Shown here: positions 1 to 64,000 of the stretch, piece after piece | Numbering within the stretch: position 1 is the stretch's first letter | How the letters are laid out: every line of letters starts with the position of its first letter | IMG/VR virus record: IMGVR_UViG_3300020810_001156 | Location: 188,604-252,603 of that record | Length of the DNA stretch: 64,000 nt | Reading direction: 5' to 3' (one strand) | Translations under genes and position numbers: made by a program | Notes under the pieces: generated by a model | The model's input: the letters and a program-made list of their open reading frames with translations, nothing else | The model's database searches: none | Told to the model about the DNA's origin: nothing

Positions 1-2
1 AA

Positions 3-1025
3 TGGAAACCAACTGATATCAACAATAAAGAACTAACCATCAAAGAAATTGAAGAGTTAGAACCTTATGTTGAAATTGTAGAGGATTCAGCTGAAGCTAC
101 AAAGTGGACTTATCTTAGAAAGATGATTCACACTATGAGTTGGACAGCTAATCCTGGTCGAAATGTGAAATTGTTTATCAAAGATAAGAAGAGTGGTAAA
201 TTGTTAGGTTTGGTATCACTAGCCTCAGATGTTACTTCTATGAAAGTAAGAGATGATTACATCGGATGGACTAAAGAAGATAAATTCAAAAAGGGAAAGT
301 TGAACTACACAACTATCGCTTCCACCATCGTTTGTACCCAACCTTTAGGTTACAACTTTTTAGGTGGTAAACTCACCGCAATGATGACTACAGTTCCAGA
401 AGTTAGAAATTATTGGAAAGAAAAGTATGGGCAAACATTGATAGGTGTAGGTACAACTTCCCTTTATGGAATTCATTCACAATATAATGGTATTCCGCAT
501 TTTAAAACTTTAGGAGAATCCGCTGGTAAGATTGCAATCAAACCTGATGATGAGTTCTATGACCCTTGGCACCAATGGTTGAAGGAAAATAGAGCAGATT
601 GGTACGAAAATGCAATCACTAACGAAAGAATCAGAAATGGTAAAAATATGGGAACTGGTGAAGGTGCTAGTGGACCTGTAAGTGGTATCAAACAAAAGAT
701 TCTTTCTCAGATTCTAAGAGAATGTGGTATCAAAGCATCTGATTATCATCACGGATTTAAAAGAGGTGTATATCTTGCTATGATGTACGAAAACGGACCT
801 GAGTTCCTCCGTTCAGAAATTGAAGAATCGGAACTTGTTATGAAGAAAAAGTTTGAAGATGGTGTAGATTACATCAACAATTGGTGGAAAAAACAAGCAA
901 TCAAACGATATTCTAAGTTGCATGATGAAGGTAGATTAAAACCTGAAGATTTATTCTATATCGATGGTATTGGTAAAGATTGGGAAACCTTCAAATCAGA
1001 AAGATTAAAAGAAGTAGGTAGATAA
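3..1025 (+). CDS. 5'-truncated DUF4338/DruA-like protein
   Basis: Frame is open from nt 3 (WKPTDINNKE...), so the start lies outside the window; motifs PGRNVKLFI, LGLVSLASD, PLGYNFLGGKL and TTSLYG..SQY recall DUF4338. Confidence 0.5.
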   Translation, partial: WKPTDINNKELTIKEIEELEPYVEIVEDSAEATKWTYLRKMIHTMSWTANPGRNVKLFIKDKKSGKLLGLVSLASDVTSMKVRDDYIGWTKEDKFKKGKLNYTTIASTIVCTQPLGYNFLGGKLTAMMTTVPEVRNYWKEKYGQTLIGVGTTSLYGIHSQYNGIPHFKTLGESAGKIAIKPDDEFYDPWHQWLKENRADWYENAITNERIRNGKNMGTGEGASGPVSGIKQKILSQILRECGIKASDYHHGFKRGVYLAMMYENGPEFLRSEIEESELVMKKKFEDGVDYINNWWKKQAIKRYSKLHDEGRLKPEDLFYIDGIGKDWETFKSERLKEVGR

Positions 1026-1035
1026 AATATAAATT

Positions 1036-1983
1036 ATGGGATTTTTTGAAGAAACTAATAATGAACAAGTAGATAACTCACTTTGGGTAGAATCATATCG
1101 CCCAACTACTTTAGAAAATTATGTGGGTAATGAACACTTAAAAGAAAAAGTAAGTGGTTATTTAGAAACAGGTGATGTACCTCACTTACTTCTTTATGGT
1201 AGAGCTGGTACTGGTAAGACAACTCTTGCCAAATTGATTGTAAAATCATTAGATTGTGATTATATGGTAATCAACGCATCTGATGAGAACAATGTGGAAA
1301 CTGTAAGAAATAAAGTAAAAGGATTCGCATCATCGATGGGATTCAAAAAGTATAAAATCATTATCTTAGATGAGTTTGATTATATGTCTCAGAACGCACA
1401 AGCGATTCTTAGAAATCTTATGGAAACATTTTCACAACATTGTAGATTCATTTTGACTTGTAACTATGTTGAGAAAGTTATTGACCCTATCCAAAGTAGA
1501 TGTCAAACTTTCCAAATCATTCCTCCTACTAAAAAGGATGTAGCAGTTCAAATCTCAAAGATTCTTAAAAATGAAGAAGTAAAGTTTGAACCAAAAGATT
1601 TAGTTCCAATTATTGATGCTGGATATCCTGATATTAGAAAGATTATCAATACTTGTCAATTAAACTCAATCAAAGGTGAGTTGAAAGTAGATACTCAAAA
1701 CCTTTTAGAGAATGATTACAAAATGAAAGTTTTGGATATCCTAAAATCTTCGGATGATAAGAGAAACAAATATGTGAATATGAGACAAACTATCATTGAT
1801 AGTAGAGTAACTGATTTCTCAGAATTATTTACTCTCTTATATGAAAAGGTAGATGAGTACGCTCCACAAAACACAGCGAATGTAATCATCGCTCTTTCTG
1901 AAGGACAGAATAAACACTTCAACGCTATTGATAAAGAGATACCAATGGCAGCAACTTTGATTGAAATTTTAAACTTAATATAA
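1036..1983 (+). CDS. Clamp loader AAA+ subunit (RFC small / T4 gp44-like)
   Basis: WVESYRP, Walker A GRAGTGKT, INASDE, Walker B ILDEFD, SRC motif. Confidence 0.93.
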   Translation: MGFFEETNNEQVDNSLWVESYRPTTLENYVGNEHLKEKVSGYLETGDVPHLLLYGRAGTGKTTLAKLIVKSLDCDYMVINASDENNVETVRNKVKGFASSMGFKKYKIIILDEFDYMSQNAQAILRNLMETFSQHCRFILTCNYVEKVIDPIQSRCQTFQIIPPTKKDVAVQISKILKNEEVKFEPKDLVPIIDAGYPDIRKIINTCQLNSIKGELKVDTQNLLENDYKMKVLDILKSSDDKRNKYVNMRQTIIDSRVTDFSELFTLLYEKVDEYAPQNTANVIIALSEGQNKHFNAIDKEIPMAATLIEILNLI

Positions 1984-2294
1984 TGGCAAATATAATTGGT
2001 AAAGGTGGTAGTAAACCACAAAAAGCATCAGAACAAAGTACACAACAATCACCAAAGATTGATTTAGGTAAATCAACTCCCGTTGTTTGTGCTCATTGTG
2101 GATATGATGTATTTGTAGATGGTGCTAAATTTAGAAAAATCTCAAAACTAATCACTGGTACTCCGCAAGATGTAGTTGTACCAATTGAAGTAATGTTATG
2201 TGGTAATTGTGGTGAGATTTGTGAAGAATTACTACCAGAACAAATGAAAGTATTAAACGAAATTGATAAAAGAAATTCTGAGGAGAATGCCTAA
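1983..2294 (+). CDS. Zn-ribbon hypothetical protein
   Basis: CAHC and CGNC pairs; TAATG coupling to the clamp loader gene. Confidence 0.6.
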   Translation: MANIIGKGGSKPQKASEQSTQQSPKIDLGKSTPVVCAHCGYDVFVDGAKFRKISKLITGTPQDVVVPIEVMLCGNCGEICEELLPEQMKVLNEIDKRNSEENA

Positions 2295-2736
2295 ATCGTT
2301 GTTTGACCACATAAAAGCAATTACCAATGAGCAAGACCCTAAGTATTGGGATAAGTTAGAGGAAGCTGATAAGAAAACATTTTCTAACTATATGGTACTT
2401 CGTTTTCTATCTATGAAATATGAGTGGGTAGAAACCATTGCAGCAGTTCAACCATATTTACAGGAAGTTCCTCCTAAAGCAATGTATTTGGCTATGATTG
2501 ATTTACTTCCAAAGGGTAGGCACTTTATGAAGTATATGAAAGCTAAAACTGCCGATAAATACGAAGGTTGGTTAGTAGAGTTGGTAGCTAAACATTATGA
2601 AACCTCAAAGTTAGAAGCAGAAGATTACTTAAAGATTCTATATGCTAGTAGAACTGGTAAGGAAAGAATCAAACAATTATCAGAGGATTATGGAACTGAC
2701 CCAAAGATAATTAAGAAATTAAAATTAAAAATATAA
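2287..2736 (+). CDS. Clamp loader small subunit (T4 gp62-like)
   Basis: LFDHIKAI...FSNYMVLRFLSM pattern and position next to the gp44-like gene; start moved to ATG 2287 (GAGGAG upstream). Confidence 0.65.
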   Translation: MPKSLFDHIKAITNEQDPKYWDKLEEADKKTFSNYMVLRFLSMKYEWVETIAAVQPYLQEVPPKAMYLAMIDLLPKGRHFMKYMKAKTADKYEGWLVELVAKHYETSKLEAEDYLKILYASRTGKERIKQLSEDYGTDPKIIKKLKLKI

Positions 2737-2746
2737 TTGAGAAAAG

Positions 2747-2778
2747 TTTGGAAATCCCAAACTTTTTTCGTATATTTG
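2747..2778 (+). promoter_or_regulatory. Bacteroidota-type primary sigma promoter
   Basis: TTTG-N20-TATATTTG, matching the -33 TTG / -7 TAnnTTTG consensus. Confidence 0.75.
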
Positions 2779-2796
2779 TATAACAAATAGAAGTTT

Positions 2797-3666
2797 ATGG
2801 CAAAAGTAAGTTTTTCACAATATCAACTATATTCATCTTGTCCTCGTGCATATAAACTGAGGTACATAGATAAGTTGGGTGAATCATCTGCTAACATTTA
2901 TACAATCTTCGGAACAGCTATCCACGAAACCATACAACATTTCCTTTCAGTTATGTATGGAGTTTCGAAAAAACAAGCTATGGAAATTGATACCGATAAG
3001 TTGTTGTTAGAATGGATGCGAAAAGAATACATCAAAGAGAACGAAAAGTTGACGGAAGGGAGTGTATGTACTCAGTTGGAGTTAGAAGAGTTCTATGGTG
3101 ATGGTAGAAGAATATTAGAATGGTTTAAAAAGAAATTAGATAAGTTTTACACAAAGACTGGTTTTGAATTGGTAGGTATTGAATTACCCCTAAACGCAAA
3201 AGTAAAGGAAGGTGTAAACTTCATCGGATTTGTGGATATCGTAATGAAAGATTTATCAGATAATTCAATCATCATTATTGATTTGAAAACATCAACAATG
3301 GGTTGGAACAAATACGCTAAAGCTGATAAATACAAAAACGCTCAGATTGTTCTTTATAAGAAATACTATTCAGAACTATTCAATGTTCCTTTAGATAAAA
3401 TCAAAGTTGAATATCAGATTATGAGGAGAAAACTCTATGAGGATGCTCCTTTCCCAATTCCTTATATGTCTAGGCATGTACCTGCTAATGGTAAACCAAC
3501 TGTAAACAAAGTTTATAATGAGTTTATGGGATTCGTTAATGAGGTATTTGATGATGAAGGTAAGTTCAACGATTTGCCTTATCCAAAGGTGCCGGGTGAA
3601 CGGAAAAAGAATTGTAAGTTTTGTGAATTCCTTCAAAGAGGAATTTGTGATGGAAATCCATCGTAA
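2797..3666 (+). CDS. PD-(D/E)XK nuclease, Cas4/RecB/AddB-like, probable Fe-S cluster
   Basis: SCP, GTAIHE, GFVD..IIDLKT, Q..LY, C-terminal CKFC..C. Confidence 0.85.
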   Translation: MAKVSFSQYQLYSSCPRAYKLRYIDKLGESSANIYTIFGTAIHETIQHFLSVMYGVSKKQAMEIDTDKLLLEWMRKEYIKENEKLTEGSVCTQLELEEFYGDGRRILEWFKKKLDKFYTKTGFELVGIELPLNAKVKEGVNFIGFVDIVMKDLSDNSIIIIDLKTSTMGWNKYAKADKYKNAQIVLYKKYYSELFNVPLDKIKVEYQIMRRKLYEDAPFPIPYMSRHVPANGKPTVNKVYNEFMGFVNEVFDDEGKFNDLPYPKVPGERKKNCKFCEFLQRGICDGNPS

Positions 3667-3712
3667 AAATATATTTCTATATACTTATATATAAACATAT
3701 AATTTGTATATT

Positions 3713-3910
3713 ATGAGTGTAGAAACTAAACTAACAACTGTAAAGATTATAAAGGGTGTTTATTCTAACTTTAAAAGGGTTTCTTTTGAATCTGATGTAA
3801 CACTTCAAAAATTAGTAAACAGAACAGTTGAACGATATGTAACCGATGAACAATTTAGAGAAGAGATGAATGAATATCTTAAACTCCAAATTTCAGGTTC
3901 ACAATTTTAA
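3713..3910 (+). CDS. Small possible ribbon-helix-helix DNA-binding protein
   Basis: LTTVKI strand followed by two helices (TLQKLVNRTVERY); TACTTATA motif upstream. Confidence 0.4.
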   Translation: MSVETKLTTVKIIKGVYSNFKRVSFESDVTLQKLVNRTVERYVTDEQFREEMNEYLKLQISGSQF

Positions 3911-3932
3911 AAAAAAGTTATTTAAATAAGTT

Positions 3933-5324
3933 ATGAGTAAAAAGAAAAAGATTCTTCTTCTTTCAGATGATTTAAGAATGGCGAGTGGTATCGCCACTAT
4001 GAGTAAAGCGTTGGTAATGGGAACTGTTGATAAATACGATTGGTTCCAAGTAGGTGCAGCAATTAACCACCCTGATAAAGGTAAAATTTTAGATGTATCG
4101 GCTGATATTCAAAAACAAACTGGTGTCGAAGATGCATCGGTTAAAATACTTCCGTGGACTGGATATGGTAACGCTGATTTGGTTAGACAATTACTAAATA
4201 CTGAAAGGCCTGATGCTATTCTTCACTTTACTGACCCAAGATATTGGATTTGGTTGTATGAAATGGAACATGAGTTAAGGCAAAACATTCCTATTTTATT
4301 CTATGCAATTTGGGATGATTTACCAGACCCACTTTACAATAGAAATTATTATGAGAGTTGTGATTGGATTGGTTGTATTTCAAGACAAACTTATGGTATT
4401 GTATCTCGTTTGACAAGTAGAACTGATAAACCAACTTGGAAACCTCATAAAGATTGGCAGGTATCTTATGTTCCTCATGGTATTAATCCAAATGAATACA
4501 AACCAATTGATGTACCTAAACCATTTAGAGATGAAATATTAGCTGGAAATGAGTACGATTATGTATTCTTCTGGTCAAATCGTAATATTCGTAGAAAACA
4601 ACCTTCGGATGTGATTATGGCATTTAAGGATTTTTGTAATAGAATAGGTGAAGAAAAAGCTAAGAAAGTTGCATTAGTAATGCATACCCAACCAACTGAC
4701 CAAAATGGTACTGATTTACCAAAAGTTCATCAGACATTAGCACCCGAATGTAATGTAATATTTTCAGATAAACGAAGAAGCGTAGCTGAACTGAATTATC
4801 TTTATAATATAGCAGATTGTACAATTAACATTGCAGGTAATGAAGGGTTTGGGTTAACAACTGCAGAATCGGTAATGAGTGGTACACCTATTATTGTAAA
4901 TGTTACAGGTGGATTACAAGACCAATGTGGATTCAGATTTAAAGATACTGGAGAACTTCTAACTGCTGAAGATTACAAAGAAATCGGTTCACTTCACAAA
5001 TGGAGAGATTGGGAAGATAAACTAACTTGGGGAGAATGGGCAAGACCAGTTTGGAGTAGAGCCCAAACTATGGCAGGGTCAGTTCCTACCCCATATATTT
5101 GGGATGATAAGATTGATGTATATGATGTGGCAACTGCTATGGAAGAAATGTACAAAAAACCCAAATCAGAACTGAAAGAAGCTGGTTTAAAAGGTAGAGA
5201 GATGTTCAAAGGTGAAATGGGGTTAGTAAACACAAATATGTGTCAAACTTTAGTAGATGGAATCGAAGGAACATTTGAAAATTGGAAACCAAGAAAAAAA
5301 TACGAATTATTTAAAATTAAGTAA
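3933..5324 (+). CDS. GT-B (GT4-like) glycosyltransferase
   Basis: VPHGI, NRNIRRKQ, NEGFGL..AE..MSGTPII. Confidence 0.85.
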   Translation: MSKKKKILLLSDDLRMASGIATMSKALVMGTVDKYDWFQVGAAINHPDKGKILDVSADIQKQTGVEDASVKILPWTGYGNADLVRQLLNTERPDAILHFTDPRYWIWLYEMEHELRQNIPILFYAIWDDLPDPLYNRNYYESCDWIGCISRQTYGIVSRLTSRTDKPTWKPHKDWQVSYVPHGINPNEYKPIDVPKPFRDEILAGNEYDYVFFWSNRNIRRKQPSDVIMAFKDFCNRIGEEKAKKVALVMHTQPTDQNGTDLPKVHQTLAPECNVIFSDKRRSVAELNYLYNIADCTINIAGNEGFGLTTAESVMSGTPIIVNVTGGLQDQCGFRFKDTGELLTAEDYKEIGSLHKWRDWEDKLTWGEWARPVWSRAQTMAGSVPTPYIWDDKIDVYDVATAMEEMYKKPKSELKEAGLKGREMFKGEMGLVNTNMCQTLVDGIEGTFENWKPRKKYELFKIK

Positions 5325-5325
5325 T

Positions 5326-5682
5326 ATGAATGATGTAAACAATTGTAATCACATAAATAATCTATACTTTAGAGCATTTAATGAAAAAAATTTAGATGTA
5401 TTGGCATCTCAAGTATATTCACCAAATGTTGTATTAAAAGATTGGGTTGGTGAATGGGTTGGTAGAGATAATGTTTTGTTGGAAAATAAAAAGTTTTTTG
5501 AAAATGAGTTTACTTTAACAGTTGAAAATACAATTATGGGATTTGATAATGATATGCACTTAGTTACTGCAAAAAATGATATTGTTATTGAGATTGGTGG
5601 AGAAACTATAAACGCAGTTGATGAATTAGTATTTGAACAAAATTCATCACGCATAAGAAGTATTACAGCATATAAAAGATAA
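5326..5682 (+). CDS. NTF2/SnoaL-like protein
   Basis: YFRAFNEKNL..YSPNVVLKDW..GRDNV...I.AYK; ATG 5326 preferred over the overlapping start at 5257. Confidence 0.7.
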   Translation: MNDVNNCNHINNLYFRAFNEKNLDVLASQVYSPNVVLKDWVGEWVGRDNVLLENKKFFENEFTLTVENTIMGFDNDMHLVTAKNDIVIEIGGETINAVDELVFEQNSSRIRSITAYKR

Positions 5683-5688
5683 GAAGTT

Positions 5689-6990
5689 ATGAACAAACCT
5701 TTATTAGTATTTCAAGCTCCTGTATTTACTCGAAGTGGTTATGGAGACCATTCGAGAGATATTCTTAGAAGCTTATTTAAAATGGAAAAGTACGATGTAA
5801 AAATTGTACCAATGAGGTGGGGAAATACCCCACAAGACCAAGCAGACCCTTCTACAGAATTTGGTCAGAAGATGTTATCAAATGTTGTAACTCAATTAGA
5901 TAGAAAACCTGATATTTTTATGCAAATGTCAGTTGCAAACGAATTTGAACCAAAGGGTAACTTTAATATTGGTATTACTGCAGGTGTAGAAACTACAATA
6001 CTTCCAAAAGAATTTATTGAAGGTTCTAATAAAATGGATTTAATAATAGTACCATCAGAATTTACAAAAAAATTAATGATTGGAACTGCATATCAAGAAA
6101 AAAATCAACAAACAGGTCAAATTGTACGAGAAATTAGAGTTACAAAACCAGTTGAAGTTTTATTTGAAGGTGTTGATTTGGATAGATACTTAAACTACCC
6201 AAAATCGGATACTGATATCTTAGAAGGTATTCAGACTGATTTCAACTTCTTATTTGTAGGACATTGGTTAAAGGGGCATTTAGGGCAGGATAGAAAAGAT
6301 ATTGGAATGATGATTAAAACATTCGCTACTGTATTTAAATTTTTACCAATGGAAAAAAGACCTGGTCTTATTCTTAAAACATCTCACGCTGGATTTTCTG
6401 TAATTGATAGAGAAAATATTAGAGAAAAGGTTGATAATATTCTTAATGGTATGGATAAAAAGGATATTCCACCAATTTACATATTACATGGTGATTTAGA
6501 TGATACAGAAATGGGTCAACTATATAATCATCCAAAAGTAAAGGCAATGGTATCATTTACCAAAGGTGAAGGATACGGTAGACCACTTGCAGAATTTGCT
6601 TTAAGTGGTAAACCTATTATTGTTTCAAGGTGGAGTGGTCAAGTTGATTTCTTACCTGAACAACATACTGTTTTCTTAGATGGACAATTAACTCCGGTAG
6701 ATGAATCAGCAGCTGATAAATTTATCTTAAAAGATTCTAAATGGTTTAGTGTAAACTACTCAGATGCAGCAAATAAATTTTATAAAGTTTTTAATGAATA
6801 TGATTCTTATTTAAAACAATCAGCTGGATTAAAAACAAATATTATCAATAATTTTAGTTTGGAAAAAATGGATAAAGTTTTTGAAGAAATGATGGAAAAT
6901 TACACATCATCGGTTCCTCAAATAAAACCATTTAATTTACCCAAATTGAATAAAAATAAAATGAATATTCCTAAATTAAATAAAGTATAA
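5689..6990 (+). CDS. GT-B (GT4-like) glycosyltransferase
   Basis: RSGYG, RKDIG, KGEGYGRPLAEFALSGKPII. Confidence 0.85.
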   Translation: MNKPLLVFQAPVFTRSGYGDHSRDILRSLFKMEKYDVKIVPMRWGNTPQDQADPSTEFGQKMLSNVVTQLDRKPDIFMQMSVANEFEPKGNFNIGITAGVETTILPKEFIEGSNKMDLIIVPSEFTKKLMIGTAYQEKNQQTGQIVREIRVTKPVEVLFEGVDLDRYLNYPKSDTDILEGIQTDFNFLFVGHWLKGHLGQDRKDIGMMIKTFATVFKFLPMEKRPGLILKTSHAGFSVIDRENIREKVDNILNGMDKKDIPPIYILHGDLDDTEMGQLYNHPKVKAMVSFTKGEGYGRPLAEFALSGKPIIVSRWSGQVDFLPEQHTVFLDGQLTPVDESAADKFILKDSKWFSVNYSDAANKFYKVFNEYDSYLKQSAGLKTNIINNFSLEKMDKVFEEMMENYTSSVPQIKPFNLPKLNKNKMNIPKLNKV

Positions 6991-7454
6991 TGAATTACAG
7001 TTCACAATATAGACAGTATTTAGATTATGGCAATCGTGTATCTAAATCCAGTATACAGCCATATGGAATTTACAAAATTTCAACCTATAAGTATGTTGAT
7101 GAAGGTAGACAGAGTCTAAAGGGTGAGTATGAAACTTTGATATTCGTTACGGGTATTTTTCAAAAGAAAGTTTCGGCACTGAAACTATCAAATATACAAC
7201 CACTTAAATTTTTAAATTGGTTTAAACGAATAGCTAATAATAAATACAATGAATCCGATTCTCAATATATTGGTTTATATGAAATAGAAACTCCAATGGA
7301 TATTGGTGGTAATCGTATTTATGATTCATACATCAGAAACAATAAAGATTTTGTAGCAAAAGGAGCAGCTTATAGAACTTATAAGTTAGAGGGTATTCAA
7401 TACGCTACTGAAGTATTTTTAAAGAAAAACATATTAGAAAGATATTATGGTTAA
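6990..7454 (+). CDS. Hypothetical protein
   Basis: Coupled ORF within the operon; no recognised motif. Confidence 0.5.
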   Translation: MNYSSQYRQYLDYGNRVSKSSIQPYGIYKISTYKYVDEGRQSLKGEYETLIFVTGIFQKKVSALKLSNIQPLKFLNWFKRIANNKYNESDSQYIGLYEIETPMDIGGNRIYDSYIRNNKDFVAKGAAYRTYKLEGIQYATEVFLKKNILERYYG

Positions 7455-8076
7455 TGTTACATATGCAATTACAGTTTGTAATGAGATAAATGAAATTACA
7501 AAATTAATAAACTTTCTTCACCCAAGAATCCAATCAGATGATGAGATTTTGATTCAGTATGATGAAGATGGTGTTACTGATGATGTTATGGGTTATCTGA
7601 GAATCATAAATGATTTGCATGATAATGTAAATGTGATTGGATTCCCTCTAAATAAAGATTTTGCATCTTACAAAAACAATCTAAAGAATCATGCTAAAGG
7701 TATTTTCATCTTCCAAATCGATGCTGATGAATTACCAAATGAATATTTGATTACAAATATGCATGATTTATTAAATGCAAATTTAGATATCGATTTATTC
7801 TTCGTTCCAAGAGTAAACACAGTTGAAGGATTGACACCAGAACATATCCAAAAATGGAGATGGAATGTAAATGAAAAAGGATGGGTGAATTGGCCTGATG
7901 TACAAACTCGTTTATATAGAAGAACTTCTGAAATTGAGTGGGTTGGTAAAGTACATGAAAGAATCAAAGGTTATAATACAATGACTTATTTACCATTAGA
8001 AGAAGATTTCTCATTGTATCATCCAAAGGATATAGAAAGACAAGAAAAACAAAACGCATTATACGAAACTATATGA
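7447..8076 (+). CDS. GT2 glycosyltransferase
   Basis: YAITVCNE, IDADE, W.GKVHE. Confidence 0.85.
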   Translation: MVNVTYAITVCNEINEITKLINFLHPRIQSDDEILIQYDEDGVTDDVMGYLRIINDLHDNVNVIGFPLNKDFASYKNNLKNHAKGIFIFQIDADELPNEYLITNMHDLLNANLDIDLFFVPRVNTVEGLTPEHIQKWRWNVNEKGWVNWPDVQTRLYRRTSEIEWVGKVHERIKGYNTMTYLPLEEDFSLYHPKDIERQEKQNALYETI

Positions 8077-9053
8077 AAGTAGCTTTTCTAACGGAAATGG
8101 GATTTGAGGGAACTATTCCCAATGAACATCCAAACGCTAGAACTGAGTTTGCTTGGATGAACGCTTTAGATGCGGTTCATTACCCATTAACAAAATACCA
8201 ATCGGTAAGTGGATATGATGTTGTGTTTATCATCTTCCCAAAAGGTAAACTATTTTTATCAGCAGAGGGTTCTAAAATAGGAGAAGGATTCAATCCAGCT
8301 TCTCAATATCTAAATGAACCAATAGTAGATACTTTAAAGAGTGTAAACAAAAAAGTATATTATATTCAAGAAGGACCTCATTGGTGGTGGAATGATTATG
8401 AGATTGTAGACCAAATTCAGTTCTATAATTTTTTAACAAAAACCGATGGTATCTTTGCACACAATGAATCCGATGTAAATTACTATAAAGGATTGTTACC
8501 AAATAAAAAAATAAAAGTGATTAGAACCTTAATGATTGAAGATTTGATTAAAAACATAAAATCACAATCTGAAGATAAGGTGTTGATTGGTGGTAACTTT
8601 GCAAGGTGGTATGGTGGATTCGAATCCTATATGGTAGCAACCGAATTTGGTGTTCCTATTTGGGGACAAGAATCTCATGCTAAGCGAAGTAACGAAGGAG
8701 CAATGGAAGATTTGAATCACTTTGATAGAATGGTTTGGATTGATTGGATGAAAGAAGTATCTAAGTTCAAATATGGGGTTCATCTAATGCCAACTGTAGC
8801 AGCTGGTACATTCTCACTTAATTGTGCATACTTTGGAATACCTGTAATTGGTAACATCAAAGTAGATACTCAAAAAACACTACATCCACTAACTTCAGTT
8901 GAAGTTGATGATGTGAAAGGTGCTAGAGAATTAGCTCAGAAATTAAGAGATGATAAAGATTTCTACAATCAATGTAGTAAGTTGGCTAGACAACAATATC
9001 AAAGTTATTACACCAAAGAAATTTGGTTAAATTATATGAAAGAAAGAATATGA
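8073..9053 (+). CDS. Probable GT-B glycosyltransferase
   Basis: C-terminal AGTFSLNCAYFGIPVIG resembles a GT-B nucleotide-binding region; cluster context. Confidence 0.55.
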   Translation: MKVAFLTEMGFEGTIPNEHPNARTEFAWMNALDAVHYPLTKYQSVSGYDVVFIIFPKGKLFLSAEGSKIGEGFNPASQYLNEPIVDTLKSVNKKVYYIQEGPHWWWNDYEIVDQIQFYNFLTKTDGIFAHNESDVNYYKGLLPNKKIKVIRTLMIEDLIKNIKSQSEDKVLIGGNFARWYGGFESYMVATEFGVPIWGQESHAKRSNEGAMEDLNHFDRMVWIDWMKEVSKFKYGVHLMPTVAAGTFSLNCAYFGIPVIGNIKVDTQKTLHPLTSVEVDDVKGARELAQKLRDDKDFYNQCSKLARQQYQSYYTKEIWLNYMKERI

Positions 9054-9820
9054 TTACAGCAGTACTAAATGGTTACAAACGAGGAGATAACCTCAACGAA
9101 CAATTGGAAGCGTTAAAAAATCAAACCTTACCACCTGATGAGATTTTATTATGGTACAATAATCCAGGTGATAATGATTTATTAAATTATGATATTGGTG
9201 GTGAAATACCAGTAGCTTATTGTAATTACAACTTTGGGGTTTGGGCAAGATTCTACTTTGCTATGAACGCTAGAAATCCATATGTAGTGGTATTTGATGA
9301 TGATACAATTCCGGGTAAAAAGTGGTTAGAAAATTGTATGAACACAATGAATGAAAGGGAGGGTTTATTAGGTACTGTTGGATTACTTTATCCAAATCCT
9401 CTCCCACCACAAAATTCTTCTTATTATGAACACTACCTCAGATTTGGCTGGCCAGAATTAGGTAACAATGATAGAACTGTTCAAGTTGATTTAGTTGGAC
9501 ATAGTTGGTTCTTCAAAAAAGAATGGTTATCTCATATGGTAAGAGAATTGCCTGACCCAAAATACAATACTTGCGGTGAGGATATGCACTTCTCTTATAT
9601 GTTACAAAAGTACGCTAATATTCCTACATTTGTACCACCACACCCTCGTTCAGATATGGAACTTTGGGGAAGTATTAAGGGTGGTGAGTATGGTGGAGAT
9701 GTTAACTCTCTTTGGGAATCAAATCAAGTAAATGTAGAAGGTACACCATTCAAACAATTGATGAATCAATATTTTCACGAACAAAGAAATAAAGGCTGGA
9801 AATTAGTAAATGAAAAATAA
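9050..9820 (+). CDS. GT-A (GT2-like) glycosyltransferase
   Basis: GYKR, FDDD, GEDMHFS. Confidence 0.75.
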   Translation: MITAVLNGYKRGDNLNEQLEALKNQTLPPDEILLWYNNPGDNDLLNYDIGGEIPVAYCNYNFGVWARFYFAMNARNPYVVVFDDDTIPGKKWLENCMNTMNEREGLLGTVGLLYPNPLPPQNSSYYEHYLRFGWPELGNNDRTVQVDLVGHSWFFKKEWLSHMVRELPDPKYNTCGEDMHFSYMLQKYANIPTFVPPHPRSDMELWGSIKGGEYGGDVNSLWESNQVNVEGTPFKQLMNQYFHEQRNKGWKLVNEK

Positions 9821-10811
9821 ACCAATATTACTCTGCTTTGGGACAAGACCCGAATGGTTGAAAATTAAACCATTGATTAAACTTATGGATAGAAGTGAAT
9901 ATAAACTTCTATTCACAGGTCAACACCCTGATTTGTTGAAGGATGTGGAAGTTGATTATCAAATCAATATGAGTACAACTAACAATAGATTGGACTCTAT
10001 CATTTCAGATTGTATGATTCAATTTCCAAATGGAGATTTTAAAGGTGTATTGGTACAGGGAGACACCGGTTCAGCATTTGGTTGCGCATTAGCCGCATTT
10101 AATAGACAAATCCGAATCTATTATTTGGAAGCAGGATTAAGGAGTGGTGATTTACAACACCCATATCCTGAAGAAGGTTATAGACAGATGATTGCAAGAA
10201 TCGCTGATGTAAACTTTACACCAACTGAATTATCGGCACAAAATCTTAAAGATGAAAAAGTACATGGAAGTATCTACACAGTTGGAAACTCAGTATTAGA
10301 TAACTTAGTAGATTTTCCAAAACCTACAATGGAAAATATTATTTTGATTACTTTACATCGTAGAGAAAATCACCATTGGATGGATAAATGGTTTGAGGAG
10401 ATTGAAAAACTTGCAGTTGAATATCCACATTATACATTTGTATTACCAATTCACCCAAACCCAAATGTAAAGAAACATAGACACATTTTAAAGAATGTAA
10501 CTGTGGTAGAACCAATGGAACATACGCATATGATTAATACTCTAATCAAATCAAACCTAATCATTTCAGATAGTGGTGGTTTGCAAGAAGAGGGTTCATT
10601 CTTCAATAAGAAAGTAATTGTATGTAGAAAAACAACCGAAAGACCTGAAGGTATAGAAACAGGTCATTTACATTTGTGTGATTCTCCTGAAGATTTGGGT
10701 GAATTATTTGGAAAACTAATAGAAAATCCGTATATTAGTGAAAATTGTCCTTATGGGGATGGATATACTTCACAAGCGGTATTAGAAATATTAAGAAATG
10801 AAGAACTTTAG
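9810..10811 (+). CDS. wecB: UDP-N-acetylglucosamine 2-epimerase (non-hydrolysing)
   Basis: GTRPE, TGQH, QGDT, EAGLRS, PEE, HRREN, DSGGLQEE, PYGDG. Confidence 0.93.
   Translation: MKNKPILLCFGTRPEWLKIKPLIKLMDRSEYKLLFTGQHPDLLKDVEVDYQINMSTTNNRLDSIISDCMIQFPNGDFKGVLVQGDTGSAFGCALAAFNRQIRIYYLEAGLRSGDLQHPYPEEGYRQMIARIADVNFTPTELSAQNLKDEKVHGSIYTVGNSVLDNLVDFPKPTMENIILITLHRRENHHWMDKWFEEIEKLAVEYPHYTFVLPIHPNPNVKKHRHILKNVTVVEPMEHTHMINTLIKSNLIISDSGGLQEEGSFFNKKVIVCRKTTERPEGIETGHLHLCDSPEDLGELFGKLIENPYISENCPYGDGYTSQAVLEILRNEEL
10707..10738 (+). promoter_or_regulatory. Internal Bacteroidota-type promoter within the wecB 3' end
   Basis: TTTG-N20-TATATTAG about 60 nt before ORF 10798. Confidence 0.55.
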
Positions 10812-11574
10812 AGGAGATTTTGTAAAACTAAAAACCAAATTAGAGAATCAAGAACACTTTGCATTCTCTCGTTATTCTGATGGTGAAATGTATATTCTAC
10901 AAAATAAAGAATTGGTGTTGGATAATGGGTTGATTCAAATTGGTGATGAGAAGCAAGGTGGTGTTTATCAACCTGCTGATTTCAAACATTTTGACCCAAA
11001 AGAACATTCGTTTTACCAACAAAAGTTAGTGGAATCACTTCAGTACAAACAACCAAACTATTATAGAGGAATTAGTTGTAGTTGTTGTGTAGGTAAGGAA
11101 CAATTTGATTGGCAAGTTGATTTAGCTGGTGGGGATGATGAAACTCTAACTTGGGCAAATCTTTGGGTAAATGGAAACTATCCTTTATTCATTACACACA
11201 TTCTACCAATCCTTTATAGTAGAGATTGTGTATTCGTTGGACATGAAGATGCAAACTTAGATAGATTACCATTCTTTGTGAAAGATTTTAGAGTAGGTTA
11301 CAACGCAATGATTAATGATTATGGAAAAATTGAAGAAATGGCTGAGTGGATTAAAGAAAACAACATTGAAAATCATGTATTCCTTTTCTCAGCATCCACA
11401 TTTACAAACTTGGCAGTATATCAGTTGTTCAGAGAGTTTCCTAATAATACCTATATTGATATTGGAACTTGTCTTACTCCTATGATGGATATGCCAACAC
11501 ATAGGGGTTATTTACAAGCCTTTTGGAATTATAGACCTAATCAAGATATTCAAAAAGTATGCATATGGAATTAG
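10798..11574 (+). CDS. GT-D fold (DUF1792-like) putative glycosyltransferase
   Basis: FSRYSDGE at the N-terminus and IDIG at the C-terminus. Confidence 0.6.
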   Translation: MKNFRGDFVKLKTKLENQEHFAFSRYSDGEMYILQNKELVLDNGLIQIGDEKQGGVYQPADFKHFDPKEHSFYQQKLVESLQYKQPNYYRGISCSCCVGKEQFDWQVDLAGGDDETLTWANLWVNGNYPLFITHILPILYSRDCVFVGHEDANLDRLPFFVKDFRVGYNAMINDYGKIEEMAEWIKENNIENHVFLFSASTFTNLAVYQLFREFPNNTYIDIGTCLTPMMDMPTHRGYLQAFWNYRPNQDIQKVCIWN

Positions 11575-11948
11575 TAGAATGTAGTAAAGAATATTGGGAA
11601 TTCGTAAGAGTTCTTAGAAATGATGAAAGAGTTCAAAGTGGATTTATTCACAACAATTTTATCACCGAAGAAATGCAAAAAAAGTATATGAGTGGAAACT
11701 CACAATACTATCGTATTGCTTTAGTAGATGGAGTGCCCGCTGGTTATGTGGGTGTTATCGAAGATGATATTAGAGTATGCACTGACCCTTTCTTTCAAGG
11801 TAAAGGAGTTGGTAAGTTTATGATAAATGAAATTATGAAAGAATATCCAACTGCATTTGCAAAAGTAAAAATAGATAATGAAGCAAGTTTGAGATTATTT
11901 AGAAGTTGTGGATTTAAAAAGAAATTTTATATACTAACAAAAGATTAA
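11565..11948 (+). CDS. GNAT N-acetyltransferase (PseH-like)
   Basis: LRND..V, FQGKGVG, N.ASLRLF...GF. Confidence 0.85.
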   Translation: MELVECSKEYWEFVRVLRNDERVQSGFIHNNFITEEMQKKYMSGNSQYYRIALVDGVPAGYVGVIEDDIRVCTDPFFQGKGVGKFMINEIMKEYPTAFAKVKIDNEASLRLFRSCGFKKKFYILTKD

Positions 11949-11949
11949 G

Positions 11950-12576
11950 ATGAAACATAATCCATATAAAATCGTAAGAATGTTTGAAGAGGAGATTGCT
12001 GAATACACAGGTGCTCCCTATGCTATCTCAGTAGATAGTTGTACAAACGCACTATTTTTGGTTTGTAAGTGGATGGGAGTTAATGAAGTTACCATTCCAT
12101 CTAAAACTTACTTATCAGTTCCTCAATCAATCACACACGCTGGTGGTGAGGTTATCTTTGATAAAAGAGCAGAAACAAATCATTGGAACGGAATGTATCA
12201 ATTGAAACCATACCCAATTTGGGATGCAGCTAAAAGATTGACAAGTGGGATGTATGTAGAAGGGCAGTTTATGTGTTTATCTTTCCACATCAAAAAACTA
12301 CTTCCAATTTGGAAAGGTGGTATGATTCTAACCGATAACGCTGAAGCAGCAGATTGGTTTAAGAAAGCAAGATATGAAGGTAGAAGTGAAAAGTACTATA
12401 AAGATGATGATATCACATTCCACGGATGGAATATGTATATGACACCTCAACAAGCTGCACATGGATTGGCTATGTTCCAAAACTATCCTGAACATATGAG
12501 TGATTTGGGTGAAGATAACGGATATAGAGATTTAACTGAATTTACGGTATTTAAAAATCATAGAACAATCGAATGA
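11950..12576 (+). CDS. Short DegT/DnrJ/EryC1/StrS PLP sugar aminotransferase
   Basis: FEEEIAEY, VDSCTNAL, WDAA, SFHIKK, GGMILT; only 208 aa. Confidence 0.8.
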   Translation: MKHNPYKIVRMFEEEIAEYTGAPYAISVDSCTNALFLVCKWMGVNEVTIPSKTYLSVPQSITHAGGEVIFDKRAETNHWNGMYQLKPYPIWDAAKRLTSGMYVEGQFMCLSFHIKKLLPIWKGGMILTDNAEAADWFKKARYEGRSEKYYKDDDITFHGWNMYMTPQQAAHGLAMFQNYPEHMSDLGEDNGYRDLTEFTVFKNHRTIE

Positions 12577-13193
12577 AAGTAATCATAGGTGGTATGGGGT
12601 TGAGTGGTAGCACTTTGTGTTATAATATATTTAGAGTTTTAAGAGATAACTCTGAATTGAATTATGAAGTCATAAAGATACATGAATATAATCATGCAGC
12701 TACTATGGGAAAAACTATTTTTATGATTAGAGATTTAAGAGATACTGTTGCATCTATGTTAAGGAAAGACCCAGAAAGATGGAATGGTGATGTTGAAGAA
12801 GCATCTAAGTATCAAATGATGTGGTACTATGATACTTGGAAAGATGTAAATAAAGATATTGTTTGGAAATATGAAGAGTATAAATCGAATCCATATGAAC
12901 ACACTTACTCAGCTATTAGTAAATTGGGATTGAATGTATCATATGATTTAGTAAAACAGGTTATAGATACTTGTGAAAATATAAAAGATATGAATATTCC
13001 ACATCACCAAGATTTTATACAAACTGAAGAAGAAGCTATTTTATGGGAAACCACAAAGATGAGTAAAAAACATATTACCAATGGTGGTAAGATTGGTGGA
13101 TATAAAGAATATTTAACCGAAGAGCAAATTAGATTTATTGAAACAAAATATAAATACTTTTTTGAAGAACAAAATTATCAGTTAGATTATTAA
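12573..13193 (+). CDS. Sulfotransferase-like protein
   Basis: SGST PAPS loop, RDLRDTVAS, KYEE, GKIGGYK..L. Confidence 0.7.
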   Translation: MKVIIGGMGLSGSTLCYNIFRVLRDNSELNYEVIKIHEYNHAATMGKTIFMIRDLRDTVASMLRKDPERWNGDVEEASKYQMMWYYDTWKDVNKDIVWKYEEYKSNPYEHTYSAISKLGLNVSYDLVKQVIDTCENIKDMNIPHHQDFIQTEEEAILWETTKMSKKHITNGGKIGGYKEYLTEEQIRFIETKYKYFFEEQNYQLDY

Positions 13194-13197
13194 AAAT

Positions 13198-13923
13198 ATG
13201 AAAGTAGCACTTTGTTTACATGGCTTATTTGATTCTTTGACAGATGAAAATTCAAAGGGATTGGATGGTTATAATCATATCAAAAAAAATATTTTGGATG
13301 TGGTTGATACCGATGTATTTGTACACAGTTGGGAAATTGAAAAAATGGATGAGATTACTAAATTATATAATCCAAAATCTTCCATATTTGAAGGACAGAA
13401 AGATTTTACTAATATAATAAACAAAAACAAATTAAACACATTATCAGCTCCACCAAGACCACCATTTAGTGTTTTATCTCATCTTTATAGTGTAACTGAA
13501 TCTATGAAGTTGGCATTTAATAGTGAGGTTGAATATGATATTATCATTAAGGCAAGATTTGATTTAGGAAGAATTAATAGAAGAACATCTGGGCCGGGTA
13601 GAGGTAATCCATATCCAGTTCAATGTATCAATTTTCAAACTGATATTGAAAAAGATAAGATTTATATGGCGAATTGGCAACACTTTCATATGGGACCTGC
13701 TGATATGTGGTTTTATGGTTCATCAAAAGTAATGAATCCTTTCACAACTTTATACAAATCGGTAGAAAAAAATATGAAGTTAGGTGGTGAGTTTCATCAA
13801 TTCGCTACATCAATAGAAGGTAATCCAAATGATTTATCGAATGCTATTGCATTTTATAAATGGTGGATGATAGGAAATGGATTATGGAATAAAAAAATAA
13901 AATTAGATACAATATGGGAATAA
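13198..13923 (+). CDS. Putative glycosyltransferase (KVALCLxG / RFD family)
   Basis: KVALCLHG, DVFVHSW, YDIIIKARFDL; paralogous to ORF 52879 and to the C-half of ORF 34338. Confidence 0.6.
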   Translation: MKVALCLHGLFDSLTDENSKGLDGYNHIKKNILDVVDTDVFVHSWEIEKMDEITKLYNPKSSIFEGQKDFTNIINKNKLNTLSAPPRPPFSVLSHLYSVTESMKLAFNSEVEYDIIIKARFDLGRINRRTSGPGRGNPYPVQCINFQTDIEKDKIYMANWQHFHMGPADMWFYGSSKVMNPFTTLYKSVEKNMKLGGEFHQFATSIEGNPNDLSNAIAFYKWWMIGNGLWNKKIKLDTIWE

Positions 13924-14612
13924 ACGTACCTTTAATAATTTATACACATTCGGATTATAAAGATGTGTGGAAACTTTTATTTGGTCAGTTAAAAAAATAC
14001 TTACCAAATCAAAAAGTATATGTTTTAAGTGATTCTAATGCAGAAGAAATACCATCGAATTATACTACAATAGTTTACGATGATTCTAAAGTTTATACTG
14101 ATAGATTAAAACAATGTCTTTCTCAGATTAATGAAGATGTGGTTCTATTTCAGCATGAGGATATGGTTCTTTTTAATGAACCTAAATTTGAATTGTTTGA
14201 TAAGTACATAGATTATGTTAAAAATGAGATGGTTGATAGTGTTAAGTTGATTTATGTCCAAGAAAACGATGTGGTATCTGAATTAGATTCTACATTAATT
14301 TCTAATTCATATTCTAAATTTTCTATTCAACCTACTTTGATAAAATTAAAAAATTTCGTATCTTTGTTAGATTCAACCGAACCTTTAAATATTTGGGATT
14401 TTGAATTAGCAGTTCCTGCTGAAGGAAAACACTATATGGTAAGATTGGGTGATGAGAAAAAACGAGGATTATATCACTCTGATAGTATCATATATCCTTA
14501 CATAGCAACTGCTATTACAAAAGGAAAGTGGAACTATGGTGAATATTCATTTGAATTCGATAAATTATTTAATGAATATGGTATTATACCATTTGAAAGA
14601 GGAATTTCATAA
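13914..14612 (+). CDS. Putative GT-A glycosyltransferase
   Basis: HSDYKDVW, FQHEDM, IWDFE, KGKW. Confidence 0.5.
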   Translation: MGINVPLIIYTHSDYKDVWKLLFGQLKKYLPNQKVYVLSDSNAEEIPSNYTTIVYDDSKVYTDRLKQCLSQINEDVVLFQHEDMVLFNEPKFELFDKYIDYVKNEMVDSVKLIYVQENDVVSELDSTLISNSYSKFSIQPTLIKLKNFVSLLDSTEPLNIWDFELAVPAEGKHYMVRLGDEKKRGLYHSDSIIYPYIATAITKGKWNYGEYSFEFDKLFNEYGIIPFERGIS

Positions 14613-15220
14613 TGAATAAAATAAAATTTGATATTGGTGCTAATAGTGGAAGTGATACTAGAAGAATGGCTTCGGATGGTTCTATTGTTTACGCATTTGA
14701 ACCAACACATGAATTATTAATGAATCATCTCTGGCCACTTTCTAATCAGAATCCAAATATAAAAGTTATACCATTTGCGGTTGATGTTAAAAACTCATTC
14801 CAAACATTCAATATTTCTGCAAATAGAGATTGGGGTTGTAGTAGTTTATATGAGTTTTCCGATGATATAGAGAAGAAATGGCCAAACAGACCCGATTTCA
14901 AAAAAACTCATTCTTATGAAGTTCCTACAATAACTTTATATGATTTTTGTAATTTGTATAACATAGATAGGATTGATATGTTACACATAGATGCACAGGG
15001 TAATGATTTTAATGTTCTATTGAGTTTAAAAGACAAAATATCAATAGTTAAAGAAGGGGTGGTTGAAGCATCTGATAAAGTTGATTTATACAGTGGAGCT
15101 ACCAATAGAATAGAATACATAAGATATTTTTTAATATCGAATGGATTTAAGATTGTAAAAGAAACACCTAACGATGTTGTAGGTGCCGAAGTTAATATAA
15201 GGTTTATAAAAAATGATTAA
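14612..15220 (+). CDS. FkbM-family methyltransferase
   Basis: DIGANSG, AFEP, HIDAQGND. Confidence 0.88.
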   Translation: MNKIKFDIGANSGSDTRRMASDGSIVYAFEPTHELLMNHLWPLSNQNPNIKVIPFAVDVKNSFQTFNISANRDWGCSSLYEFSDDIEKKWPNRPDFKKTHSYEVPTITLYDFCNLYNIDRIDMLHIDAQGNDFNVLLSLKDKISIVKEGVVEASDKVDLYSGATNRIEYIRYFLISNGFKIVKETPNDVVGAEVNIRFIKND

Positions 15221-16577
15221 GTTAGTTATATTTGATTTGGATGGTGTTCTTGTTGAAGCAAAAAACATCCACTATGATGCACTCAATGAAGCTTTGGGTG
15301 AACAATACGCAATTAGTTGGGCTGAACACCTATCAACTTACGATGGATTAAAAACCAATCAAAAGTTGGAGATGTTGAGTGAGATAAAAGGATTACCAAC
15401 CGAACTACACAAAGAGATTTGGGAAGGTAAACAAAAATTGACATTACAAAAGTTGAAAGAGTTAAAACCAAACCAAACTCTACAATCGGTAATGAACGCA
15501 TTGGTTGAGGATGGATACAAAATAGCAGTTTGTTCCAATTCAATCAGAAAGACAGTTTTGACTGTACTTTCAAAGTTGGGTATTATGGAGTTTATGGATT
15601 ACATCATCTCAAACGAAGATGTACAAAACTCTAAACCACACCCTGAGATGTATTGGAGAGCAATCTCAAAGATGGGATGTTTACCATCTGAAACTCTAAT
15701 CGTAGAGGATTCACCTTATGGGTTACTTGCAGCATCTCGTTCTAACGCTCATGTGTTGAGAGTTAGAAATCCACAAGAAGTAACCTACACAAACATATTT
15801 AAAAAATTAACTGAAATAGAAATGGGACAAACAAATGATAAACCAAAATGGGTGGATAATAAGTTAAATGTATTAATTCCAATGGCTGGAGCTGGTAGTA
15901 GATTCCAACAAGCAGGATACACATTTCCAAAACCACTAATTGATGTGGAAGGTAAACCTATGATTCAGGTCGTGGTAGAAAATCTAAACATCGAAGCAAA
16001 TTATATCTATGTAGTTCAGAAATCACATAGGGAGAAATTCAATTTGGATACCTTACTTAATCTTATTACTCCTAATTGTAAGATTGTAGAAGTAGATGGT
16101 ATTACCGAAGGAGCAGCTTGTACTGCACTTTTGGCTAAAGAACATATTGATAACGATAATCCATTATTCTTCGCTAACTCAGACCAATTTGTAGAATGGG
16201 ATTCAAATGAGTTCTTCTACAAAATGAATGAGAACGATGCTGATGGTGGTATCCCAACATTCAAAGCAACTCACCCAAAGTGGTCATTTGCTAAGTTGGA
16301 TGAAGATGGTTTTGTGACCGAAGTGCAAGAGAAAAACCCAATCTCAGATTTAGCAACAGTGGGTTTCTATTATTGGAAACATGGTTCTGATTTTGTGAAA
16401 TACGCTGAAGAAATGATTGAGCAGGATATTAGAGTAAACAATGAATTCTATGTTTGTCCTGTTTACAACAACGCAATTAAAGGTGGATTAAAGGTGAGAA
16501 CATTTGATGTACCAAAGATGTGGGGACTTGGAACACCTGAAGATTTGAATAGATACTTAGAGAATTATGGTAAGTAG
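15213..16577 (+). CDS. HAD phosphatase fused to sugar nucleotidyltransferase
   Basis: FDLDGVL, SKPHPE and EDS in the N-half; IPMAGAGSRF..PKPLI and LGTPEDL in the C-half. Confidence 0.88.
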   Translation: MIKLVIFDLDGVLVEAKNIHYDALNEALGEQYAISWAEHLSTYDGLKTNQKLEMLSEIKGLPTELHKEIWEGKQKLTLQKLKELKPNQTLQSVMNALVEDGYKIAVCSNSIRKTVLTVLSKLGIMEFMDYIISNEDVQNSKPHPEMYWRAISKMGCLPSETLIVEDSPYGLLAASRSNAHVLRVRNPQEVTYTNIFKKLTEIEMGQTNDKPKWVDNKLNVLIPMAGAGSRFQQAGYTFPKPLIDVEGKPMIQVVVENLNIEANYIYVVQKSHREKFNLDTLLNLITPNCKIVEVDGITEGAACTALLAKEHIDNDNPLFFANSDQFVEWDSNEFFYKMNENDADGGIPTFKATHPKWSFAKLDEDGFVTEVQEKNPISDLATVGFYYWKHGSDFVKYAEEMIEQDIRVNNEFYVCPVYNNAIKGGLKVRTFDVPKMWGLGTPEDLNRYLENYGK

Positions 16578-17256
16578 TGATAACAAATATACCAAAATGC
16601 AAAAGGGTGCGTATAGAAGTGGAACTTCTAACCATCCTGAGCATAATGGTAATCCCGATTATTGGAATATTCTTTTAGGTGATTTAAAAGATAGAGATAG
16701 TTGGGTAAATAAAGTTGGTTTAGATTTTGCTTGTGGTAAGGGTAGAAATGTAACAAATATGTTATCTTTATCCGATTGGAAACGAATTGATGGTATTGAT
16801 ATCTCAGAAGCTAACATTGTTTATTGTAAGGAAAATTATAAAGGACAAGATAGTGATTGGTATGTAAATAATGGAGTTGATGTATCTCAATTGAAAAATA
16901 ACGAATATGATTTCATCATGTCAACCATCGCACTACAACATATTCCAGTATATGATATCAGAAAATCACTAATAACCGATTTACTTAGAACTTTGAAACC
17001 AGGTGGAATATTTTCATTCCAAATGGGATATGGTCAGGAAATAAAACCAAATGAAAATAGATATCCATACCACACAAACCATTATGATGCTGGTGGAACT
17101 AATTCACATTCTGATGTGAGGGTACAAAGTGAATCTGAAATTATAGAAGATTTAACAAACATTGGATTTATCAATATAGAAACATATGTGAGAGATACAT
17201 TCTCAGATAATGGACATCCTCAATGGATATATGTAAAAGCTTATAAACCAGAATAA
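16567..17256 (+). CDS. Class I SAM-dependent methyltransferase
   Basis: LDFACGKG, GIDIS, LQHI, LKPGG. Confidence 0.85.
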   Translation: MVSSDNKYTKMQKGAYRSGTSNHPEHNGNPDYWNILLGDLKDRDSWVNKVGLDFACGKGRNVTNMLSLSDWKRIDGIDISEANIVYCKENYKGQDSDWYVNNGVDVSQLKNNEYDFIMSTIALQHIPVYDIRKSLITDLLRTLKPGGIFSFQMGYGQEIKPNENRYPYHTNHYDAGGTNSHSDVRVQSESEIIEDLTNIGFINIETYVRDTFSDNGHPQWIYVKAYKPE

Positions 17257-18486
17257 ATGAAAAGAATAACATTTGTAATACCTTGTAGAAGTAATCTACC
17301 ATATCTACAACAAGCCGTAGGTTCTATTGAAGAACACTATGGTAATTCGCATGATGTGGTAATCTTAGATGATGCATCTGATGATAATAGTTGGAATTGG
17401 ATTACTGAATACTCAGAAGGTAGGGATAATATAATCGCTTATAGAAACGAAGGACCTGATAGAGTTGGACACACTGTATTGTATGATGTTGGTTTTGATT
17501 TAGCAAAAACCGAAGTAGTATCAATTCTACACTCGGATATGGTGGTAACACCAAACTATGTGGAAAATATGTTGAAACACTTAGAAGTAAAAAAGGTAGT
17601 TTCAGCAACTCGAATTGAACCACCACTTCATCCACCTGGTCCTGAAAAGTATGTACAAAACTTTGGATTAGAAGTAGATGAGTTCTCAGAACAAAAAGAA
17701 AACTTTTTAAACTTCGTATCACAAAAGGAAATAGAAAATGAGGGTAAAGTTACTGATGGTATATTTGCACCTTGGATGATGTACAAAGAAGATTTTGTTG
17801 ATATTGGTGGGCATGATTTCTTATTCGCACCAATGGAGTTAGAAGATTCTGATATCTTTAATAGATTTTTTCTAAATGGATACGAGTTGATTCAAAGTAG
17901 AGATGCATTTGTATATCATATGACTTGTAGGGGTAGTAGGTTCAAAGATGGAATTGAAATTGAAAAAGAAATTCCACTACCCGATGGCACAATTTGGTAC
18001 AAACCAAAAGATTCCGAAGAGTACACTATTCTAAGACAACACAAATTTAGAGAATGGTGGAGAAAGTGGCATACTGATGTATTACATGATGAATTTATGA
18101 TGCCAATCGTTCCAAGTAGATATGATACTGGATTTATTGTTAAAAATTGTAATACTCAAATTCTATCCATCTTAGAACCTTGGTGTGATACAATCTATGT
18201 TGATTGTGATTACAAAGCATATGTAGATGCTGAAAACGAAAAATCTGAATATGATATATCGGAATCGGTTAAACCATATGATAATGAAAAGAACAATCAC
18301 ATATTGATTTCATTTGATGCAAGTAAATTAACAAATCAACACTTTACTGAATTCATCAAACAATTACCATTCATCATTGAAGAAACTGGTCAAACTGGTT
18401 CATTTAATTGGGATATCTTTCAAATAGATATTATCTCTTTAGAAGAAGTTGATATGATTAAACCACATTTTAAAAATATATTTTAA
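17257..18486 (+). CDS. GT2 glycosyltransferase
   Basis: FVIP, DDASDD, HSDM, EDSD. Confidence 0.85.
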   Translation: MKRITFVIPCRSNLPYLQQAVGSIEEHYGNSHDVVILDDASDDNSWNWITEYSEGRDNIIAYRNEGPDRVGHTVLYDVGFDLAKTEVVSILHSDMVVTPNYVENMLKHLEVKKVVSATRIEPPLHPPGPEKYVQNFGLEVDEFSEQKENFLNFVSQKEIENEGKVTDGIFAPWMMYKEDFVDIGGHDFLFAPMELEDSDIFNRFFLNGYELIQSRDAFVYHMTCRGSRFKDGIEIEKEIPLPDGTIWYKPKDSEEYTILRQHKFREWWRKWHTDVLHDEFMMPIVPSRYDTGFIVKNCNTQILSILEPWCDTIYVDCDYKAYVDAENEKSEYDISESVKPYDNEKNNHILISFDASKLTNQHFTEFIKQLPFIIEETGQTGSFNWDIFQIDIISLEEVDMIKPHFKNIF

Positions 18487-19364
18487 TGAAAAATAAATCA
18501 ACTTTAGTATGTATGCATGTAATGCCTCAAGAGATAGAGATGTTCATACAACTAATAAATAATTATAAATTATCTCTTAAACATTTAGATGATAGTGATG
18601 ATGTTACTCTAAAAATATCATTAAACTTAAATCCTGAGTTAACGGATTGGGATAATACAAACGTACCTAAAGATGAATTTATCGGTGTTTTTAATGATGT
18701 TACAAATGATATATCCAATTTAGATAAAGAAATTATAACCGATACTTCTTTGTGGGGAACAACCCAACAAAAAAGAGAAGCTATAAAATTAGATTATGAC
18801 CAATTTATCTTTTGTGATACTGATATAGTTTTACATCAACATCAATTAAAACATCAATTAAATGCAGCTAAACAATTAAATGGTATGTACATACTATCAC
18901 CAGCATTACCAAGATGGTGGGATAAAACATGGGATGTATTGGTATCATCAAATAGGTTAAATGGTGAATTTGGCGAAGCGTTTGAGAAAGAATGTATAAA
19001 AGATGTACTAACACAAAAATATACCGATTTATCTTTAAGACTGGTTGCACCAATTAAATTTGGTAATGGTATGCACACATTATATTCAAAGGAGTTTTGG
19101 GATTTCATAAAAATACCAGAATCATTTGGTGGATATGGGCCTGAAGATACTTTTGCTATGTATGCATCCCATAACGCTATTGTAAGTAAACAATACCCAA
19201 TAAAACAGTATGTATTAGATGGTATCTATATAACTGAAGATTATACTCATAGAATCCCAAGCTTTAACGATAACTTTACTTCTTTTAATAAAAAAGATGA
19301 ATTCTATAAAAAAGCAGAATCTCTCTTTGATAAAGAAATGGATAACTTTTTACAAAGAATCTGA
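18486..19364 (+). CDS. Putative GT-A glycosyltransferase
   Basis: CDTD, GYGPED. Confidence 0.55.
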   Translation: MKNKSTLVCMHVMPQEIEMFIQLINNYKLSLKHLDDSDDVTLKISLNLNPELTDWDNTNVPKDEFIGVFNDVTNDISNLDKEIITDTSLWGTTQQKREAIKLDYDQFIFCDTDIVLHQHQLKHQLNAAKQLNGMYILSPALPRWWDKTWDVLVSSNRLNGEFGEAFEKECIKDVLTQKYTDLSLRLVAPIKFGNGMHTLYSKEFWDFIKIPESFGGYGPEDTFAMYASHNAIVSKQYPIKQYVLDGIYITEDYTHRIPSFNDNFTSFNKKDEFYKKAESLFDKEMDNFLQRI

Positions 19365-19426
19365 TATTTATACCAAATAAGTTTCATTAATAGGTTATAG
19401 TAAATTTAATCTAAAAGAAATTTATT

Positions 19427-19654
19427 ATGGCATTTAAAGATATGTTCAAAGACCAAAATGACATCAACGAAAAATCAGTAGTAGGGTTTGCATCATTCGC
19501 AATGATGTGTTTATTTGCAATCGCTGATATAGGTACTGGATTTTTCGGTAAAGATTTAGTTATCCAAGAATTCATTTACAATTCATTCGTAATCATCACT
19601 CTTGGTTCGTTTGGTATTGCTGAAGTTGGTAAAGTCTTTGGTAAGAAAGAATAA
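19427..19654 (+). CDS. Small two-TM membrane protein
   Basis: Two hydrophobic segments; own TATTTATA motif and terminator. Confidence 0.6.
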   Translation: MAFKDMFKDQNDINEKSVVGFASFAMMCLFAIADIGTGFFGKDLVIQEFIYNSFVIITLGSFGIAEVGKVFGKKE

Positions 19655-19662
19655 AACATAAC

Positions 19663-19686
19663 CCCTCTTCGGAGGGTATTGTTTTT
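19663..19686 (+). terminator. Rho-independent terminator
   Basis: CCCTC-TTCG-GAGGG followed by a T-rich tail. Confidence 0.7.
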
Positions 19687-19738
19687 CCTTTAAATCAAAA
19701 TAGATTATATTTATCTTTAGATAACAAAGGTAACTGAT

Positions 19739-20329
19739 ATGGAAAAGTTAAAAAGGTATATCGTTGAAAACTATGATGGACAATTCACTTGGAAACAATT
19801 AGTAAGTGAAGGAATCCCCAAGTTGTTTTTGAAGATAGAGGCTGTCAAAAAGGAAATTGCAAGATTAGAGGCTGAAAGAAGAGAAGCTGTAAAACCTTGG
19901 AAAACCGAAAAAGACCCAAAAAAGAAAGAAAAAATCCTAAATGTACTTAGAGATTTAACTAAGAAGATTAACGCTAGACAAAAGAATCTAACGCAAATGT
20001 TAGATATGGAGGAGAAGTATATTTCTCAGATGGCTAAAGATACTGAGTTAGATGCTAAAGCATTTGATGGTGTTTTTGAAGATACTGATTTGGGACACCA
20101 AGACAATGAACCTGGTATGTTAAGAGCTGATTTAAGTATCATCGAAAGATATGCTGAGGAATTGGGTGAAATGATGAAAGATTTCGATGAAATGAATACT
20201 GAAATCGATTTACCTCATTGGTGGCAATCTAAAATCATCAAAGCAAAGGATTACATAGTTGGGGCTAAGCACTATTTAAGAGCTGAGTTAGAAAAAACTG
20301 ACGGTATATTACATAATAAAGATAAATAA
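19739..20329 (+). CDS. Hypothetical two-module protein, candidate head-internal protein
   Basis: Coiled-coil module, then GVFE|DTDLGHQDNEPGM...LPHWWQSKI..AKDY module. Confidence 0.5.
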   Translation: MEKLKRYIVENYDGQFTWKQLVSEGIPKLFLKIEAVKKEIARLEAERREAVKPWKTEKDPKKKEKILNVLRDLTKKINARQKNLTQMLDMEEKYISQMAKDTELDAKAFDGVFEDTDLGHQDNEPGMLRADLSIIERYAEELGEMMKDFDEMNTEIDLPHWWQSKIIKAKDYIVGAKHYLRAELEKTDGILHNKDK

Positions 20330-20331
20330 GA

Positions 20332-20646
20332 ATGCAACTAGAATCAATCTACGCAGTAATCATTACTCTTATCACAGTATTGGGTTCAGCAGGAGCTTGG
20401 AGATACTATGAAAAGCGTGCGCAAGAAAAGAAAGAAGAAGATGATTACATCAAAGATGATTGTGCGAAGAGAATAGATAGATTAGAAGAACTCTTAGAAA
20501 GAAGTTCAAGAGAAAAGGATGAACTTAGAGAGAAAATCTTAGAACTTACCAAAGATGTAGCCGAATTGACTATCAAAGTCAAATATCTTGAAATGGAAAA
20601 CAAAAGATTATTAGAATTAAACAATCAGATTCTAAATAAATCGTAA
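20332..20646 (+). CDS. Membrane-anchored coiled-coil protein
   Basis: N-terminal TM followed by heptad repeats. Confidence 0.6.
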   Translation: MQLESIYAVIITLITVLGSAGAWRYYEKRAQEKKEEDDYIKDDCAKRIDRLEELLERSSREKDELREKILELTKDVAELTIKVKYLEMENKRLLELNNQILNKS

Positions 20647-20651
20647 AAATA

Positions 20652-20683
20652 TTTGGATTTTTCCAAAAAATTTCGTATATTAG
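20652..20683 (+). promoter_or_regulatory. Bacteroidota-type promoter
   Basis: TTTG-N20-TATATTAG. Confidence 0.65.
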
Positions 20684-20684
20684 T

Positions 20685-21242
20685 ATGTTTATCAAAGAAC
20701 AAGAGGATATGATAGCTAGAAGTTTATTCACAGAATCAAAAAAACTCAGAGTATTTGATTTCGATGACACACTTGTTTTTACGAATTCTTACATTTATGT
20801 AAAAACTATTGATGGTAAAGAGAAAAAGTTAACACCTGGTGAATATGCTCTTTACAATGAAAAGCCAGGTGAAGAATACGATTTCAGAGATTTCTACTCT
20901 GTTCAAGAACCCCAAGAATTAAAAAAGATTACCAAAGTTCTTAAAAGAATAATCAATAAGAACAAAGGAGAGGGTGTATTCATTCTAACCGCAAGACCTC
21001 AAGCGGTAGATAAGCATGTACAAAGATATTTAAAAGATATTGGTATTAATCAAAAAATACCAGTAATAGGTTTACAATCTAATAACCCAAAAGATAAATC
21101 AGATTGGGTTGAAAAAAAGATTGATAACGAAGGTTATGATGATGTTTACTTTGCAGATGATTCTATTAAGAATGTTAATCAAATGAAAAAGATGTTAAGG
21201 GGTAAAAATATCAAATGGAGAGTTCAACACATTAAACATTAA
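20685..21242 (+). CDS. HAD-superfamily phosphatase (RNA-repair/PNK-phosphatase-like)
   Basis: FDFDDTL, ILTAR, K, FADDS..N; start may be ATG 20709. Confidence 0.75.
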   Translation: MFIKEQEDMIARSLFTESKKLRVFDFDDTLVFTNSYIYVKTIDGKEKKLTPGEYALYNEKPGEEYDFRDFYSVQEPQELKKITKVLKRIINKNKGEGVFILTARPQAVDKHVQRYLKDIGINQKIPVIGLQSNNPKDKSDWVEKKIDNEGYDDVYFADDSIKNVNQMKKMLRGKNIKWRVQHIKH

Positions 21243-21261
21243 AATCTTATATTTATAGTAT

Positions 21262-21510
21262 ATGATTAGATTAACCGAAATATTGAACGAAGGAAAAGAA
21301 CCTGAAATCATTACTCAATTAAGAGATGTATTGAAGAATGGGTATAAAACTCTTAAAGACCCAAAAAGTGGTAAGAGAATGAAAGTGGATACTTACTCAG
21401 CATCTGCAATCGTTGGTGTATATGATAAATTAAATCCATCTAATCAAGAAAAGTTTGTGAAGCAGGGTTTGTTGGGTATGCAATCATTAGCATTTAAATT
21501 TATAAAATAA
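21262..21510 (+). CDS. Small protein with MIRLTEILNE leader
   Basis: Leader shared with the next two ORFs; VDTYSASAI..VYDKLN..NQ module. Confidence 0.6.
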   Translation: MIRLTEILNEGKEPEIITQLRDVLKNGYKTLKDPKSGKRMKVDTYSASAIVGVYDKLNPSNQEKFVKQGLLGMQSLAFKFIK

Positions 21511-21511
21511 A

Positions 21512-22189
21512 GTGATTAAGTTAACTGACATATTAAATGAAGATTGTTGGAAGGGCTACAAACAAATTGGTGGCAAAATGAAGAATGGAAAGATGGTGCC
21601 AAATTGTGTTCCTGAATCGGTTGAAGAAAACTCAATCAATGAAGCTTCAATGACTGTTTCAATTGCAAATGTTGTAGATGAACTTTTTCCAAAGGAATTC
21701 TTTTGGGTTTATAATCCACAAGATAAAGAAAGAGTAAAATCTGTGATTGGTGATTTGGTTAGAACTCTAAATACTTTCTACAAAAAGCAAGGTATTAAAG
21801 TTAGATTTACAGATTCTAATATTAGAATGAAAATGTACACTAAAGAATCGGCAAGAGAGGATTTAACATCTTCAGAGAGATTAGAACTATATAAGTTATA
21901 CTCAAAGGCGATGAAAGCAATGCCACAATCTCCAAACCAAAAAAAGATTATCAAACAAATTAATGTGTTAAGAACCAAAGCTGGTATGAAACCATTAAAA
22001 GAGGTAACTTTGAATGAGATTGGTATTTTTAATATACAAAGTTACACAAAGGGGATTTTACCTGCAGGATATATGGATACAACAACTCCTCAGAAAAAAG
22101 AAAAATATCGTTCAACAGTTAGAGATTTAATGCAAACATTAAATTCTTTTTGGAAAAGAAATAATATACCATTTAGAGTAAGAAAATGA
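21512..22189 (+). CDS. Modular protein with MIKLTDILNE leader and CWKGY..VPNCV module
   Basis: GTG start; internal NSINE and TLNE linkers; duplicated module. Confidence 0.6.
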   Translation: MIKLTDILNEDCWKGYKQIGGKMKNGKMVPNCVPESVEENSINEASMTVSIANVVDELFPKEFFWVYNPQDKERVKSVIGDLVRTLNTFYKKQGIKVRFTDSNIRMKMYTKESAREDLTSSERLELYKLYSKAMKAMPQSPNQKKIIKQINVLRTKAGMKPLKEVTLNEIGIFNIQSYTKGILPAGYMDTTTPQKKEKYRSTVRDLMQTLNSFWKRNNIPFRVRK

Positions 22190-22524
22190 TAAAGTTAGAT
22201 GATTTATTACATGATATCGTAAACCATCCACTAAACGAAGATTTGAGAAAGTGGTTTGGTAAAGGAAAGACTGGTTCATCATCTGGTGGTGGTTGGGATA
22301 GATACGGAACTGATGGACAGAAGTTAGGTAAATGTGGCGATGGTGAAGAAGGTGATGCTTATGCAGCTTGTTTATCTAAAGAAAAGGCAGCTAAGTTAGG
22401 ACCTAAAGGTAGAGCTGCATTTGTAAAAAGAAAAAGAGCTGACCAAAAGAAAGCTGGTGATACTAAAAAAGGTGGAAATAGAAAAAAGGGTAAGACACCT
22501 ACCTTTTCAAAAACAGGTGCATAA
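22186..22524 (+). CDS. Basic protein with MIKLDDLL..PLNE leader
   Basis: EDLRKWF...CG...ACL...KRK module typical of large phages. Confidence 0.6.
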   Translation: MIKLDDLLHDIVNHPLNEDLRKWFGKGKTGSSSGGGWDRYGTDGQKLGKCGDGEEGDAYAACLSKEKAAKLGPKGRAAFVKRKRADQKKAGDTKKGGNRKKGKTPTFSKTGA

Positions 22525-22535
22525 TTGTTATTTTA

Positions 22536-22796
22536 ATGGGTAAAAAATTAGTTACTATAAAGGTAATAAAGGGAGATATTAATCGAGCTCTTAAAAAGTT
22601 TAAACGAGCGTGTTTTGATTCTGGACACTTACAAGAACTTAGGGAAAGGCAAACATATACTAAACCTAAAACAGTAAGAAGAACGAAAAAGTTAGAAGCT
22701 ATCAGAAGGCAAGAGTGGGAAACTTTAAAAGAAAAGATTGATGGTGGGGATACCTCACTAAAATTATCTCCAAGAAAGAAAAAGAAAAAAAGATAA
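22536..22796 (+). CDS. rpsU: Ribosomal protein bS21
   Basis: I.V..GDINRALKKFKR...G.LQELRERQ.Y.KP..RR. Confidence 0.85.
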   Translation: MGKKLVTIKVIKGDINRALKKFKRACFDSGHLQELRERQTYTKPKTVRRTKKLEAIRRQEWETLKEKIDGGDTSLKLSPRKKKKKR

Positions 22797-22813
22797 GGAA
22801 TATTTATTAAGGT

Positions 22814-25300
22814 ATGGCAGATAATGTAAAAATATCAGATTTAACGGAATTAATATCGGGCTCTCTTAGAGATGTTACGATTTTTCCGGTTGTAGATGGT
22901 GGTGCAACCCAAAAAGCTACATTACTATCTCTACAACAATATCTTGCTGATACTTTAGCAACTGATAGTGAATTAACAGCACAAATTTCTAATGTAAATT
23001 CTACAATAAATGGATTGGATACAGATGATATAAGTGAGGGTTCAACTAATCAGTATTATACAAACGCAAGAGTTAATCAAATAATTCAAGGATTAACAAT
23101 CATAAGTGGTTCGGGTCAAATTGAAGATTTAGGATTTATTTCTTCAGGTACTAATATTGGACCACTAAATATATTTACAGCATCTTACTACGAAGATTCT
23201 GCATCCTTTGAGACAAGAATTTTAGCAATATCTGCTAGTAGTGGAGATACTACGCCACAAGGAACTGTATCTAGTTCACAACAAATTACCGATTTAGGGT
23301 TTATACAATCATCAACAATTGATTCTTTATTTATTGCAGATAGATTACCAATTGATATTCTATCTTCATCAGAACAATTAGGACAATTAATTGCAATTAA
23401 TGGTGGTACTAATGTAACTGTTACTTCTGGTAGTGGTGACCAATTAAGTATTGAAATTTCATCTACTGGTGGTGGAGGTGGCGGAGTTGAATATGATTCT
23501 GAATATGAAATCGTTTCACAATCAAACATTACTGATGAATCTAATGCTAGATTGAGTGGTATGTTGATAAGAGCTAATGATGAAACTACATTCGCTAACT
23601 TCTCAGCATCTGTTGCTGCTGGTGCTGGTGGAGGTGGTGGTTCTACTGATTACATTTCAAATGTATCAAACACAATAGCTCATACAATTTCATTTACTGG
23701 AGTTGGTTCAGCATTTAATGGAAGTATAAATCTACCCGATGGTATTGTATCATCATCAACTCAAATTGAAGATTTGGGATTTGCTGGTGGTGGAGAAAAC
23801 ATTATAGTTAGTGGATTACAAGCATATACTCAATCATTAAAATCAGTAGCTATAATTTCTGGCTCACAACAAATTACTGATTTTGGATTCGTTTCAGAAT
23901 CATCAACAACTATTCCACAGGGAACTATTTCTGGTTCACAACAAATTACCGATTTAGGATTTCTTAGTAGTTCAGCCGATTTAACTGGTATTACATCATC
24001 TGCTGGTGTTGTACTTGCTGACGCTGATAACACTGGATTTGATACATCATTTGTAGGAGAGAACCCATCTAACTTATATTATACTGATGCTAGAGTTGAA
24101 ACTCACTTAGGGGTTATAGGTTTATTAACAGGTTCACAAGGATTAGCTAGTGGTTCGGTAACTTCATCCGCACAAATTAATTATGGTGAAATTAGAAATA
24201 TTCCTAAATTTTGGGGTGATGGCGTAACTATATCATCTGGTTCATCAGGTGATACTGCAAATTATATCCAAATTACATCAGCTGGTGGTGGTAGTGGTAC
24301 ATTATCATCCGAGTTCTACTCATTTACCGCATCATATGAATTAGAAAAAGTTAATTTTATAACTGGTTCTTCACAAATTGAAGCTTTAGGATTTGACCCT
24401 AATGCTGGTGAAGTTGTAACTTTAAACGCTTGGACTGGTTCTGGTGGAGCATTTGGTATATTCTCACAATCAGTAGTAAACCAAATTGAAAACTTAGAAA
24501 CTGGTTCACTTACTGATGATTTCAACTCATTATTGGAAAAAGATTTATTCTCAGGTTCTGCTCAAGTTAATTACGCACAAATACCTGATATACCAGACTT
24601 TGTAGCTGGTCCTGGTATAGTAATCGCAATTAGTGGTAGTTCATTTGGACAAACCTTTGAAATTAGTAGTAGTGCAGCTTCTGGAGATTTTACAACATTA
24701 ACTGGAGTTCCAGAAGGATTAGTATCATCATCAACTCAAATTGAAAATTTAGGATTTGCAACAACTGGATACGCTGATGGTGTTGGTACAACAACTTCAC
24801 AATCATTAGAATCAACATTTAATGGATTTAGAGGTGATATAGGTGCTATTCAAGCCGATTACGCTAATTTGGGTGGTAACACATTTACTGGTTCTCAATT
24901 AATCAAAGCTTTAGTAACAGTTGATGAGGTTTATGTAACTGGTTCATTATCTTTAACTTCTGGTGAGGGTAAAATAAAAGTTAATACTGGGATTCCTTCG
25001 GATATAGTACAAATGACTGGTTCATTTAAAGTAACGGGTTCGATTGAAGCAGATGAGTTTATTGTAGGTTCTGCAGGAACACCAACCATTTCATCAGCAA
25101 CTAATATTGAAGTATCGGCATCGGCTGATATTAATATGATAGCTCAGGAAGTTAACATTACTGATGTATTAACAATAACTCCAAGAACAACAACACCTTC
25201 ATCACCATCATCTGGTAGTTTTATTGTAAGTGGTAGTGGAGCAACTATAAAGCCATTCTTCTATGATGGCAATCAATGGCAAGAGATATCATTCGTATAA
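22814..25300 (+). CDS. Ser/Gly/Thr-rich virion structural (tail fibre-like) protein
   Basis: N-terminal VKISDL, TDDISEGSTNQYYTNARV motif, about 10 S[GS]S.Q[IV]..LGF-type repeats, C-terminal FYDGNQW. Confidence 0.7.
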   Translation: MADNVKISDLTELISGSLRDVTIFPVVDGGATQKATLLSLQQYLADTLATDSELTAQISNVNSTINGLDTDDISEGSTNQYYTNARVNQIIQGLTIISGSGQIEDLGFISSGTNIGPLNIFTASYYEDSASFETRILAISASSGDTTPQGTVSSSQQITDLGFIQSSTIDSLFIADRLPIDILSSSEQLGQLIAINGGTNVTVTSGSGDQLSIEISSTGGGGGGVEYDSEYEIVSQSNITDESNARLSGMLIRANDETTFANFSASVAAGAGGGGGSTDYISNVSNTIAHTISFTGVGSAFNGSINLPDGIVSSSTQIEDLGFAGGGENIIVSGLQAYTQSLKSVAIISGSQQITDFGFVSESSTTIPQGTISGSQQITDLGFLSSSADLTGITSSAGVVLADADNTGFDTSFVGENPSNLYYTDARVETHLGVIGLLTGSQGLASGSVTSSAQINYGEIRNIPKFWGDGVTISSGSSGDTANYIQITSAGGGSGTLSSEFYSFTASYELEKVNFITGSSQIEALGFDPNAGEVVTLNAWTGSGGAFGIFSQSVVNQIENLETGSLTDDFNSLLEKDLFSGSAQVNYAQIPDIPDFVAGPGIVIAISGSSFGQTFEISSSAASGDFTTLTGVPEGLVSSSTQIENLGFATTGYADGVGTTTSQSLESTFNGFRGDIGAIQADYANLGGNTFTGSQLIKALVTVDEVYVTGSLSLTSGEGKIKVNTGIPSDIVQMTGSFKVTGSIEADEFIVGSAGTPTISSATNIEVSASADINMIAQEVNITDVLTITPRTTTPSSPSSGSFIVSGSGATIKPFFYDGNQWQEISFV

Positions 25301-25311
25301 AATAAACACCT

Positions 25312-26922
25312 ATGAGAACCTACAATGTAATACTCAAAAAAGGTGTAGATTATGAATCGTTTTGGGATGATATGGAAAATGAAAACGATGGGGGTAATCT
25401 TTATATCCCTAATCGTAGAGTAGATTCTCCTAACCTTAGACCAGATTCACAAAGACAAACTTGGTACACTCTTTCGGATGAAGAAGCTGAAACTGTAAGA
25501 AATGATGAAAGAGTTCTTGCAGTTGAAATTCCACCCGAAGATAGGGATGATATCGTAATTGGACATCATGCAATCCAAGAGGGTGTATTTACCAAAACAA
25601 CTTCTGATAGTGGTAATTATCAAAATTGGGGATTAATAAGAACTTTATCTAAATCAAATAATTATGGTAGTTCAAATACCTCACCAACTACTGAATATCC
25701 ATATTCATTAACTGGTAAGGGGGTTGATGTTGTAATTCAAGATAGTGGTATTCAAATAGACCATCCAGAATGGGCAGATAGATTTGAATCGGTAGATTGG
25801 GATACATGGGGTGCTTTTACACAATCATCAAATCACGATAGAGATTATGATGGACATGGTTCACATTGTGCTGGTATTGTAGCAGGTAAAACATTTGGGT
25901 ATGCTAAAAAAGCAAAAGTATATCATCAAAAGATAAGTGGATTAGAAGGTAGTGGTGATAGTGGAACTGGTATTTCACCAACCTATGCATTTGATGCTAT
26001 TAAAGGTTGGCATAATGCTAAATCAGTTGACCCAAATACTGGGTATGTTAGACCAACTGTGGTAAATATGAGTTGGGGTTATCTGAGAACATTTACAAAT
26101 GCTCAAATATCAAACATAAATTATAGAGGTACTGATTATAGTGGTACTGATATTGATACTACAACTGAAAGAGAAAACAATTACGGATTGATGTATTCAT
26201 TGTATTCAGTATCAGGTCCAACATATGCTAGTAATTTAAGAATAGCATCGGTTGATACTGATATTGAAGAGTTGTTAGAAGCGGGTGTTCATGTGTTTGT
26301 TGCTGCTGGAAATAGGAGTAATAAAGTAGATGAGAGTGGTGGTGCGGATTATGATAATAATTATACACACACATCATCGGGTACAACTTACTATCACAGA
26401 GGTTCTTCTCCATATGGTGATGCAGGGCAAGATGGAACTGGACCAAGAGCAATCATAGTTGGTAATATGGATTCATCAGTACATGATACCACAACTGATA
26501 GAAAAGCAACATCATCGGAAACTGGACCTGGTGTTGATATCTATGCACCTGGTACAAATGTTATGAGTGCAACTTCTAATACAAATAAGTGGGGAAGTGG
26601 TTCTCAAAATTATTATTTGAATTCATCATTTAAGCAAACTAATATATCTGGTACATCTATGGCATCTCCTCAAGTTGCAGGTGTTGCTGCATGTATTTTA
26701 GAATTATATCCACAATGGACACCATCTCAATTAAAACAATGGTTACTGGATAATGCAGGTTCTGCAATCTTAAATACTGGTACTGATAATGATTGGACAA
26801 ATGATAGAAGTTTGAAAGGTGGAGCAGAAAAAGTATTACATTTACCATTTACTTCATCAGAACCTGCAAAAATAAGTGGTTTCGATAATTTAACCTTTAA
26901 CATAAAAATCAAAGAACAATAA
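25312..26922 (+). CDS. Subtilisin-like S8 serine protease
   Basis: Triad motifs VVIQDSG, DGHGSHCAG and SGTSMASPQVAG; oxyanion AAGN; N-terminal prodomain. Confidence 0.92.
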   Translation: MRTYNVILKKGVDYESFWDDMENENDGGNLYIPNRRVDSPNLRPDSQRQTWYTLSDEEAETVRNDERVLAVEIPPEDRDDIVIGHHAIQEGVFTKTTSDSGNYQNWGLIRTLSKSNNYGSSNTSPTTEYPYSLTGKGVDVVIQDSGIQIDHPEWADRFESVDWDTWGAFTQSSNHDRDYDGHGSHCAGIVAGKTFGYAKKAKVYHQKISGLEGSGDSGTGISPTYAFDAIKGWHNAKSVDPNTGYVRPTVVNMSWGYLRTFTNAQISNINYRGTDYSGTDIDTTTERENNYGLMYSLYSVSGPTYASNLRIASVDTDIEELLEAGVHVFVAAGNRSNKVDESGGADYDNNYTHTSSGTTYYHRGSSPYGDAGQDGTGPRAIIVGNMDSSVHDTTTDRKATSSETGPGVDIYAPGTNVMSATSNTNKWGSGSQNYYLNSSFKQTNISGTSMASPQVAGVAACILELYPQWTPSQLKQWLLDNAGSAILNTGTDNDWTNDRSLKGGAEKVLHLPFTSSEPAKISGFDNLTFNIKIKEQ

Positions 26923-26959
26923 CAACTTTTTAGGTTTTTAATATATATTTATAGAGTAG

Positions 26960-29431
26960 ATGGGATGGAGTGAGAAATATAAGAAATCAATAGATTGTAA
27001 CAACCCAAAAGGTTTCAGTCAAAAAGCCCATTGTGCTGGTAAAAAGAAAAACGAAGATATGGTATTTGAAGAAATAACCGAAGATATTCTAAATGAAAAG
27101 CTGATTACCTATGGTAATAGAAAACCATATGGTCAAGTAGTTTTTATGGCAGGTGGAGCTGGTAGTGGTAAAGGATTCGCTATCAAAAACTTTGTAGATT
27201 CTGCATCTTTCAAAATTAGAGATGTGGATGAAATGAAGAAACAACTTCAAATTCTCAATAGATTAGGTAAATTAGATATTAGAAGTATCCTAAAAAAGTA
27301 TGGTAGAAATATCAAACTTAAAGATTTAGATTTAATCAGAAAGATTGAAAAGGATGGGTACAAACTTCAAAACTTTAATCTTAAAAATCCAGACCATGTA
27401 ATGGCCCTTCACATTTTAGTAAAGGCAATGGGTATTAAAGATAATACTTTAGAAAAACTATTATTGGGTAAAAATAATCCTGAAACTCTTCCAAACATTT
27501 TATTTGATATCACCGCAAAGGATGTAACCGATATCACTTCAGTTGTTCCAAAATTAAAAGAAGTTGGATACAAAGCAGATAATATTCACTTAACTTGGGT
27601 ACTTACAAATTATGTAACTGCAATGGTTAATAATAAGAATAGAGCTAGAATGGTACCTGAGGATATCCTTTTAAAAACACATGAAGGTGCTGCAAATACT
27701 ATTTGGGGATTAGTAACTAAAGCTCTTCCAAAAGGAATGAATGGTAGAGTTGATGTAATCCTTAATAACCCAGAACACACTGTATTCTATACTGATACAG
27801 ATGGTAAAACTATTAGTGGTGGTGTAAAGGGATTCCTCTCACTTCCACTTAAAAAAGAAAAGGGTGGTATCTTTCCAGAAAAAGTTTGGAAAGATAAGTT
27901 ATTCAATTGGGTTAAAGATAATGCACCAGAATCAATCACATCAAATATGAAAGAATCAGTAAACGAAGGTAAGAAATCCAAAGATTCTACCGGTGTAAGA
28001 AAAGCAGAAGCTATTCATAATAATGCAGATACAATCATTGATTTGGTACTTAAAGATAAAAAAGATGTTAAAGAAGTAGTAAGTGTAATGGGGCCTGTAT
28101 TGATTAATGCAATAAAAGCAACTTTAAAACATAAGTTCAAACCAATTACTGGTAATGAAGATGCATTAAAAAAGTTTCAATCTAAACTAAAAGATTTCCT
28201 TAAATTCACAGAAGCGTTAGTTAAAAAACCATCAAAGGTTGGTGTTAAAAGACTTGAAACTATGCACAGAGAATGGTGGAATTGGAACCATGGTGCAGAT
28301 GTAGTATTAAATGGAAAAATAGGAAATACTATCATTGAATCAGTAAACGAAGGAAAATTCAAACCATCACAAGTTCGTTCAGCAATCTCAAAAGTTAAAA
28401 AAGGACTAATGAGAAAGTGGAAACAAAAAGGTGGATACGAAAACTTTGGACAAAAAGAACTATCTCAAATGAAAGATAAGTTTGATTACAATGCATATGG
28501 AGATAAGGATGAAAGAGAAATTTCACATATGTTAGATGCATTTGATAATTGGGCAATGAACTACGATGGTAATATGAGAGAAGCAAGAAGGTCAGTAGTT
28601 CACAAAGCTGCAAAGAAAGGAAGTTTTCCAGTATCTTTAGTAGTGGTTAAAAATGGTAAAGTAATTGACCAAGAGTTAGTAAAAACTCCAGAAGCTGTAC
28701 CTGCTGCATTTAATGTTATTCAATCAAAACACAAAGGAGCTACTGTTCATATTGAAGATAAAACAGGTAAAAGATTATTTTCAGAATCAATAGATGAGGG
28801 TATGTTCTCCCTTATAGACCAAATCAGAGATGAATCTAAGAATGTTAAAGATTTTATTAAGAATGTTCTTTCTGATAGAAACTTTAAGGATATGAAAAAC
28901 GATAAACAATTTATCCAATACTTAGGTTCTATCTATGAATCGGTAAACGAAGCAATGGATATCAATGACCCTATCTTAGTAAGATTGAGAGCATCAGCGA
29001 TTGAAAAAGCTGAAAAAGAAAAATTAGCAAAAATAAGAGCAGCCCAAATGAAGAAAAACCAAATGGCTGCTAAAAAACTCCAACAAGCAGAACTCAAAAT
29101 CAAAGCACTCAAAAAGAAGAGAGCAGAGGTAATGAGAGATATGGAACAAGAAGCTGAAGCAGAAGGTGGACCAATCGCTGATAGATATGGTAACTTATTA
29201 AATAAGATTGATAACGATATCATCAAATTGGGAGGTAATCCAATGAGTGAATCAATCGAAGAAAGAATCAATCTATTCGTAGAAGAAAACGTACCAACTA
29301 AACCAGACAAATGGTCATATGCAGTTTCTCAAGCAAAAGAGAAATTTGATGTATATCCATCGGCATATGCAAATGCATGGGCTTCCAAGAAATATAAAGA
29401 ACTTGGTGGTGGTTGGAGAAAGAAAAAGTAA
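26960..29431 (+). CDS. Modular polyprotein-like protein containing a zeta-toxin/AAA_33-like P-loop kinase domain
   Basis: FMAGGAGSGKG, N..R.RMVP; modules separated by ESVNE, ESIDE and ESIEE. Confidence 0.65.
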   Translation: MGWSEKYKKSIDCNNPKGFSQKAHCAGKKKNEDMVFEEITEDILNEKLITYGNRKPYGQVVFMAGGAGSGKGFAIKNFVDSASFKIRDVDEMKKQLQILNRLGKLDIRSILKKYGRNIKLKDLDLIRKIEKDGYKLQNFNLKNPDHVMALHILVKAMGIKDNTLEKLLLGKNNPETLPNILFDITAKDVTDITSVVPKLKEVGYKADNIHLTWVLTNYVTAMVNNKNRARMVPEDILLKTHEGAANTIWGLVTKALPKGMNGRVDVILNNPEHTVFYTDTDGKTISGGVKGFLSLPLKKEKGGIFPEKVWKDKLFNWVKDNAPESITSNMKESVNEGKKSKDSTGVRKAEAIHNNADTIIDLVLKDKKDVKEVVSVMGPVLINAIKATLKHKFKPITGNEDALKKFQSKLKDFLKFTEALVKKPSKVGVKRLETMHREWWNWNHGADVVLNGKIGNTIIESVNEGKFKPSQVRSAISKVKKGLMRKWKQKGGYENFGQKELSQMKDKFDYNAYGDKDEREISHMLDAFDNWAMNYDGNMREARRSVVHKAAKKGSFPVSLVVVKNGKVIDQELVKTPEAVPAAFNVIQSKHKGATVHIEDKTGKRLFSESIDEGMFSLIDQIRDESKNVKDFIKNVLSDRNFKDMKNDKQFIQYLGSIYESVNEAMDINDPILVRLRASAIEKAEKEKLAKIRAAQMKKNQMAAKKLQQAELKIKALKKKRAEVMRDMEQEAEAEGGPIADRYGNLLNKIDNDIIKLGGNPMSESIEERINLFVEENVPTKPDKWSYAVSQAKEKFDVYPSAYANAWASKKYKELGGGWRKKK

Positions 29432-29463
29432 TTTGGAAAATCCAAATTAATTTCGTATATTTG
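29432..29463 (+). promoter_or_regulatory. Bacteroidota-type promoter
   Basis: TTTG-N20-TATATTTG. Confidence 0.75.
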
Positions 29464-29481
29464 AACAATTAAAATAAAGTT

Positions 29482-29967
29482 ATGGCAAAAGGTAACATAT
29501 ACTGGTTTACAGGCCAACCGGCTCACGGAAAAACTGTACTCGGTAAGAAGTTAGTCGAACTCCTCCAAACCGAGAAAAGAAATTGGAGAAAAGATGTATT
29601 CCATGTAGATGGTGATGACCTAAGAGCCCTCACTGTAAATAAAGATTATTCAGAACAAGGTAGAATTGATAACATTCGTAGAGCTCAGATGATTGCTGAG
29701 TATCTTTGTAATAACGAATGTGATGTGGTCGTATCATTAGTAGCACCTTATGAATGGTTAAGAGAAGAATTTAAAGAAAGAATCGGTTTAGATAATTTTC
29801 AAGAGTTCTATGTACATTGCGCTACTCCAAGAGAAAGAGACCACTTCCATGCAAAGGATTATGTAGCACCTCAAAAGAATTTTTTTGATGTTGATACTAC
29901 AAAAGACAATCCGAATCAATCATTCACAAAAATCGTAAATCATTTAAGAGAAACAAATAAGTTATAA
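29482..29967 (+). CDS. cysC: Adenylyl-sulfate (APS) kinase-like protein
   Basis: WFTGQPAHGKT, DGDDLR, YSEQGRIDNIRR, VSLVAPY..RE, Y.AP. Confidence 0.8.
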   Translation: MAKGNIYWFTGQPAHGKTVLGKKLVELLQTEKRNWRKDVFHVDGDDLRALTVNKDYSEQGRIDNIRRAQMIAEYLCNNECDVVVSLVAPYEWLREEFKERIGLDNFQEFYVHCATPRERDHFHAKDYVAPQKNFFDVDTTKDNPNQSFTKIVNHLRETNKL

Positions 29968-30365
29968 TGGCAAATTTTCAAGCAAAAGCAGACAAAGAGA
30001 GTTCCTCTACGGAAAAGAAATATTCAGTATTTTTCGGGAGATGGCAACCATTTCACAAAGGTCACTATTGGCTAATTAATGAAAGGTTGAAAGAAGGAAA
30101 AAATGTGTGGGTAGCAATCAGAGATGTAAAACCTGATGAGAAAAACCCTTGGACAGCACATGAAATAATGATGAACCTTTCAGAGGAATTAAAAGACCTC
30201 ATTGAAGAAGGTAAAATCTTTTTATCAATTGTTCCTGATATTGAATCAATCAATTATGGAAGAGGGGTAGGATACGATGTAATTGAACACGTACCACCAC
30301 AAGAAATAGGTGAAATCTCTGCAACTTCTATTAGAGAACAAATGAAAAAAGATGGTAAGTTATAA
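29967..30365 (+). CDS. HxGH nucleotidyltransferase (cytidylyltransferase-like)
   Basis: GRWQPFHKGH, ISATSIR. Confidence 0.8.
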   Translation: MANFQAKADKESSSTEKKYSVFFGRWQPFHKGHYWLINERLKEGKNVWVAIRDVKPDEKNPWTAHEIMMNLSEELKDLIEEGKIFLSIVPDIESINYGRGVGYDVIEHVPPQEIGEISATSIREQMKKDGKL

Positions 30366-30564
30366 GAGACACATTGCTAAAACTATAAGTTGGAGGATTA
30401 TTGGTACATTAGATACAATGATACTATCAGCTGTAATCACTGGAAGTTGGGAAATGGGATTAGCTATCGGAGGTGTAGAAGTATTCACAAAAATGATACT
30501 TTATTTCCTTCACGAAAGAGCTTGGTATAGATTTTCTAAGTTTGGTGTAGAAAAAAAGGATTAA
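30352..30564 (+). CDS. DUF2061 membrane protein
   Basis: KRHIAKTISWRIIG...LYFLHERAW. Confidence 0.85.
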   Translation: MVSYKRHIAKTISWRIIGTLDTMILSAVITGSWEMGLAIGGVEVFTKMILYFLHERAWYRFSKFGVEKKD

Positions 30565-30610
30565 TCTATATTTATATACATAGAAACAAAAACATAAATA
30601 GTATATAAAA

Positions 30611-31177
30611 ATGGAAGATGTTACAAATGGGGAATCATTATTTCCCCAATATGACCCAACCAAAGATTTATCACAAGCACCTAAACAAAGAACCAAACGA
30701 GGTTTAGGAGCCAGACCACTTTTAGAATCTGAAATCAAAGAGATACAACAAAAGGCTCGTTCTGCGGCAGAAGCTGCAAGAATGTTGGGTGTATCCTATA
30801 ACACATATAAAAAATACGCTAAAGAATATGGTATCTTTGAGGATTTGAAAAATCCACATGGTATTGGTATTCGTAAGGGAACTAATCCTGGTACATTAGC
30901 ACATTCTTTAGATGATATTTTAGAAGGAAAGTATCCAGATTATCCAGTTTGGAAACTTAAAAAGAGATTACTCAATAATGGGTATATGTTAGAGAAGTGT
31001 AACAACTGTGGATTCGAAGAAAGAAGGGTAACTGATTTCAGAGTTCCATTGGTGTTAGATTTCTTAGATGGGGATAGATGTAATCATAAACATGAGAATC
31101 TTAGGATGTTATGTTTTAATTGTTCATTCCTTATAAATGGCAACCTTACAGGTCCAAAAAAAGAGTACGAATATTAA
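30611..31177 (+). CDS. HTH + degenerate HNH-fold protein
   Basis: SAAEAARMLGVSYNTYKKY HTH; C..CG, LDFLDG...N....NL..LC.NC. Confidence 0.65.
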   Translation: MEDVTNGESLFPQYDPTKDLSQAPKQRTKRGLGARPLLESEIKEIQQKARSAAEAARMLGVSYNTYKKYAKEYGIFEDLKNPHGIGIRKGTNPGTLAHSLDDILEGKYPDYPVWKLKKRLLNNGYMLEKCNNCGFEERRVTDFRVPLVLDFLDGDRCNHKHENLRMLCFNCSFLINGNLTGPKKEYEY

Positions 31178-31189
31178 TTTAATATTAAA

Positions 31190-31221
31190 TTTGGTTTTTT
31201 TGAATTTTTTTCGTATCTTTG
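31190..31221 (+). promoter_or_regulatory. Bacteroidota-type promoter
   Basis: TTTG-N20-TATCTTTG. Confidence 0.75.
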
Positions 31222-31253
31222 TTAAAATTAACAATATATAAAAATATAAACTT

Positions 31254-31463
31254 ATGAAATATTTTGAAGTTACAGTAGAAGTGGAAGTTGCAACACTTAA
31301 AAATGGCAACCCAAAACTAAGAAAAGAAATCTACTTGGTTGATGCTCAATCAGTAACCGAAGCAGAGGCAAGAGTTGTATCAGACTTTACCGATGCTGGA
31401 GTGAACATTGACTACAAAGTAAGTGGAGCAAAGGAGAGCAGAATTATAAGAGTTATTGAGTAA
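31254..31463 (+). CDS. DUF4494-like protein
   Basis: YFEV.V...NG..K...E.YLVDA.S.TEAEAR. Confidence 0.7.
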   Translation: MKYFEVTVEVEVATLKNGNPKLRKEIYLVDAQSVTEAEARVVSDFTDAGVNIDYKVSGAKESRIIRVIE

Positions 31464-31729
31464 TGAGTAAAGAACCAGAAGTTATTACCGAAGAAGTAAA
31501 AGTAAAAGTTGCTAAAAGAGTTCCACCTGGTGATAGGTGGTCTCCTTTGGACAATACTTCTGTTGTTTTAGATTCATTGACAGATGTATTAGAGTACATT
31601 TATCAAAAAAATGGAAATACCCAATTCTATATGGATGCGAGAGAGGGCTTCACTTATGTGATTCAACAAGAAGAAAAAGTTATAGAGCCCGAACCACAAA
31701 AAACGTATTCATTATATGGAGAGTATTAA
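31463..31729 (+). CDS. Hypothetical protein
   Basis: Coupled ORF; RVPPGDRW motif. Confidence 0.55.
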   Translation: MSKEPEVITEEVKVKVAKRVPPGDRWSPLDNTSVVLDSLTDVLEYIYQKNGNTQFYMDAREGFTYVIQQEEKVIEPEPQKTYSLYGEY

Positions 31730-31901
31730 ACGGTATTTCCGAAACGCATTAATTGGATTAGCAAGCATGATTTTGGCATCAATGTCTGTTCATAACAACC
31801 CAGAGTTACAAAACTTGGGTAAAAATGATGATGATAGTGACCAAGATTACCATATGTTTATCTAACCTTTTAATATTTATTAATAAATAAAAATCAATTT
31901 T

Positions 31902-32333
31902 ATGGACACTATTTTAATTATTTTAGGACTCGTAGTAGTAGCTGCTGCAGTTTATTATTTCGGATTCTACAAACAAGGCAAAATCAATGACAGAGATGGG
32001 GATTTTATTCCTGATGAAGTTGAAGATGCAGTAGAAGATGTTAAACAAACTGTAAAAACAGTTAAGAAAAGAGCTAAAAGAGTAGCAGAAGAAGCAAAAG
32101 ATGTAGTGGAAGCTGTTAAAGAAGTTGTAGAACAATCAAAAGATGTTGTTGAAGCAGCTAAAGGTGGGGGTAGGAAAGGTAGAAAATCTAACAAAGTAAC
32201 AAAATCTTCGTTAAGAGGAAAAACAAAAACAGAGTTAGTTTCTATTGCAAAATCAGAATTCGATGTAGAATTAGATTCTTCACTTACCAAAACAAATCTT
32301 ATCAATAAAGTTTACGCGTTATATAACAAGTAA
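31902..32333 (+). CDS. Membrane-anchored protein with a C-terminal Rho-N/SAP-like helical domain
   Basis: TM, DRDGDFIPD, VKE repeats, KTELVSIAK...TKTNLI. Confidence 0.55.
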   Translation: MDTILIILGLVVVAAAVYYFGFYKQGKINDRDGDFIPDEVEDAVEDVKQTVKTVKKRAKRVAEEAKDVVEAVKEVVEQSKDVVEAAKGGGRKGRKSNKVTKSSLRGKTKTELVSIAKSEFDVELDSSLTKTNLINKVYALYNK

Positions 32334-32347
32334 TTTTATAGGTAAAG

Positions 32348-32659
32348 ATGGAAATGGAGTATTTTATCATATTTGGTTGTATATTAGTAGTAATAGCATC
32401 ACTAACATTTGTTATAATCAGATTAATGAGTTCACTTTCTGATTTGAAGTACGAACTCAAACTTGGTAAAATAAACTGCCAAAAAGATTTAGATAGATTG
32501 GAGGACAAGATTAATAGGTTCTCCAATCAATCTTCTTCACAATCGCAATATTCAAAAGATATTGAAAAGTTAGATAAACTTATAAAATCTTTGAATAAAA
32601 TGGTAGATGGGAAAATTGATGATATTCAATCTACTAAAAGGATTTTGGGAGATGAGTAG
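32348..32659 (+). CDS. Membrane-anchored coiled-coil hypothetical protein
   Basis: N-terminal TM. Confidence 0.5.
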   Translation: MEMEYFIIFGCILVVIASLTFVIIRLMSSLSDLKYELKLGKINCQKDLDRLEDKINRFSNQSSSQSQYSKDIEKLDKLIKSLNKMVDGKIDDIQSTKRILGDE

Positions 32660-32828
32660 AATACCTTTATCAGAACTTATATTACTAATGTGTGTAGCGT
32701 TCTCTATTGGGTTCTCACTTTTCTTGTTTTTAATATTAGAAGAAAAAATGTTGGGATTGTTCATCGGAATGTGGGCACCAACGATTATGGGTTTAATAAA
32801 CTACATAAACATAAAATTTAAACGATAA
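32652..32828 (+). CDS. Small membrane protein
   Basis: GLFIGMWAPT; two TMs; ATG 32652 preferred. Confidence 0.5.
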   Translation: MSRIPLSELILLMCVAFSIGFSLFLFLILEEKMLGLFIGMWAPTIMGLINYINIKFKR

Positions 32829-32839
32829 CTTTAATTTTA

Positions 32840-33607
32840 ATGAAAAATGTTACAATTCTTTTGCAGGGTAAAATCTTGCAACCTACAATAGATTTCTATG
32901 TTGAGAACTATCCAACCGCAAATGTGGTTATTTCTACTTGGATAGGTTCAGAATTGAATTTTTCAAATTTACCTGAAACTTACAAAGTGGTACTTAGTAA
33001 ATTACCACCAAATTCCGGTTTCCAAAACATAAACTATCAACTTATATCTACGCTTACTGGTTTGAAGTTAGTAGATACTGATTATGTAATAAAAATAAGG
33101 GGAGATGAATATTTTTCAAATATGGAATATGTAGCTAATGAAGTTGCTATGAATCCAAAAAAAATACATTGTTCTCCGATATTTTTTAGACATTGGAGTT
33201 TCATACCATTTCATTTTTCAGACCATCTAATTGCATCAACTAAAGATAACCTTCAACTTATGTTTGAAAAAACTAAATTAAATGTTGATAACTTACTTAT
33301 ATGGTATGAAAAAGATGGTAAAAGGCAATCTTATTGGGAACCTGAAATTAATTTTACTCGTTCTTATTTAATGGCTAAAGAACCTGAAAGATGGGGTAAT
33401 GTAGATGGTAGAAAATTAATGGTAGATAATTTTGAAATATTGAATATAAAAAAATTACATCCATATAAGATTGTAGCAAATATATTCAAAGCACAATGGA
33501 CAGATGGATTCATCCCAGAAAGAAATTTTAGTATATCTGATGTAAGACGATTATACTTAAACAAAGAACAAGCATATGATACTAATATCACACCGAGGCA
33601 ACATTAA
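32840..33607 (+). CDS. WavE-like polysaccharide synthesis protein
   Basis: ILLQG, VISTW, NINYQ..ST..GL, KIRGD, FHFSD, PE. Confidence 0.75.
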   Translation: MKNVTILLQGKILQPTIDFYVENYPTANVVISTWIGSELNFSNLPETYKVVLSKLPPNSGFQNINYQLISTLTGLKLVDTDYVIKIRGDEYFSNMEYVANEVAMNPKKIHCSPIFFRHWSFIPFHFSDHLIASTKDNLQLMFEKTKLNVDNLLIWYEKDGKRQSYWEPEINFTRSYLMAKEPERWGNVDGRKLMVDNFEILNIKKLHPYKIVANIFKAQWTDGFIPERNFSISDVRRLYLNKEQAYDTNITPRQH

Positions 33608-34031
33608 TCGTAAAAATATCGAAAAAGAAAATCATCCATCATATATCGATGAAGCTATTGAAGCTGGTTATGATGTTGAGATAGATATTTGGTATTTGGA
33701 GGGTAGGTTATTTTTAGGACATGATACTCCTGATTATTTAGTTGATATCAATTGGTTAGAAAATCGTTCTAATAAACTTTGGATTCATTGTAAGAACATG
33801 GATGCATTATCTTACTTCAATGAATATGAATGGAAGAAATCAATTCAATTCAATTACTTTTCACATGATGTAGATATGGGAGTTTTGACTTCACATAGCT
33901 ATATTTGGTCAACCAATTTATATGATAGGGGTATTTTGGTTCTACCTGAGGTATTTAATAAAGAACCATTTAAAGGTACGATAGGAATTTGTTCAGATGT
34001 AATAGAAAAGTATAAAGATGAAAGTAAATAA
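33576..34031 (+). CDS. Short GDPD/PLC-like phosphodiesterase
   Basis: ISHRGN, EN.P, GYDVEID, LGHD, WIHCKN, GICSD. Confidence 0.75.
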   Translation: MILISHRGNINRKNIEKENHPSYIDEAIEAGYDVEIDIWYLEGRLFLGHDTPDYLVDINWLENRSNKLWIHCKNMDALSYFNEYEWKKSIQFNYFSHDVDMGVLTSHSYIWSTNLYDRGILVLPEVFNKEPFKGTIGICSDVIEKYKDESK

Positions 34032-34341
34032 ACTAAACGATATGTTCAGAGGATGGATAGTTGGAAACTTTGAACCATCACTTTGGAAAACTGATGATGT
34101 TGAGGTTGCAGTAAAAACCTATAAAAAGGGTGATTACGAACAAAAACATTACCACAAAGTAGCAACTGAAATCACCATCATTTCAAAGGGTAGAGTTTTG
34201 ATGAATAATGAACTTTACGAAGAAGGTGATATTATTACAATAGAGCCAGGAGAAGCAACTGATTTTAGAGTATTGGAAGATACTATAACAACTGTAATTA
34301 AGTTTCCTTGTTTAACTGATGATAAATATTTAGTTAAGTGA
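34018..34341 (+). CDS. Cupin protein
   Basis: GWIVGNFEP, HYHKVATE. Confidence 0.8.
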   Translation: MKVNKLNDMFRGWIVGNFEPSLWKTDDVEVAVKTYKKGDYEQKHYHKVATEITIISKGRVLMNNELYEEGDIITIEPGEATDFRVLEDTITTVIKFPCLTDDKYLVK

Positions 34342-35810
34342 ATTTAAGATTTATAAACATACCATTAACCGGTGGATTTCATTTTGAAAAAAACTTTGAT
34401 TCAAGATGGGGAACTATAAACTCCCATCCATATAAAATAGTGAGTGTTGGTCATTCTTGGAACTACAAAACTCAGATTAAAGGATGGCAAGATTGGGATT
34501 TTCCCAACCAACCTCAGAATGTAATGAGGGATGTAGCAGTATTTTCAGTTCCTAAAGATGATATATTGGTTACAACAATTAGAAATCCATTTGAAATATT
34601 ATTTGAATATTACAATTATAATTGGGCTAGATGTAAAGTTCACACTAAATCAGAAACGTTTGAACACTTTGTTGATTCTTACTTAAATGAGGAATTTCAT
34701 GCACCTGCATTTTCAAAAAGTTTATTTTCTCAATTAAAGGATATTGATGGCAATTGGTTAATCGATGATACATCAATAGTATTAAGATGGGAAACCTTAA
34801 AATTGGATTTTGAAAAGTTTGGAAAACATATAAAAGTAGATGTTACAGATTATAATTTTCCTAAAACAAATTTTGATTGGAAACAAAAATATAGAAAAGA
34901 CCAGATTCATCAATTATCTAAACTATGGAAAGCTGATTTAGAATACTTTGGATATTCTTTTAATGGATTAACCCAAACAGTATCTAAAATAGAAATAAAA
35001 AAACCAAAGATAGCTATTTGTTTTTCTGGACACCTTAGAGATTTGGAAAGAACAAAAGATTATTGGAATGAGATGATTCGGAAGTATGATATGGATGTAT
35101 ATGCATCCTTTTGGGATATTGAAAATGAAAAATTGGGTGATACCTTAAATAACTTTAAAAAATTGTATAATACAAAGATAATTGAAGTGGATAACTATTT
35201 AAATTTTCACAAATCAACTCAGGTATTAGTACAACCAACCTTAAATCCACCAAAAGAATTAGCACCTCAGTTGCAAGAAGCTACCAAAAGATTTGGACAA
35301 TTACCAATGTGGTATAAGATTTGGAAAGCTAATATGCTGACCAAAACGTTTGATATAGATTACGATATTGTGGTTAGAGCTAGAACCGATTCTTTTTTTA
35401 TTGGAGATATTTCAATTGATAAAACCGATATGATAAATGTACCTATTGGTAGAAATCATATTAAAGTTTGGCCTAATTCCGAAGGTATTAATGATATATT
35501 TGCATATGGTTCTCCGAAACTTATGGATTACTACTCATCTACATTTATTCACATGATGGAATATCTTAATATGGGATATTACCCATTTCCACCAGAACAC
35601 TTTTTAAGAGTTCATTTAAGTAGAATAGATACTATTGTTAGATTTATTCCCAATTATATTACAATAACAAGAACATCACTGGGCCGAGAAGATGAAATTT
35701 ATAATAACTTCGTAAAAAATCTTCAAGAAGAGCGAATACATACTTCTAATATGCGATTTGAATTACCAAGTTCAAATAAATTTACAAAACCAATATCTGA
35801 TTCTTTTTGA
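34338..35810 (+). CDS. Sulfotransferase-like domain fused to a KIAICFSG-type putative glycosyltransferase
   Basis: IPLTGG, RNPF, R.ETL..DF and D..YFGYSF in the N-half; IAICFSGHLR and RARTD in the C-half. Confidence 0.65.
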   Translation: MNLRFINIPLTGGFHFEKNFDSRWGTINSHPYKIVSVGHSWNYKTQIKGWQDWDFPNQPQNVMRDVAVFSVPKDDILVTTIRNPFEILFEYYNYNWARCKVHTKSETFEHFVDSYLNEEFHAPAFSKSLFSQLKDIDGNWLIDDTSIVLRWETLKLDFEKFGKHIKVDVTDYNFPKTNFDWKQKYRKDQIHQLSKLWKADLEYFGYSFNGLTQTVSKIEIKKPKIAICFSGHLRDLERTKDYWNEMIRKYDMDVYASFWDIENEKLGDTLNNFKKLYNTKIIEVDNYLNFHKSTQVLVQPTLNPPKELAPQLQEATKRFGQLPMWYKIWKANMLTKTFDIDYDIVVRARTDSFFIGDISIDKTDMINVPIGRNHIKVWPNSEGINDIFAYGSPKLMDYYSSTFIHMMEYLNMGYYPFPPEHFLRVHLSRIDTIVRFIPNYITITRTSLGREDEIYNNFVKNLQEERIHTSNMRFELPSSNKFTKPISDSF

Positions 35811-35855
35811 TTTTTTAAAAACTCTATATTTAATCCAAACAATATTAGATTAACT

Positions 35856-36008
35856 ATGGAAGATAAAGTTAGAGATATATTAGAAAATTTAGAAGAAGCT
35901 ATTTCTTATGAGGATTGGAGTAGAGTTGAAGATGTAAGAAAAGAATTACTCTTCTTATTAGATGAGTTAGAGTCCGATTTTCCATCCAACTTCGATGAAG
36001 ATTATTAA
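35856..36008 (+). CDS. Acidic 50-aa hypothetical protein (not in ORF track)
   Basis: Read by hand: MEDKVRDILENLEEAISYEDW...FDEDY. Confidence 0.5.
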   Translation: MEDKVRDILENLEEAISYEDWSRVEDVRKELLFLLDELESDFPSNFDEDY

Positions 36009-36071
36009 AAAATAATTCACAAAAAGCTTGCATGTTTCAATAATTATTTGTATATTAGTACTGTAATTGAT
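36007..36071 (+). repeat. Promoter-bearing direct repeat, copy 1
   Basis: AAAATAATTCACAAAA.GCTTG-N20-TATATTAGTACTGTAATTGA, repeated at 36313. Confidence 0.8.
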
Positions 36072-36077
36072 TGAGAT

Positions 36078-36314
36078 ATGAATAATAATACACTACTTAC
36101 CAACGCTGTAAACCAAATGATTATCAACGGATTTCATAAATTGGAATCAGTTGGATGTTTATTGGATTCAGATGTTGGTTCTGTTTATCCTATGAATGAG
36201 GATGGAACTCCTGATTGGAATTGTGAAATTTCCCTTATCGATGATGAGGTAAATTCTGAATGGTGGGAAGCTCTTTCCCCAGAAGATTACAAACTTTGTA
36301 AAGAATTTTATTAA
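36078..36314 (+). CDS. Acidic hypothetical protein
   Basis: Lies between the two repeat copies. Confidence 0.55.
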   Translation: MNNNTLLTNAVNQMIINGFHKLESVGCLLDSDVGSVYPMNEDGTPDWNCEISLIDDEVNSEWWEALSPEDYKLCKEFY

Positions 36315-36375
36315 AAATAATTCACAAAAGGCTTGTATATGTCAAAAATTATACATATATTAGTACTGTAATTGA
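36313..36375 (+). repeat. Promoter-bearing direct repeat, copy 2
   Basis: CTTG-N20-TATATTAG followed by TACTGTAATTGA. Confidence 0.8.
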
Positions 36376-36404
36376 GAGATAAGTTAAAACCTAAAACAAA
36401 TAAT

Positions 36405-38522
36405 ATGAGTAAATACGGAAATTCTTCTTACTGGTTGCAAGATTGGGAAGATGATGATATTGTAGTTGATACGATGACCGATGTAGAGAAGAAATCACAT
36501 GACCTCTACAAATTATCAGCTGGTAAACGAGCTATCTCAAACTTCGTTAATATCGTTACCAATGATTCCATTCCAGTAAAATTCAACACTAGAGGTGATT
36601 CCTACACCGATGGTAAATCAGTAGTAATTGGTTCTAATATTGTAGAACCTAAAGATTTCGATATCGCTGTTGGTTTGGCACTGCACGAAGGTTCACACAT
36701 CAAACTTTCAGATTTTAATGTTCTAAGAGATATTTACAATTTGATTCCCGATTATGTAAAGGATGGGGCAATCAAAAAAGGTATTTACAATGTAACCTCA
36801 GTAATCAAAGATATTTGGAATGTGATTGAGGACCGAAGAATTGATAGATTCGTATTTGATTCGGCTCCAGGTTATAGAGATTACTACCGAGCAATGTACG
36901 ATAAGTACTTCAACGATAAGTTGATTGATAAAGGATTACTTTCAGATGAATATACTGAAGAGAGTGTTGATTCTTATATGTTCCGAATTATCAACCTTCA
37001 CAACAAAAATACTGACCTTAACGCTTTAAAGGGGCTTAGAGAGATTTATAAGGTAATTGGGTTAGGTAGTATAGATAGATTAAAAAACACCTCAGATTCC
37101 TTTGAAGTGGCTCTAAAGGTATTCCAAATCATTATGAGTAACTTACCATCGGCTGAAAATGGTGAAGGTGAGGGTTCTGGTAATGGTGACCAGAACGAAG
37201 AACTTCAACCTCAGAATTCTGAAGGTAATGGTGGTAATAGTTCTGATGAGCCAAGAGAGATGACTGATGAAGAGTTCGAAGATTTTTCAAATGGAATGAA
37301 TGGTTCAGCTCCTTCTGGTGGTGGTGATGATACTCCAACTGGTGGTAGTGGAATGAATGTTGATAATATGCCCGATGAGATGGGTGGTAACCCATCTAAT
37401 TCATCATCTAAGGGTGGTAAAGAAGTTGAAAAGGTAAAACTATCAGATAGACAAAAAGACCTTCTTCAAAAGAAGATTGAAAAACAAAAGAAGTTTATGG
37501 ATGGTGATATTCGTAAGAAAACCATCTCTAAAAAAGATAATGATAACCTTCAAGCAATTGATGAGAGTGGTTCTGAAGCAGTAACTGTTGGACAGAATAT
37601 TGAGCAAGGTTGGGGAAGTGTTTCCAAAGGTGTTCAATGTATTGTGGTTAAGAAATTAACTCAATCACTATTGGAATCAGAAATGTTCCCAATGACTTAC
37701 AATAACTATTGGAATACTTCTGAAGAGGGTGTAATCAAACGATATAACGAAAAAGAAGTAATCGAAGGTATCAAACTTGGTACTATCTTAGGTAAGAAAC
37801 TTCAAGTAAGAGGTGAAGATAGAAACACAATCTTTAATCGCCAGAAGCATGGTAAGATTGATAAGAGAATGATTTCTTCTTTAGGATTTGGTAATGAGAA
37901 TGTTTTCTCTTACATTGAAACTGATTCTTACAAAAAAGCTAATCTTCACATCTCAATCGATGCTAGTGGTTCGATGAATGGTGATAAGTGGAATAAGACT
38001 ATGACTAATGTGGTTGCACTTTGTAAGGCAGTTGATATGATTCAGAATCTTTCAATTCAGGTTTCATTTAGAACTACTTCACAAAATACTCCTTACATTG
38101 TGATGGCTTATGATTCTAAAGTAGATAAGTTCTCTAAAGTAAAAAAGATGTTTCCAACACTTAATCCTGGTGGAACTACTCCTGAGGGGTTATGTTATGA
38201 AGCAATTATGAAAAACTTTTTGAGTTCTAACAATGATATGGATTCATACTTCCTTAATATTTCAGATGGTGAACCTTACTTTGGTACTACTGGAATGTAC
38301 TACTCTGGTGATATCGCTTTCAATCACACTAGAAAAATGGTGAAGCAGATTGAGGGAATGGGAATCAAAACTCTTTCTTACTTTGTAGAGACTTGGGTAA
38401 AAGAAGGTGGTGAACCATCCGATGGATTTAAGAAGATGTATGGTAAGGCAGCAAAACTGATTGATGTAACCAATGTTGCTCAGATTACCAAAACAATGAA
38501 TCAACTATTTTTAACAAAATAA
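36405..38522 (+). CDS. HExxH metallopeptidase-like domain + acidic linker + vWA domain protein
   Basis: LHEGSH, N..EDRRID, E/G/S-rich linker, MIDAS IDASGSM, GGTTP, ISDG; ATG 36405 preferred. Confidence 0.85.
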   Translation: MSKYGNSSYWLQDWEDDDIVVDTMTDVEKKSHDLYKLSAGKRAISNFVNIVTNDSIPVKFNTRGDSYTDGKSVVIGSNIVEPKDFDIAVGLALHEGSHIKLSDFNVLRDIYNLIPDYVKDGAIKKGIYNVTSVIKDIWNVIEDRRIDRFVFDSAPGYRDYYRAMYDKYFNDKLIDKGLLSDEYTEESVDSYMFRIINLHNKNTDLNALKGLREIYKVIGLGSIDRLKNTSDSFEVALKVFQIIMSNLPSAENGEGEGSGNGDQNEELQPQNSEGNGGNSSDEPREMTDEEFEDFSNGMNGSAPSGGGDDTPTGGSGMNVDNMPDEMGGNPSNSSSKGGKEVEKVKLSDRQKDLLQKKIEKQKKFMDGDIRKKTISKKDNDNLQAIDESGSEAVTVGQNIEQGWGSVSKGVQCIVVKKLTQSLLESEMFPMTYNNYWNTSEEGVIKRYNEKEVIEGIKLGTILGKKLQVRGEDRNTIFNRQKHGKIDKRMISSLGFGNENVFSYIETDSYKKANLHISIDASGSMNGDKWNKTMTNVVALCKAVDMIQNLSIQVSFRTTSQNTPYIVMAYDSKVDKFSKVKKMFPTLNPGGTTPEGLCYEAIMKNFLSSNNDMDSYFLNISDGEPYFGTTGMYYSGDIAFNHTRKMVKQIEGMGIKTLSYFVETWVKEGGEPSDGFKKMYGKAAKLIDVTNVAQITKTMNQLFLTK

Positions 38523-38544
38523 ATGAAAAATAAATGAGAAAAGG

Positions 38545-38606
38545 CTTGCATGTTTCAAATCTTTTTCTTATATTAGTATAGTAATTGAGTGGGAGAGAAA
38601 CTCCCA
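38545..38606 (+). promoter_or_regulatory. Promoter (third variant of the repeat) with a 5' stem-loop
   Basis: CTTG-N20-TATATTAG, GTAATTGA, then TGGGAG-AGAAA-CTCCCA. Confidence 0.65.
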
Positions 38607-38635
38607 AAGTTTAAAACCCTAAAATAATAAAAGTT

Positions 38636-39847
38636 ATGACAGATTTTAAAATTGGTTTTGTAAAGAATGAAGTTTATAAGGTGGAGGCCTTTGGTAACTC
38701 ATTTAAACTGATTGATACTAAAGGTACGAAAGTTGGTACTTTGGGTATCGGAACTGGTACTCGTAAGAGCGCCTATGAGAATGGAGAAGCTCTCCAAGCT
38801 TATGTTCAAAAGAATGGTAAGAAAGTTTACCGAAAAGTTGGTATGGATGTTTACAACAACTTAGTTGCTCCGATGGCTACCGAAAATGGTGGTGTTCAAT
38901 TCGAAGATAAATCGGACCATACGGCTATTAAAGATTTTATCCACAAAGGTTCAGTAAACCTTAAACCAACTGAGTTGGTGATGACTGAACTAAAGTGGAA
39001 GTATCTCATCAGAAGTGCGGTGAGAGCTAAGAATATTATGATGACAGGACCTGCTGGTTGTGGTAAAACTATGGCCGCTAAAGCATTGGTTAAAGCACTT
39101 GACCGTCCTGATTTTTACTTCAACTTAGGAGCAACGCAAGACCCGCGAGCTACCCTAATTGGTAACACACAATTCGATTCTAAGAATGGTACTTACTTCT
39201 CAGAATCATCATTCATCAAAGCAATCAAAACTCCAAACGCAGTTATCCTATTGGATGAGTTGAGTAGAGCTCACCCTGATGCTTGGAACATTTTGATGAC
39301 CGTTTTAGATGGTGGACAACGATACATCCGATTGGATGAAGCAGAAGGTTCACCAATTGTGAAAGTTGCTGAAGGAGTTACCTTCATCGCTACGGCTAAC
39401 ATTGGTAATGAATATACATCGACCAGAGTTATTGACCGAGCGATTCTTGACCGATTCGTTACCATTGAAATGGATGTTCTAAATGATGAGCAAGAATTTG
39501 GTTTGTTGAAGTTTATGTTCCCTGAGGTGAACGAAGAAGATTTAAAAGCTGTAGCGGAAATCGCACACCATACTCGAACTCAATCGATGAGTGATAGTGG
39601 TAAAGTTACAGCAATGGTTTCCACTCGTGCTAGTGTTGAGATGGCTGGATTGATTTATGATGGTTTCGATTTATTCGAAGCAGCTGAGATTTCAATCTTC
39701 CCATTCTTCTCTAACGATGGTGGAGTTGATTCTGAAAGAACTTACATTAAGCAGTTAGTTCAGAAGTATGTGAAAGATGAGGGTGAAGCTCTCTTCAATG
39801 AGCAGGAAACCGAAACGAATTCGGAAGATGAGATTCCGATGTTTTAG
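38636..39847 (+). CDS. MoxR/CbbQ/NorQ-like AAA+ ATPase
   Basis: GPAGCGKT, LLDELSR, ATAN, D.A..DRF, STR. Confidence 0.9.
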   Translation: MTDFKIGFVKNEVYKVEAFGNSFKLIDTKGTKVGTLGIGTGTRKSAYENGEALQAYVQKNGKKVYRKVGMDVYNNLVAPMATENGGVQFEDKSDHTAIKDFIHKGSVNLKPTELVMTELKWKYLIRSAVRAKNIMMTGPAGCGKTMAAKALVKALDRPDFYFNLGATQDPRATLIGNTQFDSKNGTYFSESSFIKAIKTPNAVILLDELSRAHPDAWNILMTVLDGGQRYIRLDEAEGSPIVKVAEGVTFIATANIGNEYTSTRVIDRAILDRFVTIEMDVLNDEQEFGLLKFMFPEVNEEDLKAVAEIAHHTRTQSMSDSGKVTAMVSTRASVEMAGLIYDGFDLFEAAEISIFPFFSNDGGVDSERTYIKQLVQKYVKDEGEALFNEQETETNSEDEIPMF

Positions 39848-39870
39848 GGTTAATCAATTACGCTGAGAAA

Positions 39871-39904
39871 TGGGGGAGCTCTCAACTCCCCCAAATCTCT
39901 TTTT
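39871..39904 (+). terminator. Rho-independent terminator
   Basis: GGGGGAG...CTCCCCC hairpin followed by a T-rich tract. Confidence 0.65.
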
Positions 39905-39920
39905 AATTAAAACCTAAATT

Positions 39921-40241
39921 ATGTTAAGAAAAATAAACTGGAAATTTAGAAAAACACATATATCAATCACACCTATCAGCTTATTCATAAATGAAAGATG
40001 GGAAGGTTGGGGATTTGATATTTTGAATGTAAAGTATAACCTTTGGGAAGGTTCTCTTCTCAAAATGACTTGGACTCTACCTAATGGAGCCGAAAAGAAA
40101 TTCTCGTTTAGTGGTGATTTCCTATTCCTCAGACAAAAGTTGATAAAACAAATGTCTGATGTAAGTGATAGAATGTTATGGGGAACTGCTACTACTTGGG
40201 ATGTAAACAAATATTGGATATTAAAATTTATATTTAAATAA
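39921..40241 (+). CDS. Hypothetical protein
   Basis: ORF on the coding strand. Confidence 0.5.
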   Translation: MLRKINWKFRKTHISITPISLFINERWEGWGFDILNVKYNLWEGSLLKMTWTLPNGAEKKFSFSGDFLFLRQKLIKQMSDVSDRMLWGTATTWDVNKYWILKFIFK

Positions 40242-40381
40242 TGAGTAAGCAAACAAAAGATTGGATGGAAAAGTTAGTTGAAAACTATCGGATTCCAACT
40301 GAGGAAGAAACTCAGAAAAAAGTAGAACCTAAAAAGATGTTAAACGAATCTCAGCTTAAAAAGATTTTAAGTAAAGATTAA
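40241..40381 (+). CDS. 46-aa hypothetical protein (not in ORF track)
   Basis: Read by hand: MSKQTKDWMEKLVE...MLNESQLKKILSKD. Confidence 0.4.
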   Translation: MSKQTKDWMEKLVENYRIPTEEETQKKVEPKKMLNESQLKKILSKD

Positions 40382-40386
40382 TAATG

Positions 40387-40418
40387 TTTGTTTAATTAAA
40401 CATTTTTTCGTATATTTG
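40387..40418 (+). promoter_or_regulatory. Bacteroidota-type promoter
   Basis: TTTG-N20-TATATTTG. Confidence 0.75.
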
Positions 40419-40581
40419 TATTATTAATTAAACATTATGAAAATTAAATCTGAATTACATAAGTTGCACGAAATAGAAAGAACTCTAAAGTTCGATATTG
40501 AGGCAAGTTATGATGAAGTAAAATCAGATAAGTTATCTAAACATCACGATAATATATTAAGTTTAATCAAAGATTTAGAAG

Positions 40582-41070
40582 ATGGGATATAATCCGTTTA
40601 GATATTATACTCAGGGTAAATATAGAAAAAGACCTTTAAAATCATATTCACCATTATTACTAAAAATCAGAAATGGTGATTTCGAATACTCACCTTACTT
40701 TTTAGAAGCAGATGATAATCATAAGTTGTACGATAAGATGTACAATGAATATATGAAAACTTCTCATCTTAAAAATATAAACGATAAGAAGCATGAAGCT
40801 CATCAAGTTGCTAAGATGAAAAGAATCAAAGCACATAAGTTGATGGAAGTCGGTATGGTAGAAGAACAAAGTAGATTATACCAACTTAGAAAAGAACTAA
40901 CTGCTGAGTTCGGAAAAGATTTGTGGGATAAAGCTCATGAAAGACAGAGAGGTAAAGGAACAACCGAAGATTTGTATTGGTGGTATAAGAAGCAAGTAGG
41001 AATGGGACAAACACCATCAGAGATGGCAATCACGTTAGGTAGAAAAACAACTAAAGGATTACAACCATGA
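40582..41070 (+). CDS. Hypothetical protein
   Basis: ORF; LLLKIRNGDFEYS motif. Confidence 0.55.
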   Translation: MGYNPFRYYTQGKYRKRPLKSYSPLLLKIRNGDFEYSPYFLEADDNHKLYDKMYNEYMKTSHLKNINDKKHEAHQVAKMKRIKAHKLMEVGMVEEQSRLYQLRKELTAEFGKDLWDKAHERQRGKGTTEDLYWWYKKQVGMGQTPSEMAITLGRKTTKGLQP

Positions 41071-41257
41071 TAGAATCATATATGAAAGTAGTTAGAACCA
41101 TTCAAAGTGCTCATTATCAACATATGACCAATGGTTCAGTAATTAATCTAATAAATAATTTTGGTAATATGTATAATAAGGATAGGCATTATAGTGATTT
41201 AATGCGTATCTATAACGAAAAGTTAAATCAATTAGAAACAACTAAGAGTTAATAAAA

Positions 41258-41533
41258 ATGGAAATTGTAAAGAGTAGATATGGTTTAGATAGAACCATTG
41301 AGAAAATCGGTTCAGACCGATTAAGAGTTATGGGGGAATCACAGTTCTCAAGACAAGCTCAAAATGATGAAGGTAAAATTACAATGTTTGACTTTGAAGG
41401 AGGTCCTTGTTTATCTGTTGGTGGAGATATTCACTACCAAAAGATGAAATGGAAAATCAAATCAATCACACCCGAAGTAAGTCCACATGAGGGATTAGGT
41501 AGTTGTATCCTTTCAGTAGTACCAAACTATTAA
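41258..41533 (+). CDS. Hypothetical phage protein
   Basis: KSRYG..R, DFEGGP..SVG. Confidence 0.55.
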   Translation: MEIVKSRYGLDRTIEKIGSDRLRVMGESQFSRQAQNDEGKITMFDFEGGPCLSVGGDIHYQKMKWKIKSITPEVSPHEGLGSCILSVVPNY

Positions 41534-41741
41534 TGAACAACATATTCAATTATATTACAGATAATGATGATAGTATCATCAAAGACCCATTAATTACAAA
41601 GGAAATATTATCACAACTTACTCCTGCTCAGAATAGATTTTTGAATAAAGGTAAAATGTTATTTAATCCTATTAATGGTGATATGATTGTACCAATGATG
41701 ACTCAAAACGGAATAGCAAAAATCATAGTAAATATATTCTA

Positions 41742-41906
41742 ATGGTTAATAAAAAAGAAGTATTCGTATATTTCAACGAAGAGTGGAACGAGCACCCCAC
41801 CGATGGAGATGACGGGGATGAAGATTTTATAGATGGTGTGGATACATATTATCCACCAAAAGAAGATTTAACTTATTACGATGATTACGAAGATTATGGT
41901 TGTTAA
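41742..41906 (+). CDS. Highly acidic 54-aa protein (not in ORF track)
   Basis: Read by hand; 18 of 54 residues are D/E; followed by a hairpin at about 41907-41936. Confidence 0.5.
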   Translation: MVNKKEVFVYFNEEWNEHPTDGDDGDEDFIDGVDTYYPPKEDLTYYDDYEDYGC

Positions 41907-42447
41907 CCCCATTACCTCCTTTTGGTGGGGTGGGAGTCGTTGACCTAATTTTTTTTGATAGTAAATTTTCGTTATATTTATACATATAAATTAATATATG
42001 AAGATTGATTACATCATATACTCAGTTCAACATTCGATAGGTATCCAGCCCAAATGGGAAACCGAGCTTATCGAATCGGATACTCACTTAAAAACCTATA
42101 AAGGGTGGATGAGTAAAGAAAGGGTATGTAAGAAAAAATGTGATGAGTTATATCACAATCGATTAAACTTTCTAAAGGGATGGCTAAGATAAAGAAGTTC
42201 ATCCTTCGTATGGGAGAGGAAATGTGGAAGAGTATTGAAATGGGATTTTATCCCTTTTGGTTTTAATATGGGGCACTTAAAAGAAAATAATATTACTTAT
42301 TGGAAACATTGGGCCTTTGCGATGAAACTTTCCCTCGCTCTTTTTATACACGGATGGTTTCCTAACATCCTCACCGATTACGCATCCAAAGAGATGGAAA
42401 AATCAAAAGGAAAAAAGGATATCAACATTACGGATTATTTTTAACAA

Positions 42448-43071
42448 ATGGAAAACAAAATGAAAAAATACTTAAATTTATTACTACTTATCATCCTATT
42501 TGGATGTACTGCTGAAGCGCAGGAAATCACTCCATCTCAAGACCTGAGAGAAGAGGTAATTGTGGAAACTCCTATCTTTAAAGTGTGGTACTCTGAAGTG
42601 AAGGAACAACCCACAAAAGTGACCTATACGGTCTTATGTCCTACACCCGGTGTGAGTAGAGATGGATTAGATTTTTATACGGAATCGGATTATCATACTT
42701 CGGATGATGATGATTATTATTCTAATCCTTGGGATAAGGGACATATGGCACCTGCTGCGGCATTTAATTGTAGTAGGGATATGTTGAAACAAACATTTAC
42801 TTATCTAAATTCTGCTCTACAATATGAATCTCTAAATAGAGGAGTTTGGAATAAGTTAGAGGAATTTGAAAGAAATCTTGCTAACTTTTATGAAGTTAAT
42901 GTAGAGATACAAATTAACTTTGTAGAGAATCCACCTAAAGTAAGTGGTGGAGCTTCAATACCCGAATCGTTTTTAAAGATAATTAGATGGGGAGATAAAG
43001 AAGAGAGATTTTTATTTCCTAATCAAAATACTTCGGGAACGGATTGGACTGATTATATAGTAATAGATTAG
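42448..43071 (+). CDS. DNA/RNA non-specific endonuclease (NucA-like), probable lipoprotein
   Basis: DKGHMAPA, N..LQ...LNRG.W..LE; lipobox LFGC. Confidence 0.88.
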   Translation: MENKMKKYLNLLLLIILFGCTAEAQEITPSQDLREEVIVETPIFKVWYSEVKEQPTKVTYTVLCPTPGVSRDGLDFYTESDYHTSDDDDYYSNPWDKGHMAPAAAFNCSRDMLKQTFTYLNSALQYESLNRGVWNKLEEFERNLANFYEVNVEIQINFVENPPKVSGGASIPESFLKIIRWGDKEERFLFPNQNTSGTDWTDYIVID

Positions 43072-43090
43072 AAAAAATTAAATAAAGGTT

Positions 43091-44431
43091 ATGATAACAC
43101 CCTTTTCGGTATTAGATACTCGAACAAAGGAATGGAAGAAAAAGAAAGAAGAGTGGATTGCTACCTACGGAATTCAATCTGAGTTAGGTAGGGAGGATAC
43201 CCAATCGAAAACCCAATTTTGGGATTCTCCAACTAACGTTTCTATTTTTGACCCGGTTCTTTGTGAAGTAATGTACGATTGGTTCGTACCGAAGGGTGGA
43301 AAAATCCTAGACCCATTTGCTGGTGGAAGTGTAAGAGGAATCGTAGCTGAAGAAATGGGGTACAAATATGTAGGTATCGACCTTTCTAAAAAACAAATCC
43401 TTGCAAATCAAAAACAAAGTTCAAAACCCTTTTGGATTGATGGAGATGCTGATAAAGTTCTCTTTAATTTAGAAGGTGGATTCGATTTTGTATTTACCTG
43501 CCCTCCTTATTATGATTTAGAAGTGTATTCGGATTCTCCTTATGATTTATCGAATATGAAAGAAAAACAATTTGATGATAAATTGGATTCTATCATTTAT
43601 AAATCTGCTCTGAAGTTGAAAGAGAACCGATTTTTTGGGATTGTGGTAAGTGAGGTGAGAAATCCTTCAACGACTGGGAATTATTCCATAGGTAATTATA
43701 GAGGATTGGTTTGGAAAACAATAAAGATGTGTGAATCACACGGATTGAAGTTCTATAATGATATGATATTATTCAATTCCCAACATCAGGCATCTCGAGT
43801 AGGTAAAACTTACTTTGAAAGAAATAGAAAAATACCATCAGTACATCAAAATGTATTGATATTTGTTAAGGGGAATCCCGATATTGCTACCGAAGAAATC
43901 AAAGGTGGTGAGTTTGAATGTCAAGTAAAGGGTACAAAATACTTGACTTTCAGACACGCTGCTATTTCAATCGACCCAAACAAATTAGTTGCTTCTGAAG
44001 TTAAAAGAAGATGTGTAAGTAGAAAATCAAAATATAAAGATTGGCAGATAATTGGTGAGGAGACTCGACCAGAGATAAAATATGTTATAGGAGATATTCC
44101 ATTTGAATCACCTTTACAAGTTTTGGAAGTTATTCCTGAATTAACTGAATCACAATGTAGAAATTACTTTGAATCAAACTCTAAGAAGTTTCAACATTGG
44201 AAAAGAGTGAATCCATCGGATTGGAATATATCTTATAAACAAATGGAGGATTTATGGAATTTATCTGATAAAGCAGGTGGAATAAGTATTTACTCCGAAA
44301 CCATTCAATGTGGTGATAAAAAATTCATTTCAGTTAACGAAGCTGCAAAGGAATTTGGAATAAGTGGAGAACGAGTTAGACAAAAGTTAAGGTCTGATAA
44401 TTATAAAGACTGGAAATATTTGGATAATTAA
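43091..44431 (+). CDS. N4/N6 DNA methyltransferase with C-terminal NUMOD1-like HTH repeats
   Basis: DPFAGGS, GIDL, TCPPY; tail FISVNEAAKEFGIS. Confidence 0.8.
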   Translation: MITPFSVLDTRTKEWKKKKEEWIATYGIQSELGREDTQSKTQFWDSPTNVSIFDPVLCEVMYDWFVPKGGKILDPFAGGSVRGIVAEEMGYKYVGIDLSKKQILANQKQSSKPFWIDGDADKVLFNLEGGFDFVFTCPPYYDLEVYSDSPYDLSNMKEKQFDDKLDSIIYKSALKLKENRFFGIVVSEVRNPSTTGNYSIGNYRGLVWKTIKMCESHGLKFYNDMILFNSQHQASRVGKTYFERNRKIPSVHQNVLIFVKGNPDIATEEIKGGEFECQVKGTKYLTFRHAAISIDPNKLVASEVKRRCVSRKSKYKDWQIIGEETRPEIKYVIGDIPFESPLQVLEVIPELTESQCRNYFESNSKKFQHWKRVNPSDWNISYKQMEDLWNLSDKAGGISIYSETIQCGDKKFISVNEAAKEFGISGERVRQKLRSDNYKDWKYLDN

Positions 44432-44450
44432 AATAAATTTCGTATATTTG
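44419..44450 (+). promoter_or_regulatory. Bacteroidota-type promoter of the TonB-receptor unit
   Basis: TTTG-N20-TATATTTG. Confidence 0.75.
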
Positions 44451-44468
44451 TAAAATTAAACTAAAAAA

Positions 44469-46445
44469 ATGAAAAAAATATTGGTAATTATGTTGAGTAT
44501 GGTGAGTATTTCCCTATCTGCTCAACAAAGTGATACGACTATCGTATTAGATGATGTAGTAATAACTGCTACTAGAAGTGAGATAAGTTTGGAAGATTCA
44601 CCCGTACCAACGGAAGTGATTGGAAAGAAAGAGATTGAAGAACTAAATTTAATTACGATGCAAGACCTCCTTAATTTAAAAGGATTTGTTGCACCGATGA
44701 AAAGTGGAGGTTTCCAATTAAGAGGATTATCTTCCGAATATGTTTTAGTAATGATTGATGGAGTTCCAATCGCAGGTAGAGAAAGTGGTGCATTAGATAT
44801 CTCGAATATCAACCTTGCAAATGTGGAAAGAGTTGAAATTGTAAAAGGTTCAATGTCTGCACTTTGGGGTAACCATGCAATTGGTGGTGTAATCAACATC
44901 ATTACAAAGAAGAGTGGAGAACCATCTATAATGTTGAATACACAATATGGAACAAACAACACATCATTAGTTGGATTAACTTCAACAGTGGGTAAAGATA
45001 AATTTAAGAACATATCTAAGATTACATTAGGAAGTTCAGATGGTTTTGATATCGACCCATTAACTTATGGTCAAAATCAATTACCATTTAAGTTGTTGAA
45101 TATTACCAATAGAACTACTTACGATGATGGAACGAACCAATACTCATTAGGATTAACTCACTTAGGAAAAACATCCGAAGGTGAAACTGTAACTGAAACA
45201 AATACTCAGGGGCAATTAGTACCAGTTGATGAGGTAAACGAATCCCAAAACTTTATTGTTGATTTGAACTACAAAAGAAGTTTTGGTAAATATGTGAGTG
45301 AGATTAAAGTATCTAATTCAAACTTCAGTAACTCAAACAAATCTTCTTTTGAATATTTCGGACAACAAGTAGTTCAGTTAGATGAGAGTGACCAAAACAT
45401 TTTCCAACCTGAGATGATTAACAATTACAATTGGAATTCTAAAAACTCAACTACATTTGGATTTGGTTATAGAGGACACGATTACGATACTGAAAGATAT
45501 GGTGGTGATAAATCTCTAAACTCTTACTTTGGATATGTTCAACATTATCTAAACTTAGATAAACTAAATTTAGTAGTTGGTGGTAGATACGATAACTATT
45601 CAGATTTTGGAAACAACTTCTCACCAAAAGTATCTGCAACTTATGATTTGGGGAAATTCAAATTGAGTTCATCGGTTGGTTATGGATTCAGAGTACCTGA
45701 TTTTAGAACCTTATACATTAACTATGGTGGATTCTCATCTGGGTATTGGGTATTAGGTTCGTATAACATTGAAGAACAAATCAATTTTTATTCTCAACAA
45801 AATCTAATTGCATTTGTATCTTATGGATTAGAAGATATTACTCAACTAAGTCCTGAAACTTCTATCTCATATGATTTTGGTGTATCGTATAAATTAAATG
45901 AGAGTAGTAAAGTAGGATTAAACTTATTTAGAACCAATACAACTGATTTGATTGAATCAGTTCTTGCTGGAATGTTTGTAAACCAAACTTTACTTTTTGG
46001 ATACACAAATATCTCAGAAGCAACATTTACAGGTTTAGAGTTTGAAACTTTGATTCAAAAAGATAGATTTAGATTTGATGGTTCTTATCAGTATTTAGAA
46101 ACTGAAGCAAATAAAGCAGATGGAACTGAATTCTTTTTGGGTGAAAGACCTAAACATTTAGTTAACCTTGCAACTACTTATACATTGAAGAATGGTTTAT
46201 CATTAACTTTAAATGGAGTTCATAAATCAGAGTACTTCTTTAGAGATGTTGATAGAAGTGGAACTCAGGACGCAAATGAGTTTGTACCTTCTCACACATT
46301 GTTGAATACTTTGATAAGTTCTCCTGTTGTTAAGAATATGACAGTTGGTGTTGGTGTTAACAATATTTTAGATTTTACTAATGTAGAGTATCTAAAACAA
46401 CAAAATGGTAGAACCATTTTTGGAAAAGTAACTTATAAATTTTAA
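44469..46445 (+). CDS. TonB-dependent outer-membrane receptor (CirA/BtuB/HmuR-like)
   Basis: Signal peptide, VVITATR, plug IDGVP...VERVEIVKGS.SALWG..AIGGVINIITK, beta-barrel, C-terminal YKF. Confidence 0.92.
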   Translation: MKKILVIMLSMVSISLSAQQSDTTIVLDDVVITATRSEISLEDSPVPTEVIGKKEIEELNLITMQDLLNLKGFVAPMKSGGFQLRGLSSEYVLVMIDGVPIAGRESGALDISNINLANVERVEIVKGSMSALWGNHAIGGVINIITKKSGEPSIMLNTQYGTNNTSLVGLTSTVGKDKFKNISKITLGSSDGFDIDPLTYGQNQLPFKLLNITNRTTYDDGTNQYSLGLTHLGKTSEGETVTETNTQGQLVPVDEVNESQNFIVDLNYKRSFGKYVSEIKVSNSNFSNSNKSSFEYFGQQVVQLDESDQNIFQPEMINNYNWNSKNSTTFGFGYRGHDYDTERYGGDKSLNSYFGYVQHYLNLDKLNLVVGGRYDNYSDFGNNFSPKVSATYDLGKFKLSSSVGYGFRVPDFRTLYINYGGFSSGYWVLGSYNIEEQINFYSQQNLIAFVSYGLEDITQLSPETSISYDFGVSYKLNESSKVGLNLFRTNTTDLIESVLAGMFVNQTLLFGYTNISEATFTGLEFETLIQKDRFRFDGSYQYLETEANKADGTEFFLGERPKHLVNLATTYTLKNGLSLTLNGVHKSEYFFRDVDRSGTQDANEFVPSHTLLNTLISSPVVKNMTVGVGVNNILDFTNVEYLKQQNGRTIFGKVTYKF

Positions 46446-46452
46446 AAACTAT

Positions 46453-47619
46453 ATGAAAAAGATGATTTTATGTGGATTGATGTTGCTGATGGGTACATCA
46501 TCTTTTGCTTCTCACCTATTGGGTGGGTACATTCAAACAACTCAAAGGAATTCAAGTGATACTGTTGATGTGGTAGTAACTTTATTTACTGACCCTCAAG
46601 GAATTGGTAATCCAACTTCTATTTCTTTAGCGGAATGGAAATTGGTAAATGGTTTTTATCAAACCAATGGTAACTTTACACTTTCTCAACAACTAACTGG
46701 AAGTTGGCAAGGTGTAAATGTGTATGTGTATAGTGGTATTAGAATATTAAGTAGTGGTGATTATCGTTTCATCTACACCAATTGTTGTAGAGGAATGTTG
46801 AGTAACGCATCATCTGCAATGAATAGTAACTTTACTATTGCAATGGATTACAAAAAATCACTTCTACCAAACTCAGCACCTATCATTCTCAACCCACTTC
46901 CAATCAATTGGGTAAATGGTGATACTGCACAATCAATTCTATTTGCGGTAGATGTAGATGGTGATTCGGTAATGGTTGAAAAGGATGATGCTATTAACCA
47001 ACACTCAAACAATACATTTGTACCACTTTCACCATTTACTCAATTAGGTAGTTATGGTAGTTATTATGTGGATGTAAATGGAACAATTGAATGGGCTCCA
47101 AATACCAATGGAACATTTGGTACTGGATATAAAGTAAGTGAAATCAGAAATGGACAAGTTATTGGAGTGAATAGAATTCAACAAGTCTATATGGTTCAAC
47201 CTGGTTCAACACCAAATGTACCAAACTTAAACCCAATGATTACAGCCGATTTGGTAAATGGTGATTCACTTCAATATACCACATCCATTTCAAACGCAAC
47301 TTCAACTGAGTTGATTATTCCAAATGTAGATGTAACTCAAACTTCAGATTCAACTTGGACTTTGAATAATCTTCAAATGGGAACATACAATGGAGTATTG
47401 AGAGCTAGTAGTAACTCATCAAATATGGATTATTACATTACTTTAGTGGTAACATCTACAATCGGAATCGAAGAGAATGTTTCAGATATGGATACTTCTT
47501 ACGAAGTTTACGATTGGACTGGAAAATACATTGGTAAAGATGTAAATTGGGAGCAATTAAATGGTTTGTATATAATTAAACATAGTAACGGAACAATAGA
47601 AAAAATCTACAATATATGA
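46453..47619 (+). CDS. Secreted protein with a T9SS-type C-terminal domain
   Basis: Signal peptide + ASHLLGG, NCCR, NSAP, DVDGDS; tail IGIEE..YDWTGK..GLYIIK..GTIEK. Confidence 0.65.
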   Translation: MKKMILCGLMLLMGTSSFASHLLGGYIQTTQRNSSDTVDVVVTLFTDPQGIGNPTSISLAEWKLVNGFYQTNGNFTLSQQLTGSWQGVNVYVYSGIRILSSGDYRFIYTNCCRGMLSNASSAMNSNFTIAMDYKKSLLPNSAPIILNPLPINWVNGDTAQSILFAVDVDGDSVMVEKDDAINQHSNNTFVPLSPFTQLGSYGSYYVDVNGTIEWAPNTNGTFGTGYKVSEIRNGQVIGVNRIQQVYMVQPGSTPNVPNLNPMITADLVNGDSLQYTTSISNATSTELIIPNVDVTQTSDSTWTLNNLQMGTYNGVLRASSNSSNMDYYITLVVTSTIGIEENVSDMDTSYEVYDWTGKYIGKDVNWEQLNGLYIIKHSNGTIEKIYNI

Positions 47620-48473
47620 AGATATTAGTAACTGGCGGGAACGGCTTTATCGGTTCAAATCTAATTAAGAAACTATTATCTGAAGGACACGAAGTGGTAT
47701 CTTTGGATGATTTATCAACTGGGTTAAAAGAGTACGAAGTTGAAGGATGTAATTATGTTTATGGAGATATTGAAAATCTTCTGTATTGGAAAGGTGAATC
47801 TTTTGATTTATGTTATCATCTCGCTGCGTTAGCTAGAATCGTTCCATCATTTGAGGACCCGATGGAAACCTTTAGAGTAGACACTCAAGGTGTAATGGTA
47901 GTTGCTGAATGGGCTAGACAAAATAATGTAAAGGTTGTATATAGTGGTTCATCATCTCGTTGGTGTAATCCCGAAACTTCACCATATGCAACTTGTAAAA
48001 AATTAGGTGAAGATATTCTCAAAATGTATCGAACTGCTTATGGATGTGATTTTGAAATCGCAAGATTCTATAATGTATATGGACCAAATGAATTGGTTGA
48101 TGGACAGTGGGCAGCTGTGATTGGTATTTGGAGAAAACAAATCGAAGAAGGTAAACCAATCACAATTATATCAGATGGAGAACAAAGAAGAGATTTTACT
48201 CATGTAGATGATATTTGTGATGCTCTATATAAGATTGGTACAAGTGATAAAAAGCATGAAGATGCTTGGGAATTGGGTACAGGTATGAATTACTCAATTA
48301 ATGAAGTATTTGATTTCTTCCAAGAATCATTTGGTGATTTGGAAAAAGTACATCTGCCTGATGTACCAGGAAATTATAGACAAACTCTTAGAGAGAATGA
48401 TGATACTTTGGAGAGATTGGAATGGGCACCCAAAGATAGTTTAAGAGATTATATTTTATCTCTTAACAAGTAA
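47616..48473 (+). CDS. NAD-dependent sugar epimerase/dehydratase
   Basis: TGGNGFIG, YATCK, RFYNVYGP, RDFTHV. Confidence 0.9.
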   Translation: MKILVTGGNGFIGSNLIKKLLSEGHEVVSLDDLSTGLKEYEVEGCNYVYGDIENLLYWKGESFDLCYHLAALARIVPSFEDPMETFRVDTQGVMVVAEWARQNNVKVVYSGSSSRWCNPETSPYATCKKLGEDILKMYRTAYGCDFEIARFYNVYGPNELVDGQWAAVIGIWRKQIEEGKPITIISDGEQRRDFTHVDDICDALYKIGTSDKKHEDAWELGTGMNYSINEVFDFFQESFGDLEKVHLPDVPGNYRQTLRENDDTLERLEWAPKDSLRDYILSLNK

Positions 48474-48505
48474 AAAGAGGTTTAACGAATAAAATATTAT
48501 CGGTT

Positions 48506-48700
48506 ATGAAATATGGTATATTGTTTATCATTGTTATTTTATTTTCTGGTTTTTCACAAACTGAAAGTGAGTGGGAAAAGAAATACAACTCGGTGAAGGA
48601 AGAAAGAGATATGTACAAAAAGACATCAGAGATGTTGTTGAAAAATTGGAAAGAGTGTGAAGAAAAAGTAACAAAGATTATTAGTGAGCAAGTTAATTAA
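48506..48700 (+). CDS. Small secreted/membrane coiled-coil protein
   Basis: N-terminal hydrophobic stretch. Confidence 0.4.
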   Translation: MKYGILFIIVILFSGFSQTESEWEKKYNSVKEERDMYKKTSEMLLKNWKECEEKVTKIISEQVN

Positions 48701-49238
48701 TTTATTTGGAGGACCAGGCATAGGAAAATCAGGCATATCAGCTGGATTAACTTATGAATTAAAGAAAAGACATATTAGTTGTAATAACCCATATGAGTTT
48801 CCAAAGAGATTAGCATGGGATAACAACATACCAGCGATACAAGACCAATTGTATGTATTCGCTAACCAACATAGAGGAATCGCAGAATCCTTTGGTAAAG
48901 TAGATTATATCGTTATTGATTCACCAATTCTATTTTCTACAATTTATCACACATATTATACTGAAGGGTATCCTGCTGAGTTTTATGGTGAAGAGTTTCA
49001 CAAATTTGTGATTCATCTTCACAAACAATACACAAGTATCAATATTCTTTTGGAAAGAGGTGATACAATTCACAATGATGATGAAAGATTCCAAAATCTA
49101 AAACAATCATTGGAGATAGATGATTTGTGTAAAAAAATATTAAAAGATAATGATGAAACTTATCACACAATCAAAGTAGATGAGTTTACTGTTGAAAAGA
49201 TTTTAACATTATTGGATTTAAATAATGAAAAAAGATAA
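48684..49238 (+). CDS. P-loop NTPase (NadR/AAA_28-like)
   Basis: INLFGGPGIGKS, IDSP, R.Q. Confidence 0.75.
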   Translation: MSKLINLFGGPGIGKSGISAGLTYELKKRHISCNNPYEFPKRLAWDNNIPAIQDQLYVFANQHRGIAESFGKVDYIVIDSPILFSTIYHTYYTEGYPAEFYGEEFHKFVIHLHKQYTSINILLERGDTIHNDDERFQNLKQSLEIDDLCKKILKDNDETYHTIKVDEFTVEKILTLLDLNNEKR

Positions 49239-49430
49239 ACGCTGGAATAGGGAAATGAAAAGGTATCGTATCATTGAACACAAACATCGGGATAAATCTG
49301 TGTTCATTGTTGAGTGGAATGATAGATGGTTTTTAGGATTGTGGGGAAGATGGCATGGTAAATTTCAGAGTTTAAAAATTGAAGAAGCTATTTCTAAAAT
49401 ACAAAGATTAGTACACATTAAAATAAATAA

Positions 49431-50333
49431 ATGAGAATAGTAGTTACAGGCGGTTGTGGGTTTATTGGTTCATCTTTTGTAAATCTTATAAATAAAGTTC
49501 CAAATACTGAAATAGTTGTTATAGATAAATTAACCTATGCAGCTAATCCATTTTTAATTTCCAAAGATATACCTCTTATTAAAAAAGATATTTGTGATAT
49601 CACTTTAGATGATATTGGATATGCTGATTATATTGTAAACTTTGCTGCTGAATCTCATGTTGATAATTCAATCTCAAATGGATTACCTTTTGTGAAAACT
49701 AATGTAGAAGGTACATTCAATATGTTAGAGGTTGCTAGAAAAATTCCTAACCTAAAGAAGTTCATTCAAATATCTACTGATGAGGTTTATGGTGATATGG
49801 AAAGTAGAAATATTATGGAAGCTAATGAAAACACATCATTAGAACCATCCTCTTATTATTCAGCTACTAAAGCAGCAGCTGACCATTTAGTTGAATCTGC
49901 TGGTAGAACTTATGGTTTACCTTATTTAATTACGAGAACTTGTAACAATTATGGTGTAAATCAACACCACGAAAAATTCTTACCTACAATAGCTAAATCA
50001 ATCAAAGAAGATAAACCAATTCCTCTTTATGGAGATGGTAAACAAATGAGAGAGTGGATTTGGGTTGAAGATAATGTTCAATTGATTTATGATTTGATGA
50101 TATCACAAAACGGAATATGGAATATTGGTAGTGGAGATACTTGGACTAATAGAAGTATCGTTCAACAAATTGGAGTGATTCTAAATAAAAAAGTAAAGTT
50201 AGAGCATGTTGAAGATAGATTAGGACATGATAGAAGGTACTCAATAAATTTCAGTAAATTGATGCACTTCAAAAATAGCTATAACATAACCACAAAAAAT
50301 TTAGAAAAATTTCTTACAGAAACATTTGGATAA
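49431..50333 (+). CDS. rfbB: dTDP-glucose 4,6-dehydratase
   Basis: DKLTYA, FAAESHVD, STDEVYG, YSATK, NNYG, DRLGHDRRY. Confidence 0.92.
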   Translation: MRIVVTGGCGFIGSSFVNLINKVPNTEIVVIDKLTYAANPFLISKDIPLIKKDICDITLDDIGYADYIVNFAAESHVDNSISNGLPFVKTNVEGTFNMLEVARKIPNLKKFIQISTDEVYGDMESRNIMEANENTSLEPSSYYSATKAAADHLVESAGRTYGLPYLITRTCNNYGVNQHHEKFLPTIAKSIKEDKPIPLYGDGKQMREWIWVEDNVQLIYDLMISQNGIWNIGSGDTWTNRSIVQQIGVILNKKVKLEHVEDRLGHDRRYSINFSKLMHFKNSYNITTKNLEKFLTETFG

Positions 50334-50356
50334 TTCAAATATTTTTCTTATATTAG
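50325..50356 (+). promoter_or_regulatory. Bacteroidota-type promoter
   Basis: TTTG-N20-TATATTAG followed by TGTAATTG, as in the 36 kb repeats. Confidence 0.7.
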
Positions 50357-50382
50357 AGTTGTAATTGTAAAAAGACCTTAAT

Positions 50383-50724
50383 ATGAGTAAAGTAATTGGA
50401 ACAAAGTACGGAATTGAGATTACCAAACCTTGGAATCAAAAGATGTACGATTGGAACGAATTAGTTGGAAAGCTAATTAAAATTGATTTGTATAATAAAT
50501 TAGAAGAGTTCTACAAAAAAGGTGATAAAGCTGGTATGAACAAAATTGCTAATTCATTCGGACCTTCTTATGGTGATGGTTATGATATTGATGCAGTATT
50601 CGATGGTGTATTTGAAGATATTGCACAACTTCAAAATTATCAAATCAATGAAGAGTTGGAATACTTAGTAAAAGATGGATTAGTTAAAGAACCAAAGTAC
50701 GGATTTGTTGGATACGATAAATAA
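50383..50724 (+). CDS. Hypothetical protein
   Basis: ORF directly after a promoter. Confidence 0.55.
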   Translation: MSKVIGTKYGIEITKPWNQKMYDWNELVGKLIKIDLYNKLEEFYKKGDKAGMNKIANSFGPSYGDGYDIDAVFDGVFEDIAQLQNYQINEELEYLVKDGLVKEPKYGFVGYDK

Positions 50725-51217
50725 AAGTTATGAGTTTAAGAGATACAGTAAAAGATTGGTTAAAGGAGGGTAAAGAAATTAAAGCTCCAAATCCTCTTTG
50801 TTCGAAAAGATTGGTTATTAAAAATCTAAATCAGATTCAACAACTATTGGAAGAAGATTCTCCAATGATTGCAAAAATGAGAATAGAGATGTTGATATCT
50901 GATATTGAAAATGGTAAATTAAACGCAGGAGAACTATAAGAGTGGAATATCTAATTTACATCGGCTTATACTTGTTTATAACTGGTTCAATAATATTTTG
51001 GGCAGTAATAAACGCACCAATGGTTGATGATGATTATAAAATTATAGAAGAATCAAAATGGCAAAAATGGAAAAAACGGAGAAAAAAGTAAGACAGTATA
51101 GAAGTAGACAAGGTAGAAGTGATAAACAATATGAATCATCTATGAAGGCAATGACTTATGGCTGTGGTTTATTTTTAGTTATTCTTATAGTTTATGGTAT
51201 TGTAAATACACTTATGA

Positions 51218-51715
51218 ATGTATTGGGTTAAACGAAAAATCCAACAAATCAAAAGGGTGATTGATTTTTTCCCTTTAATTTGGAATGGGTTTGATTTTGA
51301 TTATCGTTATGCATTAGACCTTTTCAAAAAACAATTGGAAAGGCAAGTTAAGTTTATGGAATCCGATAGAGCAATGACTTTAGAGGCTAAAAACAATGCT
51401 AATAAAATCAAAACTGCAATCCAATTGATGGATAAAGTTTATGATGGGGAATATGCAATGGAGTATCATTCTACAATAGATAAACTCTATGGAACAACAC
51501 ATTATGATTTTGAAGAATTGGATAAGTTAGATGAAAATGGAGAACCTTTGTATCGAATGAAACTTTGGAATGAGAATGCAGTTGATGATTCTCATCAGAA
51601 AGAGATTGATGAGGTTCGAACCGAAATGATGTTATTAGGTAGAGATAAACAAAGGAGAGCACATAAACTACTTTGGGATTTTATAGAACATAATATACAA
51701 AGATGGTGGGATTGA
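51218..51715 (+). CDS. Hypothetical phage protein
   Basis: P.IW..FDFDY...WWD C-terminus. Confidence 0.55.
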   Translation: MYWVKRKIQQIKRVIDFFPLIWNGFDFDYRYALDLFKKQLERQVKFMESDRAMTLEAKNNANKIKTAIQLMDKVYDGEYAMEYHSTIDKLYGTTHYDFEELDKLDENGEPLYRMKLWNENAVDDSHQKEIDEVRTEMMLLGRDKQRRAHKLLWDFIEHNIQRWWD

Positions 51716-51942
51716 TATGGGAAATATGAATAGTCAATTACCTGTTGTGGTGGTTCACAAAGGGCCTCGTAAAAACTCTAAAATACATTTAGAGGTCTTT
51801 GAAAATACCAGAGTTGATGATATTATATCAACAACAAAAAGGAAACCTCTGATACCAAAGGATAATGAAATATTAGACTTAGGTGTTGGTGAAAGTTTCA
51901 TTGAAAAATATAAACACAAACATAAATTAAAATAAAAGTATT

Positions 51943-52524
51943 GTGAAAAACCTAATAGTAATAGGACATCCTAACAAAGATTCATTTTGCTATAATGGTA
52001 TTATGAAAACCATTAAACGGGAACTTCGTAAACACAATGAACCAATCAAAGTTATTGATTTGTATAGAGATTCCTTTGCGAGACCAAGAACCGATTTGGT
52101 TAAAAGATATCAAGAATTAGTAACTTGGTCAGATAGAATTTATTTTATCTCACCAGTTTGGTGGTTTAGATTAACTCCACGAATGGAAGTATTCTTTGAT
52201 GAAGTATTCACACCAGGATTTGCTTATAACTTTGTAAACATTACAAAATTATATGCTTATCCTAAACCACATTTAAGTGATAAAAAAGTTAGAACTTATA
52301 TCACACATGGAGCACCTTCATTACCAGTTAGAACTTTGTATCTTAACTCAGTCAAACTAAGATTGGTGTTGGGTGTATTTACTTTTGTATTTGGTTGGAA
52401 GTTGGGTAGATGGAGAAAAACTAAACAATTTTGGTCAGTACCATTTGTATCTGATGAAAAGAGAAGAAAGTACTTACAACGAGTTAAAAAAGATGTTAGA
52501 AAAGATTTAAAGTTTGAAATATGA
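51943..52524 (+). CDS. Flavodoxin-fold NAD(P)H:quinone oxidoreductase (MdaB-like)
   Basis: GHPNKDSF, IDLY, PVWW, D.VF.PGFAY. Confidence 0.85.
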   Translation: MKNLIVIGHPNKDSFCYNGIMKTIKRELRKHNEPIKVIDLYRDSFARPRTDLVKRYQELVTWSDRIYFISPVWWFRLTPRMEVFFDEVFTPGFAYNFVNITKLYAYPKPHLSDKKVRTYITHGAPSLPVRTLYLNSVKLRLVLGVFTFVFGWKLGRWRKTKQFWSVPFVSDEKRRKYLQRVKKDVRKDLKFEI

Positions 52525-52886
52525 TAGGTGGAGTACAACCAAAAGTATTACTAACTCAAGATGAGGATGGTAATTTGAAATTAGATGAAAACTTTAAGGA
52601 AATGATTTATGGTGACCCAAAAATGAATTGGAAATTGGTTAGAGAAAGAGATGGATTAACCAAAGAATCCAATGGTATTATGTGGATTGAATTCAATGAA
52701 GAAGGAAGAGGTAAATCGAAACACGAAGAACCAGCAATTGGTAGAAGTTTAATCATGTCTCCATTCAATGATTTCTTTACTTGGCAAACCACTACAATCA
52801 CCGAAATTGTGGAACAAACTAATAATTATATTAAGTTCAAAACAATGAACTCTAACTACGAATTATTTAAATTAGAAAATGAGTAA
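52521..52886 (+). CDS. Hypothetical protein
   Basis: WQTT...F.T.NS.YEL motif. Confidence 0.5.
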   Translation: MIGGVQPKVLLTQDEDGNLKLDENFKEMIYGDPKMNWKLVRERDGLTKESNGIMWIEFNEEGRGKSKHEEPAIGRSLIMSPFNDFFTWQTTTITEIVEQTNNYIKFKTMNSNYELFKLENE

Positions 52887-53553
52887 AAAGACTTGTGTTT
52901 TATTATCAGGTCAGTTAAGAGAAGCTACCCATTATTATAAAAACATTAAGAAAAATCTTATTGATGTTTATAACGCTGATGTTTTTATTTCTACTTGGGA
53001 AAATTCTGGTAGAGATTGTTCAATCGAAGATGTGGTTGATTTATATAAACCAATAGCTTATGAAGTTGAAAATGAAAATCTTCAATTTTTAAAACAAATG
53101 GTTTCCCCATATGAGTGGAGAAAGCCAGATACAGCTACTGATTCAGTATCAACATTTGCTATGTTCTATAAAATATTGAGAGTACATAGATTAAAACATA
53201 TCCACGATAGTATGCGATTGGATAAATATGATACTGTAATTAGATGTAGATTTGATTTAGAAATAAATTCTCCTATTACATTGATAGAACCAAAAGAAAA
53301 TACACTATACATTCCAAAAGGATGGGATTGGCATAAAGGTTATAATGATTTATTTGCATTAGGTGATTCTAAAGTTATGAATTACTATTCAAATATATTC
53401 TATCATTTATTGGGGTTATTGGATGAAGGTTATATGTTACATCCAGAATATTTATTAAAAACATATTTAGATAAATCAGTATTTAATATAGAAAGACCAT
53501 TAATGGATATATCATTATTAGGTAGAAAAATATTTGAACACGGAGTCAATTAA
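52879..53553 (+). CDS. Putative glycosyltransferase (SGQLR / RFD family)
   Basis: LSGQLR, DVFISTW, RCRFDL, NDLFA, HPE. Confidence 0.6.
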   Translation: MSKKTCVLLSGQLREATHYYKNIKKNLIDVYNADVFISTWENSGRDCSIEDVVDLYKPIAYEVENENLQFLKQMVSPYEWRKPDTATDSVSTFAMFYKILRVHRLKHIHDSMRLDKYDTVIRCRFDLEINSPITLIEPKENTLYIPKGWDWHKGYNDLFALGDSKVMNYYSNIFYHLLGLLDEGYMLHPEYLLKTYLDKSVFNIERPLMDISLLGRKIFEHGVN

Positions 53554-53565
53554 AAACAAAAACAA

Positions 53566-54393
53566 ATGAGTAACATAGAAAAACAATATCAAGGTATCCT
53601 CAGAAAGTTGGTACTTTATGGAAAAGAAAAGGGAGATAGAACTGGAACTGGAACTCTATCTTACTTTGGGGAACAAATCAGACACAATATGGCTGATGGA
53701 TTTCCACTTCTTACTACAAAGAAGATGGCTATTAAATCTGTAATGACTGAACTAAAATGGTTTCTAAAAGGAAGAACTGATATCCAATATTTGAGAGATA
53801 ATAATTGTAAAATTTGGGATGGTGATTATGAAAAGAGTGGTAGAACCGATGGAACATTAGGGCCAATCTATGGTAAGCAATGGAGAGATTGGGATGGTAG
53901 ACAAGAACGGGATGGTTCTTATGATATGAGCCTTGACCAAATTGCTAATCTGATATTTCTATTGAAAAGAAATCCAGACTCAAGGCGTTTAATGGTTAAT
54001 GCTTGGAATGTAGGTGAGTTAAATGAAATGGTTCTACCACCTTGCCACTACGGATTCCAATGTTATGTATCTGAAGGTAAACTATCTCTAATGTGGAATC
54101 AGAGAAGTGTAGATACGTTCTTAGGTTTACCATTTAACATTGCAAGTTATGGAACACTACTCCTTTTATTATGTGAAGAGACAGGGTTACAACCTGGTGA
54201 ACTGATTGGGAACTTAGGTGATGTACATTTATATAAGAATCACATTCAACAAGCAAAAGAACAAATTGTAAGAGAACCATATAAGTTACCAACTATTGAA
54301 CTTTCAAATGTGGATATACTTAAAGGAGAGTTCGATTACGAAATCAAAGATTATGAATATCACCCAAGTATAAAGGCACCATTAAGTAACTAA
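53566..54393 (+). CDS. thyA: Thymidylate synthase
   Basis: DRTGTGT, FPLLTTKK, LPPCH, QRSVD..LGLPFN, D.H.Y.NH. Confidence 0.96.
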   Translation: MSNIEKQYQGILRKLVLYGKEKGDRTGTGTLSYFGEQIRHNMADGFPLLTTKKMAIKSVMTELKWFLKGRTDIQYLRDNNCKIWDGDYEKSGRTDGTLGPIYGKQWRDWDGRQERDGSYDMSLDQIANLIFLLKRNPDSRRLMVNAWNVGELNEMVLPPCHYGFQCYVSEGKLSLMWNQRSVDTFLGLPFNIASYGTLLLLLCEETGLQPGELIGNLGDVHLYKNHIQQAKEQIVREPYKLPTIELSNVDILKGEFDYEIKDYEYHPSIKAPLSN

Positions 54394-54603
54394 TATGGGT
54401 TTAGAACTAAAATCAATTGATGATAATAATATAGAGGTTTACTCTAATTTAAAATTGGCAGGAACTATTATAAGACCAGAAATACCTACTCATCCTGATG
54501 GAACCTTTAAGTGGTTCTTTAAACCCAATAAAGATTGTGGTTGTGTTTGGACAGATGTAAGTTTATTAGAATTGGGAACTATAATTAAAAAGATGAATCA
54601 AAA

Positions 54604-54786
54604 ATGAAAAAATTCAAAAGAAGTAAATTAAATAGAAAATTAAGTGGAATTTGTGGAGGATTGGGTGATTACTTTGATACTGACCCATTACTTTGGAGAT
54701 TATTATTTGTATTACTATTCTTTATCCCCGCAATTCCAATTTTTATTCTATACATCATAACAACATTAATAACTGAATCCGAATGA
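54604..54786 (+). CDS. pspC: PspC-domain membrane protein
   Basis: RS..NR.LSGICGGLGDYF..DP...RLLFV. Confidence 0.85.
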   Translation: MKKFKRSKLNRKLSGICGGLGDYFDTDPLLWRLLFVLLFFIPAIPIFILYIITTLITESE

Positions 54787-55298
54787 AACCATTAAAAGAA
54801 GCAACGCACGATAAACACAAAGAGGCTGAAAGAATGTTGTTCAACACTAAAATGTTCAAAGGTGAATTAAGTGTAGAACAATATACAAAGTATCTTCTTT
54901 CACAATTAGAAATCTTCTCAACTATTGAAGAAAACTTTGAAATGCCACACAATGGATTGAGAAGAAAAGAAGCAGTTATGAAAGATTTAAAAGGAATGGG
55001 TGTAAGACAATTAGAAATCTCAGACCCTGCTACTTTAAATTATACTACATATCTGAGAGGATTATCACAAGAGGATATTAATCCACATATTTATCTTAAC
55101 TATCTTGCGATTATGTTTGGTGGACAGATGATGAAAAAAAATACACCCGGTCCTGGTAATATGTATGATTTCGATAACATGATGGAGTCAATGCAATCAG
55201 TTAGAAATATACAAAAAGATGAGTGGGCAGATGAAGTGAATCGTGGATTTGATTTTATGATTGATATATTTAAAGAGTTAGAAAAATGTATAAACTAA
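54783..55298 (+). CDS. Heme oxygenase (Ho1/HemO-like)
   Basis: LKEAT.DKH..AE, L.R......DL, H.Y..YLA.MFGGQ. Confidence 0.88.
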   Translation: MKPLKEATHDKHKEAERMLFNTKMFKGELSVEQYTKYLLSQLEIFSTIEENFEMPHNGLRRKEAVMKDLKGMGVRQLEISDPATLNYTTYLRGLSQEDINPHIYLNYLAIMFGGQMMKKNTPGPGNMYDFDNMMESMQSVRNIQKDEWADEVNRGFDFMIDIFKELEKCIN

Positions 55299-55957
55299 AA
55301 GATAGAATATTCCATCATTCAGAAAAGTTCAAAAATCTAATTGAACAACAAGAGGGTGTTCAGTTAATTGATACTGATGATTATGGTTGGGAAAACTATC
55401 GTTATGAAAATGATAGATTCAGACTTGCCCATGTTGAACGATATTCTCATATGGGATTGGAGGTTGTACACATAACTTGTTTTCCAAGAGAAAACTCAAA
55501 GATGCCTGTTTTTGGATTTGATGTAGTTGGATATCAAAACGATGAAAAAGAAATGTCAAAAATTAGTGGAGTGTTTATTGATTGGTCACCAATCTTAACT
55601 CACGATAAATGGCACGATACTCAATGGAACAAAGATAGAAAGTTACCTTATTGGGCAACTGTATTTTCAGAAGATTTTATAGCAGTAAGACCTACTGAAG
55701 ATGAATACGAAAAAGTATTCGAAGTTGGGTTTGATGCATTCGAAAGATGGTTAGAAAGATTAAATACCGATGAGGATTTAACTGATGATGTAAGTGAGAT
55801 TGAACAAATTATTGAAAGGCAAAACACTTATTGTGAACATCAAGCATCAAACAAACGAACAATGGGTGCTTTAACTGCTAACATTGGAGAGGAAAAAGCA
55901 AGACATTTTATGACAGAAGTTCTATTCCCTAAGATAAAAACTGACAATTTGTCATAA
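55286..55957 (+). CDS. Ferredoxin-dependent bilin reductase (PcyA/PcyX-like)
   Basis: FRLAHVE, VVHITCFP, PVFGFDVV, DWSP, R.LP.W..VFS, Q..YC..Q..N..T...L, FM.EVLFP. Confidence 0.85.
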   Translation: MYKLKDRIFHHSEKFKNLIEQQEGVQLIDTDDYGWENYRYENDRFRLAHVERYSHMGLEVVHITCFPRENSKMPVFGFDVVGYQNDEKEMSKISGVFIDWSPILTHDKWHDTQWNKDRKLPYWATVFSEDFIAVRPTEDEYEKVFEVGFDAFERWLERLNTDEDLTDDVSEIEQIIERQNTYCEHQASNKRTMGALTANIGEEKARHFMTEVLFPKIKTDNLS

Positions 55958-55967
55958 TTGAGGATTA

Positions 55968-55999
55968 TTTGGAATTGTGGAATAAATTTCGTATATTAG
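55968..55999 (+). promoter_or_regulatory. Bacteroidota-type promoter upstream of the groES/groEL unit
   Basis: TTTG-N20-TATATTAG. Confidence 0.7.
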
Positions 56000-56004
56000 T
56001 AGAT

Positions 56005-56268
56005 ATGTTTAACGCAGAAGAAATTAAAACAGTAGAAGGTTTCAAAAGACATTTTGGTGAACCTAAAGAAGGAATGTTAATCGATTTAACTCAAGAGTTC
56101 ATTGAAGCATACCATAGACATGGGGTTGACCCATTTGAATTGGTAGATGGATTTGGATTGGATTGGGTTCAACTAATAATGAATTACAATGAAGATGTAG
56201 AAGAATATGAATTATGCGCAATCTTCAGAGATTTAATAAATGATTATATAAAAATAAAAACAAAGTAA
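56005..56268 (+). CDS. Hypothetical protein with a UVR-like tail
   Basis: EEYELCAIFRD; the track start at 55969 lies inside the promoter, so ATG 56005 is preferred. Confidence 0.55.
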   Translation: MFNAEEIKTVEGFKRHFGEPKEGMLIDLTQEFIEAYHRHGVDPFELVDGFGLDWVQLIMNYNEDVEEYELCAIFRDLINDYIKIKTK

Positions 56269-56277
56269 ATTAAGTTT

Positions 56278-56568
56278 ATGGCAAATATTGGTAAACCCCT
56301 TGCAGATAGGGTTCTTCTTAAATTAGAAGATGTATCTGAATCAAAATCAAGTGGTGGTATTATACTCAACACAACCACACAAACCATTCAAACTGCGGAA
56401 GTAGTTGAAGTATCCGATGGATTTATTGGAAACAATGGTGAATTAATCAAATTAAGTGTAAATAGAGGTGATAAAGTTCTCATCAATAACGGAGCTGGGC
56501 AAAAGGTAAAGTTAGATGGAGTAGATTATCACTTAGTTAGAGAATCAGAAATTTTAATGGTAGTATAA
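56278..56568 (+). CDS. groES: Co-chaperonin GroES
   Basis: PLADRV, SGGIIL, GDKVL, RESEIL. Confidence 0.92.
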   Translation: MANIGKPLADRVLLKLEDVSESKSSGGIILNTTTQTIQTAEVVEVSDGFIGNNGELIKLSVNRGDKVLINNGAGQKVKLDGVDYHLVRESEILMVV

Positions 56569-58197
<1,629 letters not shown>

Positions 58198-58224
58198 TAT
58201 CGCATATTCCGATATCCGATATTC

Positions 58225-58256
58225 AAAAGGGAGGACGGTTGGTTCTCCCTTTTTTT
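58225..58256 (+). terminator. Rho-independent terminator
   Basis: AAAAGGGAG...CTCCCTTTTTTT. Confidence 0.75.
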
Positions 58257-58334
58257 ATGTCCAAATTGTTAAATTTTTACAATTTCTTTACAATTTCTTA
58301 ACATTGGATATACTTATATATAAAGGAGGATATT

Positions 58335-58688
58335 ATGTTAAATCGAAAAAGAGTATTTTACCTCCTCTTTATTACATTCATTCTTACTATTGGAAATGTG
58401 TTTGGTCAAGAAAGAGTTATTCATCAAATTGATGATAATTTGTATTCTTACAAGTATGTAAATGAAGAAGGAGAAGTAACACAAAAAGGCTTCTACAAAA
58501 AAGTAGATAATGTATTCAGACCGCATGGAATTTGGAGTGATTTTGTGGGAACAAAGGCTGAATACAAAGAAGGTATTATGGTATGGATTAAACCAAAAGG
58601 TGATAAAAAGTACACATATAAAGACCTAGAAATCCAAAGATTGAGGAATCGAATCACAAGATTGGAGAAAAAAATTACCTCATTATAA
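58335..58688 (+). CDS. Secreted MORN-variant-like small protein
   Basis: Signal peptide; G.V.QKG.Y...HG.W; strong AAAGGAGG upstream. Confidence 0.5.
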   Translation: MLNRKRVFYLLFITFILTIGNVFGQERVIHQIDDNLYSYKYVNEEGEVTQKGFYKKVDNVFRPHGIWSDFVGTKAEYKEGIMVWIKPKGDKKYTYKDLEIQRLRNRITRLEKKITSL

Positions 58689-58728
58689 CACACAAAACTT
58701 CATAATTGTTTATTGTAATATATAAAAG

Positions 58729-58752
58729 ACCCTACTTCGGTAGGGTTTTTTA
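58729..58752 (+). terminator. Rho-independent terminator
   Basis: ACCCTAC-TTCG-GTAGGGT-TTTTT. Confidence 0.85.
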
Positions 58753-58839
58753 TTTTATTTCCATATTTATTTTTGGAATTCCGATGTTTTTGAAAAGGGA
58801 GAAGTTATATCGACTTTAATTAAAACAAAGGAGAACATT

Positions 58840-59076
58840 ATGGACTTTCTTAAAAAGATTGGCTCTTGGGCTAATCAACTTGTAGAAGTAGGTACAACTC
58901 TAATTGCATTAGGTGTAGTTTTTGAAGTACTATTTAAAGGGATGAGCATTCCGTTCTGGCCAAACATTTCTGTAGTAGATAATATTATGGGAATCATCGG
59001 TGGATTATCTGCTGAAGGATTGGTTGGATTAGTAGGGGCATTCGTTCTTTACCACATCCTTAAAAAGAAGGATTAA
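58840..59076 (+). CDS. Small two-TM membrane protein
   Basis: Hydrophobic helices; GLVGLVG. Confidence 0.6.
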   Translation: MDFLKKIGSWANQLVEVGTTLIALGVVFEVLFKGMSIPFWPNISVVDNIMGIIGGLSAEGLVGLVGAFVLYHILKKKD

Positions 59077-59111
59077 GTTAACCAATAAAGGTTAAGAAGA
59101 AATAGCTATTT

Positions 59112-59146
59112 GAAACCCTCAACTTATGTTGGGGGTTTCTTTTTTT
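59112..59146 (+). terminator. Rho-independent terminator
   Basis: GAAACCCTCAAC-TTAT-GTTGGGGGTTTC-TTTTTTT. Confidence 0.8.
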
Positions 59147-59174
59147 GTAATATTTATATACAAAGAATAAAAGA

Positions 59175-59663
59175 ATGGCATTACCAGCATCAGGACAATT
59201 AGGACTATCTCAGATAAATTCTGAGTTAGGTAGAACTGCATCTTCACAAATCTCTTTGGATACTGCTGAAAATGGTGGATATGGTGCAATTAATAGAAAC
59301 TCTCGAAGTTATCCAAATGCAACAAATCCTGCTTCAGTATCAGAATGGTATTCCTATAACCACAGTGCAGGTGGTGGTGGTGGTGGAGGACTTACTGCAA
59401 TTGATTTGGGATATTCAGGTAGAGCTGAGGATTCTAATTTTGGTGAACTTGAAGCATGTAGTGAATTCTCTTCAGAACGAACACCAACCTATTACAACGC
59501 AAGTGGTGGTGACTGGTGGAATGTACCGATTTTCTCAAACAGCGCTGGAAGTGTTTATGCTACAGCGGGTTGGTATTCTGACCAACCTTATGCTGGTGGA
59601 TTTACTGTTAGATATTGGAGAGGTTCAAGTTGGTCTTCCGAAGCAGCACTTTGTACACTTTAA
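59175..59663 (+). CDS. Small virion/tail-tip-like protein
   Basis: [15 protein letters not shown]-terminus, Gly-rich linker, variable C-domain (resembles fibre-tip adhesins). Confidence 0.55.
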
Positions 59664-59684
59664 TTTATACTTATATTTATATAC

Positions 59685-60515
59685 ATGAGAAGAATAATCA
59701 TTTTAATACTTTTAGGATTTCTATTAACATCTTGTGGAAGTATGTATCAATTTTCCACAATCAATCACACACCAGAATATATTGGTGATGTGAGAGTTGA
59801 TAAGATTGAAAATAGAATGGATTTGAATTGGAAGTTAAGAACTGATAATCAATTCAGATGGAATTTTGCTCAATATGCACAGAACCAACCTTTGAGTTGG
59901 TATTACGATAACTCTTGGGAGTTAGGATTATATACGAACCCATACTTTACTACTTGGGATTTTTACTTCAATAGAACTCAACTTTGGTGGGATTGGAGTT
60001 TCAACTATCCTTACAATTGGGGATGGAACCGTTGGTATCCATTTGGATACAATAGATGGGGTTGGAACTATGGATTCAGAAACAATTGGGCATGGGGATA
60101 TAATCCTTACAGATGGAATAGTGGATTTGTTCATAATCCTCAACCAATAAGAAATAGAAATGTTGTTGTGGTGAATGGTAGAAGAGGTTCTAACAACACA
60201 AACATTATAATAAACAGAGGCAGGTCGAATAATTCGACCACCAATAATTCCAATGTTAGAGTTAGAAGGTATGATAACAAAGATAGAATTGTACCTCGTA
60301 GAGATTATAACGATATAAAGAGTAGAGTTAGAACACCTATAAACAATAACTCAACACCTACGAGAAATTATAATGTACCAAGACCTAATAACAATAACAA
60401 TATAAGAAGAACTCCACCACCGCCTCCAACAAGACCTGTGGTTAGACCAAATGTAAGTAGAGGTTCAAATGTAGGTAGAAGTTCATCTCAGGTTATCAAA
60501 AGAAATAATGAGTAA
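59685..60515 (+). CDS. Lipoprotein with W/Y/N-rich and R/N/P-rich low-complexity regions
   Basis: Lipobox LTSC; WGWN repeats; disordered tail. Confidence 0.65.
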   Translation: MRRIIILILLGFLLTSCGSMYQFSTINHTPEYIGDVRVDKIENRMDLNWKLRTDNQFRWNFAQYAQNQPLSWYYDNSWELGLYTNPYFTTWDFYFNRTQLWWDWSFNYPYNWGWNRWYPFGYNRWGWNYGFRNNWAWGYNPYRWNSGFVHNPQPIRNRNVVVVNGRRGSNNTNIIINRGRSNNSTTNNSNVRVRRYDNKDRIVPRRDYNDIKSRVRTPINNNSTPTRNYNVPRPNNNNNIRRTPPPPPTRPVVRPNVSRGSNVGRSSSQVIKRNNE

Positions 60516-62625
60516 TCTAAAACTAAACATACCAAAGGATGTAATCAAGATACATAAGGCATTCAAAAAGAATGGTAAAAAACTTTATGTAGTTGGTGGT
60601 GCGGTTAGAGATGCCATCTTAGGTAAATCACCTAAAGATTTCGATTTAGCAACTGATGCAAAACCTGAAGAAGTTGAGAAGATAGCAAAAGATAATGGAA
60701 TATCATCTAAACCACTTGGAAAGGCATTTGGTGTTGTTTCACTTTTTATTAATAATGAAGAATATGAGATTGCAACTTTCAGAAAAGATATCGGAAAAGG
60801 TAGGAGACCTTCATCGGTAGATTACACAGATATACATGGTGATGTTAAGAGAAGGGATTTAACTGTAAATGCCTTATTCTATGACATCGATAGAAAAGAG
60901 ATTGTAGATTTAGTTGGTGGTATAGAAGATTTGAAAAAGAAAAACATCAGAACTGTTGGTAAAGCAAAAGAAAGATTTGATGAGGACCCGTTAAGAAAGT
61001 TAAGAGCATTAAGATTTTGGACAAGATTGGGTGGTAAGTTAGATAAAGAGTTATTAGATGCTTTACAAAATGACCCATCAATAAAAGGAGTTAGTTCTGA
61101 AAGAATTAGAGATGAATTCTTAAAATCAATCAAATCATCAAAGAATACAAAAGAGTATATGGAGATGTGTGATAAGATTGGATTTACTTCTCAGATACTT
61201 CCAAATCTAAAAGTATCAAAACCATATCCTAAAACAAACGATTATATTTTATTCTTAGCATGGGTATTAAGAAAGAACTCACCAGTTGTACTATCTAAAA
61301 TTCTAAATAAGATAAACTATACAAATGATGAAAGAGATGAAATAGTTTATCTAAATACACTTCAAGATTTCAAACCTGAAAATGTTTTAGTTTATAAAAA
61401 AGGGCAGAGAAAAGCAGAAGATAGTAGAATAATTACCTTTGGTAAAATGATTGGTAAAGATTTTACTAAGTTTGTAAAGTTCAAAACATCAGTAACTGGT
61501 AAGGATGTTCCATCAGATATTAAAGGACCTGAAATTGGATTGTGGATAGCAAGTAAAGAAAAGGAAAACTATCTAAACGAAGGTTTGAAAGAATTAGGAA
61601 TCACCGATTTCAAATCACTCTTTAAGAAAATGCCATCTGATTTACAAAAGAGAGTGTATAACTTAAAGAACTTTGGACAGAGAATTGATAAACACCCTGA
61701 AGGGAATGTACTTAAACATACAATCACAGTTGTAAATCGTTCAATCAAAGAAGATGATATCGATATTGCAATCGCAGCAATGTTCCACGATATAGGAAAA
61801 GATGAAACTGCTGGTATCCATCCAAAGAAAGGACATATTACACATTTTGGACACGAAAAAGTATCAGCTAATTTAGTTAAGAAATATAAAAATTGGATTG
61901 AATCAGTTGGTGGTAACACTGCCAATGTTTATTACATTGTAAAGAATCATATGAGATTCAAACAATTAGATAATATGAGAATCCAAAAGGTAATGAAGTT
62001 AAAGGCATTCAGAGCATTTGATAAGTTAGGTAAATTCTCTAAACACGATAGAAGTGGGTTAGATATAAGTGAAGATAAAATTCCTGGCGGATTAGCTGGT
62101 GAGATGAATATCTACGATATTGCAAATATGCACAAAGTTGATATTGATGATTTAAATAAGGAATTACAAATGGGTATTAAAGTTGAAATGGAACACACTT
62201 CAGATAGAGAGATAGCAAAAGAAATTGCATTAGACCATTTATATGAGGACCCAAAATATTACACTAAACTTGCCGATATTGAAGAAAGTAAAGGTAAATT
62301 AAGACCAGCTGATAAGTTAAGAAGAAAAAGAGCCATGGCTGGTAAGAAAGCTGCTATTCAAAGAAGGAAGTTAAGAACAATGAAGAGGAAAAAACCTCTT
62401 GCTAAACTAAAAAAGATTGCATATAAAATGGCATATTTACAAGTTTATAAACAATTTATGGAGGATTTATTTCCTGGTATGAATAAAAGTGATTTATCCA
62501 TTCAACAGGCAAAGATAGTTCATAAGAATGTATTAAGAAAGAAAGGTAGAGTTTTAAAACGAGCTAAGTTCAAATTCTTACCAGCTCTAAGAGCAAAAGA
62601 AGCAGAAAAATTTAAAAAGGATTAA
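60508..62625 (+). CDS. cca: CCA-adding/polyA polymerase-family nucleotidyltransferase fused to HD, DUF5661-like and basic modules
   Basis: VGGAVRD, DFDLAT, RRDLTVNA, RFDEDPLR.LR; HPEG..HT..HDIGK; GIKVEMEH..IALDHL.E.P.YY. Confidence 0.8.
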   Translation: MSNLKLNIPKDVIKIHKAFKKNGKKLYVVGGAVRDAILGKSPKDFDLATDAKPEEVEKIAKDNGISSKPLGKAFGVVSLFINNEEYEIATFRKDIGKGRRPSSVDYTDIHGDVKRRDLTVNALFYDIDRKEIVDLVGGIEDLKKKNIRTVGKAKERFDEDPLRKLRALRFWTRLGGKLDKELLDALQNDPSIKGVSSERIRDEFLKSIKSSKNTKEYMEMCDKIGFTSQILPNLKVSKPYPKTNDYILFLAWVLRKNSPVVLSKILNKINYTNDERDEIVYLNTLQDFKPENVLVYKKGQRKAEDSRIITFGKMIGKDFTKFVKFKTSVTGKDVPSDIKGPEIGLWIASKEKENYLNEGLKELGITDFKSLFKKMPSDLQKRVYNLKNFGQRIDKHPEGNVLKHTITVVNRSIKEDDIDIAIAAMFHDIGKDETAGIHPKKGHITHFGHEKVSANLVKKYKNWIESVGGNTANVYYIVKNHMRFKQLDNMRIQKVMKLKAFRAFDKLGKFSKHDRSGLDISEDKIPGGLAGEMNIYDIANMHKVDIDDLNKELQMGIKVEMEHTSDREIAKEIALDHLYEDPKYYTKLADIEESKGKLRPADKLRRKRAMAGKKAAIQRRKLRTMKRKKPLAKLKKIAYKMAYLQVYKQFMEDLFPGMNKSDLSIQQAKIVHKNVLRKKGRVLKRAKFKFLPALRAKEAEKFKKD

Positions 62626-62627
62626 TT

Positions 62628-62780
62628 ATGGCAACATGTGTAAAGTGTGGATGTGAATCACATCATGGTGATGTAGACCCAATTTCATCACATAAGTTTA
62701 TCAGAAAAAACGATTGTACTGAATGTGAATGTGCAAAATGTAGTTGTGAGGAGTGTAACCCTTATTTAGAAAGTAAATAA
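62628..62780 (+). CDS. Metallothionein-like Cys/His-rich 50-aa protein (not in ORF track)
   Basis: MATCVKCGCESHH...CTECECAKCSCEEC: 9 Cys, 3 His; fills the intergenic gap exactly. Confidence 0.6.
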   Translation: MATCVKCGCESHHGDVDPISSHKFIRKNDCTECECAKCSCEECNPYLESK

Positions 62781-63089
62781 ATGGAAGAACAAGAAGAACA
62801 AAGAGGATTTCAGAAACTACTTCTTTCTATGATGAATAGAAGATGGTTAATGACTTTAGTTGTTTTAGTTACCTTTATGGCAATCGCAATAGGAATCTTA
62901 ATCTCAATTCACATTGGTAGTGAAGTAAGTGGAGAATGGAAAGAATTACTACTTTTATTATTAGGTGCACTAATCGGTTCATATGGTAAGATTATAGATT
63001 ATTGGTTTAGTGATACTGATAAGGATAAAATGCTCGTTCAAAAGATGGATGAGGAAGATGGGGAATCACTTTCAAATACAAATCAATAA
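62781..63089 (+). CDS. Two-TM membrane protein (holin-like)
   Basis: Two TMs; LLGA.IG...IIDYWF. Confidence 0.5.
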   Translation: MEEQEEQRGFQKLLLSMMNRRWLMTLVVLVTFMAIAIGILISIHIGSEVSGEWKELLLLLLGALIGSYGKIIDYWFSDTDKDKMLVQKMDEEDGESLSNTNQ

Positions 63090-63092
63090 GTT

Positions 63093-63329
63093 ATGGGAAA
63101 TCCAATAGATTGTATAAAAGCAATACACAATGTAAATGAATCAGTTGAGGGAAATGACCCAAGAGGTTGGATGAAAGCATGTGCTGAAGAAACCTTGTTG
63201 AAAATGGGGAATGGGAATGATTTCAAAAAGTGTTTGATTAAAAAGATGGAATCTACGGAACAACATATTGAGAATCCCAAAGGATATGCAGATATGTTAT
63301 ATGATAAAATTAAAGGAAAGTGTTCTTAA
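63093..63329 (+). CDS. Small Cys-containing hypothetical protein
   Basis: 4 spaced Cys residues. Confidence 0.5.
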   Translation: MGNPIDCIKAIHNVNESVEGNDPRGWMKACAEETLLKMGNGNDFKKCLIKKMESTEQHIENPKGYADMLYDKIKGKCS

Positions 63330-63352
63330 TAGACTTTAAAAAATAATTAGTT

Positions 63353-63556
63353 ATGGCATTACCCTGTCCATCGTGTAGACAACCATTGGGAATCAATTTA
63401 GAATTTATCTTAAAGAATCCAATGTCAATCTGTCCAAATTGTAATACAATTTTTAATTTCAATGTGGATGAAGAAACGAAAAAACTATATAGAGAAGCAA
63501 TCTCAGAAATAAATAAAATTAAGAAAGAATATAAAGGTTCGGTTAAGTTTGGGTAA
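63353..63556 (+). CDS. Zn-finger protein
   Basis: CPSC and CPNC. Confidence 0.65.
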   Translation: MALPCPSCRQPLGINLEFILKNPMSICPNCNTIFNFNVDEETKKLYREAISEINKIKKEYKGSVKFG

Positions 63557-63636
63557 AAATCCATCTTAACTGATTTTTTATTGTATTTATATCAAATGGT
63601 TACATCAAAAACTAACACATAAAAAACAAAAAAATT

Positions 63637-64000
63637 ATGGCAAATGGTATCGCAAATCAATTCGTAGGTTTACCTATTGAAGATTTGATTGTAGCTCCTT
63701 TAGAGGGAATGGCTAAAGGGCAAGCAAAATTAAACGATGTAACTTGGAGATATATCAACGAAGTTGCATTTGTTAAAGATAAGGATGGTAAAGCTGAAGC
63801 AAGAGCATTGGATGTTCAAATGAACAGAGTAATGACAGATGGTGATACTGGTGAACAATCAGTTCAAACTCTGTACTCTAAAGTTCCAATGTTACCTTTA
63901 GTACCACTACCTTCTTTAGCTATCACATCAGCTGATATTAATTTCACAATGGAAGTTTCAACTTCTAATATGGATAAATCATCAACTGATACTGAATCAT
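63637..64000 (+). CDS. DUF2589-family protein, 3'-truncated by the window edge
   Basis: Read by hand: F.GLPIEDLIVAPL...A.GQ..L...VPMLPLVPLPSLAI...I.FTMEV. Confidence 0.75.
   Translation, partial: MANGIANQFVGLPIEDLIVAPLEGMAKGQAKLNDVTWRYINEVAFVKDKDGKAEARALDVQMNRVMTDGDTGEQSVQTLYSKVPMLPLVPLPSLAITSADINFTMEVSTSNMDKSSTDTES

What the first reader, a model, noticed from the sequence alone, without database searches (positions are those of the whole stretch)
54604..55957. Heme oxygenase + bilin reductase in a phage of an apparently non-cyanobacterial host, coupled to pspC
Seen: pspC, heme oxygenase and the FDBR gene overlap in one unit after thyA; no photosynthesis genes are in the window. Established: ho1-pcyA/pebS pairs occur in cyanophages and hemO-pcyX in other marine phages. 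Inference: with Bacteroidota-type signals all around, bilin synthesis here cannot serve phycobilisomes. It may serve iron release, redox or antioxidant control, or an unknown bilin-binding protein.
Basis: partly seen in the sequence, partly recalled or inferred. Interest (0 to 1): 0.7.

Follow-up and report, generated by a model that had tools for sequence, protein, structure and literature searches.

The report
Haem-to-bilin gene pair in Bacteroidota phage
A 253-kb estuarine phage that most likely infects Bacteroidota, not cyanobacteria, carries a two-gene cassette predicted to turn host haem into a reduced bilin; this is a new branch of a phage gene pair already known, and its purpose is still unknown.

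Summary
pspC (54604-54786), a 171-aa haem oxygenase (54783-55298) and a 223-aa ferredoxin-dependent bilin reductase, FDBR (55286-55957), overlap in one tight unit after thyA, followed by GroES/GroEL and a terminator.

The window is the last 64 kb of a 252,603-bp T4-core myovirus. The genome has no psbA, phycobiliprotein, GAF, CpeT, 2Fe-2S ferredoxin or AlaS gene.

Host signals point to Bacteroidota:
- Shine-Dalgarno motifs are at background level.
- Most secreted proteins have Gln after the signal peptide (the Bacteroidetes Q-rule).
- One receptor is SusC-like.
- A Flavobacterium phage gives the same values; cyanophage and pelagiphage controls do not.

hemO-FDBR is the conserved unit. hemO sits directly upstream in about 42 related viral loci, and the two gene trees recover the same clades. 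pspC is lineage-specific and absent from two close relatives.

The FDBR forms its own well-supported clade beside PcyX, not inside it. It has the PcyA-type Glu-His-Asp triad, so phycocyanobilin is predicted rather than phycoerythrobilin. The haem oxygenases of this clade lack the distal Asp.

Verdict: a new variant of the known phage hemO-pcyX/pcyA cassette. Its physiological role (iron release, stress relief or a bilin ligand) is unresolved.

The parts
51943..52524 (+). Flavodoxin_2-fold NAD(P)H oxidoreductase-like gene. It is the first gene after a 228-nt gap and may be the first gene of the transcription unit. A role as electron donor is speculative.
   Evidence: Pfam PF02525, 6e-21. NCBIfam gives only weak NAD(P)H oxidoreductase and KefF matches. 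It is present 2-3 kb upstream of the cassette in L024, L025, L027 and L002-L004.
53566..54393 (+). thyA, thymidylate synthase
   Evidence: PF00303, 7e-95. It lies upstream of the cassette in all near relatives.
54395..54607 (+). 70-aa ORF of unknown function. Its stop overlaps the pspC start (ATGA).
   Evidence: No Pfam, PHROG or NCBIfam match. Sequence read.
54604..54786 (+). pspC-domain small membrane protein (60 aa). It is a lineage-specific neighbour and not part of the conserved cassette.
   Evidence: PF04024, 2e-18. NCBIfam PspC scores 47.6 bits, below the cut-off of 104. It is present in L025, L027-L031 and L002-L006 and absent from L024 and L026. All more distant loci lack it too, apart from L050, which has a distant copy (34% identity) about 3.7 kb downstream of its FDBR.
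54783..55298 (+). hemO: a compact (171 aa) canonical-fold haem oxygenase. It has the proximal His12, Glu16, Tyr104 and Gly113-Gly114. The distal Asp is replaced by Ile110.
   Evidence: PF01126, 1e-12. PDB haem oxygenases match down to 4e-6. The AF2 model has pLDDT 96.7. Foldseek against HmuO and HO-1 gives TM 0.80-0.85 over the whole length. Residue census.
55286..55957 (+). FDBR of the PcyA/PcyX (AX-type) branch, with the PcyA-type triad Glu51-His62-Asp79. It is predicted to reduce biliverdin IXalpha by four electrons, most likely to phycocyanobilin.
   Evidence: PF05996, 3e-23. The best PDB matches are PcyX 5OWG at 1e-19, then PcyA at 3e-15. Alignment, tree and residue census.
55969..56268 (+). 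Small helical protein of unknown function (the true start is probably the ATG at 56005). It carries an invariant C-terminal motif containing Cys83, Arg87 and Asp88.
   Evidence: Conserved just upstream of GroES in near relatives. No family match. The AF2 model has pLDDT 85 and no significant structural match.
56278..56568 (+). GroES (Cpn10)
   Evidence: PF00166, 1e-20. Its position is conserved in relatives.
56572..58197 (+). GroEL (Cpn60)
   Evidence: 48-55% identical to chaperonins encoded in Bacteroides, Flavobacterium and Vibrio phage records. Listed as Cpn60_TCP1 in relatives.
58225..58253 (+). Terminator-like hairpin (12-bp stem followed by a T-run) that ends the unit

Best explanation
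This is a phage-borne two-enzyme pathway that dismantles host haem.

Mechanism:
1. The compact haem oxygenase opens haem b to biliverdin IXalpha, releasing Fe2+ and CO.
2. The FDBR is translationally coupled to it by a 13-nt overlap. It reduces the biliverdin by four electrons taken from a host ferredoxin, because the phage encodes none.
3. The enzyme has the PcyA-type Glu-His-Asp triad rather than the Asp-His-Asp of PcyX, so the predicted product is phycocyanobilin, not phycoerythrobilin.

The cassette sits in a ~253-kb T4-core jumbo myovirus lineage from estuarine and marine water. Its host is most likely a member of the Bacteroidota, probably Flavobacteriia, so it cannot feed phycobilisomes.

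Inferred role: haem breakdown during infection that frees iron for the phage's iron enzymes and removes pro-oxidant haem and biliverdin. The FDBR would pull haem oxygenase turnover by consuming its product. pspC and GroES/GroEL are co-transcribed neighbours in this lineage only.

What is shown: gene identities, folds, key residues, synteny, clade placement and host-type signals. What is inferred: the product, the electron donor and the physiological role.

Confidence by part: enzymology about 0.8, Bacteroidota host about 0.85, PCB as product about 0.55, iron or stress role about 0.35.
For: Identity and fold of the two enzymes.

Catalytic residues: Glu51, His62 and Asp79 are invariant in all 23 clade representatives. 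The PcyX clade has Asp (6 of 6) and cyanophage PcyA has Glu (3 of 3). Published work states that the Glu76-His88-Asp105 triad is required for PCB synthesis, and that PcyX has Asp at that site and makes PEB (PMC13446030). A phage FDBR lacking that Asp (CB_2) was shown to make PCB (PMC11480375).

The cassette as a unit:
- hemO lies directly upstream of, and usually overlapping, the FDBR in about 42 of 46 IMG/VR loci. The other four have no upstream sequence held or too little of it.
- In 3 of 3 informative look-ups that started from distant HemO relatives, an FDBR lay next to it.
- The HemO and FDBR trees recover the same clades.

Host:
- The SD motif occurs upstream of 12% of genes against 9% at random positions.
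- 10 of 21 signal-like N-termini have [AGS]Q at the cleavage position, against 8% of other proteins. That is nearly all the non-lipoprotein signal peptides, matching the Bacteroidetes Q-rule (PMC5837995).
- The positive control, Flavobacterium phage immuto, gives 5% SD and 7 of 11. Mel-JY01, P-SSM2 and Mosig give 22-42% SD and 1-2 Q each.
- One receptor has a SusC/RagA-like N-terminus.
- TAnnTTTG is enriched about 3-fold on the coding strand of intergenic DNA.
- The nearest isolate by capsid and terminase is a Flavobacterium phage.
- All contigs of this FDBR clade are SD-poor (7-9%), against 47% for PcyX contigs of equal GC.

Other points: the genome has no Fer2, AlaS, psbA, phycobiliprotein, GAF or CpeT gene. 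Fer2 is found in the Bacteroides control genome. RNA-seq contigs from four estuarine metatranscriptomes cover the unit without mismatches.
Against: - No enzyme assay exists for this clade, and FDBR regiospecificity can flip with single substitutions (PMC13446030).
- The closest solved structure by sequence is PcyX, not PcyA. At the PcyA Asp220 site most of the clade has Pro, as PcyX does, while the window's own protein has Lys190.
- All 13 haem oxygenases of this clade replace the distal Asp with Ile, Leu or Met. That Asp organises the oxygen-activating water network in HO-1 and HmuO, so activity or chemistry could differ.
- The host is inferred from sequence signals only.
- By capsid and terminase the phage is as close to 'Microcystis phage Mel-JY01' (52-56% identity) as to the Flavobacterium phage.
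- Iron release alone would need only hemO. The near-obligate FDBR partner could equally mean that the reduced bilin itself is the point.
- RNA-library coverage may include carried-over DNA.
- A HemO-FDBR complex prediction gave no verdict.
Confidence: 0.5

Rival explanations
1. The FDBR is functionally a PcyX. It makes phycoerythrobilin, like the enzymes of pelagimyophage-type contigs, and this cassette is simply a divergent copy of that system.
For: The best solved-structure match is PcyX 5OWG at 1e-19, against 3e-15 for PcyA. The only cultured phage with both genes is Pelagibacter phage Mosig. The hemO-then-FDBR overlap architecture is the same. The window clade groups with PcyX and alphaproteobacterial PcyA, apart from cyanophage PcyA.
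Against: The window clade (99/99 support) and the PcyX clade (100/99) are separate. The diagnostic PcyX Asp is Glu in 23 of 23 members. PcyX-typical Met and Cys near the catalytic His are Val and Thr here. A phage FDBR lacking that Asp makes PCB (PMC11480375).
Confidence: 0.25
2. The reduced bilin is the purpose rather than a by-product. It would be the ligand of a still unrecognised host or phage protein (a sensor, regulator or light- or redox-responsive factor), and iron release would be incidental.
For: hemO was never seen without an FDBR, whether the search started from the FDBR or from the HemO side. Residues that determine regiospecificity are fixed differently in different clades. A small protein with an invariant Cys-x3-Arg-Asp motif lies just downstream in the near lineage.
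Against: The genome has no phycobiliprotein or BBAG-type globin, GAF or CpeT-lyase match. The downstream ORF has no significant structural match, globin included. It follows GroES rather than the FDBR across relatives, and it is missing from more distant cassettes.
Confidence: 0.25
3. The host is a cyanobacterium after all, and the cassette supports phycobilisome or phytochrome chromophore supply, as in cyanophages.
For: The capsid protein and terminase are 52-56% identical to those of a phage deposited as 'Microcystis phage Mel-JY01'. Cyanobacteria also use few SD sites. GC of 33% is compatible with Prochlorococcus.
Against: Q-rule signal peptides, a SusC-like receptor and two TonB-dependent receptors are present. 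The genome has no psbA or phycobiliprotein gene. Mel-JY01 and P-SSM2 do not share the Q-rule or SD values, while the Flavobacterium phage does.
Confidence: 0.05
4. The 'haem oxygenase' of this clade is not a normal biliverdin-forming enzyme. With the distal Asp lost, it may cleave haem with another regiochemistry, act on another tetrapyrrole, or mainly bind or deliver haem. The FDBR substrate would then differ too.
For: The distal Asp is replaced by a hydrophobic residue in 13 of 13 clade members, but kept in 5 of 5 PcyX-clade partners, with Asp or Glu in 4 of 4 alpha-like-clade partners. From general knowledge, mutating this Asp in HO-1 and HmuO impairs oxygen activation.
Against: The proximal His, Glu16, Tyr104 and Gly-Gly are conserved. 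The canonical fold is complete. The enzyme is always partnered with an FDBR that keeps all biliverdin-binding residues. To my recollection, unverified here, some active bacterial HemO enzymes also lack this Asp.
Confidence: 0.1

Closest known systems
PhiHemO-PcyX cassette of pelagimyophage-type marine phages (Pelagibacter phage Mosig; PcyX_EBK42635, PDB 5OWG)
   Same: It has a short haem oxygenase directly upstream of, and overlapping, an FDBR of the PcyA/PcyX branch. It occurs in a phage of a non-cyanobacterial host. The catalytic His and Asp are the same, and no phycobiliprotein context is present.
   Different: FDBR identity is only 31% and HemO identity 27%. The clades are separate and well supported. 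Glu replaces the PcyX Asp. The HemO lacks the distal Asp that PcyX-clade partners keep. The contigs are SD-poor with Bacteroidota-type signals, against 47% SD for PcyX contigs. The genome is ~253 kb rather than ~141 kb.
vHemO-vPcyA(-vAlaS) of freshwater phage CB_2 (PMC11480375)
   Same: It is a phage FDBR next to hemO that lacks the PcyX Asp. That enzyme was shown to make PCB in a phage of a heterotroph, which is the same predicted chemistry.
   Different: No alaS-type gene is present here. The habitat is estuarine or marine and the predicted host phylum differs.
Cyanophage ho1 / pcyA / pebS auxiliary genes
   Same: These are phage-borne haem oxygenase and FDBR genes. The PcyA Glu-His-Asp triad is shared.
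   Different: Identity to cyanophage PcyA is 21-29%. Cyanophage PcyA branches outside the group that holds the window clade. The host is not cyanobacterial, the genome has no photosynthesis genes, and pebS is only a distant outgroup.
Alphaproteobacterial PcyA of the AX clade (Bradyrhizobium ORS278 type; here Falsiroseomonas)
   Same: It belongs to the same broad group in the tree and has Glu at the key site.
   Different: Identity is 24%. It is cellular, not viral. FDBRs were found in only 3 of 401 sampled genomes of the Falsiroseomonas genome's class, Alphaproteobacteria. A pattern scan of 185,579 species genomes found no cellular copy of the window clade.

Membership tests
Ferredoxin-dependent bilin reductase (Pfam PF05996) | Profile match above the curated cut-off | tested here: met
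   83.2 bits against a cut-off of 31. The genome-wide scan gives a single hit.
Ferredoxin-dependent bilin reductase (PcyA/PcyX branch) | Catalytic His and Asp (PcyA His88/Asp105; PcyX His69/Asp86) | tested here: met
   His62 and Asp79 are invariant across the clade and align to these residues.
PcyX (phage phycoerythrobilin synthase) | Asp at the site of PcyX Asp55 (PcyA Glu76) | tested here: not met
   Glu51 in the window protein and in 23 of 23 clade representatives. The PcyX clade has Asp in 6 of 6.
PcyX (phage phycoerythrobilin synthase) | Falls inside the PcyX clade | tested here: not met
   The window clade (99/99) and the PcyX clade (100/99) are separate starred clades.
PcyX (phage phycoerythrobilin synthase) | Product is phycoerythrobilin | not testable with these tools
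   This needs an enzyme assay.
PcyA (phycocyanobilin:ferredoxin oxidoreductase) | Glu76-His88-Asp105 catalytic triad | tested here: met
   Glu51, His62 and Asp79. The triad is defined in PMC13446030.
PcyA (phycocyanobilin:ferredoxin oxidoreductase) | NCBIfam equivalog score | tested here: not met
   NF002760 is the best family but scores 92.9 bits against a cut-off of 206.
PcyA (phycocyanobilin:ferredoxin oxidoreductase) | Product is phycocyanobilin | not testable with these tools
   Predicted from the triad and from the CB_2 precedent. No assay was possible.
Canonical haem oxygenase (Pfam PF01126) | Profile match above the cut-off, and the HO fold | tested here: met
   48.5 bits against 23. 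The AF2 model has pLDDT 96.7, with TM 0.80-0.85 to HmuO and HO-1 over the whole length.
Canonical haem oxygenase (Pfam PF01126) | Proximal His and distal-helix Gly-Gly | tested here: met
   His12 is invariant. Gly113 and Gly114 are present in 43 and 42 of 45 sequences.
Canonical haem oxygenase (Pfam PF01126) | Distal Asp (HO-1 Asp140 / HmuO Asp136) | tested here: not met
   Ile110 in the window protein; Ile, Leu or Met in 13 of 13 clade members.
PspC envelope-stress protein | PspC domain, and full-length equivalog | tested here: inconclusive
   The Pfam domain is met (66 bits against 25). The NCBIfam equivalog is not met (47.6 against 104): this is a 60-aa protein consisting of the domain only.
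A pspC-hemO-FDBR 'system' | pspC conserved next to the cassette | tested here: not met
   pspC is adjacent only in the near lineage. It is absent from L024 and L026. More distant loci have no adjacent copy; L050 has a distant one about 3.7 kb downstream of its FDBR.
Cyanophage bilin auxiliary genes | Cyanobacterial host and photosynthesis gene context | tested here: not met
   The genome has no Photo_RC, Phycobilisome or CpeT match. Host signals are of Bacteroidota type, with controls.

The most novel reading that the evidence does not exclude
A Bacteroidota-phage-specific haem-to-phycocyanobilin pathway exists whose product is used by an unrecognised bilin-binding protein. One candidate is the small conserved neighbour with the invariant Cys-x3-Arg-Asp motif; a host factor is another. 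This would give a non-photosynthetic virocell a bilin-based sensor or regulator. It would be paired with a haem oxygenase that works without the canonical distal Asp.
Probability: 0.1. Interest if true: 0.8.

Novelty: new variant of a known kind. Interest (0 to 1): 0.45.

Why it matters
Why phages of heterotrophs carry bilin synthesis genes has been an open question since PcyX was found. This lineage extends the cassette to abundant, large phages of a second major marine heterotroph phylum.

It also offers a natural experiment: the Glu-type clade against the Asp-type PcyX clade, and haem oxygenases with and without the distal Asp. That comparison can be tested directly by co-expression.

If the product is phycocyanobilin, then both bilin isomers are made by phages of non-photosynthetic hosts. 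That argues for a general role, such as iron, haem or redox management or a ligand, rather than light harvesting.

Tried and rejected
- **HemO-FDBR complex prediction.** It gave no verdict, with one of three runs scoring high. It is not used as evidence either way.
- **Cellular relatives of the phage's BtuB/haem-like receptor.** The pattern scan found none, so the receptor could not be used for host assignment.
- **First FDBR alignment as a query.** It was too diverse for the genome scan. The clade-only alignment found only a 24%-identical alphaproteobacterial gene and a 2-kb MAG contig that falls in the PcyX clade.
- **Relatives of a virus record.** They cannot be drawn, and ENA/JGI contigs are not held for whole-record searches.
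- **A link between haem uptake and the cassette.** The 658-aa receptor scores best against the B12 and haemin receptor families, but far below their cut-offs. It is shared only with the closest relatives and is absent from a complete 270-kb relative that carries the cassette. I dropped it as part of the system.
- **Type IX secretion tails.** The Atlas suggested Bacteroidota T9SS-tail proteins as look-alikes of the 388-aa neighbour of that receptor. Pfam Por_Secre_tail and CHU_C were not found.
- **The whole-window count of TAnnTTTG.** It is only mildly above chance. The signal appears only when restricted to intergenic DNA on the coding strand.
- **The 99-aa neighbour as a bilin-binding globin.** No structural support was found.
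- **The phage GroEL as a host marker.** It is about equally similar (48-55%) to chaperonins from many phyla, so it does not discriminate hosts.
Full report
**What is there.** The window is the last 64 kb of a 252,603-bp IMG/VR virus record that CheckV rates complete. GC is about 33%, and almost every gene lies on the + strand.

- pspC, 54604-54786 (PspC domain, 2e-18).
- A 171-aa haem oxygenase, 54783-55298 (PF01126, 1e-12).
- A 223-aa ferredoxin-dependent bilin reductase (FDBR), 55286-55957 (PF05996, 3e-23).

The genes are packed tightly. ATGA overlaps join orf70 to pspC and pspC to hemO, and 13 nt are shared by hemO and the FDBR. thyA lies upstream. A small ORF, GroES and GroEL lie downstream, followed by a strong terminator-like hairpin at 58225-58253.

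The rest of the genome encodes a terminase, portal, gp23-type capsid protein, tail sheath, baseplate wedge, family-B DNA polymerase and ribonucleotide reductase, so it is a large myovirus.

**The conserved unit is hemO-FDBR, not pspC-hemO-FDBR.** The FDBR has more than 190 relatives at the 90% cluster level in public metagenomes, some on contigs of 236-477 kb. In relatives down to 63% FDBR identity the order thyA ... pspC-hemO-FDBR-small ORFs-GroES-GroEL is kept.

A scan of IMG/VR found 46 loci with FDBR identity from 86% down to 28%. In about 42 of them a short hemO lies directly upstream, usually overlapping. The other four have no upstream sequence held or too little of it.

pspC behaves differently. 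It is present only in the near lineage. It is absent from two close relatives, L024 (86% FDBR identity) and L026 (77%). The more distant loci lack it too, except for one distant copy in L050, about 3.7 kb downstream of the FDBR.

I also started from the other side, with three distant members of the short-HemO family (30-36% identical to the window protein). An FDBR lay next door each time. The HemO tree recovers the same viral clades as the FDBR tree with the minimum possible number of changes. The two genes therefore travel and diversify together.

**Which FDBR is it?** The best solved relative by sequence is PcyX (5OWG, 1e-19), followed by cyanobacterial PcyA (3e-15). PebS-type enzymes do not match. 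The only cultured phage carrying both genes is Pelagibacter phage Mosig, at 31% FDBR and 27% HemO identity, with the same overlapping architecture.

I built a maximum-likelihood tree of 52 sequences rooted on P-SSM2 PebS. The window protein falls in a 23-member clade with 99/99 support. That clade is separate from three others:
- the PcyX clade, which includes Mosig (100/99);
- a clade joining an alphaproteobacterial PcyA with four viral sequences;
- a further viral clade of 11 sequences.

These four lineages group together apart from cyanophage PcyA. Their branching order is unresolved, and two long-branch alphaproteobacterial sequences sit nearby.

At the site that separates the two known activities, the window clade has Glu in 23 of 23 members. 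So do cyanophage and alphaproteobacterial PcyA. The PcyX clade has Asp in 6 of 6. Published work states that PCB synthesis depends on the Glu76-His88-Asp105 triad, and that PcyX carries Asp at the first position and makes PEB (PMC13446030). A phage FDBR lacking that Asp (CB_2) was shown experimentally to make PCB (PMC11480375).

The window enzyme has Glu51, His62 and Asp79. I therefore predict phycocyanobilin, with moderate confidence, because FDBR specificity is known to shift with small changes.

**The haem oxygenase.** It belongs to a large family of compact proteins of about 170-190 aa, with 380 representatives at 50% identity. The AlphaFold model is very confident (pLDDT 96.7). It superposes on HmuO and HO-1 over its whole length with TM 0.80-0.85, so it is a trimmed but complete HO fold. 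The proximal His12, Glu16, Tyr104 and the distal Gly-Gly are conserved.

One feature is unexplained. The distal Asp of HO-1 and HmuO is Ile here, and Ile, Leu or Met in all 13 haem oxygenases of this clade. Partners in the PcyX clade keep Asp in 5 of 5, and partners in the alpha-like clade have Asp or Glu in 4 of 4.

**Host.** Several independent signals point to Bacteroidota.
- *Ribosome-binding sites.* Shine-Dalgarno cores occur upstream of 12% of genes against 9% at random positions, and the upstream regions are A-rich.
- *Signal peptides.* Of 21 signal-like N-termini, 10 end in [AGS]-Gln, against 8% in the same residue window of other proteins. After setting aside lipoproteins and membrane anchors, nearly all the rest follow this Bacteroidetes 'Q-rule' (PMC5837995).
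- *Controls run the same way*:

| Phage (host) | SD frequency | [AGS]-Gln among signal-like N-termini |
|---|---|---|
| This phage | 12% | 10 of 21 |
| Flavobacterium phage immuto | 5% | 7 of 11 |
| 'Microcystis phage' Mel-JY01 | 25% | 1 of 8 |
| Prochlorococcus phage P-SSM2 | 22% | 1 of 5 |
| Pelagibacter phage Mosig | 42% | 2 of 10 |

- *Receptors.* The phage encodes two TonB-dependent receptors. One has the carboxypeptidase-regulatory N-terminal domain, and its best NCBIfam match is SusC/RagA.
- *Promoter motif.* The Bacteroidota -7 motif TAnnTTTG is about three times denser on the coding strand of intergenic DNA than in coding DNA or on the opposite strand.
- *Nearest isolates.* By capsid protein and terminase the nearest isolates are Flavobacterium phage immuto and, equally close, Mel-JY01, at 52-56% identity.
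- *Absent genes.* psbA and phycobiliprotein genes are absent.
- *Whole clade.* Contigs of the window clade are all SD-poor (7-9%). The other FDBR clades show 28-47%, including PcyX contigs of the same GC content.

Together this suggests an FDBR lineage specific to phages of SD-poor, Bacteroidota-type hosts. The phage is found in salt-marsh and estuarine metagenomes. Contigs from four metatranscriptomes cover thyA, the orf70-pspC-hemO junction, hemO, the hemO-FDBR junction and the chaperonin genes without mismatches. That is consistent with transcription, although DNA carry-over is not excluded.

**How it probably works.** Two things are shown: the enzymes with intact cores, and their obligate pairing.

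Three steps are inferred:
1. Host haem is opened to biliverdin IXalpha, releasing iron and CO.
2. Biliverdin is reduced at once by four electrons to a phycobilin, most likely PCB.
3. The electrons come from a host ferredoxin. The phage has no Fer2 gene, and such domains are found in the Bacteroides control genome.

No AlaS gene accompanies the cassette, unlike some published versions. No known bilin-binding domain is encoded by the phage. The conserved 99-aa neighbour has an invariant Cys-x3-Arg-Asp motif but no recognisable fold.

The role I favour is haem clearance and iron mobilisation, with the FDBR pulling the oxygenase forward. In this lineage the cassette is co-transcribed with envelope-stress and chaperonin genes. 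I hold this loosely, because the near-obligate FDBR partner equally fits a role for the bilin itself.

**Comparison and novelty.** hemO-pcyX cassettes in marine phages of heterotrophs, and a PCB-forming phage PcyA in a freshwater phage, are already described (PMC11480375). Four things are new here:
- a separate, well-supported and abundant clade with the PcyA-type triad;
- its association with jumbo phages that carry Bacteroidota-type signals;
- a partner haem oxygenase lineage that lacks the distal Asp;
- the lineage-specific placement between pspC and a chaperonin operon.

Two full-text searches found no paper linking bilin reductases to Bacteroidetes phages, and only one paper that mentions jumbo phages, haem oxygenase and marine together, which I did not read. 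I rate this a new variant of a known kind, of moderate interest.

Noticed in passing
window 44469-47619: The phage encodes a TonB-dependent receptor (658 aa). Its best profile matches are the vitamin B12 and haemin receptor families, far below their cut-offs. A secreted 388-aa protein of unknown function follows it. The receptor is 85% identical in the two closest relatives but absent from a complete 270-kb relative that has the bilin cassette.
   Followed up: partly
G000:C1:20180-22900 (- strand; L009:180-2900): A second receptor of 906 aa has a carboxypeptidase-regulatory domain, a plug and a barrel, and its best NCBIfam match is SusC/RagA. It is one of only seven minus-strand ORFs called in the genome, and no SusD-like gene lies beside it.
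   Followed up: partly
window 123-1025: A protein matches the Druantia DruA domain (2e-19). Finding a defence-system domain inside a phage genome is unusual.
   Followed up: no
window 3933-19364 and 47616-50333: A long run of sugar-modifying genes: several glycosyltransferases, UDP-GlcNAc 2-epimerase, a DegT-type aminotransferase, a sulfotransferase-like gene, methyltransferases, a HAD-nucleotidyltransferase fusion and two NAD-dependent epimerases or dehydratases.
   Followed up: no
G000:C1:75880-84288, 110811-125297, 126219-139991, 142082-153682: Four giant ORFs of 2802, 4828, 4590 and 3866 aa, not annotated here. ARAGORN found no tRNA gene in the whole 253-kb genome.
   Followed up: no
window 55969-56268: The small helical protein between the FDBR and GroES has an invariant C-terminal motif around Cys83, Arg87 and Asp88. 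It has no family or fold match. Its start is probably the ATG at 56005.
   Followed up: yes
L002:2549-3611, L004:2374-3285; L003, L005, L006: thyA varies in relatives. It is 275 aa here and 336-367 aa in several relatives. On two contigs it is split into two or three pieces, which could reflect an insertion, an intron or an assembly fault.
   Followed up: no
window 36372-39847: A protein with a weak VWA-domain match (22 bits, just below the Pfam cut-off) is followed by a MoxR/CbbQ-type AAA ATPase.
   Followed up: no
window 60508-62625: A 705-aa protein combines a poly(A) polymerase/CCA-adding head domain, an HD domain and DUF5661.
   Followed up: no
PP395634.1 (L158, L160-L166): The phage deposited as 'Microcystis phage Mel-JY01' is as close to this phage in capsid protein and terminase (52-56%) as Flavobacterium phage immuto. 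It does not share the Q-rule or the very low SD frequency, and it has no FDBR.
   Followed up: partly
L023 (JABJFP010000320.1, 2118 bp): A 2-kb contig binned into a Methanobacteriota archaeon MAG carries an FDBR that falls in the phage PcyX clade. It is most likely a mis-binned phage fragment.
   Followed up: partly

What the first reader, a model, noticed from the sequence alone, without database searches (positions are those of the whole stretch)
60508..62625. tRNA-repair enzyme embedded in a second Glu-linked polyprotein
Seen: nucleotidyltransferase |YLNE| HD module |DISE| DUF5661-like module |DIEE| very basic helical module, with the same hydrophobic-x-Glu junction style as ORF 26960. Established: CCA enzymes with HD domains repair damaged tRNA 3' ends. 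Inference: the repair activity may be head-packaged, cleaved and injected to counter tRNA-targeting defences. The HAD phosphatase (LFTE| leader) and the P-loop kinase module could supply matching end-healing activities.
Basis: partly seen in the sequence, partly recalled or inferred. Interest (0 to 1): 0.7.

Follow-up and report, generated by a model that had tools for sequence, protein, structure and literature searches.

The report
Modular tRNA-repair protein with protease-type junctions
A large T4-like marine phage encodes a four-part protein, a tRNA CCA-end repair enzyme plus two small add-on modules. Its parts are joined by glutamate sites of the kind the phage's own head protease cuts, and relatives carry a capsid-targeting-type leader that this copy lacks.

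Summary
ORF 60508..62625 (705 aa) reads: class II tRNA nucleotidyltransferase, YLNE, Cca-type HD domain, DISE, DUF5661, DIEE, very basic helical tail.

The motif is not enriched within this one protein: 10 hydrophobic-x-Glu against 13.7 expected. The support comes from homologues. They show real module boundaries at these three places, with insertions, swaps, module-order permutations and stop codons exactly there. Glu precedes nearly every module start.

The genome encodes a T4 gp21-type prohead protease (Peptidase_S77), which in T4 cuts after L/I-x-E. Many homologues, and unrelated proteins including a head-module protein, begin with a 10-16 aa leader (MIKLTDILNE type) that resembles T4's capsid-targeting sequence.

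The same cassette system carries a ligase-like module, a P-loop kinase, a HAD phosphatase and an NMNAT-like module. The genome has no tRNA genes, so the enzyme must act on host tRNA.

This copy and its roughly 50 nearest relatives lack the leader. Synteny shows it is a chimera joined at a Glu junction to a basic tail that elsewhere rides on a leader.

Packaging, cleavage and injection are therefore plausible for the family but unresolved here. No proteomic evidence exists.

The parts
60508..62625 (+). Whole ORF, 705 aa (P0001): NTase, HD, DUF5661 and basic tail
60508..61581 (+). Module 1, residues 1-358: complete class II tRNA nucleotidyltransferase (head, neck, body, tail). GGxVRD, DxD, RRD and EDxxR are invariant among homologues.
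   Evidence: Pfam PolyA_pol 1e-35 and RNAbd; phrog_2244; invariant columns; Foldseek hits to CCA-adding enzymes at E 9e-12. Stand-alone CCA enzymes of cultured phages end at about residues 350-360.
61570..61581 (+). Junction 1, YLNE (residues 355-358), followed by GLKE. In homologues this is the insertion point for at least five unrelated cassettes, each ending in hydrophobic-x-E.
61582..62073 (+). Module 2, residues 359-522: HD phosphohydrolase of the type attached to class II NTases (HPEGNVLKHT .. FHDIGK)
   Evidence: Pfam HD 30-34 bits. The nearest solved sequence is the HD region of PDB chains 3wfo-3wfs (deposited as poly A polymerase / tRNA processing enzyme), E 8e-4. H427 and D428 are nearly invariant.
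62062..62073 (+). Junction 2, DISE (residues 519-522), in a predicted disordered linker. Some homologues stop here (..GGFNE*); others continue with different cassettes.
62074..62286 (+). Module 3, residues 523-593: DUF5661. It is the only copy in the genome.
   Evidence: Pfam 54 bits; own-genome scan. It also occurs in Flavobacterium phage immuto gp191, in cyanophages, in Caulobacter phage Cr30, and inside a DUF2213 head-module protein of Vibrio phage VPs20.
62275..62286 (+). Junction 3, DIEE (residues 590-593), at the end of the last DUF5661 helix and followed by SKGKLRPAD
62287..62622 (+). Module 4, residues 594-705: very basic helical cassette (net charge about +30). It is restricted to this phage group, sits at any position in giant modular proteins, and also occurs in small leader-bearing proteins.
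59674..59681 (+). Promoter-like motif TATTTATA (extended form TTATATTTATATA) 4 nt before ORF 59685, whose stop codon overlaps the start of P0001. The same motif precedes tail sheath, head-tail adaptor, head-module and polyprotein genes.
59685..60515 (+). Upstream co-transcribed ORF, 276 aa, lipoprotein-like and N/W/R-rich. It overlaps P0001 by 8 nt and is not part of the polyprotein.

Best explanation
Shown. The ORF is a chimeric four-module protein. It holds a complete class II tRNA nucleotidyltransferase, a Cca-type HD phosphoesterase, a DUF5661 cassette and a strongly basic helical cassette. The modules are joined at three hydrophobic-x-Glu junctions, and homologue comparison proves these are genuine module boundaries.

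Inferred.
1. The protein belongs to a combinatorial cassette system of uncultured T4-like phages, whose nearest cultured relative is a Flavobacterium phage. In this system RNA-repair-type modules are strung together in varying order, or stand alone. The modules are CCA-adding NTase, HD, a ligase-like nucleotidyltransferase, a P-loop kinase, a HAD phosphatase and an NMNAT-like module.
2. Every junction carries Glu at P1 and usually L/I/V/M at P3. That is the recognition motif of the T4 gp21-type prohead protease which this genome encodes.
3. Many members begin with a 10-16 aa leader (MIKLTDILNE type) that ends in such a site. This is the analogue of T4's 10-residue capsid-targeting sequence.
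4. The most likely working model for the family is therefore: late synthesis, leader-mediated entry into the prohead core, cutting into separate enzymes by the prohead protease, and co-ejection with DNA.
5. After ejection the CCA/HD pair would restore host tRNA 3' ends. The phage has no tRNA genes of its own.

This particular copy has lost the leader. It arose by joining a leaderless CCA-HD gene (plus DUF5661) to a basic tail that in a syntenic relative rides on a leader. I put about 0.35-0.4 on it still entering the head and being cut. Otherwise it works uncut in the cytoplasm as a tRNA 3'-end repair enzyme, with the basic tail possibly serving as an RNA-binding extension.
For: - Domains and fold.
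- Junction 1 is conserved as EKE[NK][YF]L[NS]E. Directly after it homologues carry none or one of at least five unrelated cassettes (34-153 aa, or two in tandem), each ending in MNE, INE, IRE, VRE, IKE or VNE.
- The HD module ends in ..GGL[DG]E, after which cassettes are shuffled or the protein stops.
- Module order is permuted, HD before NTase and then the ligase-like module, in P0062, P0076, P0078 and P0082.
- Break-points are enriched 3.6 to 5 times on hydrophobic-x-E.
- Glu precedes module starts in nearly all distinct contexts.
- Peptidase_S77 lies at genome 101308-101739 with 101.6 bits and matches phrog_207 head maturation protease. It sits between the T4-type portal and the major head protein.
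- gp21 cuts after L/I-X-E, and the CTS is 10 residues (PMC9026906).
- Leaders occur on 48 of 112 CCA homologues, on about 40 stand-alone ligase-like proteins, and on small proteins carrying the basic tail.
- A scoring matrix built only from external leaders picks out four own proteins, including head-module protein g102382, which holds two copies of the leader.
- The linker E-S-[VI]-x-E is confined to two head-module proteins flanking the protease gene plus two window proteins. SVNE occurs 8 times against 1.8 expected, and its codons vary.
- The neighbouring contig L008 carries a run of leader-bearing genes: kinase, CCA-HD and NMNAT-ligase-like.
- The whole genome has no tRNA gene.
- The promoter-like motif ATATTTATA occurs 33 times on the + strand, 30 of them within 60 nt upstream of a gene start where about 2.5 are expected. 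It precedes tail sheath, adaptor, head-module and polyprotein genes and the operon holding this ORF.
Against: - This ORF has no leader and no leader-like internal segment.
- Leaderless CCA-HD proteins that stop at junction 2 exist at the same locus in a relative, showing that the enzyme can be deployed without the add-on modules.
- The tripeptide motif is not enriched within the protein itself.
- At the junction before one basic-tail type, P3 is often not hydrophobic.
- NT-HD fusion is a normal architecture of cellular CCA enzymes and needs no cleavage.
- There are no proteomic data for any member, and no cultured phage in the collection carries this protein.
- CCA and PcnB models score alike, and all fall below their cut-offs.
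- The promoter-like motif also precedes an SSB gene, so calling it 'late' is not proven.
Confidence: 0.5

Rival explanations
1. This is an ordinary cytoplasmic multidomain enzyme. The copy is never packaged or cut. The Glu junctions are relics of the cassette system from which its C-terminal parts were acquired, and the basic tail acts as a tRNA-binding extension of a CCA-adding/repair enzyme made during infection.
For: - There is no leader.
- The N-terminus (M-SNLKL..) is exactly the mature end that cleavage would produce in leader-bearing relatives, so the leader was cleanly lost.
- A leaderless CCA-HD-only version sits at the same locus in a relative.
- NT-HD fusion is canonical for cellular enzymes (NF008137 'multifunctional CCA addition/repair protein' is among the matches).
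- In T4 the prohead protease acts on proteins of the prohead, which enter through their targeting propeptides (PMC9026906).
Against: - Within the leaderless clade the C-terminal cassettes keep being swapped, and Glu is retained at every junction. This suggests the junction residue is still under selection.
- The basic tail and DUF5661 are otherwise found on leader-bearing or head-module proteins.
- The gene lies behind the promoter-like motif shared with structural genes.
Confidence: 0.35
2. The leader and the Glu junctions are not prohead-protease signals. They serve another purpose, such as recombination hot-spots for module shuffling, or processing or targeting by a different protease or pathway.
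For: - Module shuffling is extreme.
- One fusion retains an internal leader (P0172), which shows gene fusion by read-through.
- A subtilase is encoded next to ORF 26960.
Against: - Junction codons vary (TCA/TCG, AAC/AAT) and flanking DNA is not conserved, so conservation is at the protein level.
- The P2 residue varies while the P1 Glu is fixed.
- The motif equals the known specificity of the protease family encoded in the genome.
- The same linker and leader occur in proteins of the head-assembly module.
Confidence: 0.1
3. The nucleotidyltransferase is not a CCA-repair enzyme. It is a poly(A) polymerase or another RNA-tailing enzyme acting on host or phage RNA, with the basic tail playing the part of the basic C-terminal RNA-binding region of bacterial poly(A) polymerase.
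For: - The NCBIfam PcnB subfamily model scores 185.6 bits, equal to the CCA models at 190 and 186 bits. All are below their cut-offs.
- PDB poly(A) polymerase chains are among the good matches.
Against: - The top structural and sequence matches are CCA-adding enzymes.
- PHROG assigns tRNA nucleotidyltransferase.
- The head-domain stretch reads GKAFGVV rather than the G-[RK]-[RK]-F signature that I recall for bacterial poly(A) polymerases (own knowledge, not tested here).
- The enzyme is consistently coupled to a Cca-type HD domain.
Confidence: 0.15

Closest known systems
Bacteriophage T4 internal head proteins and Alt (a 10-residue capsid-targeting sequence, removal by the gp21 prohead protease after L/I-x-E, ejection with the DNA)
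   Same: - The genome encodes a gp21-family protease within a T4-type head module.
- Relatives of this protein, and other proteins of this genome, start with a roughly 10-residue leader ending in L-x-E.
- Some payloads are very basic, as I recall the T4 internal proteins to be (own knowledge).
   Different: - The payloads here are RNA-repair-type enzymes rather than anti-restriction or ADP-ribosylating proteins.
- Several payloads are chained into one polypeptide with internal sites and shuffled between phages.
- This particular ORF has no leader.
- Nothing has been shown experimentally.
Polyvalent proteins of phages and conjugative elements (Iyer et al. 2017, PMC5512222)
   Same: Several enzymatic domains with roles in host-parasite conflict sit in one phage polypeptide, in highly variable domain combinations, with proposed delivery alongside the DNA.
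   Different: - That survey does not mention CCA-adding enzymes, and says the 2H phosphoesterase domains of polyvalent proteins were never seen associated with RNA ligases.
- Processing there is ascribed to built-in metallopeptidase domains, not to prohead-protease sites between modules.
- No such peptidase domain is present in this protein.
Multifunctional bacterial CCA-adding/repair enzyme (E. coli Cca type: class II NTase plus HD phosphohydrolase)
   Same: The same two catalytic domain families are present. The NTase motifs and the HD motif are conserved.
   Different: - The HD follows a complete NTase as a separable module. In homologues it can precede the NTase or be separated from it by inserted cassettes.
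- Two extra C-terminal cassettes are present.
- Scores are far below the equivalog cut-offs.
Cleaved ejection and inner-body proteins of giant phages (phiKZ, 201phi2-1, SPN3US)
   Same: - Many head-internal proteins are cut after Glu by a gp21-related protease with a very short motif.
- Propeptides carry several redundant sites (PMC9026906), as seen here in double sites such as YLNE-GLKE and MIRL..LNE-VLLKE.
   Different: - The phage lineage differs (T4-type major head protein).
- P3 is hydrophobic here rather than S/A/G.
- The payloads here have recognisable RNA-repair enzyme domains.

Membership tests
Class II tRNA nucleotidyltransferase (CCA-adding enzyme) | Pol-beta head domain with GGxVRD and the DxD metal carboxylates | tested here: met
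   PolyA_pol residues 26-148, E 1e-35. G30, G31, R34, D35, D44 and D46 are invariant in 42 homologues.
Class II tRNA nucleotidyltransferase (CCA-adding enzyme) | Motif B (RRD) and motif D (EDxxR nucleotide template) | tested here: met
   R115, R116, D117, E159, D160 and R163 are invariant.
Class II tRNA nucleotidyltransferase (CCA-adding enzyme) | Neck, body and tail helical domains with the overall fold of solved CCA enzymes | tested here: met
   Foldseek gives E 9e-12 to 2e-10 against 6q52, 7oqx, 4x4w and 1miv over about 370 columns. The model's mean pLDDT is 70.7 overall and 80-95 in the body.
Class II tRNA nucleotidyltransferase (CCA-adding enzyme) | Score above the curated equivalog cut-off | tested here: not met
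   The best CCA models score 190 and 186 bits against cut-offs of 439 and 290. PcnB scores 186 against 306.
Class II tRNA nucleotidyltransferase (CCA-adding enzyme) | Adds C-C-A to tRNA 3' ends, as opposed to poly(A) or partial activity | not testable with these tools
   Needs an enzyme assay.
Cca-type HD phosphohydrolase | HD domain with the H..HD..D metal ligands | tested here: met
   Pfam HD scores 30-34 bits against a cut-off of 22. H396, H404, H427 and D428 are nearly invariant. The nearest solved sequence is the HD region of the class II NTase chains 3wfo-3wfs.
T4-type capsid-targeted, gp21-processed head protein | The genome encodes a gp21-family (S77) prohead protease | tested here: met
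   PF03420 at 101.6 bits; phrog_207 at 1e-53.
T4-type capsid-targeted, gp21-processed head protein | A short N-terminal targeting leader ending in a cleavage site | tested here: not met
   The ORF starts MSNLKL.. at the module boundary. The in-frame upstream codons hold no leader, and the leader scoring matrix finds none. The feature is met in 48 of 112 homologues.
T4-type capsid-targeted, gp21-processed head protein | Accessible L/I-x-E sites at the points where processing would occur | tested here: met
   LNE, LKE, ISE and IEE lie at the three junctions, at helix ends or in coil. Glu is conserved across homologues.
T4-type capsid-targeted, gp21-processed head protein | Presence of processed fragments in virions | not testable with these tools
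   No cultured phage with this protein is in the collection, and no proteomics were found.
Polyvalent proteins (Iyer et al. 2017) | Two to fifteen conflict-related domains in one phage polypeptide, with variable architectures | tested here: met
Polyvalent proteins (Iyer et al. 2017) | A built-in processing peptidase, or one of the signature domains listed in that study | tested here: not met
   No peptidase or signature domain is present in P0001. CCA enzymes are not mentioned in that paper.
DUF5661 (PF18905) | Profile match above the gathering score | tested here: met
   54.1 bits against a cut-off of 27; 58.8 bits in the genome scan.

The most novel reading that the evidence does not exclude
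A whole RNA-repair toolkit is loaded into the capsids of a widespread group of marine T4-like phages. The toolkit comprises a CCA-adding enzyme with an HD phosphoesterase, a divergent RNA ligase, a kinase, a HAD phosphatase and an NMNAT-like enzyme. Loading relies on a 10-residue leader. The prohead protease releases the enzymes from combinatorial polyproteins, and they are injected with the DNA. tRNA damage inflicted by host abortive-infection nucleases would then be repaired before any phage gene is expressed. The leaderless copy studied here would be a variant that reaches the head through its cassette partners.
Probability: 0.3. Interest if true: 0.85.

Novelty: new variant of a known kind. 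Interest (0 to 1): 0.68.

Why it matters
Known phage answers to tRNA-cutting defences are made after infection begins. These include T4 Pnkp and Rnl1, phage-encoded tRNAs and phage CCA enzymes.

If repair enzymes are pre-packaged and injected, the phage would hold a standing counter-defence that acts before transcription. This would extend the T4 internal-protein principle, which covers anti-restriction and ADP-ribosylation, to RNA repair.

Three further points do not depend on that:
- The cassette system defines dozens of small unknown modules with exact boundaries.
- It supplies a candidate capsid-targeting leader and a cleavage consensus for a large uncultured phage group.
- It includes a widespread unnamed ligase-like family.

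All of this is directly testable by virion mass spectrometry.

Tried and rejected
1. Simple motif enrichment inside P0001: not enriched, 10 against 13.7 expected. The case rests on homologues, not on counts in this protein.
2. A hidden leader upstream of the ATG: the 11 in-frame codons back to the stop read VEVHLRLSKEI, so there is none.
3. The basic tail as a substitute for the leader. Among CCA homologues the two never co-occur. I rejected the idea because small proteins carry both (P0241, P0250, P0252, P0255, P0257, P0251). The pattern was a clade effect.
4. The T4 late-promoter hexamer TATAAATA: not enriched, 10 against 12.9. The reverse orientation proved to be the real motif.
5. Canonical RNA ligase families (PF09414, PF09511) in the genome: none found. 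The ligase-like module gets only weak fold matches: Foldseek E at least 0.07 and VIA Z of 4-5, though nearly all to RNA and DNA ligases. AFDB clusters are mostly unnamed. It is a probable ligase, not a proven one.
6. The P-loop module of ORF 26960 as a polynucleotide kinase: no support from PDB sequences; only a sub-threshold Zeta_toxin hit.
7. Literature on DUF5661: none found. Literature on packaged tRNA nucleotidyltransferase or RNA ligase: none found.
8. ESM Atlas feature search for the basic tail: uninformative.
9. Conserved upstream DNA cassettes around leaders: not seen.
10. A cultured phage carrying this protein: none. Flavobacterium phage immuto has only the DUF5661 module and one leader-bearing gene.
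11. I sent no complex prediction. A protease-peptide model would not discriminate whether this copy is packaged.
Full report
WHAT IS THERE

The window is the last 64 kb of a 252,603-bp IMG/VR virus record that CheckV rates as complete. Nearly all genes lie on the + strand, and G+C is about 32%.

The finding's coordinates hold one ORF, 60508..62625, of 705 aa (P0001). Pfam finds four domains:
- PolyA_pol head, residues 26-148, E 1e-35
- PolyA_pol_RNAbd, residues 187-235
- HD, residues 411-486
- DUF5661, residues 537-593

PHROGs calls it a tRNA nucleotidyltransferase. Residues 594-705 match no family. They carry 37 K/R against 7 D/E and are predicted as long helices.

Each sits at a helix end or in a low-confidence coil of the AlphaFold model.

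IS IT MORE THAN CHANCE?

Not within this protein alone. Hydrophobic-x-Glu occurs 10 times against 13.7 expected from composition.

Thousands of homologues exist. The best 120 share a core at 56-100% identity but range from 515 to 1230 aa. What they show at each junction:

- Junction 1. The string EKE[NK][YF]L[NS]E is conserved. Directly after it different proteins carry nothing or one of at least five unrelated cassettes (34, 42, 56, 80 or 153 aa, or two in tandem). Each cassette ends in MNE, INE, IRE, VRE, IKE or VNE, right before the HD module.
- Junction 2. The HD module ends in ..KFSKHDRGGL[DG]E. After that point proteins either stop (P0047 ends ..GGFNE) or continue with shuffled cassettes. 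These include a Cys-containing cassette, several unnamed ones, DUF5661, two kinds of basic cassette and a HAD phosphatase.
- Module order. In P0062, P0076, P0078 and P0082 the order is permuted. HD comes first, then ..RLGE, the NTase..FMNE, a short cassette..NINE, and a ligase-like module.

Two counts support this:
- BLAST break-points among the 120 proteins fall on hydrophobic-x-E sites 3.6 to 5 times more often than random positions.
- For module-start anchors, Glu precedes the module in nearly every distinct upstream context. It does so in 63 of 63 contexts for the ligase-like module, 21 of 21 for the two HD anchors and 14 of 17 for the NTase. Two of the 16 anchors (basic tail type a, DUF5661) were set two residues too far in and say nothing either way.

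My anchors were chosen after I had seen the pattern. The number of independent contexts is therefore the evidence, not a P value.

THE PROTEASE AND THE LEADER

The genome encodes a T4 gp21-type prohead protease. It matches Peptidase_S77 at 101.6 bits and phrog_207. It sits in a T4-like head module: large terminase, T4-type portal, two unknown proteins, the protease, two further proteins, an acidic scaffold-like protein, and a gp23-like major head protein.

In T4, gp21 cuts after L/I-X-E. Internal proteins enter the prohead through a 10-residue N-terminal capsid-targeting sequence that the protease removes (PMC9026906; PMC3012670).

Leaders of this kind are common in the family:
- 48 of 112 classified CCA-HD homologues carry a 10-16 aa leader ending in L-x-E exactly before the NTase module. 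Examples are MISLTELLPINE, MIKLETLLSLNE and MMEKVDFIHKIFGLNE.
- About 40 stand-alone ligase-like proteins of 414 aa begin MIRLKKILNE-VLLKE.
- Small proteins carrying the basic tail begin MIKLTEILSE.
- The 1230-aa polyprotein P0078 begins MIKLTDIFE and lies next to a terminase and a T4-type portal.

A position matrix built only from 21 external leaders scores four N-termini of this genome far above all others:
- window 21262, score 31.3
- window 21512, score 31.0
- head-module protein g102382, score 16.3; this protein lies directly after the protease gene
- window 22186, score 11.0
- all other proteins score at most 5

The matrix also finds a second, internal copy of the leader in g102382, scoring 22.0.

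A longer linker, E-S-[VI]-x-E followed by G or A, is confined to four proteins. Two flank the protease gene in the head module; the other two are window 21512 and ORF 26960, the latter with five copies. SVNE occurs 8 times against 1.8 expected. The codons differ between copies and the flanking DNA is not conserved, so the constraint is on the protein. The same linker occurs in the cultured Flavobacterium phage immuto.

Taken together, the leader and the Glu junctions are best read as the T4 targeting-and-processing system applied to chains of cargo modules. This is inference. No virion proteomics exist for any member.

WHAT THE CARGO IS

The NTase module:
- It has all class II motifs invariant.
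- Its fold matches solved CCA-adding enzymes, Foldseek E 9e-12.
- It ends where the stand-alone CCA enzymes of cultured phages end.

The HD module is nearest to the HD region attached to the class II NTase chains 3wfo-3wfs.

One caveat applies. NCBIfam CCA and PcnB models score alike, and all fall below their cut-offs. CCA addition as against polyadenylation is therefore not settled by sequence.

The whole genome has no tRNA gene. The usual explanation for phage CCA enzymes, maturation of phage tRNAs, does not apply, so the substrate must be host RNA.

Other modules travel in the same cassette system:
- A HAD phosphatase, at window 20685 in this genome. It has its own ..SLFTE leader and resembles the phosphatase part of phage polynucleotide kinase families. 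It is fused to CCA-HD in P0056-type homologues.
- A P-loop kinase, leader-bearing in contig L008.
- An NMNAT-like cytidylyltransferase.
- A widespread unnamed module with invariant KTDG, EG and K motifs. Its weak fold matches are almost all RNA or DNA ligases.

This genome carries that ligase-like module in a further 1048-aa polyprotein just upstream of the terminase gene. The ligase and kinase assignments remain unproven.

THE STATUS OF THIS COPY

P0001 and its roughly 50 nearest relatives start MSNLKL.. with no leader. The in-frame upstream codons hold none. That N-terminus is exactly the mature end which cleavage would produce in leader-bearing relatives.

Synteny shows three states at the same locus:
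- One relative has CCA-HD only, 96% identical, with the stop codon at junction 2.
- Another has no CCA gene. In its place is a 203-aa protein made of a leader, the Cys cassette, a further short stretch and a basic tail 93% identical to that of P0001.
- This genome has CCA-HD-DUF5661 fused to that tail.

P0001 is thus a recent chimera joined at a Glu junction, with the leader lost.

The basic tail occurs in only 32 clusters out of 1.84 billion representatives, always within this cassette system. DUF5661 also occurs inside a head-module (DUF2213) protein of Vibrio phage VPs20, between the terminase and major capsid genes.

The ORF overlaps the stop codon of an upstream lipoprotein-like gene, and that gene is preceded by ATATTTATA. 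The motif occurs 33 times on the + strand, 30 of them within 60 nt upstream of a gene start, where about 2.5 are expected. It precedes the tail sheath, head-tail adaptor, head-module and polyprotein genes. It was not found in front of the DNA polymerase, helicase or ribonucleotide reductase genes. It does also precede an SSB gene.

This fits late expression but does not prove it. I estimate about 0.35-0.4 that this copy enters the head and is cut.

COMPARISON AND NOVELTY

The system works like T4 internal proteins and Alt, and like the cleaved ejection proteins of giant phages. Its logic resembles the polyvalent proteins of Iyer et al. However, that survey does not mention CCA enzymes, and it says the 2H phosphoesterase domains of polyvalent proteins were never seen associated with RNA ligases.

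P0001 fails the one testable defining feature of a T4-type targeted protein, the leader. I therefore do not file it as a member, only as built from that system's parts.

The held literature describes CCA enzymes, RNA ligases and HAD or kinase end-healing enzymes of jumbo phages as ordinary expressed genes (PMC7824862). I found no description of capsid-targeted RNA-repair modules. I rate this a new variant of a known kind, interesting mainly at the family level.

Noticed in passing
window 26960-29431: ORF 26960 (823 aa) is a clearer polyprotein than the one studied. It has a 46-aa N-terminal extension ending ..ITEDILNE and then a P-loop module (phrog_5268, with a sub-threshold Zeta_toxin match). 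Five E-S-[VI]-x-E linkers then separate further unknown modules. The motif TATATTTATAG lies 7 nt before its start.
   Followed up: partly
window 21262-21510, 21512-22189, 22186-22524: Three consecutive genes begin with the CTS-like leader: MIRLTEILNE, MIKLTDILNE and MIKLDDLLHD. The second also holds a cassette that is inserted at junction 1 of some CCA homologues, 62% identical over 40 aa.
   Followed up: partly
window 20685-21242: A HAD phosphatase (PF11019, phrog_415 'polynucleotide kinase') has a 17-aa N-terminal extension ending SLFTE. The same module is fused C-terminally to CCA-HD in other phages.
   Followed up: partly
genome C1:90005-93151 (outside the window; L007:2005-5151): A further 1048-aa polyprotein lies just upstream of the terminase gene. 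It runs: NMNAT-like cytidylyltransferase, unknown modules, then a ligase-like module with an invariant KTDG. It shares modules with CCA-containing polyproteins of other phages.
   Followed up: partly
whole genome; in the window at 19365, 21250, 26946, 30569, 41975, 59151, 59674, 63584: A promoter-like motif ATATTTATA (extended form TTATATTTATATA) occurs 33 times on the + strand. Thirty copies lie within 60 nt upstream of a gene start, often only 4-30 nt from the ATG, against 2 copies in the opposite orientation. It precedes the tail sheath, head-tail adaptor, head-module and polyprotein genes.
   Followed up: partly
whole genome (252,603 bp): ARAGORN finds no tRNA gene, despite the jumbo size and a CCA-type enzyme.
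   Followed up: yes
genome C1:110811-153682 (outside the window): Three giant ORFs of 4828, 4590 and 3866 aa follow the head module. I did not examine them.
   Followed up: no
window 44469-46445: The phage encodes a TonB-dependent receptor with Plug and beta-barrel domains. This is unusual cargo for a phage.
   Followed up: no
window 56278-58197: A GroES-like gene (96 aa) and a GroEL gene (541 aa) form a pair, as in Flavobacterium phage immuto.
   Followed up: no
window 36372-39847: A VWA-domain protein (716 aa) is followed by a MoxR/AAA_5 ATPase (403 aa).
   Followed up: no
window 25312-26922: A subtilase (Peptidase_S8, 536 aa) lies directly upstream of the ORF 26960 polyprotein. I could not assess any role in processing.
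   Followed up: no
window 59685-60515 and 62628-62780: The genes flanking the ORF are a lipoprotein-like, N/W/R-rich protein (276 aa) whose stop overlaps the ORF's start, and a 50-aa protein with ten cysteines starting 3 nt after its stop.
   Followed up: no
L008 (metagenome contig carrying P0095), 3680-11067: This contig holds a run of neighbouring genes that each start with the leader: a P-loop AAA_33 kinase, two unknown genes, CCA-HD, and another unknown gene. An NMNAT plus ligase-like gene with a different N-terminus lies among them. It looks like the unfused version of the polyproteins.
   Followed up: partly
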